A DNA stretch of 38,449 nt from an uncultured Pseudomonadota bacterium (GTDB taxonomy: Bacteria > Pseudomonadota > Alphaproteobacteria > Rs-D84), in assembly GCA_947169505.1 (NCBI GenBank), contig CAMVPZ010000001.1, positions 1 through 38,449 on the forward strand. The letters run 5' to 3'. The notes beneath the pieces are model-generated. The model saw nothing but the letters and a program-made list of their open reading frames with translations, had not been told where the DNA came from and did no database searches. A program made the position numbers and the translations under genes. Below, in pieces: positions 1-38,449 of the stretch (its first letter is position 1; the number at the start of each line of letters is the position of its first letter).

Positions 1-2177
1 TTGTCGGGATAGGTCATCCCCAGCTCGTTCATGGCCGTGGCCTTTATCTCTTCGCCATCAAAAGTTGATGTACCCCGCCCTATTTCATCAAATATTATAA
101 AAGATTTTTTTGTTGCGCGATTTAAAATATTCGAAGTTTCAACCATTTCTACCATAAATGTAGATTGACCTGCCGCCAAATTATCCGAAGCACCCACACG
201 TGAAAACAATTGGTCGCAAATTCCAATTGTCGCACTGGTTGCGGGAACAAATGACCCCAGATGAGCCAATACAACCAAAATTGCATTTTGACGCAGATAT
301 GTTGATTTACCAGCCATATTAGGACCGGTCAATAACGCAATCGGTGATTTGTTCAAATCGCAATCATTTTTTACAAAATTACCGCCTTTGGCACGTAATA
401 CGTATTCTATGACCGGATGACGCCCGCCAACAATATTAAATTCATCGGTTTCCGTTATATTTGGACGAACCCAAGAATATAAATCTGCAACCTCTGCCAA
501 AGATAGCCATACATCAACATCAGCCACCAAATCCGCCGTATTCATCAAATCAGTCGATATATCACGAATCTTTTCAATAAATTTTTCAATGATTTCGTTT
601 TCTATTGCGCTGGCTTTTTCAGAAGCACTGCGAATATCATTGTCTAAATCAATTAATGTCGGTGTTGTAAAACGCATATTCCCAGCCATCGTTTGACGAT
701 GTATAAATCCAGACTCAGGCGCCATTAACACATCTGCTTTTGCAGAAGGAACTTCTATGAAATAACCCAATATATTATTGTATTTGATTTTTAATGTGTT
801 TACACCAGTTTGATTTATATATTGTGATTGTAATTTTGCAATGGTTTCTATTGCGCCATTCGATAAATTACGCATATTGTCCAAAGATATATCAAAACCG
901 GTTTTAATTACATTTCCATCTCTGAAAAAACTGGGTAAATCTTCGTTCAATGCAGATTGTAATTCACTTGTTAAATCATCATGAGTGTTTATATTTTCAA
1001 ATTTAACAGATAAATCATAATCCAATTTTTGCCCAACCATTTTAACAGAATCTAAAATCAATAAAAATTCATACACATTTTTCAAATCACGTGGTGTGCC
1101 ACGTCCAGACAACAATCTTGATATCGCACGATTAACATCAGGTGTACGTGTTAACACAGAAACCAATTCTGCCATAATTGAATGATTTGTTAATAAATGA
1201 CCAATATGCGTTTGACGTGATAAAATTACATCTTTATCCCCGGGTAGAGTGCGCAGATAAGAACGCAATTTTCGTGCACCTGCCGCAGTTTTCGTTTTAT
1301 CAATAACATCCAACAAACATGTACCACCATCATTAAGTGGCGCATCTATTTCCAAACTTTTCCATGTAGATGAATCTATTAATAATTGTCGTCCGGATTT
1401 GAAATTATATGGTGCACGAAACGATACATTGGCACCACGTTGCGTATTAAACAAATAACCCGCCAATAAAGTTATCGCAGACACATTATCACGATTATCA
1501 GATTGAACATTTCCACAAAACACATGCGATACAATCACGTTTATATCCGAACGTAAATATAACTTTTCATATACAGGTGTTGTTTTATATATTTCACGTA
1601 AATTTTTTATTATTTGGTGTTCTGCATCTTTTTCAGGATAAATTATTTCTGCCGGATTAATTCGAATCATATCATCGATAATGCAATCAGATTCACCAAT
1701 AAAAAATTCCCCAGTTGAAATATCACAGCCTGCTAAATCAAATTTCGCCCCACCAATTGGAACAATGGAAATTAAAAAATTAGATTTTTTTGGCGTTAAT
1801 AAATTATCATCTGTTAATGTGCCAGGTGTTAAAACACGAACAACTTTTCTTTCGATAAATTTATGCCCACGTTGTTTTGCCTGTTGTGGTGTTTCCATTT
1901 GTTCAACCAGTGCAACTTTGAATCCGCTTTTGACCAATCTTCCAAAATAATTATCAGCCGCATGCCAAGGGATTCCGCACATAGGAACGTCCGCCCCAAA
2001 ACCATCTGTCCCACGTTTGGTTAATACCAAACTTAATGCTTCACTTACTGTTTTTGCGTCTTCAAAAAAAGCCTCGTAAAAATCACCCAAACGAAACAGC
2101 AAAAGTGCGTCTGGATTTTCAGCTTTCATATCAACATATTGCTGCATAACAGGCGAAAGTTTGTTTTTTTCGGCCAT
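1..2177 (-). CDS. mutS: DNA mismatch repair protein MutS, N-terminal ~725 codons; runs off the left edge
   Basis: Hand translation from ATG at 2177 gives MAEKNKLSPVMQQYVDMKAENPDALLLFRLGDFYEAFFEDA... Walker A TGPNMAGKST lies at ~nt 300-340 and DEIGRGTSTFDG at nt 54-90. The frame stays open to nt 1, so it is absent from the ORF track. MutS-like sequence stops at ~nt 54. Confidence 0.9.
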   Translation of the reverse strand, partial: MAEKNKLSPVMQQYVDMKAENPDALLLFRLGDFYEAFFEDAKTVSEALSLVLTKRGTDGFGADVPMCGIPWHAADNYFGRLVKSGFKVALVEQMETPQQAKQRGHKFIERKVVRVLTPGTLTDDNLLTPKKSNFLISIVPIGGAKFDLAGCDISTGEFFIGESDCIIDDMIRINPAEIIYPEKDAEHQIIKNLREIYKTTPVYEKLYLRSDINVIVSHVFCGNVQSDNRDNVSAITLLAGYLFNTQRGANVSFRAPYNFKSGRQLLIDSSTWKSLEIDAPLNDGGTCLLDVIDKTKTAAGARKLRSYLRTLPGDKDVILSRQTHIGHLLTNHSIMAELVSVLTRTPDVNRAISRLLSGRGTPRDLKNVYEFLLILDSVKMVGQKLDYDLSVKFENINTHDDLTSELQSALNEDLPSFFRDGNVIKTGFDISLDNMRNLSNGAIETIAKLQSQYINQTGVNTLKIKYNNILGYFIEVPSAKADVLMAPESGFIHRQTMAGNMRFTTPTLIDLDNDIRSASEKASAIENEIIEKFIEKIRDISTDLMNTADLVADVDVWLSLAEVADLYSWVRPNITETDEFNIVGGRHPVIEYVLRAKGGNFVKNDCDLNKSPIALLTGPNMAGKSTYLRQNAILVVLAHLGSFVPATSATIGICDQLFSRVGASDNLAAGQSTFMVEMVETSNILNRATKKSFIIFDEIGRGTSTFDGEEIKATAMNELGMTYPD

Positions 2178-2178
2178 T

Positions 2179-2382
2179 TTATTCACCAGAATTTGTCACT
2201 TTTAATGTTTCAATTTTTAATTCGGCTTCTTTTAACAATTGTTCACAATAAGCCTTTAATTTAATGCCCTTTTCATATGCGGCCACAGAATCAGCCAAAG
2301 ACATTTCCCCGCTTTCCATTTTTTGAACCAATTCAGTTAATTGTTTATATGCTTCTTCAAATGAAAGTTTGTTTGTGTCCAT
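2179..2382 (-). CDS. xseB: Exodeoxyribonuclease VII small subunit
   Basis: 67 aa helical protein, LSFEEAYKQLTELVQKMESGEMSLADSVAAYEKG, typical of XseB. Its stop lies 1 nt before the mutS ATG. Confidence 0.85.
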   Translation of the reverse strand: MDTNKLSFEEAYKQLTELVQKMESGEMSLADSVAAYEKGIKLKAYCEQLLKEAELKIETLKVTNSGE

Positions 2383-2460
2383 ATCAAAATACCCTTTGTT
2401 TTAACCATTTAAAGATAAAGCATAAAATCATTATTTGCAACAAATAAACACACAATGAAA

Positions 2461-2486
2461 AATAAAAAACCGCTCAAACGAGCGGT
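2461..2486 (-). terminator. Intrinsic terminator downstream of infC
   Basis: Stem ACCGCTC (2469-2475) / GAGCGGT (2480-2486) with a 4-nt loop, followed on the minus strand by a TTTTTATT tract. Confidence 0.6.
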
Positions 2487-2489
2487 GAT

Positions 2490-3038
2490 TTATTTTGCCG
2501 GTGCAATTATGATTGATTTTGTTCTGTCATCGGGCTTAGATTTTGATTCCAAAGTTCCCTTAACACCAATCATTTCAACAATTTTGGCAAATAATTGCGG
2601 AACAGCATCACGACCACGGGCCAAAACTTTTTTATTACCGTGCGTCATAACAGCAATTTTAACTTTGTTGCCTTCGTCCAAGAATTCGAAAACTTTTTTC
2701 ATTTTAATATTCAAATCGTTTTCTTCGATAAATGGTTTTACCCAAACTTCTTTGATTTCGATGGTTTTTTGTTTTTTTCTGGCTTCGTTAGCACGTTTCT
2801 TCTGTTCATATTTGTATTTGCCATAATCCATAATTTTTACCAACACAGGAACAGAATTTGCATTTATTTCAACCAAATCTAAACCGGCATCATACGCCAT
2901 ATTTAATGCATCATTTGTATTCATTGTGCCCAAATTTTGACCGTCAGCACTGATTACTTGGACACTTTTTGCAAATATTTTTTCGTTTATACGTGGCCCC
3001 ATATCACGGGCTTTGTTATTGTTATTATTTGTTTTAAT
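2490..3038 (-). CDS. infC: Translation initiation factor IF-3, probable ATT start
   Basis: The ORF product (INEKIFAKSVQVISADGQNLG...KIMDYGKYKYEQKK...) is IF-3. The frame is open upstream of the listed ATG (3002). AGGAG at 3050-3046 is followed 7 nt later by an in-frame ATT at 3038-3036. Confidence 0.85.
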   Translation of the reverse strand: MKTNNNNNKARDMGPRINEKIFAKSVQVISADGQNLGTMNTNDALNMAYDAGLDLVEINANSVPVLVKIMDYGKYKYEQKKRANEARKKQKTIEIKEVWVKPFIEENDLNIKMKKVFEFLDEGNKVKIAVMTHGNKKVLARGRDAVPQLFAKIVEMIGVKGTLESKSKPDDRTKSIIIAPAK

Positions 3039-3081
3039 GTTAATGCTCCTTTAATAACTATGGACGCATTATTAAATATTT

Positions 3082-3828
3082 TTATACATTTTTCAACAAT
3101 TTTTGCACGTTTTGCAAAGCAGACCAAACATCTCGTTTTGCACTGGGCTTTAAAATCAAATAATTTGGATGATACATCGGCACAACAATAATACCGATAT
3201 CATTTGTAATTTCTTGCCCATGCGCATCATTAAGACTACAGCCAGAAATTTCAGTTGTCGCCAATGTTCCAAACGTAATTATCACACGTGGATTTATCAT
3301 TTGTATCAATTTATCTACAAAGGGTTTTGATAAATCTAATTCTTCACGTGTCGGCGTGCGTCCACCCGGGGTGCGCCAAAACAAAAGCGGCACAATAGAA
3401 ACATTTTCCCGTGACATTTCGATTGCAGACAACATTTTATCCACCATATCACCAGCGTTTCCAGATAAAATCTGTCCTGATAAATCATCATCACTGCTGG
3501 GCATATCCGTAATTATTAATAAACCATTTGGATTGGTTGCAATATTGGGCAACACAACATTTGTTGCGCCACTGCGTAACGGATGATTGAATTCAGCAAC
3601 CATTCGAATAAGTGCTTCTGGATTTTCTGGTCTTTCTACCATAGATTTTACAGTAGCCAGAGAAATTGGTGCGGTTGGCGGAATAATAACAGTGTTTTCT
3701 GTTTTGGCCTGATTCGTTTGAAAACTTTGTTGTATCGGCTTTTGTTTTACAACCTGTTTTGTTGCTTCTTCGCTTAATTCCCAGCACACTCCGGCCATAC
3801 TTAAATCTTGCAGTGCATGATTTATCAT
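3082..3828 (-). CDS. Uracil-DNA glycosylase family-4-like protein with a divergent active-site motif
   Basis: C-terminal half resembles family 4 UDG (SGNAGDMVDKMLSAI, LLFWRTPGGRTP, MYHPNYLIL). The start was chosen at MINHALQ (ATG 3828), preceded by GGGGAA. TDMPS stands where GE(A/G)PG is expected. Confidence 0.65.
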   Translation of the reverse strand: MINHALQDLSMAGVCWELSEEATKQVVKQKPIQQSFQTNQAKTENTVIIPPTAPISLATVKSMVERPENPEALIRMVAEFNHPLRSGATNVVLPNIATNPNGLLIITDMPSSDDDLSGQILSGNAGDMVDKMLSAIEMSRENVSIVPLLFWRTPGGRTPTREELDLSKPFVDKLIQMINPRVIITFGTLATTEISGCSLNDAHGQEITNDIGIIVVPMYHPNYLILKPSAKRDVWSALQNVQKLLKNV

Positions 3829-3837
3829 GATTTCCCC

Positions 3838-3866
3838 TTGATTTTTTAATATTTTTATTATACAAT
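3838..3866 (+). promoter_or_regulatory. Candidate sigma70-type promoter for pal
   Basis: TTGATT (3838-3843), 17-nt spacer, TACAAT (3861-3866), about 37 nt upstream of the pal ATG. Confidence 0.4.
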
Positions 3867-3902
3867 ATACCTTGAGCAACAAAAACTCAAGGGAGTATTT
3901 TC

Positions 3903-4319
3903 ATGAAAATAGTAAACTTTGCTTTATTAGCTGGTGTTGCTGGAATGCTTGCTGCTTGCGGTGGTTCCAGTATAGTTGAACCTTCTGATTTGAATGATCA
4001 ACGTGTATTCTTTGCATTCAATTCTGCAGAAATTTCTGACGAAGCCGAAAACAACTTGTTGGGTCAAGCTTTGTACATGAAAAATCACGAAGATGTAAAA
4101 ATTCAAATCGCTGGTAATTGCGACGAACGTGGTTCAACAGAATACAACTTGGCTTTGGGTGCACGTCGTGCAAACGCTGCCAAAAAAGTATTGGTCAATG
4201 ACGGTGTAGAAGCATCTCGTATTTCTACAATTTCTTATGGTAAAGAACGTCCATTGGTCAAAGGTACTGGTGAATCCGTTTGGAAATACAATCGTAATGC
4301 AACAACAACAGTTAAATAA
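3903..4319 (+). CDS. pal: Peptidoglycan-associated lipoprotein (OmpA-like domain)
   Basis: Lipobox LAAC|GG in MKIVNFALLAGVAGMLAACGG. OmpA/Pal core: IQIAGNCDERGSTEYNLALGARRANAAKKVLV...ISYGKERP. Confidence 0.9.
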   Translation: MKIVNFALLAGVAGMLAACGGSSIVEPSDLNDQRVFFAFNSAEISDEAENNLLGQALYMKNHEDVKIQIAGNCDERGSTEYNLALGARRANAAKKVLVNDGVEASRISTISYGKERPLVKGTGESVWKYNRNATTTVK

Positions 4320-4336
4320 TATAACTTTTGTTATTC

Positions 4337-4367
4337 AAAAAAACACCGGCATTTGCCGGTGTTTTTT
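4337..4367. terminator. Bidirectional intrinsic terminator between convergent pal and parB
   Basis: A7 tract, stem CACCGGC (4344-4350), loop ATTT, stem GCCGGTG (4355-4361), then T6. Confidence 0.75.
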
Positions 4368-4374
4368 AATATTT

Positions 4375-5250
4375 TTATTTCGATAATTTATTGATTAAAT
4401 CTTCCATTTGAATACGATTGGAAAAAGATATAACAAATTGCCCTGCCCCACCCCGTTTTTCATGTAATCTTACATCCGCATCAAAATGGCGTGATAATTT
4501 AGATTCAATTTTCTCTACATATGCAGAATCAAGTGTATTTTGCGTAAAAGACCGACTTTTTTGTGAGCGATTCGATTTTTTTACTTGTTTTTGCGTTTCT
4601 GCAACCGATAATTTACCATTAATGATATCATGAGCCAATTGTTCTGGATCATCAGAAACCGCAATTGTGCGAGCATGCGAAGCAGATATACGCCCTTCTT
4701 TGATTAATTGTTTGACCGAATCTGGCAAAGAATTAATTCGCATTAAATTCCGGATATAACTTTCTGATTTACCGATTAATTTTGAAACATCCGCCAATTC
4801 ATACTGACATTTTTCCATCAAGTTTTTATAACCTTCGGCCTCTTCCACTGGATTAAGGTTTTCACGTTGTACATTTTCAATCAAAGCGATTTCCATCGCA
4901 TTTTTATCATCCAAATTTTTTACCAATGCCGGAATTTCACTAAGCCCCGCCAATTTTGCAGCGCGATATCTGCGTTCACCAGCCACAATTTCATATAAAT
5001 AAGGTTTATTTTGAACACTGCGTAAAATAATTGGATTAAACACACCTTTTTCTTTGATGGATTCAGCCATCTCATTTAATTCTTTTTCATTAAATGTTTT
5101 ACGTGGCTGATTTGGGTTAGCACTGATTTGCACCAAAGGAATTTGTTTTACAACAACCCGCTCTGCCCCTGTTAACACAGATATATCCGGTATTTGCCCC
5201 ATTTCTTCGTTTAATTCAGCCAATCCTTTACCCAAAAATTTAGAAGTCAT
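4375..5250 (-). CDS. parB: Chromosome partitioning protein ParB
   Basis: ISANPNQPRKTFNEKELNEMAESIKEKGVFNPI and IVAGERRYRAAKLAGL motifs. Directly downstream of parA. Confidence 0.92.
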   Translation of the reverse strand: MTSKFLGKGLAELNEEMGQIPDISVLTGAERVVVKQIPLVQISANPNQPRKTFNEKELNEMAESIKEKGVFNPIILRSVQNKPYLYEIVAGERRYRAAKLAGLSEIPALVKNLDDKNAMEIALIENVQRENLNPVEEAEGYKNLMEKCQYELADVSKLIGKSESYIRNLMRINSLPDSVKQLIKEGRISASHARTIAVSDDPEQLAHDIINGKLSVAETQKQVKKSNRSQKSRSFTQNTLDSAYVEKIESKLSRHFDADVRLHEKRGGAGQFVISFSNRIQMEDLINKLSK

Positions 5251-5252
5251 TT

Positions 5253-6026
5253 TTACATCCTTTGTTCAAGTGCATTAACTACTTCGGTCGCAACACGCAA
5301 ATAAGCCTGGGCACCAGAAGATTTAAAATCATAAAATAATGCCGGCTTTCCATGGCTTGGCGCTTCGGAAATACGAACATTGCGTGGAACAACAGTTTTA
5401 AATACTTTGTCACCAAATGTTTTTCTTACATCATCTTCAACAGCACGTGTTAAGCCTAATTTTTTATCATACATTGTTAAAACCATACCCAGTATATCCA
5501 ATTTTGGATTCCATTTCTGCCGTATAGCGGTGATTGTCGAAAGAAGATGTTGCACACCTTCCAAAGCAAAAAACTCACACTGTAATGGAATTATGACGTA
5601 ATCAGATGCAGTCAAAGCATTTATAGTAATCATACCCAAATTTGGTGGACAATCTATCAGTATATAATCATAACTATCTTGAATTGTTTTAAGTGCATCA
5701 CGCAAACGATATTCACGATTTTCCAAATCCAACATATCTAATTCTGCACCGGCCAATTTTGGTGATGCCGGCAACAAATGCATATTTGGAACAGCAGTGG
5801 TTAATATATTTTCCCCGATACTGGCAGTTCCCATTAAAACACCGTATACACTTTGTTTATGCGAAGCACGAACAAACCCAAGACCGGTTCCGGCATTACC
5901 TTGGGAATCCAGATCTATTAATAAAACACGTTTTTTTATTGCCGCCAATGACGCCGCAATATTAATCGCAGTTGTGGTTTTACCCACCCCGCCCTTTTGA
6001 TTCGCAAATGATATTATTTTTGCCAT
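5253..6026 (-). CDS. parA: Chromosome partitioning ATPase ParA (Soj)
   Basis: Deviant Walker A NQKGGVGKTTT, plus LLIDLDSQGNA and ILIDCPP. Confidence 0.92.
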   Translation of the reverse strand: MAKIISFANQKGGVGKTTTAINIAASLAAIKKRVLLIDLDSQGNAGTGLGFVRASHKQSVYGVLMGTASIGENILTTAVPNMHLLPASPKLAGAELDMLDLENREYRLRDALKTIQDSYDYILIDCPPNLGMITINALTASDYVIIPLQCEFFALEGVQHLLSTITAIRQKWNPKLDILGMVLTMYDKKLGLTRAVEDDVRKTFGDKVFKTVVPRNVRISEAPSHGKPALFYDFKSSGAQAYLRVATEVVNALEQRM

Positions 6027-6119
6027 TTTTTATATTCCTTTCATAAAAAACAGCATATTAAATAGTAAAAAAATAGTCAATACAAATATTAAAACACACT
6101 AAAATCAATAAGTTATATC

Positions 6120-6137
6120 TTATTTCATATGAAATAA
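6120..6137. promoter_or_regulatory. Perfect 18-bp palindrome, candidate parS-like or operator site upstream of parAB
   Basis: TTATTTCATATGAAATAA. The central 16-mer TATTTCATATGAAATA differs from the parS consensus TGTTTCACGTGAAACA only by two symmetric transition pairs. It sits between the rsmG stop (6142) and parA. Confidence 0.35.
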
Positions 6138-6141
6138 ACGG

Positions 6142-6702
6142 TTATTTTAAATTATAAACATATATAATAAAACCATCACCAGTTGTTGATTTATATAATT
6201 CATAATCAAAACTGTACCCGGCTTTTGCAGTTAAAATTTCAGTATCAATTTCCCGGCCTTTTAATAAAAAAAGCCGGCAATTTGTTTTGTGTGTATAATC
6301 AAAAACTTTCACCAATGGGGCAAATGCACGTGCAGTAAAAACAAAATCCCCGGCCTTTACCGGCTTTTTCGATAAAAAATTTTCGATTCTGTCATTGATT
6401 ATGGTAAGATTTGGTAATTCCAATTCTTTTTTTAATTCATTTAAAAATTTTGTTTTTTTGCCAATAGATTCAATACATGTCACATTCCAGCCCAAAATAG
6501 CCAAAACAACCCCGGGAAAACCGGCCCCACTGCCCAAATCTATAATTTTAACATCTTTGGGTATATATTTTGCCAATTGAGCGCTGTCTTCGATATGGCG
6601 TTTACGAATATCTGTCAAAGTGCTTGGCGCAACAAGATTCATTTTTGTTGACCACATTTTTAACAAATTTTCATATTTAATAAATTTTTCTTCTATTTTC
6701 AT
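6142..6702 (-). CDS. rsmG: 16S rRNA (guanine527-N7)-methyltransferase RsmG (GidB)
   Basis: WSTKMNLVAPSTLTDIRKRHIEDS and the SAM motif IIDLGSGAGFPGVVLAI. Classic rsmG-parA-parB order. Confidence 0.9.
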   Translation of the reverse strand: MKIEEKFIKYENLLKMWSTKMNLVAPSTLTDIRKRHIEDSAQLAKYIPKDVKIIDLGSGAGFPGVVLAILGWNVTCIESIGKKTKFLNELKKELELPNLTIINDRIENFLSKKPVKAGDFVFTARAFAPLVKVFDYTHKTNCRLFLLKGREIDTEILTAKAGYSFDYELYKSTTGDGFIIYVYNLK

Positions 6703-6727
6703 AATATTTATTCTAACATACCAAATT

Positions 6728-8344
6728 ATGAAAGAAACAAAAAAATTTTATTCGGGTTTATTTTTGATATTTTGTGTATTTTTTTGCTCTTATTTAATCG
6801 GGCAAAAAATGTTCAATGTCAATTCACATAAAACAAATCAAATTGATATCATTGAAGACAATGATTTTGGCAATTTTTTGGTCGCACAACATGCGTTATA
6901 CACTAATGATTTTGATATGGCTGCACGCAGCGCAAACGCAATAAAATCAAACAACAAAACGGTAAAAAATGTTCAGGTTATGGCCGATTTTTTCAATGGT
7001 AAATTACCACAAAATGCTGCGTCATTCAAAGATTCCAAAGAATTGGTGAACGGATTAATATACGATGCTTTTTTGATACAGAAAGAAGATTGGAAAAGTG
7101 TTTATAATCGTCATGATAATGATAAAACTATTTTGGCGGCACCGCTTCGTATATTTCCTGGGGTAAAGCAGGGCAAAACCAAAGAAATTTTAAAATACAT
7201 TGATTCTTTGACTGTTGATGATTCTTGGAAATCTTTTGTTCGTGGCCAGGTTTTTGTTTTAAACAACGATATTGCCGCTGCGGCCAAAGAATTTGCCAAA
7301 GTGCATCCTGATTTCATGAACATAAACGATTATTTGTATTTGATGTCTTTTTACCAAGAAAACGGTATGGAAGAAGATATGAAAATTTTGCACGATGATT
7401 TTGTTGCGAAACCTGGCGGAATGTATATTGCAGATTATCCTGAAATCCCAGATTGGTCAAATTATGCGGGTTATAAAAACAATTTAGTATTCGCAATCAT
7501 CCAAAACATATCTCATATGCAGGTTATGGTTTATACTGATTTATCATTGGTATTTTTGCGTTTTGCGCAAATTATATCGAATGAAGCAAATATGGACGCA
7601 GTAAATTATTATTTGGGACAATATTATTTTCATAATGTGGGTGATTACAAAACATGTTTTGAAAATATTAAAAAATCCAGTCCGCTTTATTTATTTGGAC
7701 AATTGCATATCGCAGAAAAAGCCAAAGATTTTAAAACCATTAAAAAAATTGTACATAACAATCCATTATTTGTTCCGGGAATCCAGGTTGTTATCCGTGA
7801 ACACATAAAAAACGGTGATAAAACCCGGGCGCTTGGCATTTTAAATCGTGCATTAAAAAGCAAAAATATACCGGACGAAGCCAAAGCATATTTTTTAAAG
7901 CAACGTGCATATATTTATTTGATGTTCAACACACCAAAATATGCCCAAGAAGATTTAGATACAATTAAAATAATCAGTACAAATATGACACCTGATATCA
8001 TGTCGCTTCAGGCATACGCATGGCTTTTGCAAAATAAAAATTTAGACAACGCATATAATTATGCAATGGAATTGGTGAAACGAAATACTTCGGATGTATA
8101 CGCATGGGATTTGGTGGCACGAATTGTTGCGAAAAAAGAGGGCATAATAAACGGTATTGATATAATGGAATCTATCAGTGTGGCTGCAAATATATCATCA
8201 TTTTATGAACATATGGGCGATTTATACGTTGAATTTGGTGATAAAGAAAAGGCTGCACGAGCATATAAACAATCACTAGATTTAGCCGAAGATGGTTTGG
8301 TTGTTGTTCCGTTTGTTGAAAAAAAGATAAGGAAATTAAAATGA
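6728..8344 (+). CDS. Membrane-anchored TPR-like repeat protein, function unknown
   Basis: Start moved to MKETKKFYSGLFLIFCVFFCSYLIG (ATG 6728, one N-terminal TM) to avoid overlap with rsmG. TPR-like segments include GDLYVEFGDKEKAARAYKQSLDLAED. Its stop overlaps the gpsA ATG (ATGA). Confidence 0.6.
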   Translation: MKETKKFYSGLFLIFCVFFCSYLIGQKMFNVNSHKTNQIDIIEDNDFGNFLVAQHALYTNDFDMAARSANAIKSNNKTVKNVQVMADFFNGKLPQNAASFKDSKELVNGLIYDAFLIQKEDWKSVYNRHDNDKTILAAPLRIFPGVKQGKTKEILKYIDSLTVDDSWKSFVRGQVFVLNNDIAAAAKEFAKVHPDFMNINDYLYLMSFYQENGMEEDMKILHDDFVAKPGGMYIADYPEIPDWSNYAGYKNNLVFAIIQNISHMQVMVYTDLSLVFLRFAQIISNEANMDAVNYYLGQYYFHNVGDYKTCFENIKKSSPLYLFGQLHIAEKAKDFKTIKKIVHNNPLFVPGIQVVIREHIKNGDKTRALGILNRALKSKNIPDEAKAYFLKQRAYIYLMFNTPKYAQEDLDTIKIISTNMTPDIMSLQAYAWLLQNKNLDNAYNYAMELVKRNTSDVYAWDLVARIVAKKEGIINGIDIMESISVAANISSFYEHMGDLYVEFGDKEKAARAYKQSLDLAEDGLVVVPFVEKKIRKLK

Positions 8345-9204
8345 AAATTGGTGTTTTTGGTGCTGGCGCATGGGGGACAGCATTGGCTTATACATGTGCA
8401 AAATCTGGTAATACGGTTATCCATTGGGGTTATAATGGTGTCTTTGATGAAATGGATGGCGTGGCAAGACCTGGTGATGTATCGAGAACAGATAATATGG
8501 AAGATTTAAGAGATTGCGAATATTGGTTGATTGTGACACCTGCTGCATTTTTTCGTGAAACAGCACAAAAAATGCGCACAGTTTACATGGGACAACCAAT
8601 TTTAATTTGCACCAAAGGTATGGAAGCAAAAAGCGGCGAATTTATGTCTGAAATTTTAAAAACAGAAATTCCAGAATGTAAAAACATCGGCGTTTTATCG
8701 GGTCCGCAATTCGCACGTGAAGTTGCAAATGGTATTCCAACAGGATCTACATTGGCCGGCGATGAAAAGGTCAGGGCAGGGGGACACTCCGCATTATCTG
8801 CACTTTATTTACAAGACAGTGACGACATTATTGGAACGCAACTTTGCGGTGTTGGTAAAAACGCAGTCTCTTTGATTTCTGGATTTTTGACGGTTAAATC
8901 AAATGGCGAAAACGAACGTGCATTAATGTTTACACGTGCATGGGATGAAATTGTCGAATTGGGTGTAAAAATGGGCGCAGAATGCGGAACTTTCTTGGGA
9001 TTGTGCGGGATAGGGGATTTATTTTTATCCGCAACGTCACCAACCAGTCGTAATTTTTCAGCCGGCATGTCTATTGCACGTGGTGAAGAATATACCGGAA
9101 CAGTCGAAGGTATATTCGCCCTGAACGGCTTAATCCGCCGTGCAGAGCAATTACATAACAAAACACCAGTGTTGATTGAAATGAAAGAAAAAATGAAAAT
9201 TTAA
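8341..9204 (+). CDS. gpsA: NAD(P)H-dependent glycerol-3-phosphate dehydrogenase (short form)
   Basis: MKIGVFGAGAWGTALA dinucleotide fold, GPQFAREV, GLCGIGDLFLSATSPTSRNFSAG. Confidence 0.85.
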   Translation: MKIGVFGAGAWGTALAYTCAKSGNTVIHWGYNGVFDEMDGVARPGDVSRTDNMEDLRDCEYWLIVTPAAFFRETAQKMRTVYMGQPILICTKGMEAKSGEFMSEILKTEIPECKNIGVLSGPQFAREVANGIPTGSTLAGDEKVRAGGHSALSALYLQDSDDIIGTQLCGVGKNAVSLISGFLTVKSNGENERALMFTRAWDEIVELGVKMGAECGTFLGLCGIGDLFLSATSPTSRNFSAGMSIARGEEYTGTVEGIFALNGLIRRAEQLHNKTPVLIEMKEKMKI

Positions 9205-9215
9205 ACTGTAATATA

Positions 9216-9243
9216 AAGCCTGGCATACATTCCGGGCTTTTTT
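9216..9243 (+). terminator. Intrinsic terminator after gpsA
   Basis: Stem AAGCCTGG (9216-9223) / CCGGGCTT (9232-9239) with one G-T pair, an 8-nt loop and a T-tract to 9243. Confidence 0.6.
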
Positions 9244-9284
9244 GTTGCAAATGAATAAAATTATTTTATAATTCACCAAGGTGT

Positions 9285-9356
9285 TGCGAAGAAGGAATTG
9301 TTCTTTCTTGTATTTGAAAGTCAAAAGAATACAAAAACGAATAATTTTTCTTCGCA
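9285..9356 (+). promoter_or_regulatory. Long nested hairpin in the pnp 5' leader
   Basis: Outer 9-bp stem TGCGAAGAA (9285-9293) / TTCTTCGCA (9348-9356). Inner 7-bp stem TTGTATT (9308-9314) / AATACAA (9328-9334). It ends 33 nt before the pnp ATG. Confidence 0.45.
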
Positions 9357-9389
9357 TAAATAATGAACAAACAAAAAATGGAGAAATAT

Positions 9390-11555
9390 ATGTTTGGTAT
9401 TTTTAAAAAAGGCGAAGAACATGTTTTAAATAAACCTGTTGCTATTGAATTTCAATATGGTGGTGAAACTGTTCGTTTGGAAACCGGCCGTTATGCAAAA
9501 CAGGCAACTGGCGCAGTAATGGCAACAATGGGACAAACCATGGTATTGGCAACTGTGTGTGCTGAAAAAACTGCGGTCGAAGGGCAAGATTTCTTTCCGT
9601 TAACCGTTGATTATCAAGAAAAATATGCTTCATCTGGTCGTATTCCAGGATCACGCGATAGACGTGAAGGCAAAGCAAGTGTTAACGAAACATTGACTGC
9701 ACGTCTTATCGACAGACCTATACGTCCTTTGTTCCCAGAAACCTTTAAAAACAAAGTACAAATTATTGCCCAGGTTTTTTCTTATGACAAAAAAAATCAA
9801 CCTGATATTTTGGCGATGATTGCGTCCAGTGCTGCATTGGCAATATCTGGGGTTCCTTTTGCTGGACCAATTGGTGCTGCACGTGTTGGTTATCGTGATG
9901 GACAATATGTTTTGAATCCATCGAAAAAAGAAGTTGAAGATTCTCAAATGGATTTGGTTGTTGCTGCGACCAAAGACGGTGTTTTAATGGTTGAATCTGA
10001 AATCGGTGAATTGGACGAAAAAACAACACTTGGCGCTGTTAAATTCGGTTTTGATCAACAACAAACTGTCATCAAAGCAATTAATGATTTCGTTAAAAAG
10101 GCTGGCAAAGAACGTTGGGCTACGCCTGAAAACACCGAAGAATATGTAATAATGCAGAAAGATTTTGAACAATTTGCAAATGAAATCACAGACGCATTAT
10201 TAATCAAAGAAAAATTACTTCGTCTTGATACGTTGGCTGAAATTCATGCCAAAGCAAAGGCCAGAATCCCGGAATTATTCCCGGAAACAACAACGGCAAT
10301 GTCAACATTGGAATCATGGGCTGATGAAATTATCGAAAATATAACTGCACGTATTATGCGTGGAAATATTTTGGCGGGCAAACCTCGTATTGATGGCCGT
10401 GATACAAAAACTGTACGTCCAATTGAAATCGAATTGGGTGTATTACCACGTGCACATGGTTCTGCTTTGTTTACTCGTGGTGAAACCCAGGCTTTGGTTT
10501 CATTGACATTGGGTGGTGGCAAAGATGCTTTGCCAATTGAATCTTTGGATGGCGACAGTGAACGTGATTTCATTTTGAATTATAATTTCCCTGGATTTTC
10601 AGTCGGTGAAGCCAAAGGTTTAAAAGCCCCAGGTCGTCGCGAATTGGGACATGGTAATTTGGCATGGCGTGCGGTTCATCCAATGATCCCAACACGCAGC
10701 GAATTCGACTATGTCATCCGTATTTGCAGCGATATTTTGGAATCAAACGGTTCTTCATCAATGGCAACAACTTGTGGTGCAACATTGGCTATGATGGACG
10801 GTGGCGTTCCAATGAAAAGACCGGTTGCTGGTATCGCTATGGGATTGATAAAAGAGGGCGCAGAATATGCAATTTTGACCGATATTTTGGGTGATGAAGA
10901 CCATTTGGGCGACATGGATTTCAAAGTGACAGGAACAGATCGTGGTATTACAGCATTGCAAATGGATATCAAAATCACATCTATTACTTTTGAAATTATG
11001 GAACACGCATTGGCCCAGGCTAAAGATGGTCGTATGCACATTTTGGGCAAAATTGAAAAAGCAATCAAAGAACCACGTAAAACTTTGTCTGAATTCGCAC
11101 CGCAAAGTTATGCTATGAAAATCAATCCGGACAAAATCCGTGATGTGATTGGCAAAGGTGGCTCTGTGATTCAGGCATTAACACGTGAAACAAACACTCA
11201 AATCGAATTAGAAGATGATGGGTCTATCAAAATCATGGGGGCCGACAAAGACGATGTAGATGAAGCAATAAAACGCATCAAAGAAATCGTTGCAGAACCA
11301 GAAATAGGCGAAATCTATGAAGGTGAAGTCAGTGGTATCAAAGATTTTGGTTTGTTTGTGAAAATCATGAAAAACTTTGAATCCATGGTTCATATTTCTG
11401 AAATCACTGGTGAAAGATTGGCAAAAATCGAAGATGCAAAACTTAACATCGGTGATAAAGTTTTTGTTCGTTATATGGGTATGGATAAACGTGGCAAAAC
11501 ACGTATGTCTATGGTTGGTATCGACCAAAAAACTGGAAAAGAAATCAAAAAATAA
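9390..11555 (+). CDS. pnp: Polyribonucleotide nucleotidyltransferase (PNPase)
   Basis: Two RNase PH domains followed by KH and S1 domains (GKGGSVIQALTRETN; IYEGEVSGIKDFGLFVKI). Start chosen at MFGIFKK (ATG 9390), 5 nt after GGAGA. The ORF track start is 9363. Confidence 0.93.
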   Translation: MFGIFKKGEEHVLNKPVAIEFQYGGETVRLETGRYAKQATGAVMATMGQTMVLATVCAEKTAVEGQDFFPLTVDYQEKYASSGRIPGSRDRREGKASVNETLTARLIDRPIRPLFPETFKNKVQIIAQVFSYDKKNQPDILAMIASSAALAISGVPFAGPIGAARVGYRDGQYVLNPSKKEVEDSQMDLVVAATKDGVLMVESEIGELDEKTTLGAVKFGFDQQQTVIKAINDFVKKAGKERWATPENTEEYVIMQKDFEQFANEITDALLIKEKLLRLDTLAEIHAKAKARIPELFPETTTAMSTLESWADEIIENITARIMRGNILAGKPRIDGRDTKTVRPIEIELGVLPRAHGSALFTRGETQALVSLTLGGGKDALPIESLDGDSERDFILNYNFPGFSVGEAKGLKAPGRRELGHGNLAWRAVHPMIPTRSEFDYVIRICSDILESNGSSSMATTCGATLAMMDGGVPMKRPVAGIAMGLIKEGAEYAILTDILGDEDHLGDMDFKVTGTDRGITALQMDIKITSITFEIMEHALAQAKDGRMHILGKIEKAIKEPRKTLSEFAPQSYAMKINPDKIRDVIGKGGSVIQALTRETNTQIELEDDGSIKIMGADKDDVDEAIKRIKEIVAEPEIGEIYEGEVSGIKDFGLFVKIMKNFESMVHISEITGERLAKIEDAKLNIGDKVFVRYMGMDKRGKTRMSMVGIDQKTGKEIKK

Positions 11556-11564
11556 ATTTGAAAT

Positions 11565-11589
11565 AATTGGGCGATTTATTCGCCCAATT
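11565..11589 (+). terminator. Hairpin after pnp (possible terminator or 3'-end stabiliser; no clear U-tract)
   Basis: Perfect 9-bp stem AATTGGGCG / CGCCCAATT with a 7-nt loop, 10 nt after the pnp stop. Confidence 0.4.
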
Positions 11590-11615
11590 AATTAATGAAA
11601 TAAAAGGAATTCCCA

Positions 11616-11909
11616 ATGGATATGGAATCTTTGATGGCCCAAGCCCAAGATTTACAAACAAAAATATCATCTGCCCAAGATGAATTGGCAAAAATGCACG
11701 TCAAAGGCATTGCAGAAAACGGTTTAGTTGTTATTGATATGACCGGCAAATATGATGTTGTGTCTGTTAATATTCATGACAATGCTTTGTCTTTGGGGGC
11801 TGATAAAGTTGCAGAATTGGTATTAAATGCATACCAAGATGCAAAATCCAAAGCAGATGTTTTAATTGATAAAACGATGTCTGCAATAACCGGTGGATTG
11901 AATATGTAA
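11616..11909 (+). CDS. ybaB: YbaB/EbfC family nucleoid-associated protein
   Basis: 97 aa; MAQAQDLQTKISSAQDELAKMHVKGIAENGLVVIDMTGKYDVVSVNI... matches the YbaB pattern. Confidence 0.85.
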   Translation: MDMESLMAQAQDLQTKISSAQDELAKMHVKGIAENGLVVIDMTGKYDVVSVNIHDNALSLGADKVAELVLNAYQDAKSKADVLIDKTMSAITGGLNM

Positions 11910-11950
11910 TAAAATTTTTTGATAAAAAATAAACACAATCTGTTTGTGAT

Positions 11951-12054
11951 GGTCCGCTTTCATTCACGATATTCATTACAGCGAGACATCCATTTCTCTA
12001 ACTCTACATCTCGCCCGGCAAAGCCTATCTCGCTGTAGCGTAAGCGAAAGTGGA
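11951..12054. ncRNA. GC-enriched nested-hairpin element, unassigned (candidate small structured RNA or complex terminator)
   Basis: Perfect 10-bp stem TACAGCGAGA (11977-11986) / TCTCGCTGTA (12028-12037). Outer 8-9 bp stem CCGCTTTC (11954-11961) / GAAAGTGG (12046-12053). A second TCTCGC copy (~12009-12014) allows an alternative pairing. About half G+C in an AT-rich background. Confidence 0.3.
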
Positions 12055-12131
12055 TGGTGGACGTTAAGGGACTTGAACCCCTGACCCTCTGCGTGTAAAG
12101 CAGATGCTCTAGCCAACTGAGCTAAACGTCC
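12055..12131 (-). tRNA. tRNA-Val (anticodon TAC)
   Basis: Minus-strand sequence GGACGTTTAGCTCAGTTGGCTAGAGCATCTGCTTTACACGCAGAGGGTCAGGGGTTCAAGTCCCTTAACGTCCACCA folds as a cloverleaf. Acceptor GGACGTT/AACGTCC, D stem GCTC/GAGC, anticodon stem TCTGC/GCAGA with loop TTTACAC, and an encoded CCA. Confidence 0.95.
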
Positions 12132-12188
12132 AAAGCGGTTTTAATATTACCTTATTTTTTTTATTTGTCCAGAAAAAATTATTCATGT

Positions 12189-12217
12189 TTGCGCTAATAT
12201 GCAAAATATGATACAAT
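12189..12217 (+). promoter_or_regulatory. Candidate sigma70-type promoter for the 12253-13437 gene pair
   Basis: TTGCGC (12189-12194), 17-nt spacer, TACAAT (12212-12217). GGAGG lies 8 nt before the GTG start at 12253. Confidence 0.4.
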
Positions 12218-12252
12218 ACCTGTATCATAAATGAACCTAGGAGGATTTTTCC

Positions 12253-12660
12253 GTGAAAAAATATTTGATACCATTGATGATTATTATTGGTTTTTCATAT
12301 AATGCAGATGCAGCAGTCAAAGTAAAAAATAATACCGCCAACAGATATCAAGAATCTTTTGATGGATATGAAATCAAGGGTGGCGAAGGAGAAATTGACG
12401 ACAGCGAAGCCATTGCAATATTGGAAAACGATATTCGTATTTTGGACGAAGAAATCGCTAAATGTAAAAAACAAAAGAAAGGTTGGATTGCCGCCACTGT
12501 GATTGGGGCGGCAGGTGTTGTTGCGACTGGAACTGCTGCTGCGGTTCAAGGTGTAAAAATAAGTGATAAAAAGACTGATTTACAAGATAAACAGGCCGAA
12601 TTGAAAGACAAGAAAGCAGAATTGGCAGAAATAAAAAAACAAAATAATGATGCAAAATAA
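12253..12660 (+). CDS. Secreted or membrane coiled-coil protein, unknown family (paralogue of the next gene); GTG start
   Basis: Signal peptide MKKYLIPLMIIIGFSYNADA. Coiled coil, then CKKQKKGWIAATVIGAAGVVATGTAAAVQGV, then a Lys/Glu-rich coiled coil. Confidence 0.6.
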   Translation: MKKYLIPLMIIIGFSYNADAAVKVKNNTANRYQESFDGYEIKGGEGEIDDSEAIAILENDIRILDEEIAKCKKQKKGWIAATVIGAAGVVATGTAAAVQGVKISDKKTDLQDKQAELKDKKAELAEIKKQNNDAK

Positions 12661-12672
12661 TAGGAAATCAAA

Positions 12673-13437
12673 ATGAAAAAATATTTCTTAATCGGTATAA
12701 TTATGGCAATAGTTCCAAACATATGTTTTGGGGCTAGCGCACGTTTTACACAATTGGCCCGTGAAAAAGAACGCAAAATGGCGGAATTGGAAAAATGCAT
12801 GGGCTCTACCAAGGGATTAAAGATAGCGGGAATATCAACATTGGGATTGTCTGCGGTTGGTGTTGCGGCAAATGTGGTCGAAGCCAAAAAGATAAAAGAT
12901 TATGACAGCAGTATTGAATCAACCCAACAACAAATAGAAAAAACCAAAACGGAAATAAATAAAAAAACCGATGAATTACAAAAAAAATCATCGGCAGGAC
13001 AAACAAGCGACGAATCAACAGACAATTATGATGAAAATATCGTTGGTGTCGCATTTCTACACAATGGAACATGCCGGGTATATACTGAAAATCATAAGTG
13101 GAATGATGTTGACGAAACACAATGTTCTAAAAACCTGTCCAAAGGGTCATGGCTTGTAAAAAAAGATAGCGAATCTATCAATGGAGACTCAACGTGTGCC
13201 TCAAATGGCATGGACTTAGAGTTTGGTGCAACCGGCACCCCAAATTACAGCCCAGTTGGCGTTGGTGAATACTGTTGGTGCAAGATAAATTCTGGGCCTG
13301 GTACATCTAACGATTGGATATTAAGTACTGATGCTATAAACGGTATCCCAGATAAATGCAAAAATTATTGTGCACACAACTGTGCATACGCCGCATTGAA
13401 TAATAGTTTAGGCTTTAGTAATACACCAACTGAGTAA
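12673..13437 (+). CDS. Secreted coiled-coil protein with an 8-Cys C-terminal domain, unknown family
   Basis: Signal peptide MKKYFLIGIIMAIVPNICFG. Core CMGSTKGLKIAGISTLGLSAVGVAANVVEA is homologous to the upstream gene. The C-terminal domain carries TCRV, QCSK, TCAS, YCWCK and KCKNYCAHNCAY. Confidence 0.6.
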   Translation: MKKYFLIGIIMAIVPNICFGASARFTQLAREKERKMAELEKCMGSTKGLKIAGISTLGLSAVGVAANVVEAKKIKDYDSSIESTQQQIEKTKTEINKKTDELQKKSSAGQTSDESTDNYDENIVGVAFLHNGTCRVYTENHKWNDVDETQCSKNLSKGSWLVKKDSESINGDSTCASNGMDLEFGATGTPNYSPVGVGEYCWCKINSGPGTSNDWILSTDAINGIPDKCKNYCAHNCAYAALNNSLGFSNTPTE

Positions 13438-13465
13438 AAAAACCGCCATTTTGGCGGTTTTTTTT
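13436..13465. terminator. Bidirectional intrinsic terminator between convergent genes
   Basis: A-tract, stem AACCGCC (13441-13447) / GGCGGTT (13453-13459), T-tract. The tracts overlap both stop codons. Confidence 0.7.
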
Positions 13466-14222
13466 ATTTTTGTTTCATTTTTGCCCACAGATTTGCACGA
13501 TTGATATATGCACGTGCCATATCAACATCAAATTTCGGTTTTTCATCAAATAATGTTGCGGATTTTATGCGTCCTTCGGCATCTATCCATGTTTCATAAT
13601 TATTATCAACCAATGTCTTTATTTTATTCAAATTGCCGATTACATTTGTTGCAGACATGCCGCCACTGTATCCCATTGGATGTGTTTCATATATTGGCTT
13701 TTGCCAATTTTCTGCCGCAACCCCATTTCCACCAGATGCATCAAAAAGCAAAGAAAATTTCGCACCTGTTTTATGCAATTTTTTAATCGCATCTTTGGTA
13801 TTATTGTTATATTGAAATATAAATTCTTGATTTGGAAAACTTTGAATTATCTGTGCAACCACGCCCGGCTTTATATTTCCAGCTGTTTTTTGTGGCATGT
13901 TTAATTGTATGCGTTTAATAATACTTTCTTTGTCTTCATTTTTTAATCGTATCCATTCTATAATCGTATCAGGAATAATTCCACGTGCGCATATATCGTT
14001 TGCCCATTCTGCATTTACATGAATTGCCAAATTGATATTTTGAGTTTGATATGCAGCATTTAACAATTCATTAAACCATACATTACGTGGCATGCCATTT
14101 GACATTTTTGATGGATGACATTGAACAGCGATTTCCACATGTGGTAAACGTGATAATTCCATAATGGATTTTATCGAATTATGTTCTCTTGGGTCAGAGC
14201 AGGTGATATATTTTAATTTCAT
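13464..14222 (-). CDS. TIM-barrel protein resembling phosphoribosylanthranilate isomerase (TrpF-like), function unknown
   Basis: MKLKYITCSD..., IQLNMP, and FSLLFDASGGNGVAAENW...MGYSGGMSATNV...WIDAEGRI parallel TrpF landmarks (KICG; VQLHG; LLD..GG.G..FDW; L.GGL.P.NV; VDVSSGVE). The start ATG at 14222 overlaps the rlmN TGA (ATGA). Confidence 0.4.
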   Translation of the reverse strand: MKLKYITCSDPREHNSIKSIMELSRLPHVEIAVQCHPSKMSNGMPRNVWFNELLNAAYQTQNINLAIHVNAEWANDICARGIIPDTIIEWIRLKNEDKESIIKRIQLNMPQKTAGNIKPGVVAQIIQSFPNQEFIFQYNNNTKDAIKKLHKTGAKFSLLFDASGGNGVAAENWQKPIYETHPMGYSGGMSATNVIGNLNKIKTLVDNNYETWIDAEGRIKSATLFDEKPKFDVDMARAYINRANLWAKMKQK

Positions 14223-15319
14223 TTTTCTTCCTTTTTGTTTTTTAACCTTAATTGTCCACATGCAGAACCAATATCCGCCCCCCGTTCCCGTCTGATCCGT
14301 GTATGTATTCCGTTTTTTATTAAAATGTCTTGGAATCTGTGTACCGCATTGCCAGAAAGCGATGCAAAATCACGTTCGTCGACACTGTTCCATGGAATAA
14401 TGTTTACCATAACATTATGTCCACGTAATAATTCTACCAATTTTAACGCATGCTCATTTGACGCATTATAAGCCATCACAGAGCCGTTTTTGTCTTTAAC
14501 GCCCAACAATATATATTCAATCATTAATTGTCGATTATGGGCGCTTGAAAACGTAAACGCAGCATCTAAAACTTCGTTTAATTTATATTTATTGTTTATC
14601 GGCATAATTTTTGAACGCAATTCGTCATCCGGTGCATGCAAAGATATCGCCAAATTAATCGGTCGGCCCCATTTGTTTAATTCGTTTATTCCCGGCACTA
14701 TTCCACATGTAGAAACAGTTATTCTTCGCCAAGATATATTCAATTCATTATTTGCACGTTCTAAAAATCCAATAACATTTTCAGTGTTTTGCAAAGGTTC
14801 GCCGGTACCCATCACAACAATATGAGAAACATCACCATTATTCGGGTCACCATTTGGTTGTGTATCTTTTAATCTGTCGCCACGTAATTCCCATCTGGCA
14901 ACCAAAAGTTGCGCAAACATTTCATTAACTGTTAAATTGCGTTTAAGACCAAGCAGGGTAGATGCACAAAATTTACATCCCATGGCACAACCCGCCTGAC
15001 TTGATACACAAACACTGTTTCCGTATGTTGTCCGCATTAACACACATTCAATTTGTTCGCCGTCTTTTAATTCCAATAAAAATTTAGTTGTTTGATTATC
15101 AACACTTTCTAATTTTTTTACAATTTTAACCGGTAAAGTTTCAGCCACTTCATTTAATTTGCTTCGCAAATCTTCAGGCAAATTTTTCATAACATTAAAA
15201 TCAGGCGCACCACGATTCAACCATTCACGAATTTGTTTGGCACGAAATCGTGGCAAAGATAAATCTGTCACAAATTTTTCCAATTCACCATCTGTCAAAT
15301 TAAAAAGTATCGTTTTCAT
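14219..15319 (-). CDS. rlmN: 23S rRNA/tRNA adenine-C2 methyltransferase RlmN (radical SAM)
   Basis: FRAKQIREWL at the N-terminus, radical-SAM CAMGCKFC, and C-terminal GADIGSACGQL. Confidence 0.9.
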   Translation of the reverse strand: MKTILFNLTDGELEKFVTDLSLPRFRAKQIREWLNRGAPDFNVMKNLPEDLRSKLNEVAETLPVKIVKKLESVDNQTTKFLLELKDGEQIECVLMRTTYGNSVCVSSQAGCAMGCKFCASTLLGLKRNLTVNEMFAQLLVARWELRGDRLKDTQPNGDPNNGDVSHIVVMGTGEPLQNTENVIGFLERANNELNISWRRITVSTCGIVPGINELNKWGRPINLAISLHAPDDELRSKIMPINNKYKLNEVLDAAFTFSSAHNRQLMIEYILLGVKDKNGSVMAYNASNEHALKLVELLRGHNVMVNIIPWNSVDERDFASLSGNAVHRFQDILIKNGIHTRIRRERGADIGSACGQLRLKNKKEEK

Positions 15320-16140
15320 AATTTATACCTGTCATCGTTGATTATGATAACCGCTTTGCGACGCAATTGTTTTAATTGTTGATCTGCAATAATTGATGCT
15401 TTTTTGAATTCTGCATTTTGTTTGATTATTTCATCCAAATTTTTGTATTCTTTGCCTTTCTTTTCACTGCACACCAAAACCATCGAATCATCTTGGATTT
15501 TTGACCAAGTCAACAATGGTAAATTCGCAATTCTTTGGCGCATTTCTTGTGATAATTCATATTGCATCGCAGTAATTTTTTGTGGATAGCCACCAAAAGA
15601 TTCAACCATTTGTTCTGCATCATCACAATTTTTCGGTTTTGTTAATTTTTTTGCTATTTCTTCTGGAATATCTGTTAAACGAATCAACGTTATTTCCACA
15701 GGCAAGCCATGTTCACGTGCAATTTCGCTTTTTTCTTCGGCAATGTCATTTTTAGATACATCTATTGTTGGAATTATTGTTCGCGCCATTACAACTTGCC
15801 ATGCGATGTTAGCCCGCATCGCTAAACGTGCCATTGAACGAGTTGTAGCACTTAAATCACCCAAATTCATTCTTTTTAATTCTTTGTCTGCATCTTTGTC
15901 TGTTGGGTTAACATTAAATTTAGACGCATAGTCCAATTTAACATAATCATCAACAATATTTTGAAATGCTTGTTTACGATTATTGGTAGAAACTTTACCT
16001 TGCTTTGCCATTAATTCTGTACGTGCTGTCACGTCAGCATCAGTTATTGGATTACCATTCACACTGCCAACCACAGTCGCACAGTGTCCAGCCCCAATCA
16101 CCATAAACAAAGTGATAAATCCAGCAATTATTTTTTTCAT
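15316..16140 (-). CDS. SurA-like periplasmic chaperone (no recognisable parvulin signature)
   Basis: Signal peptide MKKIIAGFITLFMVIGAGHC followed by VNGNPITDADVTARTELM, a SurA N-domain pattern. Sits directly downstream of lptD, as surA does in many Proteobacteria. Confidence 0.6.
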   Translation of the reverse strand: MKKIIAGFITLFMVIGAGHCATVVGSVNGNPITDADVTARTELMAKQGKVSTNNRKQAFQNIVDDYVKLDYASKFNVNPTDKDADKELKRMNLGDLSATTRSMARLAMRANIAWQVVMARTIIPTIDVSKNDIAEEKSEIAREHGLPVEITLIRLTDIPEEIAKKLTKPKNCDDAEQMVESFGGYPQKITAMQYELSQEMRQRIANLPLLTWSKIQDDSMVLVCSEKKGKEYKNLDEIIKQNAEFKKASIIADQQLKQLRRKAVIIINDDRYKL

Positions 16141-16160
16141 TTCCTTTTTTCCTTTTTGTT

Positions 16161-18197
16161 TTAATAGTGTTTACCATCAATACTCATACCGAATTTAAAT
16201 CTGTATGTTGTATTTCCAATATAATCACTTTTGATTGTGTTATCACGATTATATTCCAAAGAAAAATAATAACACGGATGTTCATAATAAATTCCTGCAC
16301 CATGTCTTTGCACAAAATGTTCGTATACGTTGTATATTACCGAACCCGCAATTCGCATACGTTTTGTCAAAGGCAATCCAATACCCCCAGATAATTCATG
16401 TGTATCTTTTTGATCTTCTGTTGAAAAAACATCTATTGGTTGTGTATCCCAGATATGCCCCAATGTTAAATAATAACCACTTTTACCAAAATAAATTGAA
16501 TTTTCAATATGACTTAAAGATGCGTCAACACGATCAAATCTGAAACGACTGGAAAATTGAAAATAATTTCTTGAATACGCAACACGACCAACATAATCAG
16601 AAAAACCATTTCTAAAACCGTTTTCATTAAAATCTTTGTCTTTGGATTCTGTATTAAAATCGTATGTTTGACCCAAAAATACTTCAATATTATGGTTGTT
16701 GTTAAATGCCGCCCATCTAGCACCATAATCAATAAAATTACCATTTTCCCAAACATCCAGACCGGCAAATCTGTTATCAGAAAACAATGTAGTATCAGAT
16801 AAAAAACGACCTGCAGAATCATTATTTATTGCAAATACCGCATCTTTGTTCGAATGTTGCATAATCGTCAAACGTGCACGTGGTTCAATAATGTATGTCC
16901 ATTCGTTTTCTATACTGTAAAGAGGCAATCCCCATTCAAGATATCCACTTGGTAAAAATCGAGATTTCACACCAGAATAAGAATCGTTTACACCACCATA
17001 TTCATACACAGGTGTTTTATAAAAATTGTAAATATCATATCTGGTAGACACACTGGCCGTAATACGATTGCCACCCCATATTGTCCATGGGGAAATTATG
17101 CTTGCTTGACCAATAACACGTTGGCTGGCAGAATCATGACTTGATACACCCAATATATCACCAGAAACACTTAAATACGTTTCTTTGAAAAAAGGATCAC
17201 TTTGATATGTTCCACGTATGTTTGGCAATATATTACCAGAAATAGAATGCTGATTTCCATATGCTTGACGTAATTCTTGGAATATGTGTGCATCGGCCAC
17301 AGCATAACTGTTTTGACCAAATAATTCCAATTTAGCCCCAGAATCAAGATACGGCTGATAATCATAAAACCCATATTTTTGCAAATAAGTCTTATCCGAA
17401 GTTCGTGCAACATATACATATGCACGTGCATTTTCACCCAATTCTATTTTATCGTTATTGTAAAAATGCCAGCGATTTTCACCAACTTCATTATGTGTAA
17501 AAGACCCAACCGAACGAAATTCCGAATGCGAAAGATTCAACCGATGTTCAGCCTGGAACAAAGGATTTTCTTTGGTTAAATATGAAAGTGTCGTTGTTAA
17601 ATCATGTCTTTCTGAAAAATTTATGTAAAAAGGTACATTTATTTGCAAACCCATTCCATTTGTAGAATTAAAACTGGGGTTCAAAAATCCGGTTTTGTAT
17701 TTAACAGACGGATCTGGCATTTCATAGTACGGCAACCATAAAACAGGCAAAGTATCATTATAAACCCAAAATGATGCATTATGAAAATACAACATTTTTT
17801 CATTTGAATCATGAATTACTTTTTTACTGAAAATTTCCCACGCATTATAATCATCACATCCATCGCACGCAGTAAATACAGCATCTTTGGCGATTGTTTC
17901 AACACCATCACGTTTTATTTCTTCTGCACGAACATATACATGATATCCCAACCATAATTCAATATCGTTTGCCGAAACATCAGCCTGATTTTTTGATATG
18001 GTCAAACTGTTTAATTTTACATGTTGACCAGATTCATTTGTCATTTCTGTATTACCAACAGCATTCATTTCTTCGGTTTTAACATTGTATTCAATAACGT
18101 CTGATTTGATGGTTTTGGGTTCATCCATATTGACACCCAATGCCATTACATTCATGACAAAAAAACACCCCGATAAAAATGATAATAAATATCTCAT
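16161..18197 (-). CDS. lptD: LPS-assembly outer membrane protein LptD
   Basis: About 680 aa beta-barrel-type sequence with a C-terminal aromatic-rich end (...YRFKFGMSIDGKHY). In lptF/G-lptD-surA context. Start chosen at MRYLLSFLSGCFFVMNVMALG (ATG 18197), overlapping the upstream TGA. Confidence 0.8.
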   Translation of the reverse strand: MRYLLSFLSGCFFVMNVMALGVNMDEPKTIKSDVIEYNVKTEEMNAVGNTEMTNESGQHVKLNSLTISKNQADVSANDIELWLGYHVYVRAEEIKRDGVETIAKDAVFTACDGCDDYNAWEIFSKKVIHDSNEKMLYFHNASFWVYNDTLPVLWLPYYEMPDPSVKYKTGFLNPSFNSTNGMGLQINVPFYINFSERHDLTTTLSYLTKENPLFQAEHRLNLSHSEFRSVGSFTHNEVGENRWHFYNNDKIELGENARAYVYVARTSDKTYLQKYGFYDYQPYLDSGAKLELFGQNSYAVADAHIFQELRQAYGNQHSISGNILPNIRGTYQSDPFFKETYLSVSGDILGVSSHDSASQRVIGQASIISPWTIWGGNRITASVSTRYDIYNFYKTPVYEYGGVNDSYSGVKSRFLPSGYLEWGLPLYSIENEWTYIIEPRARLTIMQHSNKDAVFAINNDSAGRFLSDTTLFSDNRFAGLDVWENGNFIDYGARWAAFNNNHNIEVFLGQTYDFNTESKDKDFNENGFRNGFSDYVGRVAYSRNYFQFSSRFRFDRVDASLSHIENSIYFGKSGYYLTLGHIWDTQPIDVFSTEDQKDTHELSGGIGLPLTKRMRIAGSVIYNVYEHFVQRHGAGIYYEHPCYYFSLEYNRDNTIKSDYIGNTTYRFKFGMSIDGKHY

Positions 18198-19255
18198 TTT
18201 TTTAATAATAAACCAAACAGACCCAACAATACAACAAAAACACCACAAAATACCAAAACAACATCTGTCACACTGGTCACCATATTGGAAGTAGACATAT
18301 ACAATGACATAATTACAGCCATTGACAATACCGCCATCGCCGGTGCAAAACTGGCCTTACGACGAAGCAATGATGTTTTAAGTAAAATTAATGTGCAAAC
18401 CAATGCCAATATCAAATTCATAAACGGATTAATTAAACGTGTACATAATTCAACCAATGTTAATTTGTGTTGTCTGTCGTTTTCTTGGGAAAATACTTCA
18501 TTTAACAAAGTCATTGTTGGAATACGTCGTACACGGAAAGACATATCTGCATCATTTTCAACCAAATTTAAATCCATATCTAAACTGTCAAACGTTCCGC
18601 TGGTAAAACCGTTTTTTCCAAACATTTGCAAAGACCCATTACTTGTGACAATGGACAATCCATGAACCGTAGATACCAATTTTCCCCGCTCTGCAAATAT
18701 AGTCATTTGATTTTTCTTTTCCCGCATATCAGATATCATCAATTGGTTCAAATCATTTCCAGATACATTATCAACATATACCACCAAACCATTTGCTAAT
18801 TTTGTAAATGTACCCTCTTGTAATTTTAAATGTGCCAAACCATACCGCAAATTCCATTGAGTGCTGTAAAACATAGCCTGGCTGGCAGGAACTATCCAAA
18901 AATTTAAAACAAAATGCAAAACAGTTAAAACAACAGCAAATTTTACAGCAGGCTTTGCAATTTGCCATGGAGACATACTTGATGCCATCATAACCGTCAC
19001 TTCGTTTTCAGAAATCATTTTGTTGTATACGAAAATTATTGTTATAAACGTCACAAATGGCACAATAATTGACATAATAAACGGAATCATTAATGAAGTT
19101 AAATAAATAAAACTTGAAAAATCGACACCATATGTGATTAAAAATTTCATCATAGTCATTATTTGCATCATCCATGCTACCCCAACCAGGATTAACAGCA
19201 ACATAATGAATATACCAATTAATTGATTTCTAAAATATCTGCTTATAATACTCAT
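18194..19255 (-). CDS. LptF/LptG family LPS export permease
   Basis: MSIISRYFRNQLIGIFIMLLLILV is a typical YjgP/YjgQ N-terminus. Multi-TM protein with a periplasmic insert. Start chosen at ATG 19255. Confidence 0.8.
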   Translation of the reverse strand: MSIISRYFRNQLIGIFIMLLLILVGVAWMMQIMTMMKFLITYGVDFSSFIYLTSLMIPFIMSIIVPFVTFITIIFVYNKMISENEVTVMMASSMSPWQIAKPAVKFAVVLTVLHFVLNFWIVPASQAMFYSTQWNLRYGLAHLKLQEGTFTKLANGLVVYVDNVSGNDLNQLMISDMREKKNQMTIFAERGKLVSTVHGLSIVTSNGSLQMFGKNGFTSGTFDSLDMDLNLVENDADMSFRVRRIPTMTLLNEVFSQENDRQHKLTLVELCTRLINPFMNLILALVCTLILLKTSLLRRKASFAPAMAVLSMAVIMSLYMSTSNMVTSVTDVVLVFCGVFVVLLGLFGLLLKK

Positions 19256-19325
19256 AATTATCAAGTATAAAGCCCAAAACAACAACCGTCAAGCAACAAA
19301 GTGGTATTACAGATATGATAAAAAA

Positions 19326-20375
19326 TTATTTACCAACATTTTTCTTTAACCATGCATAATGGCGGAAAAATTCAATACCCGGTCCAGCCGGCATACCCAT
19401 CCATTTTTCACCATTTGGAATACTGCGAAACACACCGCTGTTTGCACCAATTTCGACATCATCGCCAATACGCAATCCATTAGAAATTCCAACATGTCCA
19501 CCCAATAAAACACGGTTTCCAATAACACTTCCACCGGCAATTCCAACACCAGAAGCCAAAAAGCATTCTTTACCAATTACCACACCATGTGCAATTTGAC
19601 ACAAATTATCAATTTTTGTTCCGTCCCCAACAATCGTATCTGTCATAGCCCCACGATCTATACAAGTATTTGCACCAACAGATACACGATTACCCAAAAC
19701 AACACGGCCTGTATGTGGAATAAACACATTTTTACCATTTTGACGGGTATACCCAAAACCATCTTTGCCAACCACAGCATTGGCATTTATCACACAGTCT
19801 GCACCAATTGTTGCATTTTCAATATGTGCGCCACTATGTACAACGGTATTTGCCCCCAAAACCACATTACGTCCAATGAAAGCCCCAGGATAAATTTTAA
19901 CACCTTCTTCCAACACAGCACCTTTTTCAACGGTCGCATATTGACCAATATAAACACTGCGTTTTTTACGGAAATATACGCCACGTTCAACAGTTGCAAA
20001 ATAAGACACACCAAAACGTGGTTTTTCTGCATAAATTTCACCCAATATTTTAACAATGTTCCCACGTGGCGAATCTGTAATCAAAAGAGTTGCACCTTTT
20101 GGTGCATCTTTGATTTGTTCACGTTGTAATAAAATAACAGTTGCACGTGTGTTTTTTAAAACTTCGATTGGTAAAATTTTAAAAGCAGCAGAATTTCTTT
20201 CTGTGGAATAAAATGCCAACTGTCCAGGTTTAGCATCTGCAATAGGTGCAACCCCATTCACGATTTCTTTTGCGTTTCCTTTTAATTCCAAACCGAATTT
20301 TTTTGCCAATTCCCCGGCTGTAGTTTTCTTGCCACGTGGTCCAAAAATTTTACGTATTAAATCTTTCATAAACAA
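19326..20375 (-). CDS. lpxD: UDP-3-O-acylglucosamine N-acyltransferase
   Basis: N-terminal ELAKKFGLELKGNAKEIVNGVAPIADAKPGQLAFY followed by long hexapeptide (LbH) repeats. Confidence 0.9.
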   Translation of the reverse strand: MFMKDLIRKIFGPRGKKTTAGELAKKFGLELKGNAKEIVNGVAPIADAKPGQLAFYSTERNSAAFKILPIEVLKNTRATVILLQREQIKDAPKGATLLITDSPRGNIVKILGEIYAEKPRFGVSYFATVERGVYFRKKRSVYIGQYATVEKGAVLEEGVKIYPGAFIGRNVVLGANTVVHSGAHIENATIGADCVINANAVVGKDGFGYTRQNGKNVFIPHTGRVVLGNRVSVGANTCIDRGAMTDTIVGDGTKIDNLCQIAHGVVIGKECFLASGVGIAGGSVIGNRVLLGGHVGISNGLRIGDDVEIGANSGVFRSIPNGEKWMGMPAGPGIEFFRHYAWLKKNVGK

Positions 20376-20444
20376 ATCCTTTTGTTGGTTTGATTATAAA
20401 AACAAAACTTTCAAAAGGCAACTTTAAACTTTTACAAAAAAAGA

Positions 20445-21404
20445 TTATTCATTATCTAAAATTTCTTTTAATTCCATCATATCAACAGGCATACGAGATT
20501 TAAAATGCATTTTTTCACCAGTTATTGGATGGTTAAATTCTAAAACTTCTGCATGCAACATTTGTCCATGATGCGTTTTCAAAAATTCCAGTAATTCAGG
20601 ATTTTTTACAGAACCAATATGTGATTTTTCACGACCATAAAGCGGATCACAAACAACAGGAAAACCATGTGAAGATAAATGAACCCTGATTTGATGCGTA
20701 CGTCCAGTCATCAAAGTACAACGAAAAAGAGATATGCCAGGTTTTGTCCAAACATCCATCACATTAACAATTGTATGTGCCGGTTTTCCGCCTGTTTTAA
20801 CCAAACTCATTTTTTGTCGATTACGAGATGAACGAGCTATGTTCCCAGTTATATCTGCACCGCCCCATGTTGGAACACCCCATGCAAAAGCAATATATTT
20901 ACGTGTTAAATCATGAGATGAAAACATCTTTACCAAACCACGATAAGCCGCATCACTTTTTGCAAAAACCATAACACCACTGGTATCTTTATCCAATCGA
21001 TGAACCACACCAGGTCTGGTTTGTCCACCCAGCGCAGACAATTTTGTATATGATAATAAATTTTGAACCAATGTTCCTGTTTTGTTCCCTGCAGATGGGT
21101 ACATCACCACACCACGTGGTTTATCAATGACAATTATATCATCATCTTCAAATAAAACATCCAAATCAAAATCATTTGAAATATTATCATATGCTATATC
21201 ACTTTGTTTTTCAGCAATTTCTATAATAAATTCATCATCCAATTTTGTTTTATCCGACAACTTTAACGGTTTATTATCAGCACGTTTGATATTAAATTTT
21301 TGAATTTCGCTGCGTGAATATTCAGGCATCTGTCCAGACAAAAATTTATCAACACGAATACCAACGTTTTGTTCATCAACAATGAAATGCTTTACGTTAT
21401 CCAT
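20445..21404 (-). CDS. rluD: RluA-family 23S rRNA pseudouridine synthase (RluD-like)
   Basis: S4-like N-terminus (GIRVDKFLSG) and catalytic HRLDKDTSG, plus HQIRVHL. The ATG at 21404 overlaps the upstream TAA (TAATG). An alternative ATG lies at 21422. Confidence 0.85.
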   Translation of the reverse strand: MDNVKHFIVDEQNVGIRVDKFLSGQMPEYSRSEIQKFNIKRADNKPLKLSDKTKLDDEFIIEIAEKQSDIAYDNISNDFDLDVLFEDDDIIVIDKPRGVVMYPSAGNKTGTLVQNLLSYTKLSALGGQTRPGVVHRLDKDTSGVMVFAKSDAAYRGLVKMFSSHDLTRKYIAFAWGVPTWGGADITGNIARSSRNRQKMSLVKTGGKPAHTIVNVMDVWTKPGISLFRCTLMTGRTHQIRVHLSSHGFPVVCDPLYGREKSHIGSVKNPELLEFLKTHHGQMLHAEVLEFNHPITGEKMHFKSRMPVDMMELKEILDNE

Positions 21405-21868
21405 TATCTGTATTCCGTCCAATTTTTACCACGTATACATTTTGATATATCTATTTTAAAATATCTGTCGCCTGTTGTTGGGCACGTCAAAATTCCCAAA
21501 GAACGTCCATCCAAAGCATCTTCGGTTGCATTGCGATACGCAAAAGAAACGGTTTCCGGCTTATGCACACAAACCAAACGTAAATTCCCGCTCATTTTCC
21601 CATTTGGCGATAACCAGACACGAACACTGTCCGCTTCGCCATAGCATGGAAAACCATCCAGATAATACAAAACCAAACCTTCTTTGACCAACAATTTACT
21701 TGTTCCAGTTATTTCACCACGATATTGTTGCCATGGTAATCCCGTCACAGCAGCCCAATCAACACTGGTTGAAAATAAACTTACCCTGGCGGGTGGCAAA
21801 GTTGATGTATTATCTGCAAAAGCAGAAACACAAATCAAAGACAAAAATAACGATAATATTTTTTTCAT
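21404..21868 (-). CDS. Secreted 4-Cys protein, unknown function
   Basis: Signal peptide MKKILSLFLSLICVSAFA|DN. No family recognised. Its ATG overlaps the upstream TGA (ATGA). Confidence 0.55.
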   Translation of the reverse strand: MKKILSLFLSLICVSAFADNTSTLPPARVSLFSTSVDWAAVTGLPWQQYRGEITGTSKLLVKEGLVLYYLDGFPCYGEADSVRVWLSPNGKMSGNLRLVCVHKPETVSFAYRNATEDALDGRSLGILTCPTTGDRYFKIDISKCIRGKNWTEYR

Positions 21869-22374
21869 TTTGATTCCTTTAATTCAACAGTCAATCTTTT
21901 TACATGTGTTGGATCAACAGATAAAACATGATTAAAAGTGACCGTGGTTTTCGGTTCCAACAATGTCACAGGCGGAACAAATGCTTGGCGTGACAGAACA
22001 TTATTACCCGCATCGTACGAAACAATAATAATGTTTGGCAAACCATATATATCATCGGTAGTATTTGTAATATCGCCGGATACAAAAATTTTCTTATTGC
22101 CGTTTTCATCTGTAATCGTATGTATGTTTTTTTCGTCTATTTTGGTAATCAACGGTTTATTATTTGAATCATGTGAAAAATTTAAAACAGCGACGATACA
22201 AAATATACATGCTGCAATAAATGCGCAAATTGCCGCAATTAATTTCATAGTTGCATTTTGGCGAAATGGTACACGTGGTGTCCAAACATGACCACACACC
22301 GCACATCTTACCGAGGTATTTGGCGTTTTATCCAATGTATATTCTGTTTTGCAAAAATCACATGTTATTTTCAT
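21865..22374 (-). CDS. MJ0042-type zinc-ribbon membrane protein (DUF3426-like architecture)
   Basis: MKITCDFCKTEYTLDKTPNTSVRCAVCGHVW (CxxC...CxxC), one TM (LIAAICAFIAACIFCIVAVL), then a ~100-aa extracytoplasmic domain. Confidence 0.65.
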   Translation of the reverse strand: MKITCDFCKTEYTLDKTPNTSVRCAVCGHVWTPRVPFRQNATMKLIAAICAFIAACIFCIVAVLNFSHDSNNKPLITKIDEKNIHTITDENGNKKIFVSGDITNTTDDIYGLPNIIIVSYDAGNNVLSRQAFVPPVTLLEPKTTVTFNHVLSVDPTHVKRLTVELKESK

Positions 22375-22406
22375 AATTAAATCCTTTGGATAATTTATAA
22401 CACATT

Positions 22407-23726
22407 TTATTTCAAATTCAACATTTCATATTTTACACGTATTTGCGTCTGCATATTGTTAATAGCATTGATATAATCACCAACTGTTGCATTAACATTA
22501 GCAGCCACAGAATTAAATATTGTTGTTGCATTAGTCCCAGGATGCGATTCCAATCTTGCGATTTTAGATGCCATACGTGCCAATTCTGGGAAATTTACAT
22601 CTGCAAAACGTGCTTTTTTGGATTTTATATCCCAATAAAAAGATGAATCTTTTGGGTCTTGGATTTTATCTGTTATAATTAATTTTGGTGTGACAGACCC
22701 CGTATATCCAACAGAAACATACGTTGCATCTATGCGTCCCAATATTAAATCCATATCGCCTATGATTTTCAAAGATGATGATTTACCAGAAGTTGTCGAT
22801 ACCGAAAAACCATTTAAACTTAACGTGTTTACATATAAATCATTTGTATAAAAAGATGAAAAATTTCCTGAATCTGCCAAAGTCAATGTTCCACCAACAT
22901 TTAATGTACGAGAATCAGATGTAAAAGCCCCATTAACCATTGCTGTATTTGTTGAAAAAATAGCATCTATGGTTGATCGATTGGAAAATGTTAACGAGCC
23001 AACAGAAACTTTACTGATTTTTAATTTTTCTTCAAATTGCGCCTTTGATGCATCAAAAAAATTGACATTGGTTATATCATGTCCGTCTAAATTCAACGGC
23101 GACAACATAGTTGCATCAATTTCATTTTCAGATGGCAATCTCCATAAATATTCAGTGTTTCCACGCATAGTCGAAGTTGTTCCAATCAAACCTTTGGTAT
23201 CTGTTATACCAAAATCAATTGCATTCGCATGAAAAGCACCAAAACCACCATGTGTCATTTCACCTTCGACAAAACCAAATTGCCCACCACCAAGATTTAC
23301 TATTTCACGTGTACGAAGCGGTGTAATTTCATTATTTGATAAAATTACTATACCTTGTAATACAGATTTATCATTTTTATCAGTACTTTTTAAAACCCTT
23401 AATTGATAATCGTCTTGATAATTTTCTGCGATATATTCAGGCAAACCATAATCAAGCAAATTATTTATTTTTACACGAAATATATTTTTCCCGGTTGGTT
23501 TCATTAATTCTGTTTTATTTTCAATAATATATCTTTCCAATGCAGTTTGAACACTTTCCATTTGCTTTGTTATTGCGACATTTCTTGCACGATTTACAGC
23601 AGTTTGTTGATACCTGAAAACAAACGGAATTATTATCGCAGCCAATGCGATAGTCATCATTAATTCAACCAACATTCCACCATGTTGAAAATTACGATTA
23701 ATAAAAGAGCGTTTTTTTATCTTCAT
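22407..23726 (-). CDS. Giant prepilin-like protein P1 (439 aa) with a PilV/shufflon-N-like motif
   Basis: Class III signal QHG|GMLVELMMTIALAAIIIPFVF with Glu at +5. Motif YLWRLPSENEIDATMLSPLNLDGHDITNVNFFDA. The C-terminal half is rich in N/S/T/G/V and looks beta-solenoid-like. Confidence 0.6.
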   Translation of the reverse strand: MKIKKRSFINRNFQHGGMLVELMMTIALAAIIIPFVFRYQQTAVNRARNVAITKQMESVQTALERYIIENKTELMKPTGKNIFRVKINNLLDYGLPEYIAENYQDDYQLRVLKSTDKNDKSVLQGIVILSNNEITPLRTREIVNLGGGQFGFVEGEMTHGGFGAFHANAIDFGITDTKGLIGTTSTMRGNTEYLWRLPSENEIDATMLSPLNLDGHDITNVNFFDASKAQFEEKLKISKVSVGSLTFSNRSTIDAIFSTNTAMVNGAFTSDSRTLNVGGTLTLADSGNFSSFYTNDLYVNTLSLNGFSVSTTSGKSSSLKIIGDMDLILGRIDATYVSVGYTGSVTPKLIITDKIQDPKDSSFYWDIKSKKARFADVNFPELARMASKIARLESHPGTNATTIFNSVAANVNATVGDYINAINNMQTQIRVKYEMLNLK

Positions 23727-24919
23727 TTATTTTGCCAATCTTTTTGCATTATCTTTTTGAATTCTGCTGCATCTGGTACAGATGGTATCGCAGTGCGTGT
23801 TAATATGAATTTAGAAAAACTTGGTGGTGTGTTTGACGGAAACACCCATGTTCCAATTTTTAACGGTGCGTCCCCAGTCAATAATAATTCACCAGATACA
23901 GTTATACCAAAATTTTCAAAAAATGTTATTTCTGATGCAGACAAATATGGTGTCAAAAGTTTTCCCATTGATATTCCACCAAATGTGGCACGATTTTGTG
24001 TTCCGGTGGATTTTAAAATTAAATTTCCCGATACGTTTATTGAATTTCCTATTGTTGCACGATCAACCACTAAACGACCATTTGTTGTGTATTTGTTTCC
24101 ATTTAATGTGTCTGCACGTATAGTTTTAAATCCGTTTGTATCACCTGTCACACGCATAGACCCAACCGCCATATTGGTTGAATTAATATTTGCCCCAGAT
24201 GTAAAATATATACTGTTTGCATCAATAACATCTGCATTCAAAAACACCGCATCAACATCAATAATTTTCGCAGAAACTGCATCAACACTACTGACATTAA
24301 AAATATTATAATTGTTCAAATGTAAATTTCGATGCATTTGATTAAGCCCGTCTTCACCCATCGTTCCACGATGTAAAAATCTTGATTTATCTGTACCCTC
24401 AAAATCACGAGATATTTTATAAATCAAATCCCCGACATAAAAATTTTCTGGTGCAGACACAGCCCAACTTTGTGAATATGCAATACCGTCTTCACGCACA
24501 ACTGCGGCATCTTCACCAATTTGTTTTGCAATATTTGCAACACGATAATCCGCCATATCCAAATCAAAAGCCAAATAAACATCAATAATTGATGCACCAT
24601 TTACTTTGTATTTATCAATAAAACCGCTGTGTGCAATCGGTGCAATTTGTTCAATTTGCTCTGGCGACATTTCTATTTCTTCTGTATCACCCCACTGTGT
24701 TTGGTTTATACGCATGAAATTTATAACATCATCCCGCAATTTAACAATTTGATTTGCTGTCGCTATATCCGAAGATTCGTTCGACATATCTATGATTTGA
24801 TTGTATAAAAACGGTGAAACAGCGATAACCACAGCCACCGCCAAAATAACTTCGGTCATAGATGCACCACGTTGTGCAAATTTGTTTTTAACGTCAAAAA
24901 TTTTTTTACAAGCAATCAT
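23723..24919 (-). CDS. Giant prepilin-like protein P2 (398 aa) with a PilV/shufflon-N-like motif
   Basis: AQRG|ASMTEVILAVAVVIAV with Glu at +5. RFLHRGTMGEDGLNQMHRNLHLNNYNIFNVSSVDA closely parallels R64 PilV ...[35 protein letters not shown] (recalled from memory). The stop overlaps the P1 ATG (ATGA). Confidence 0.6.
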   Translation of the reverse strand: MIACKKIFDVKNKFAQRGASMTEVILAVAVVIAVSPFLYNQIIDMSNESSDIATANQIVKLRDDVINFMRINQTQWGDTEEIEMSPEQIEQIAPIAHSGFIDKYKVNGASIIDVYLAFDLDMADYRVANIAKQIGEDAAVVREDGIAYSQSWAVSAPENFYVGDLIYKISRDFEGTDKSRFLHRGTMGEDGLNQMHRNLHLNNYNIFNVSSVDAVSAKIIDVDAVFLNADVIDANSIYFTSGANINSTNMAVGSMRVTGDTNGFKTIRADTLNGNKYTTNGRLVVDRATIGNSINVSGNLILKSTGTQNRATFGGISMGKLLTPYLSASEITFFENFGITVSGELLLTGDAPLKIGTWVFPSNTPPSFSKFILTRTAIPSVPDAAEFKKIMQKDWQNK

Positions 24920-26258
24920 TTCTTCCGTTTTCCAAACATTGTTTTATATCTATTCTTGATTCCAATCTTTGCCAAAAAACATACTGACAAATTATATTTT
25001 GTGATAAAGATTTATTGTTATAAACCTCATCTAATCCAGTTATAATGCTTTTACAAGAAACAGTTTTACCATCCATATCTTTTGGATTTTCAATAATTTC
25101 AAAAGAATCATTATTTATCGTATCTATATAAACATCCGGCAATAAAGATGTACCAGACGGTCTGATATCAATCAATAATGCGCCACTTTGTCCATTAAGC
25201 AATCCATAAGACGTTTGATCCCGCAAAGATACATTTGCAGCATAAATATTTTTAACTTCTATACCCATTTTTGTGTTGTACGATAAACTTTTTGAATCAA
25301 CGTAAACATCTTGGCCACGTGAAGCATCAATAAAAGAAGAAATATCCAATCTGTCCGTATAAAAATTAAAATTGTCTGAACGCACAGATCCATGAACATT
25401 CCAATCAGCCGGCCCAACAAAACTGGTTTTACCTTCGGCCATAGAAAAATCGTAAACAGCCGCAGAATTTGATTCAAATCCGCCCGCCACACCATATTTT
25501 GAAATCGTTCGCAAAGACAAATCACTGACATTCAATTCACCACGTGATAAAGACAAAGCCGCACCACCATCAGCACTTTGAAATACCGTTCTGTTTGCAT
25601 ATATGTCCGATATTTTGTTTTTTTCGTTTCGTCCAGATTCTACCCCGTAAAGAACCAAAGTATTAAACTGTGCAGTTTCAAAAATCCCATTTCTGGCAAA
25701 CAATACCCCAATTTTATCTATGGAATTATTATTCATGTCCAGTTCATTCAAAAAACCAATATTTTCATCTGTTTCTTTTTTAGAAACAATATCCGAATAC
25801 ACTGTATCAATTGGGATAATGACTTCTATATCTGTGCCATTAAGGCGCGCATAAAAACCAATCCTGCGTGCCAATTCTGCCATTTGTATTTTTGATAATT
25901 TTCCACCAGACACTTTTATAAAACCGATTATACCATCTGGGTTTTTATCGATAATCAATGATAATTTTTGTTTAAAACTGGTTTCTGGTACATATCCCAA
26001 CGGCAATCCATAACTTTCCAAAAGATCAACAAATTTATTCCCGGATAATTCTTGTTTTCTGTATGGTAAATTTTCTTTTTCTTCACGCAAATATATACGG
26101 GCGGCATTATATGCTGTTTCTATTTGTTCGGTTGCGGTATACATTTGTGCAGCAAAATCACGAGATGACAATTTTCGTGCAAAAAATGGCATAAAAGCAA
26201 ACACCAATGTTAATGCTAACAAAGCCTGCAATAAAAAATTACCACGTTGATTTCGCAA
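24906..26258 (-). CDS. Giant prepilin-like protein P3 (450 aa), Gln at +5
   Basis: MRNQRG|NFLLQALLALTLVFAFMPFF. A weaker copy of the motif (FLNELDMNNNSIDKIGVLFA). Four Cys in the last ~50 aa. Overlaps the P2 start by 14 nt. Confidence 0.55.
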   Translation of the reverse strand: MRNQRGNFLLQALLALTLVFAFMPFFARKLSSRDFAAQMYTATEQIETAYNAARIYLREEKENLPYRKQELSGNKFVDLLESYGLPLGYVPETSFKQKLSLIIDKNPDGIIGFIKVSGGKLSKIQMAELARRIGFYARLNGTDIEVIIPIDTVYSDIVSKKETDENIGFLNELDMNNNSIDKIGVLFARNGIFETAQFNTLVLYGVESGRNEKNKISDIYANRTVFQSADGGAALSLSRGELNVSDLSLRTISKYGVAGGFESNSAAVYDFSMAEGKTSFVGPADWNVHGSVRSDNFNFYTDRLDISSFIDASRGQDVYVDSKSLSYNTKMGIEVKNIYAANVSLRDQTSYGLLNGQSGALLIDIRPSGTSLLPDVYIDTINNDSFEIIENPKDMDGKTVSCKSIITGLDEVYNNKSLSQNIICQYVFWQRLESRIDIKQCLENGRNDCL

Positions 26259-26411
26259 AAAATCCCCCTTACATTCACCAGTTTAGCAATTGAAAAAAAT
26301 TATTGCAATCAGTTTTAAGATGTTGTAGCATGTATTTCGTACAAGAGAAAGATGGTAATACGTTATCATCAAAAAAGAATATTTCCTGAAATACACAACA
26401 AAAGAAAGAAC

Positions 26412-26726
26412 ATGGCTAATAAAAAAAATCAAACACCTGTGGGTCAGATGATTCAACGCTGCCACAAGTGGCGTCAAAAAAGAAAACAATATATCGATTT
26501 GGCACGTCAAACAAATGATGAAATTGAACGTGAACGTTTGTTGCAAACGGCTGAACATTACTGCCGTATCGCGAATGAAGAACAGGGCAAAATTGATTCT
26601 CAACGTGATCCAAAAGATAAATCTGTTGTTCAAGAAGAAATCAATGACACAACTGAAAATTCTGAACAAAATGATTCAGGTGAAGATGAAGAAATTGGTT
26701 TTCCAGAATTCATCACAAACGTTTAA
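26412..26726 (+). CDS. DUF4167-like protein
   Basis: YIDLARQTNDEIERERLLQTAEHYCRI resembles the alphaproteobacterial DUF4167 core (..Y..LAR......R...E...QHAEHY.R), recalled from memory. Acidic tail. Start chosen at MANKKNQ (ATG 26412). Confidence 0.55.
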   Translation: MANKKNQTPVGQMIQRCHKWRQKRKQYIDLARQTNDEIERERLLQTAEHYCRIANEEQGKIDSQRDPKDKSVVQEEINDTTENSEQNDSGEDEEIGFPEFITNV

Positions 26727-26783
26727 TTTTTTTAATTGAAATCGTATATTTATTTGCTATGCTTTTCCTATCAAGGAAGCATT

Positions 26784-28319
26784 ATGGAAAATAACTATAC
26801 AGTTTTAGCACGCAAATACAGAAGTCAAAATTTTGAAACCCTTATTGGGCAAGATGTTTTGGTTAAAACACTTACAACCGCTATTAATACCGGCCGTATT
26901 GCGCATGCGTATATTTTTACTGGAATTCGTGGAACTGGAAAAACCAGTACGGCTCGTATTTTGGCAAAGGCATTAAATTGTTTATCTTCTGATACTGCTA
27001 CATCAAAACCATGTGGGGTTTGTGAAAATTGTCGTGCGATTGCTGCCGGACAACATATTGATGTTATGGAAATCGATGCTGCATCACATACCGGTGTTGA
27101 TAATATGCGTGAAATTTTGGATGCGGCGCTTTATCGTCCAACAAACGCTCGATACAAAGTTTACATTATTGACGAAGTTCACATGTTATCTACCAGCGCA
27201 TTTAATGCGTTATTAAAAACATTGGAAGAACCACCTGCACATGTGATATTTATTTTGGCAACCACCGAAATTCGTAAAGTACCTGTCACTATTTTATCAC
27301 GATGCCAACGTTTTGATTTGGCACGTGTACCGGTTGAAACGTTAAAAAAACATTTTGCATGGGTTGCAGAACAAGAAAAAATTGAATTGACCGATGAAGC
27401 AAACGAATTATTGGCACGTGCTGCCGATGGTTCTGTGCGTGACGGGTTGTCTTTGTTGGATCAAGCGATTGCACAAACCGGCGGGCATGTTGATGAAACC
27501 GCTGTGCTTGATATGTTAAAAAGAACAGATCGGGGAACCGTTGTTAATTTTATGAAAACTGTTTTGTCTGGCGATGTCAGTGTTGCATTGGGTAAATTGG
27601 ATGAAATTTATGCGAATGGCGCTGATTTGACAATGTTATTAAACGATATGATGGAATGGGTTCATTGGGCGACACGTATGTATCCATCTTTGCGCTTACA
27701 AGATGCAGTATCTTCGCCGTATACAGCTGATCAACGTGAAACGATAAAGAAAATAAACGAAACAATTTCTTTGAATACTTTGTCCCGAATATGGCAGGTT
27801 ATGGTTGCTGCGGTACCTGAATTACAGGCTTCCAGTAATCAAAAACAATGTTTTGATATGTTGATTGTGCGGTTAATGCATATTGCAGACATGCCGTCTA
27901 TTCCAGAAATATTAAAACAAAACAAAAATGAAATTATACCGGAAAAAAAAACTGAACAGGTTATAATTGAAAAACCAAAATATAAAACCATAGACAGCGC
28001 AAAAGCATTGGTAGAAGAATTACAAAAATCACGTGAATTATTACTTTCTTCGTATGTCAGTTCTAATTTAGAAATTATTGAATTTGGCAATAATTTTATA
28101 AAATATTTCGATATTCAAGGCGATAAAAATTTCCAACAGAAATTGATATTGTGGTTAAAAGATAACACCGGTCAAGATTGGACAATAGAACGTGTTGCCG
28201 AAGACCCACACCAACAAACAATGTCTGAACATATTAAATCTGAGATAGTTGCAGACCCAATGGTGGCCAGTGCTATGGATTTATTCGAAGACGCAGAAAT
28301 AGTCAGTGTATCAAAATAA
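26784..28319 (+). CDS. dnaX: DNA polymerase III subunits tau/gamma
   Basis: MENNYTVLARKYRSQNFETLIGQD, Walker A GIRGTGKTS, zinc module CGVCENCRAI, KVYIIDEVHMLS, SRCQRF. Start ATG 26784 follows AAGGAAG. The track start at 26736 is a TTG extension. Confidence 0.93.
   Translation: MENNYTVLARKYRSQNFETLIGQDVLVKTLTTAINTGRIAHAYIFTGIRGTGKTSTARILAKALNCLSSDTATSKPCGVCENCRAIAAGQHIDVMEIDAASHTGVDNMREILDAALYRPTNARYKVYIIDEVHMLSTSAFNALLKTLEEPPAHVIFILATTEIRKVPVTILSRCQRFDLARVPVETLKKHFAWVAEQEKIELTDEANELLARAADGSVRDGLSLLDQAIAQTGGHVDETAVLDMLKRTDRGTVVNFMKTVLSGDVSVALGKLDEIYANGADLTMLLNDMMEWVHWATRMYPSLRLQDAVSSPYTADQRETIKKINETISLNTLSRIWQVMVAAVPELQASSNQKQCFDMLIVRLMHIADMPSIPEILKQNKNEIIPEKKTEQVIIEKPKYKTIDSAKALVEELQKSRELLLSSYVSSNLEIIEFGNNFIKYFDIQGDKNFQQKLILWLKDNTGQDWTIERVAEDPHQQTMSEHIKSEIVADPMVASAMDLFEDAEIVSVSK
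27943..27956 (+). other. A9 slippery run in dnaX with immediate stops in both alternative frames
   Basis: CCG GAA AAA AAA ACT GAA. The -1 frame reads AAA AAA AAC TGA. The +1 frame reads CTG AAC AGG TTA TAA. The site lies ~27 codons after the domain III helix MLIVRLMH. Confidence 0.45.
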
Positions 28320-28343
28320 CAGAAAACATCCAAGGGGATAAAA

Positions 28344-28799
28344 ATGAGAGAACAATCAGGACGTTCATTAATTGAAATCATCGGTGTTTTGGCAATCGGT
28401 GCAATAATGATATCTGCCACGTACAGCATATATCATTCAACAAACGAAAAACAAAAACGCTTAATCGCCAGTGAAGAATTAAAAGATATTGCACAAAAAA
28501 CAAAAACTCTTTTGGAATATTCCGGATATAAACCTGTGTCTGTGGATTATTTGATTGAAGCGGGCGTGATAAACAACGACCGTGCACCGGCAGGCGGTGA
28601 TGATTGGTCTGTGACCAGTAATTTCGAAGGTACAGAATTTTCTATTAATTTGACGGGGTTATCGTTTGAAGAATGCGCATATTTCACAACAAAAAAATTT
28701 GATTGGGTGACACATATCAGCGTCAATGAATATGAATCAAACGATTCTTCGTTTTGTATGAAATCTGGTGATAACACTTTGTCATTTTTTGCACAATAA
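28344..28799 (+). CDS. Type IV pilin-like protein (151 aa)
   Basis: MREQSG|RSLIEIIGVLAIGAIMISATYSIY: Gly at -1, Glu at +5 and a ~20-aa hydrophobic helix. Two C-terminal Cys (EECAYF...SSFCMK) could form a pilin D-region disulfide. RBS AAGGGGA lies upstream. Confidence 0.7.
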   Translation: MREQSGRSLIEIIGVLAIGAIMISATYSIYHSTNEKQKRLIASEELKDIAQKTKTLLEYSGYKPVSVDYLIEAGVINNDRAPAGGDDWSVTSNFEGTEFSINLTGLSFEECAYFTTKKFDWVTHISVNEYESNDSSFCMKSGDNTLSFFAQ

Positions 28800-28802
28800 A
28801 AC

Positions 28803-29483
28803 ATGAAAAGAAAAAACATATTTTTTATTATATTCGCAATCCTGTTATCAGGATGTATTCAATACCACAGCCCAGAAAGAAACGATTGGGATAAATATTT
28901 ATATGGTGCTTCTTTTATGGATATGACCGAAAACGCAAAGACCGCTAAATTGCCCGTATACATGGGACATGGTGGAAAAATAATAACCCAAACCGGTGAA
29001 TTATCTGGAAAAATGCAATACGGCGATAAAAATGCGGTTGATAATGCGGTATTAACAAATTATATGTCAAATTTAGAATATGAATTATATGATTCTTTGC
29101 GTAAATCCGGAATATCTGTTCAACGTTTTGGAACCGAAGTTGTCATAATTTTGGTTCGCAGTGCAATTATGAAAAACGACGTTGCAGATATATCGTCGAA
29201 TGGTGCAGACACATTAAAAATCATTTCAAAAATATTAAATAAATATAATGCGACATTCTTGGAAATCGCCGGATACACAGATTCTATGCAAAACAAAAAT
29301 GCTGCGTATGCTCTGTCAATAGATATGGCAAAACGTGTTGGTGTATATTTATCACAACACAATATTTCAACATCACGCATGTTTATTGTTGGGCGGGGCG
29401 CATCACGTCCAATCGCAGGTCAAGACGACATGGGACGTTTAACCAACAGACGTGTTGAAATAAGATTAAGTCCGGCACGATAA
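28803..29483 (+). CDS. OmpA/MotB-domain lipoprotein
   Basis: Lipobox LLSGC in MKRKNIFFIIFAILLSGCIQ. C-terminal OmpA-like domain: EIAGYTDSMQNKNAAYALSIDMAKRVGVYL...NRRVEIRL. Confidence 0.8.
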   Translation: MKRKNIFFIIFAILLSGCIQYHSPERNDWDKYLYGASFMDMTENAKTAKLPVYMGHGGKIITQTGELSGKMQYGDKNAVDNAVLTNYMSNLEYELYDSLRKSGISVQRFGTEVVIILVRSAIMKNDVADISSNGADTLKIISKILNKYNATFLEIAGYTDSMQNKNAAYALSIDMAKRVGVYLSQHNISTSRMFIVGRGASRPIAGQDDMGRLTNRRVEIRLSPAR

Positions 29484-29562
29484 ACATAAAAAATTCTTTG
29501 CTTTTTCCAATAATTATTGCTATAAAAAGTTTAGATATTCATTAACCAAAGGAAGAAAACAA

Positions 29563-30222
29563 ATGAAACAAACACAAGAATTAAATCCAATGTTAAAAAA
29601 ATATTCAAAAATGGGCATTATTGCGGGTGCGGTTGTAATCGTTGCATTACTTGGCATTTGGGCAATTTCTGCCGCTAAACGTGGTGTAGATACTGCAACA
29701 GCATTAAAAGAAGTGACAGAAACCGCTGTGACCGGTGCTGATTTACGTATTGCGATAATCAGCATGGATAAAATCCAAACCGATGCGGCAGTATTGGATG
29801 ATTTACATAAACAACGTGCATCTTTTGAAAGCAAATTAAAATCTAAATTGGAAAAAGAACAAAAGGCTATTGAAAAAGAAAAAGCAGACATTGAAAAATC
29901 TCAAGACATGTTATCCCAAGAAGCATTACAAAGACGTGTCGTTGATTATCAACGTCGTGTAAGCAATTTCCAAAAAGATTTATCTGAAAGCGCCCAGGCA
30001 ATCGAAGTATCATACCAAGAAGCATTGAATACAATTCAAAAGAAACACTTGGATCCAATTATCGAAGGTGTTATTGCCAAGAAAAATTTGGATTTGGTAA
30101 TTGATGGTCGTATGGCACGTGTTGGCAAAACCGTTGACGGTTTAGATATCACAGATGAAGTTGTTAAGGCATTAAATAAAAAAGTATCATCTGTTAAAAT
30201 GGCTACACCAAAAGGTATGTAA
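29563..30222 (+). CDS. skp: OmpH/Skp family periplasmic chaperone
   Basis: N-terminal anchor or signal, long Lys/Glu/Gln-rich helical region, and RIAIISMDKI...VVDYQRRVSNFQKDL...VIAKKNLDLVID, typical of OmpH. Confidence 0.75.
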   Translation: MKQTQELNPMLKKYSKMGIIAGAVVIVALLGIWAISAAKRGVDTATALKEVTETAVTGADLRIAIISMDKIQTDAAVLDDLHKQRASFESKLKSKLEKEQKAIEKEKADIEKSQDMLSQEALQRRVVDYQRRVSNFQKDLSESAQAIEVSYQEALNTIQKKHLDPIIEGVIAKKNLDLVIDGRMARVGKTVDGLDITDEVVKALNKKVSSVKMATPKGM

Positions 30223-30241
30223 AACCATTTCAAAAAACAAT

Positions 30242-30272
30242 AAAAAATACCGGCAAATGCCGGTGTTTTTTT
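30242..30272. terminator. Bidirectional intrinsic terminator (second copy of the CCGGCAAATGCCGG hairpin)
   Basis: A6, stem ACCGGC (30249-30254), loop AAAT, stem GCCGGT (30259-30264), T7. Lies between convergent skp and the ABC permease. Confidence 0.75.
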
Positions 30273-30280
30273 GTTAAATT

Positions 30281-31498
30281 TTATTCATATCGCAAACTGT
30301 CGATTGGGTTTAATTTTGCGGCTTTGATTGCCGGCATTACACCAGATGCCAACCCTACAACAATCGCCACAGAAATTGATAATATCACCGGCCAAATTGA
30401 AAACGGAACATTGTAATCCAATATAAACCGACCAACACCTTGGGATAAACCAACACCCAAAATTAATCCAATCATTGAACCAATGAATGATATCATTACT
30501 GATTCCGATAAAAATTGTATTATTATTACACGTTCTTGAGCGCCTATGGCTTTGCGAACACCGATTTCACGTGTGCGTTCCGCAACAGATACTAACATCA
30601 TATTCATAATACCGATTGAACCAACCAATAAAGATACTGCCGCAATCGCTATCAATAACAATTTTAAATAACCGGTTACAGTATCCATTGTTTCCATAAT
30701 TTGTTTCATGTCTGTAATTTGAAAATCGTCTTCATCTCCGTCTTTTAATCTGTGTCTTTGTCGCAAAAGAGATGTTATTTGTTCAATCACTACATTATTA
30801 TTTGCATCTGGAAATATTTTTAATGCTATCATTGTGACGGCATCTGGAAATTTAGAACCCTGTAATCGTTTTTTCAATGTGGTTATCGGTATTATTATCA
30901 TATCGTCTTGGGAGCCAAAGGCTGAATCACCACGCGCTTTCATAACCCCAACAACTACAAAAGGTATATGTTGAATGCGTATAAATTCACCAACTGGATT
31001 ATCGGGTAGTCCCAATTCATACGCTGTATCGGGGCCAATTATGGCATATGCAGACGCATTTTTTACCGCATTCATATCAAATGGCGCACCATATTCCATT
31101 TCTATATCTTGGATTGATAAATAATCTGGATATGCACCCAACACCATAGTCGACCAATTTTTATTTCCATATATAACCTGAGCCGTTCCCATTTGGGCGG
31201 GCGTTATATACATAACATCGCTTAAACGTTTTATTTGGTCTGTATCAGTTATTGTTAATGTTTGACGATTCCCAGTACGAACACCCCGATTACGTGCCGC
31301 CCCAGCACGCACTACAATAGTATTCGTACCAAGTGATGAAAATTGGTCTGTGATAGATTTTTGAACTGTTTCGCCAACTGCCACCATTATAACAACCGCC
31401 ATCACACCGATAATAATTCCCAAAACGGTCAAGAACGAACGTAATTTATTTCCGCTTATCGATATCCAAGATTCTTTTAAAATGTCGTACAGTGTCAT
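30281..31498 (-). CDS. ABC transporter permease, MacB/FtsX family
   Basis: N-terminal TM, a ~200-aa MacB-like periplasmic domain, and a C-terminal FtsX-type 3-TM bundle (ERTREIGVRKAIGA). Confidence 0.85.
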   Translation of the reverse strand: MTLYDILKESWISISGNKLRSFLTVLGIIIGVMAVVIMVAVGETVQKSITDQFSSLGTNTIVVRAGAARNRGVRTGNRQTLTITDTDQIKRLSDVMYITPAQMGTAQVIYGNKNWSTMVLGAYPDYLSIQDIEMEYGAPFDMNAVKNASAYAIIGPDTAYELGLPDNPVGEFIRIQHIPFVVVGVMKARGDSAFGSQDDMIIIPITTLKKRLQGSKFPDAVTMIALKIFPDANNNVVIEQITSLLRQRHRLKDGDEDDFQITDMKQIMETMDTVTGYLKLLLIAIAAVSLLVGSIGIMNMMLVSVAERTREIGVRKAIGAQERVIIIQFLSESVMISFIGSMIGLILGVGLSQGVGRFILDYNVPFSIWPVILSISVAIVVGLASGVMPAIKAAKLNPIDSLRYE

Positions 31499-32244
31499 TT
31501 TTTATGCCGTTTTTCCGATTTTAATAATGTTGTTTCACTTTTGGGAACTGCGCCATCATATGTAATACGTCCGTCGTAAATATGAATAAGACGTTTTGCG
31601 AATTGTGCTATTTCAAATTCATGTGTAATCATAATTATGGTTATGCCCATATCTTTATTTAATTTTTCAAAAAATTTCAATATCTCGGTCCCCATTTTAG
31701 AATCAAGAGAGCCTGTTGGTTCATCTGCCAAAATTAACTTTGGTTCTCCGGATAAAGCACGTGCAATCGCAACACGCTGTTTCATTCCACCAGATAATTG
31801 TGTTGGGAAATAAGTTTCAAAATTTTCCAATCCTACCAATCTTAACATTTCACGTGCACGGCGGATTCTGTCGTCCATAACAAAACCACGATACATTAAT
31901 GGCAACATTACGTTGTCAAGTATCGTTCGTTTTGGCAAAAGATTAAAGTTTTGAAAAATAAAACCAATATATTCATTTCGCACAACAGCTAATTCATCTG
32001 CCGTCATGGTTGTTATATCTTTGCCATACAATTCATATGTACCAGATGTCGCAGAATCAAGTGCGCCCACAATATTCATACACGTTGATTTACCTGAACC
32101 ACTTGGCCCCATAATTGCTACAAATTCCCCGGGATTAATTGTGAATGTTATATCAAATAAAACCTGTTGAATTCCACCAATGGCAAGTGGAAAACTTTTA
32201 CATATTTTATTCATAACTATTATCGGTATTTCTTTTTTCATCAC
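31495..32244 (-). CDS. ABC transporter ATP-binding protein (MacB/LolD-like)
   Basis: Walker A GPSGSGKST, signature LSGGMKQRVAIARAL, Walker B LILADEPTGSLD. Confidence 0.9.
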   Translation of the reverse strand: MMKKEIPIIVMNKICKSFPLAIGGIQQVLFDITFTINPGEFVAIMGPSGSGKSTCMNIVGALDSATSGTYELYGKDITTMTADELAVVRNEYIGFIFQNFNLLPKRTILDNVMLPLMYRGFVMDDRIRRAREMLRLVGLENFETYFPTQLSGGMKQRVAIARALSGEPKLILADEPTGSLDSKMGTEILKFFEKLNKDMGITIIMITHEFEIAQFAKRLIHIYDGRITYDGAVPKSETTLLKSEKRHKK

Positions 32245-33416
32245 ATTCTGGGCCCCGGCATTTTTGATTTATTAGTGGTTGTTTGTCCCGTAAAGCCAAC
32301 AACCAATTTATCGTTTTCACGAATTTCATTTGATATAATTTCTGTTTCTGTTGGGGTTGTGATTCCACGTTTATATGGAATAAAAACTATTTCTTTACCA
32401 CGTTTAATCGCCAAGTGAGTTTTCGGGGTTATATCATCACCAACATTATCAACAAGATTTTTATAAGACCGTATTAACAATCCAGAATTTTTTGTTTTCC
32501 ATGTGTCTTTGGCTTCTGCAACAACAACTGTCACAAAAGCAGTCATTCCAGGCATCAATTTTAAATCGCTGTTATCTACGTCAATTACCACAGTATAAAC
32601 AACAACGTTTGATACATTTGTGGGCGATAACCTTATTTGTTGTACGTTCCCTTTGAAAATTTGATTTGGATATGCATCAACAGTAAAAGTCACAGGCAAA
32701 CCTTCTTTGACCATACCAATATCTGCTTCGGATACAGCAGTTTCAATTTGCATTTTTGATAAATCTTCGGCTATTTCAAACAAATCCGGCGTTTGAAAAG
32801 ACGCAGCCACCGTTTGACCTTTGTCTACTTTGCGTGAAATAACTGTTCCGTCAACTGGCGAAGTTATTGTTGCATAACCCAGATTCGTGACAGCACGTTC
32901 ATATGAATATTGTGCTTTGTTAACTGCTTGCTCGGCTTGTTCATATAACGTTTGTGATTTTTCCATTTCTGCACGTGAAATAAAACCATCATTATATAAA
33001 CTTTTATTTCTTTCGAATTCGCTTTTGGTGTATTTTAATTCTGCTTTGGCTGAATCTAATAAAGCCTTGGATTCATCAACCGTTGATTGTAAAACAGACG
33101 GTTCAATTGTTAACAAAACATCGCCTTTTTTAACCACAGAATTATAATCAACAAAAATATTTTCAATTGTGCCAGAAACCTGGGAACCAACATTAATAGT
33201 ATTAACCGGCTGAATTTCCCCGGATGCTGTCACAGTTTGTGTTAAATCTCCACGTGATATATCCATTGTTATATAATCTTTTTTAGCACTGCGTGTTCCA
33301 AAATAAATCCATATTCCAACACCAATTAAAATTAAAAGTATTATTGTTGACCACCATTTATGTCGCCACATAAATGCAAAAAATCTTTTAATAAAATTTT
33401 GTTTTTTGGGTTCCAT
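32241..33416 (-). CDS. HlyD/MacA-family periplasmic adaptor
   Basis: N-terminal TM, GEIQPVNTINVGSQVSGTI lipoyl-like motif, coiled-coil hairpin and beta-barrel domains. Confidence 0.85.
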   Translation of the reverse strand: MEPKKQNFIKRFFAFMWRHKWWSTIILLILIGVGIWIYFGTRSAKKDYITMDISRGDLTQTVTASGEIQPVNTINVGSQVSGTIENIFVDYNSVVKKGDVLLTIEPSVLQSTVDESKALLDSAKAELKYTKSEFERNKSLYNDGFISRAEMEKSQTLYEQAEQAVNKAQYSYERAVTNLGYATITSPVDGTVISRKVDKGQTVAASFQTPDLFEIAEDLSKMQIETAVSEADIGMVKEGLPVTFTVDAYPNQIFKGNVQQIRLSPTNVSNVVVYTVVIDVDNSDLKLMPGMTAFVTVVVAEAKDTWKTKNSGLLIRSYKNLVDNVGDDITPKTHLAIKRGKEIVFIPYKRGITTPTETEIISNEIRENDKLVVGFTGQTTTNKSKMPGPRM

Positions 33417-34729
33417 TATTCATAATCCTTAGCATTTGTTTTAATATCGCCTATTGCCAGCGCAACCGCAGCACGTTTTATAAACAAATCGTATTTTGCA
33501 GAGTTATTTTGTTTTTGTGCGTTGACTAATTCAGCTTGGGCTGTTTGCCAATCTAACATAGTACTGCGCCCAACACGATACATACCAGATGTCACACGTT
33601 CGCTTTCTGTGGCAGATTTTAAAAGAGTTTCTGTTTGTTTTAAAACTGTTTTAGCGGTTTTATAATTTTGATAAGCTGTGAACACGTCCATAGTTGCATC
33701 ATCATGAATACTTTCTTCCATATATTTCATGTTTTCATAATTTGAATTTTCAGCACGTGCGTTATAAAAATTTAAAAAACCTGTAAATATAGGCATGGAT
33801 ACAGAAACACCAACTGTGCCATGAATTTTTGCACTCATATTATCAAACATTCCGCCAACCGTTTTATCATCAACATTAACGCCGCCTGTGACAGAAATAG
33901 ACGGTAAATTTTTCAAAAATGCACTGTTGCGCCGATGCCATGCAGCCCGTCTTTGTGATTCTGCTTTTAATATATCTGGTCTTTGTTTTTTGGCAATTTT
34001 TATTAATTTATCTATATCTTCACTTTCTGCATCAGAACCAAAACTGGACGGCATATCTTTTATTTTTATGTCTTCATCTGCCGGGAAAGACAAAGCATTT
34101 AACAATGTACCACGTGCAATTTCACGATTATTTTTTGCACGTTCTAAATCCAATTGTGATGAAGCCAATGTTGTATCTGCTTTATAAACATCAGCACGTG
34201 CAACAACACCAGATTTAAATTTTTTATCTGCGGTATCTTTTGCTGTTTGGGCAACAGTTAATGCTGATTCAGCAGATTTTACATCTGCATCTGCTTTTAA
34301 CAAGTTATAATATGCACCAATGATTGAATAAACATAATTTTGCACTGTTTCATCATAATCAAACCCGGCTGCACGATATGTAGCCAGGCTTTGCGCAAAA
34401 TCTGATTCACGTTTTCCAAAATCAAAAACTAAATAAGACGCAGAAAGCGACGCCGTATAATCCCAATCATCGTGTTCTGTATGCGAGCGATTTGCATGCG
34501 CTGTACCAGAAACACTTGGCAAATAATTTGAATACGACGCATTTTTCGTAAAACGCTGGGATTGTAATGTGGCATATGCAGCCGCTGTTTTAGGATTACG
34601 GCAAAGACCGATATTTATAACCTCTGGCAGACTCATTTCTTCATTTGGAACATGCCGCATGGTCACGCAATCTGTATTTGCCGTTGCACAAAAAGGGAAA
34701 CATAAAAAAATCATAAAAATCTTTTTCAT
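33416..34729 (-). CDS. tolC: TolC-family outer membrane efflux protein
   Basis: Signal peptide MKKIFMIFLCFPFCATA (ATG 34729). Two-repeat TolC helical pattern (LPSVSGTA...; LPSISVTGGV...). First gene of the efflux operon. Confidence 0.8.
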   Translation of the reverse strand: MKKIFMIFLCFPFCATANTDCVTMRHVPNEEMSLPEVINIGLCRNPKTAAAYATLQSQRFTKNASYSNYLPSVSGTAHANRSHTEHDDWDYTASLSASYLVFDFGKRESDFAQSLATYRAAGFDYDETVQNYVYSIIGAYYNLLKADADVKSAESALTVAQTAKDTADKKFKSGVVARADVYKADTTLASSQLDLERAKNNREIARGTLLNALSFPADEDIKIKDMPSSFGSDAESEDIDKLIKIAKKQRPDILKAESQRRAAWHRRNSAFLKNLPSISVTGGVNVDDKTVGGMFDNMSAKIHGTVGVSVSMPIFTGFLNFYNARAENSNYENMKYMEESIHDDATMDVFTAYQNYKTAKTVLKQTETLLKSATESERVTSGMYRVGRSTMLDWQTAQAELVNAQKQNNSAKYDLFIKRAAVALAIGDIKTNAKDYE

Positions 34730-34805
34730 ACAATGTAAAAAATAACTATTTTTAATCATGAAAAACAGGGGAACAAATTCATGTAAAATTTATGTAATTT
34801 TTATG

Positions 34806-34834
34806 TTGAAATGTGTTTGTTTTTCGCCTATGAT
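34806..34834 (+). promoter_or_regulatory. Candidate sigma70-type promoter for tRNA-Cys (and possibly recF)
   Basis: TTGAAA (34806-34811), 17-nt spacer, TATGAT (34829-34834), 13 nt before the tRNA 5' end. Confidence 0.4.
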
Positions 34835-34847
34835 AACCCTGCGTGAA

Positions 34848-34921
34848 GGCCAGGTGGCAGAGTGGTTATGCAGAGGACTGCAAATCCTTGGATGCCGGTT
34901 CGATTCCGACCCTGGCCTCCA
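34848..34921 (+). tRNA. tRNA-Cys (anticodon GCA)
   Basis: GGCCAGGTGGCAGAGTGGTTATGCAGAGGACTGCAAATCCTTGGATGCCGGTTCGATTCCGACCCTGGCCTCCA. Acceptor GGCCAGG/CCTGGCC, anticodon stem GAGGA/TCCTT with loop CTGCAAA, T-loop TTCGATT, encoded CCA. One C-A mismatch in the T stem. Confidence 0.9.
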
Positions 34922-34930
34922 ATTTCAAAA

Positions 34931-36007
34931 ATGATAAAACAAATAACAATTACCAATTTTAGAAATCACAAATGTTCAAGAATCTCCGTTGGTGATGCAA
35001 AAAATGTTATAATCACAGGATTAAATGGCGCCGGAAAAACCGCTGTATTAGAAGCGATTTCATTGCTTTCAGGTGAACGGGGTTTACGTGGTGCAGACAT
35101 TCAAATATTGGCACGATTTGATGGCGATGGCGGATTTTCTGTATTCGCAGAAACACACGATGAAAATGATGTATGCGTATTTTTAAACAGTGGTGAATCA
35201 AATCGACATGCCAAAATCAATAATGAAAATGTTCCACTGAATGAAATGGCAAAACAAATACGTATTATTTGGTTAACACCAAAAGAAGACAGAATTTTTG
35301 TTGAATCTGCAACAGACAGACGTGCTTTCTTTGACAGATTAATTGCCAGTTTTGATCCACCACATATTGGACGCATTTCACGTCTTAATAAATTATTAAC
35401 AGAGCGGGGTGGGGCGATAAAAAATCATGCCGATAAAAATTGGTTGGATGCTTTGGATAGCCAAATTGCGTCTACGGCGGTTTCTGTGGCTGCCGCCCGT
35501 ATAAGATATGCCGGCGAAATAAATTATTTCTTTGAAAATGGGGCGGTATCTGTAAATGGTATGGTGGAAAAATTATTATTAGAAAACACGGCTGCAAATG
35601 CAGAACAAAAATATTTTGAATATTTACAAAACAGCCGTGAATTGATTGGCGATAAAATGGTTATTGATGGGGCGCATAAATCTGATTTTGGTTTGTTTAA
35701 TAAAAAATTGGGTTTGCCAGTGTATATAACTTCTACCGGACAACAAAAATCTATTTTAATTGATTTGATTTTGGCCCACGCAAAATTAATACACATAAAA
35801 ACTGGCGCAAAACCACTTATTTTATTGGATGAAGCAGCGGCACATTTGGACGAAATGGCACGTATAAAATTATTCCACGATTTAAATGAAGCAGACGCCC
35901 AGGTTTGGGCAACAGGTTTGGATATAAATGTATTTAAAAATATTCCAAATGCTTTATTTGTCACTTGCCAAAATGGGGAAATAAGTAATATAGTAAAGGC
36001 GGAGTAA
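34931..36007 (+). CDS. recF: DNA replication and repair protein RecF
   Basis: MIKQITITNFRNHK...ITGLNGAGKTAVLEAISLL (Walker A) and LLDEAAAHLD (Walker B). The track ORF start (34862) lies inside tRNA-Cys, so the start was moved to ATG 34931. Confidence 0.88.
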   Translation: MIKQITITNFRNHKCSRISVGDAKNVIITGLNGAGKTAVLEAISLLSGERGLRGADIQILARFDGDGGFSVFAETHDENDVCVFLNSGESNRHAKINNENVPLNEMAKQIRIIWLTPKEDRIFVESATDRRAFFDRLIASFDPPHIGRISRLNKLLTERGGAIKNHADKNWLDALDSQIASTAVSVAAARIRYAGEINYFFENGAVSVNGMVEKLLLENTAANAEQKYFEYLQNSRELIGDKMVIDGAHKSDFGLFNKKLGLPVYITSTGQQKSILIDLILAHAKLIHIKTGAKPLILLDEAAAHLDEMARIKLFHDLNEADAQVWATGLDINVFKNIPNALFVTCQNGEISNIVKAE

Positions 36008-36011
36008 AAAC

Positions 36012-36485
36012 ATGGCAAAAATAAATTATCAACAATTACTGGACACTGCATTAAAATCCGTCGTCAAAGAAGCATTAATACATGCACAATTTAACGGTCT
36101 TGGTGATGATGCCAGTTTTTTCATAACATTTAAAACTCGTGACCCGGGTGTTGTATTGCCTGATTTTTTAAGAATCCGGTATCCAGATATTATGACTATT
36201 GTTTTACAATATTCTTATAATAATTTAAATGTGTCTGATAAAGAATTTGGGGTTCAACTAACTTTTGATGGGCGACCATTTTTTATACGTGTACCGTTTT
36301 CCGCATTGGTTGAATTCAAAGATCCATCTACTGAATTCATGTTGTCTTTTCGTCCACAACAAACACCATCTCAACCAGTCAAAGAAGAAAATATTGAATT
36401 ACCATTGGAAGAAAAACCAGGCACTGTTCCAGATGACAAACGTGTCGTATCTTTGGAAGAATTCAGGAATCGAAAAAAACAATAA
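36012..36485 (+). CDS. sspB: ClpXP adaptor SspB (alpha-type)
   Basis: FFITFKTRDPGVVLPDFLRIRYPDIMTIVLQYSYNNLNVSDKEFGVQLTFDGRPFFIRVPFSALVEFKDPS matches the SspB fold pattern. Flexible tail ends with LEEFRNRKK. Confidence 0.75.
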   Translation: MAKINYQQLLDTALKSVVKEALIHAQFNGLGDDASFFITFKTRDPGVVLPDFLRIRYPDIMTIVLQYSYNNLNVSDKEFGVQLTFDGRPFFIRVPFSALVEFKDPSTEFMLSFRPQQTPSQPVKEENIELPLEEKPGTVPDDKRVVSLEEFRNRKKQ

Positions 36486-36512
36486 AAACACCGGCAAATG
36501 CCGGCGTTTTTT
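36484..36512. terminator. Bidirectional intrinsic terminator (third copy of the CCGGCAAATGCCGG hairpin)
   Basis: A5, CACCGGC AAAT GCCGGCG (36489-36506, one mismatch), T6. Its tracts overlap the sspB and accC stop codons. Confidence 0.7.
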
Positions 36513-37893
36513 ATTCTTGTTTATCGGTATTTTCGACAATTTCTTTTACAGATTTTTCCAAATAACTTTCCAACCAATGATTATCTGTTTTTAATTGACG
36601 AACATCGCTGTTTTCCAACAATTTCTTTTGCAATGGTATTGTTGTTTTGATACCTTCGATAACAAATTCATCCAGCGCACGTTCAGCACGCATAATACAC
36701 GCAGGTCGTGATTGTCCATGCACAATCAATTTAGCAATCATTGAATCATATGTTGGCGGAATTGTATATCCGCTGTATACGGCAGAATCTACACGAACCC
36801 CCATTCCACCAGGGGGTGCATATAATGTTATTTTACCAGGATTAGGTATAAAAGTTTCCGGGTCTTCTGCATTAACACGAAATTCAATCGCATGTCCATG
36901 CGGAACCAAATTAGATTGTGTATAACCCAATTTTTCCCCAGCCGCAATACGTATTTGTTCACGCACCAAATCAACCCCATAAACCGCTTCTGTGACAGGG
37001 TGTTCAACCTGTAATCTGGTGTTCATTTCCAAGAAATAAAATTTGCCGTCTTCAAACATAAATTCAAAAGTACCGGCATTTGTATATTTCATTTTTTTGG
37101 CAGCGTCTTTACAAATTTCAATCATGTCATCACGTTGTTTTTGTGTCAAAATTGCCGCAGGACATTCTTCCATAACCTTTTGATTTTTTCGTTGAAGCGA
37201 ACAATCACGTTCCCCAAAAATCACAACGTTTCCATGTTTATCACCCAAAACCTGAAATTCAATATGACGTGGATGCAATAATAATTTTTCCATATACAAA
37301 GTATCATCACCAAATGCAGTCTTTGATTCTGCTTTTACAATTGGAAAAGCATCACGTAATTCATTCGCATTATTTATCGCACGCATACCACGACCACCGC
37401 CACCAGCAGCCGCTTTAATCATAACAGGATATCCAATCTTATCCGCCCAAACAAGTGCATCTTCGATTGTTTTTATTGCACCATCACTGCCCGGAACAAC
37501 AGGTAATCCGCATTTCACCGCAGTTTTTTTTGCATTAACTTTATCGCCCATTTTGCGAATCATATCTGCATTTGGCCCAATCCATATAAGACCATGTTGT
37601 TCAACTTTGTCCACAAAATCGGCACGTTCCGACAAAAAACCGTATCCCGGGTGAATTGCATCTGCATTGGTCAATAATGCAGCCGTTAATATCGCAGATT
37701 CATTCAAATAGGATTCACTGCTTTGTGCCGGTCCAATACACACAGATTCATCAGCCAATTTTACATGCATCGCATCTCTGTCTGCCGTAGAATAAACCGC
37801 AACAGTACGTATTCCCATATCACGACATGCACGTATAATACGCAATGCAATTTCGCCACGATTGGCAATTAAAACTTTTTTAATCTTGGCCAT
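36511..37893 (-). CDS. accC: Acetyl-CoA carboxylase biotin carboxylase subunit
   Basis: MAKIKKVLIANRGEIALRIIRACRDMGI..., ATP-grasp GYPVMIKAAAGGGGRGMR. Start moved to ATG 37893; the track ORF carries a spurious 29-aa extension into accB. Confidence 0.93.
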   Translation of the reverse strand: MAKIKKVLIANRGEIALRIIRACRDMGIRTVAVYSTADRDAMHVKLADESVCIGPAQSSESYLNESAILTAALLTNADAIHPGYGFLSERADFVDKVEQHGLIWIGPNADMIRKMGDKVNAKKTAVKCGLPVVPGSDGAIKTIEDALVWADKIGYPVMIKAAAGGGGRGMRAINNANELRDAFPIVKAESKTAFGDDTLYMEKLLLHPRHIEFQVLGDKHGNVVIFGERDCSLQRKNQKVMEECPAAILTQKQRDDMIEICKDAAKKMKYTNAGTFEFMFEDGKFYFLEMNTRLQVEHPVTEAVYGVDLVREQIRIAAGEKLGYTQSNLVPHGHAIEFRVNAEDPETFIPNPGKITLYAPPGGMGVRVDSAVYSGYTIPPTYDSMIAKLIVHGQSRPACIMRAERALDEFVIEGIKTTIPLQKKLLENSDVRQLKTDNHWLESYLEKSVKEIVENTDKQE

Positions 37894-38332
37894 TTGAAAC
37901 CTGTTCCAACACAACAATTGGTGTATCAAATTCAACAGCCGTACCATCAGCAACCAATACTTCTTTGACAACACCATCAATATCAGCTTTAATCGGGTTA
38001 AAAGTCTTCATTGCTTCAACCAACGCCAATGTATCACCAACTTTCACAGTCGATCCAACCTTTACAAAAGGTTTTGCGCCCGGTTCTGGCGCCAAATATA
38101 ACACGCCAACCATTGGTGATTTTAATACATGACCAGATATTTTATCATTGGTATTTGTTTTAGCCTGTTGAACAAATCCCGCAACTGGCGCAGCCACAGT
38201 TTGTTGTTTTGATAAATGAATATGTTTACGATATAAACCCAATAACAATTGTCGTTCCAGGTCTAATTCGGTTATGCCCATTTCATCCATTAATTTAGAC
38301 ATATTTTCAACCGTTGAACGGAAAGAAGCCAT
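37880..38332 (-). CDS. accB: Biotin carboxyl carrier protein
   Basis: C-terminal biotinyl domain with LVEAMKTFNPIKAD (the EAMK biotinylation motif). Immediately upstream of accC. Confidence 0.9.
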   Translation of the reverse strand: MASFRSTVENMSKLMDEMGITELDLERQLLLGLYRKHIHLSKQQTVAAPVAGFVQQAKTNTNDKISGHVLKSPMVGVLYLAPEPGAKPFVKVGSTVKVGDTLALVEAMKTFNPIKADIDGVVKEVLVADGTAVEFDTPIVVLEQVSNGQD

Positions 38333-38449
38333 AATTATAAATCCTTTTGTTATTTAACATATTATAATTTTACCATATTGAAACCGTATGTCAAGGAACA
38401 GGATCATACCCGCATCCACCACCTGGCCGACATCTTGATATTCATCGTA

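Follow-up and report, generated by a model that had tools for sequence, protein, structure and literature searches.

A conserved chromosomal operon of three PilV-like prepilin paralogues, probable type IVb minor pilins, in gut Enterousia/Rs-D84 alphaproteobacteria

CofB of ETEC CFA/III and TcpB of Vibrio cholerae are large modular minor pilins of type IVb pili, in which beta-rich C-terminal domains come after a pilin domain. Each is several-fold larger than the major pilin, is the product of one gene and assembles as a homotrimer, forming a trimeric tip or initiator complex. Type IV filaments use Glu5 for the contacts between their subunits. In Alphaproteobacteria, Tad/Flp pili with TadE, TadF and TadG are common. 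We analysed a stretch of 38,449 nucleotides (hereafter the window) from a gut alphaproteobacterium of the Enterousia/Rs-D84 group with a tiny genome, and we propose that three of its genes, A, B and C, probably encode modular paralogues that resemble type IVb minor pilins and belong to a shufflon-less, chromosomal pilus system. The reduced, AT-rich genome assumed in an earlier, sequence-only reading of this DNA is corroborated by the GC content of the window (31-40%) and by a relative locus, L002, whose proteins are 80-84% identical to those of the window and which lies within an Enterousia MAG of 891,946 bp.

The three ORFs follow one another on the minus strand, encoding A (450 aa, 24906-26258), B (398 aa, 23723-24919) and C (439 aa, 22407-23726), with overlaps of 14 nt between A and B and 4 nt between B and C, which agrees in every position with the coupled trio first described. 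The gene for A has a TTG start with the ribosome-binding site AAGGGGGA upstream, and the same-strand run goes on past the trio with a zinc-ribbon gene, a gene for a 154-aa secreted protein and rluD. This three-paralogue operon is conserved in the Enterousia/Rs-D84 relatives, in which its slot between dnaX and rluD is strictly kept. In the comparison of relatives, the trio is 47-53% identical where DnaX is 73% identical, a divergence that follows the pace of envelope proteins and is not hypervariable.

Each of the three proteins begins with a class III (prepilin-type) signal, recognised from the sequence and its conservation, which is composed of a variable basic leader, a Gly that never changes, either Glu or Gln at position +5, a run of 12 hydrophobic residues and Pro-Phe at +18/+19. 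The signal of A, MRNQRG|NFLLQALLALTLVFAFMPF (26184..26258, minus strand), has Gln, not Glu, at +5 (MRNQRG|NFLLQ). That of B (24809..24919, minus strand) consists of an 18-residue leader, G, ASMTE, a hydrophobic stretch and PF, with AQRG|ASMTE at the junction; that of C (23622..23726, minus strand) is built in the same manner with a 16-residue leader and GMLVE (FQHG|GMLVE), its register being fixed by the G|SMLVE of the orthologue in locus L008. Across 11 related loci, the leader differs in length and sequence, whereas G(-1), E/Q(+5) and P18-F19 are found without exception, and the Gln5 of A is invariant in 10 orthologues. The G-x4-E pattern is kept in 50 full-length representatives of the family, at identities as low as about 20%, the exceptions in the family being two sequences with Asp for Glu and a few 5'-truncated ones. 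A sequence that is frozen once the Gly is reached, behind a leader free to vary, is characteristic of leaders that are removed, and the prepilin-type N-termini attributed earlier to all three proteins are substantiated by this pattern. The +1 residues (N in A, A in B, G/S in C) differ from the Phe/Met of classical N-methylated pilins.

The three proteins are divergent paralogues within a single operon, as had been claimed: hhalign aligned A with B at 98.2% (E 6e-14, 293 columns), C with B at 99.1% (E 6.6e-19, 295 columns) and A with C at 94.6% (E 7e-8). The claimed kinship with the constant region of R64 PilV was also recovered, at the level of deep family profiles only. A family profile of 52 sequences (A3) was compared with R64 PilV and gave 96.9% and E 1.6e-10 over 209 columns (B 13-216, PilV 2-231); with the first 40 residues of PilV, and hence the hydrophobic helix, taken out, it still gave 96.0% and E 4.7e-9. 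A second profile (A5) gave 92.6% and E 4.4e-7, and the control comparison of A3 with the R64 major pilin PilS failed (0.55%, E 0.11). On the strength of these alignments, the first ~215 residues are homologous to PilV, which serves the R64/IncI thin pilus as its tip adhesin. Neither A (E 0.0041) nor C (E 0.088) alone matches PilV significantly, and both are therefore tied to it through B. The direct Pfam search proposed earlier was negative for the three window proteins, Pfam and NCBIfam together yielding no match even at E <= 1 except GspG at E 0.099 for C, and a tblastn search of 72,556 plasmids with B found no PilV. In the family, one member matches Pfam Shufflon_N (PF04917, E 0.0015) and two match N_methyl; JGI labels some orthologues PilE or PulG, and some orthologues of C 'Tfp pilus assembly protein PilE'.

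The mid-protein motif said to be common to the trio is present in each protein: FLNELDMNNNSIDKIGVLFA in A (residues 169-188; 25695..25754, minus strand), which aligns with the motif of B in the hhalign A-B comparison; RFLHRGTMGEDGLNQMHRNLHLNNYNIFNVSSVDA in B (residues 180-214; 24278..24382, minus strand), which aligns with a segment of R64 PilV; and YLWRLPSENEIDATMLSPLNLDGHDITNVNFFDA in C (residues 193-226; 23049..23150, minus strand), seen in the sequence and in the C-B alignment. In the wider family, few columns are better conserved than those of this motif (YLHR...LN.M.RDL.M....I.NV). The C-terminal regions have the N/S/T/G/V-rich composition described earlier (39-43%), but the beta-solenoid suggested for them was not confirmed by AlphaFold. 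Four C-terminal cysteines of A (402, 424, 441 and 449) are invariant across orthologues, and the C-terminal end of C is helical. The window contains no shufflon, no sfx-type repeats and no Rci recombinase, the ORF scan and the repeat search being in accordance with what had been claimed.

In the AlphaFold2 model of B, built from a 91-sequence alignment (mean pLDDT 75, residues 21-170 at 84-94), residues 21-175 are confidently predicted to form a pilin-type domain, with a 55-residue alpha-1 helix (21-75) followed by a beta-sheet; the C-terminal part shows just two long hairpins (pLDDT 50-82). The model of C is poor overall, with a helix at 17-69 and C-terminal helices at pLDDT 75-84. In the Foldseek search of the PDB, B was matched with the highest probability to one of the subunits in the XcpGHIJK model of the Xcp pseudopilus (prob 0.82, target TM 0.54, E 0.26), and nothing reached E <= 0.001 against the PDB and BFVD. 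Of the architecture expected beforehand, the pilin N-helix was thus predicted in B and the beta-helix was not.

No family of pilus ATPase, platform protein, secretin, prepilin peptidase or recombinase was detected in the window ORFs scanned (30 ORFs of 120 aa or more and the five operon ORFs, six being without any Pfam match). The earlier statement that no pilus machinery is visible therefore stands for the window, but not for the clade. In the relative locus L013, where B is 46% identical, a distance of 4.6 kb separates the trio from genes for a 440-aa and a 254-aa protein, T2SSE and T2SSF. The 254-aa protein matches TIGR03021 pilP_fam (E 8e-6), and the orthologue of the 440-aa protein in locus L031 matches Pfam PAP_PilO over the cutoff (E 8.8e-13). 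The ATPase of this module is 29% identical to R64 PilQ (E 5e-48), and the gene order is that of R64 pilO-P-Q-R. The PilO/PilP/T2SSE/T2SSF module is intact in all 80 metagenomic loci long enough to show the four genes; L013 is the single case in which it shares a contig with the trio, the two otherwise occupying separate loci, and it is presumably present in the genome of the window as well. The claim that the context fits no described system is consequently abandoned, since a clade that encodes this module does match one, the R64-type type IVb pilus.

The best-scoring families of the module are GspE for the ATPase (E 1.7e-65) and GspF for the platform protein, and no PilN-type R64 secretin lies beside either module. 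These features would be consistent with A, B and C being pseudopilins of a short periplasmic filament, a T2S-like or DNA-uptake piston, instead of surface adhesins, as would the Lpt, Lpx, Omp and Skp genes that surround the operon and a degree of conservation comparable with envelope housekeeping proteins and unlike that of typical exposed adhesins. We consider such a piston unlikely: PAP_PilO, pilP_fam and the pilO-P-Q-R order belong to the type IVb lineage and not to Gsp, the closest specific homologue is a tip adhesin, no GspC, D, L, M or ComEC was seen in about 20 kb per locus, and subunits of 400-450 aa whose C-terminal modules are large would be bulky for it. On this reading, the module would export proteins or import DNA or nucleotides for a host unable to make its own, in line with the absence of nucleotide and amino-acid biosynthesis from Rs-D84 genomes (PMC12306168).

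The window and 1.28 Mb of related loci yielded no prepilin peptidase, no secretin and no small major pilin, and pilS, pilT, pilU and pilN are absent next to the module. When the window and nine trio/module loci were scanned by pattern for small ORFs that combine G-x4-E with a hydrophobic stretch, just B and C were returned, and R64 PilS had no BLAST relative around the trio/module loci. It could be supposed from this, and from the Glu5 kept by B and C, that the three proteins form the whole filament, a thick heteropolymeric fibre of giant pilins with no separate major pilin. This is very unlikely in our estimation, given that the loci cover only about 20 kb around each module and a pilin gene could sit anywhere in a genome of 0.9 Mb, that the nearest relative, PilV, is a minor pilin, and that A is without Glu5, as is typical of a tip subunit. 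We also know of no type IV filament made solely of subunits of at least 400 aa.

The gene directly after the trio (21865..22374, minus strand) encodes a 169-aa bitopic protein of ZitP-like architecture, with an N-terminal MJ0042-type zinc ribbon (Pfam Zn_ribbon_4, E 1.7e-7, 31.5 bits against a cutoff of 30.3; Zn_ribbon_5, E 4.5e-4), one transmembrane helix and a periplasmic FxLYD domain (NCBIfam FxLYD_dom, E 2.7e-6); Pfam found no match to DUF3426, the domain of ZitP. It follows the trio in all relatives examined, which answers the question of their linkage raised by the sequence-only reading. The 311-aa ZitP of Caulobacter crescentus combines zinc_ribbon_5, a transmembrane helix and a periplasmic DUF3426; it is needed for Tad pilus biogenesis and also has pilus-independent polarity roles (PMC5182063). 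Next comes a 154-aa protein with a signal peptide and unassigned family (21404..21868, minus strand; 4-nt overlap with the zinc-ribbon gene), whose gene shows translational coupling with both neighbours, the zinc-ribbon gene and rluD, and holds the same slot in all long loci. The RluD-type pseudouridine synthase gene rluD (20445..21422, minus strand; 19-nt overlap; Pfam PseudoU_synth_2, E 3.6e-28), last of the overlapping run, is probably co-transcribed but takes no part in the pilus function.

The polarity roles of ZitP, an operon that ends in rluD among housekeeping and envelope neighbours, the strictly conserved dnaX-rluD slot and the lack of a prepilin peptidase in the loci covered could also suggest that A, B and C descend from PilV-like ancestors as bitopic proteins of the inner membrane whose signal-anchor stays uncleaved, recruited for an envelope role with the ZitP-like protein, e.g. 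tethering or polarity. The freely varying leader, characteristic of removed ones, the retention of Glu5 and Gly-1 across the wider family at 20-30% identity and the conservation in the clade of a type IV filament ATPase/platform/PilO/PilP module, adjacent in L013, make this quite improbable.

Returning to modular minor pilins, we hypothesise that A, B and C are each produced with a class III signal, that a prepilin peptidase would cut behind the conserved Gly, and that this cleavage would leave the hydrophobic alpha-1 helix in the inner membrane, with Glu5 in B and C and Gln5 in A. The chromosomal R64-like PilO/PilP/T2SSE/T2SSF module, encoded elsewhere, would then incorporate the three proteins into a type IV filament as its tip or priming complex, and A, without Glu5, could lie at the very top, as GspK-type subunits would suggest. 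Binding would fall to the exposed C-terminal modules, divergent and N/S/T/G-rich, of these putative adhesins, three fixed full-length paralogues taking the place of one pilV with a shufflon-switched C-terminus, and the ZitP-like protein may help to position or assemble the machine. A PilV-like trio, together with assembly genes in relatives, suggests that an overlooked pilus may be a route by which the partner-dependent Enterousia/Rs-D84 bacteria attach to other cells.

Compared with the known systems, the trio differs from the homotrimers of CofB and TcpB in that three paralogues could form a heterotrimer, and neither sequence nor Foldseek matched A, B or C to the CofB/TcpB structures. It resembles the TadE/TadF/TadG pseudopilins in its small non-aromatic +1 residues, its G-x4-E, its several pilin-like genes in a row and its alphaproteobacterial host; however, A, B and C have no TadE or Tad-family Pfam match, their detectable homologue is PilV, and the module ATPase is of the GspE/PilB/PilQ type, not TadA/CpaF. 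The ZitP-like protein shares with ZitP a CxxC...CxxC zinc ribbon (Zn_ribbon_4/5), one transmembrane helix, a periplasmic beta-rich domain and a linkage to pilin genes in an alphaproteobacterium, a likeness by architecture; it has 169 aa against 311 aa and FxLYD against DUF3426, and ZitP acts on the Tad (type IVc) pilus via CpaM, which was not seen here. With the GspK-GspI-GspJ tip complex, the trio has in common three pilin-like subunits encoded side by side, one of them without Glu5 (GspK; A with Gln5); the best-probability Foldseek match of B is a subunit of the XcpGHIJK model, and GspE and GspF are the top-scoring families of the ATPase and the platform protein. Unlike that complex, all three are of 400-450 aa and paralogues of each other and of PilV, with no Gsp family HMM match past E 0.099, and the module has the type IVb accessory genes PilO and PilP in place of GspC, L or M. 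From PilV of R64/IncI1 and of IncI2 TP114, the trio differs in its chromosomal core-genome slot (dnaX-rluD) instead of a conjugative plasmid, in having three fixed paralogues without Rci or sfx-type repeats against one shufflon gene, in a divergence too great for Pfam HMMs or BLAST, and in unrelated C-terminal halves; pilS, pilT, pilU and pilN are not adjacent, and the trio and the module usually lie apart. The likeness to PilV nevertheless extends to the size (474 aa against 398-450 aa), the prepilin signal G-x4-E (G|WASLE in PilV), the homologous N-terminal ~215 residues, including IAK.I....DG.A...SW.V and, at an equal position, the motif L(Y/H)R...LN.MH....M...N..NV..V.A, and, in the Enterousia clade, the partners pilO-pilP-pilQ-pilR in the same order.

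The three prepilin-like proteins are encoded consecutively on the minus strand, A at 24906-26258 (450 aa, with a TTG start six bases downstream of AAGGGGGA), B at 23723-24919 (398 aa) and C at 22407-23726 (439 aa), with overlaps of 14 nt between A and B and of 4 nt between B and C. The sequence-only reading took them for three paralogues in one operon, and profile alignment bears this out for every pair: hhalign gave 98.2% for A with B (E 6e-14, 293 columns), 99.1% for C with B (E 6.6e-19, 295 columns) and 94.6% for A with C (E 7e-8, 205 columns), and plain BLASTP found A and C alike over the N-terminal ~130 residues only (E 1e-5). The strand of the trio continues into a zinc-ribbon membrane protein (21865-22374, minus, 169 aa), a signal-peptide protein (21404-21868, minus, 154 aa, 4-nt overlap) and an RluD-type pseudouridine synthase (20445-21422, minus, 19-nt overlap). 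Promoter and terminator scans gave results at chance level.

The prepilin-type N-termini proposed from the sequence, a short basic leader running to Gly(-1) followed by some 20 hydrophobic residues, are present in all three proteins and in all orthologues. A comparison that took in 11 related loci and, for B and for C, 120 close homologues apiece showed that the leader (the first 6-30 residues) varies in both length and sequence and that conservation starts sharply at Q-x-G. Common to A, B and C are G(-1), four residues, E/Q, twelve hydrophobic residues and P-F, and across the wider family G-x4-E...P is kept by some 50 full-length representatives at identities as low as ~20%, two of them with Asp for Glu. 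The residue at +5 is Glu in B and C and an invariant Gln in A; the orthologue of C in the related locus L008 reads RG/SMLVE, against HG/GMLVE in the window (slash after Gly(-1)), which sets the register and places Glu at +5. Some tip subunits, such as GspK, also have no Glu5. A drifting leader ahead of a frozen mature end is the look of a leader that is removed, and from this pattern we infer cleavage itself. For the three window proteins, HMMs of N_methyl (PF07963) and other pilin families stayed without a match at E <= 1 apart from GspG with C (E 0.099). The direct Pfam check also yielded nothing usable: neither Shufflon_N (PF04917), the family named in the sequence-only reading, nor any other Pfam/NCBIfam model gave a match to build on. 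A search of the window and of related loci amounting to 1.28 Mb found no A24 prepilin peptidase, as would be expected if A, B and C were uncleaved bitopic envelope proteins; the sharp boundary between leader and mature end speaks for processing, and we regard the uncleaved alternative as quite unlikely.

A separate observation concerns the C-terminus of A (window 24906-25055, residues 402-449), where four invariant cysteines (C402, C424, C441 and C449) suggest a pair of disulfide bonds in a C-terminal domain that is exported from the cytoplasm. Mature B and C have zero cysteines.

The relationship to PilV, the tip adhesin of the R64 thin pilus (reference NC_005014), was evaluated by hhalign. 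Family profiles that were shallow aligned colinearly and not significantly; significance needed the wide family, collected by searching 1.84 billion representatives exhaustively with a profile, which yielded 105 clusters at the 50% identity level (57 under E 1e-30). The wide B-family profile A3 (52 sequences, Neff 6) then aligned with PilV at 96.9% (E 1.6e-10), placing B 13-216 on PilV 2-231, and the 91-sequence profile A5 did so at 92.6% (E 4.4e-7). A3 kept its match to a PilV trimmed of its first 40 residues (96.0%, E 4.7e-9), so the hydrophobic helix is not what the match depends on; PilS, the major pilin of R64, served as control and scored 0.55% (E 0.11, 15 columns). The alignment sets IAKQIGEDAAVVREDGIAYSQSWAV of B opposite a 28-residue PilV stretch and RFLHRGTMGEDGLNQMHRNLHLNNYNIFNVSSVDA opposite one of 35 residues. 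Among the 52 wider-family members, Pfam Shufflon_N is matched by one (E 0.0015) and N_methyl by two (best E 0.0036). Neither A alone nor C alone aligned significantly with PilV by hhalign, and their link to it passes through B only; tblastn of B against all PLSDB plasmids recovered no PilV. At the level of profile comparison, the resemblance to PilV is a real, remote homology. The likeness proposed in the sequence-only reading is upheld over the pilin domain and the motif, and it does not reach the C-terminal halves, which the alignment leaves uncovered.

The AlphaFold2 model of B, built on a deep alignment, has a mean pLDDT of 75 and contains a 55-residue helix (21-75) and a sheet (strands 80-172) at 84-94, which in the model is a pilin architecture and supplies the N-terminal pilin helix that had been anticipated. 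The motif region (176-200) and the C-terminal half are predicted at pLDDT 49-82, with two long hairpins; the beta-solenoid expected from the sequence does not appear in the model. It may be speculated that the low monomer confidence of this half fits an oligomeric, fibre-like module. Two related ideas were set aside: a phage tail-fibre-like C-terminus of B found no Foldseek match at E <= 0.001 in PDB or BFVD, and a bactofilin-like beta-helix, suggested by the texture of the sequence, had neither a Pfam match nor a solenoid in the model. Protein C was modelled on a shallow alignment (at least 71% identity) with a pLDDT of 48, which makes Foldseek searches with it meaningless, and even this poor model retains a helix (17-69) and confident C-terminal helices. 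The latter, predicted at pLDDT 75-84 in the last ~60 residues (window 22407-22700, C ~343-439), could form a coiled-coil or docking element that is not found in A or B. The whole B model also had no Foldseek match at E <= 0.001 in PDB and BFVD; its highest-probability PDB match, a weak one, was a subunit of the XcpGHIJK pseudopilus (prob 0.82, TM 0.54 on target, E 0.26), and profile searches of PDB sequences with the alignments A1, A2 and A5 returned a weak match to the geopilin N-helix (E 0.068), noise, or nothing. A rival home for A, B and C is a periplasmic pseudopilus that would serve secretion or take up DNA; the significant alignment is with a pilus tip adhesin, membership of a T2SS was considered and rejected, and we hold a pseudopilus to be unlikely.

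In a collection of 5.8 billion proteins, B has 747 relatives and C has 467, nearly all unnamed or hypothetical and derived from rumen and gut MAGs labelled 'Alphaproteobacteria bacterium'; a few JGI entries among the relatives of the trio are named PilE or PulG. In every long locus examined the gene order is identical, with a DUF4167-like gene and dnaX diverging from A-B-C, followed by the zinc-ribbon gene, a gene for a protein of ~155 aa and rluD, and the suggested joint conservation of the trio and the zinc-ribbon gene downstream is thereby observed throughout. In L008, the most distant locus in the identity comparison, the trio is 47-53% identical to that of the window, against 73% for DnaX, 66% for OmpA and 42% for the zinc-ribbon protein, from which it follows that the trio evolves as other parts of the envelope normally do, with no hypervariability. 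No shufflon had been expected and none was detected: a repeat search of 21300-26400 gave only short repeats at chance level, a recombinase is absent from the window, and the fixed gene order in all relatives examined counts against an exchange of alternative C-terminal segments by Rci at sfx repeats.

Several other features of these loci can be recorded. In most relatives rluD is followed by a gene for a protein of 1019-1249 aa with no Pfam match on record (L008 14578-18009, L006 14552-18301, L009 13385-16681, L012 14591-17650, L095 14597-17893 and L096 14620-17721), which could be another large surface protein of the clade; the window does not have it, and there rluD adjoins lpxD (19326-20375). 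A 124-aa basic/acidic ORF (26352-26726, plus) lies immediately upstream of dnaX and has a counterpart of 97-105 aa in all related loci; it has no Pfam match at E <= 1e-4, its start is probably called too far upstream, and its orthologue in L013 matches DUF4167 weakly (E 2e-4, under cutoff). A tRNA-Cys (34848-34921) overlaps the 5' end of the called recF ORF (34862-36007, GTG start at 34862), so the true recF start must be downstream of the tRNA. A 574-aa ORF with weak TPR matches only (6620-8344, plus) has a called GTG start that overlaps gidB (6142-6702, minus) by 83 nt, and the position of parA, parB and gidB at 4.4-6.7 kb probably puts the window near the replication origin. Conserved-looking ORFs with no Pfam match at E <= 1e-4 are found at 12673-13437 (plus, 254 aa), 13464-14261 (minus, 265 aa), 15316-16140 (minus, 274 aa) and 28344-28799 (plus, 151 aa), the last always lying between dnaX and an OmpA-family gene in relatives.

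The remaining genes of the window, whose GC content runs from 31 to 40%, serve housekeeping and envelope biogenesis (IF3, UDG, an OmpA-like protein, ParAB, GidB, GpsA, PNPase, RlmN, LptD, LptF/G, LpxD, DnaX, OmpA, Skp, a MacAB-TolC-type pump, RecF, SspB and AccC). A family scan that covered 30 ORFs of at least 120 aa and the five of the operon found no pilus ATPase, platform protein, secretin, prepilin peptidase or recombinase, in agreement with the sequence-only reading. Assembly genes were found in a relative, L013, a contig of 190 kb on which the orthologue of B shares 46% identity with B of the window. There the trio lies 4.6 kb from a four-gene module, with an OmpH-OmpA-p152-DnaX-DUF4167 block between them. 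The module encodes a 440-aa protein, whose orthologue in L031 matches Pfam PAP_PilO above cutoff (E 8.8e-13), a 254-aa protein that matches TIGR03021 pilP_fam below cutoff (E 8e-6), a 550-aa T2SSE ATPase with 29% identity to R64 PilQ (E 5e-48) and a T2SSF platform protein, in the order pilO-pilP-pilQ-pilR of R64. With the ATPase as query, a metagenome scan recovered 80 loci (70-89% identity), whose sources are rumen, gut, termite gut and sludge, and all four genes are present in every one of these loci long enough to show them. The module has housekeeping genes for neighbours, among them lpxK, lpxC and gyrB, and some of its contigs measure 0.86-1.24 Mb, about the range reported for whole genomes of the Rs-D84 group; trio and module were seen on the same contig in L013.

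Pfam and tblastn searches beside the trio or the module found no prepilin peptidase (PilU), secretin lipoprotein (PilN) or lytic transglycosylase, and only PilQ and PilR were recovered when the 14 Pil proteins of R64 were compared with the window and every locus by BLAST. A pattern scan for a small prepilin resembling the major pilin PilS was negative near both modules. This last result would suit a filament made of the three giant pilins only; B aligns with the tip adhesin of a pilus that has a separate major pilin, and we consider such a filament very unlikely. A link to the trio through a MacB-like gene in the vicinity of the module (L028, L035) was discarded, the surrounding genes being different and the gene looking like a paralogue. 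A lipoprotein of 130-138 aa (lipobox LAAC/GG; L031 7480-7896, plus; orthologue in L035, 968-1360) with no family match is always found just upstream of the PilO-like gene and may be a fifth component of the module; it is comparable in size to R64 PilM and has no BLAST similarity to it. Near pilus loci of relatives there are also genes for a VirB4/CagE-like ATPase, a VirD4/TraG-like coupling protein and a serine resolvase (L031 350-2764 and 3789-4391, L012 20338-21200, L096 1-582), the first two indicating that these reduced genomes also keep a T4SS.

The zinc-ribbon protein carries Zn_ribbon_4/5 (PF13717/PF13719) in residues 1-32 (Zn_ribbon_4 above cutoff), then a transmembrane helix, visible in the sequence, and in the periplasm an FxLYD domain (E 2.7e-6). 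ZitP of Caulobacter joins zinc_ribbon_5 through a transmembrane helix to DUF3426 in the periplasm, and this periplasmic domain is needed for Tad pilus biogenesis (PMC5182063). The two proteins are alike in architecture, an N-terminal zinc ribbon, a membrane helix and a periplasmic domain; DUF3426 is not matched here and FxLYD takes its place. By analogy, the constant linkage of the zinc-ribbon gene to the trio is suggestive of a ZitP-like role in a pilus. Tad pseudopilins themselves were considered and discarded, with no Pfam match to TadE (PF07811) or Tad (PF13400) and with the linked ATPase scoring as GspE/PilB far above the TadA-like model.

We propose, as the best-supported reading, that A, B and C would be minor pilins akin to PilV, belonging to a type IVb filament system of the R64 type that is chromosomal and distributed over at least two loci. 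We think it somewhat probable that they are assembled, type IV pilin-like homologues of PilV, and are less sure of an adhesin role. Three fixed paralogues would stand in place of a single shufflon-switched PilV, and their divergent C-terminal modules could be exposed binding surfaces. GspK-type tip subunits have no Glu5, and by analogy A may cap a three-subunit tip complex.

The trio is carried at 80-84% identity by L002, which is contig 12 of the MAG 82_22-119 (JBKSMS), assigned to the genus Enterousia (order Rs-D84), the genome of which measures 891,946 bp (PMC12306168). Members of Rs-D84 have reduced genomes, lack most biosynthetic pathways and probably depend on partners; type IV pili were reported only for another lineage, and for Rs-D84 itself just some unassigned membrane proteins were noted as possible mediators of cell-cell contact (PMC12306168). 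It can be tentatively hypothesised, with a modest chance of being right, that in Enterousia/Rs-D84, with genomes under 1 Mb, a chromosomal, shufflon-less relative of the thin pilus bearing a heterotrimeric tip of three fixed PilV paralogues is the organelle by which these bacteria chiefly take hold of partner or host cells. A parallel is offered by Saccharibacteria, which use type IV pili. Were this so, the plasmid PilV/shufflon adhesin would belong to an older, so far unannotated family of chromosomal pilus-tip proteins.

Giant pilin genes of ~4 kb and a four-gene assembly module are retained in genomes of ~0.9 Mb, and the trio proteins are annotated as hypothetical almost everywhere. If a PilV-tipped pilus is built, it would be a concrete candidate for the attachment of abundant uncultured gut and rumen bacteria to the cells on which they depend. 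The PilV/Shufflon_N family would then reach beyond conjugative plasmids, fixed paralogues would provide a second route to adhesin diversity alongside DNA shuffling, and a ZitP-like architecture would be tied to a pilus other than the Tad type. What is undescribed in the literature searched is the arrangement: chromosomal, in the core genome and shufflon-less, with PilV triplicated, in a host group with reduced genomes and no reported pili. The kinds of component are already known, namely the PilV/Shufflon_N family, the PilOPQR machinery and a ZitP-like protein.
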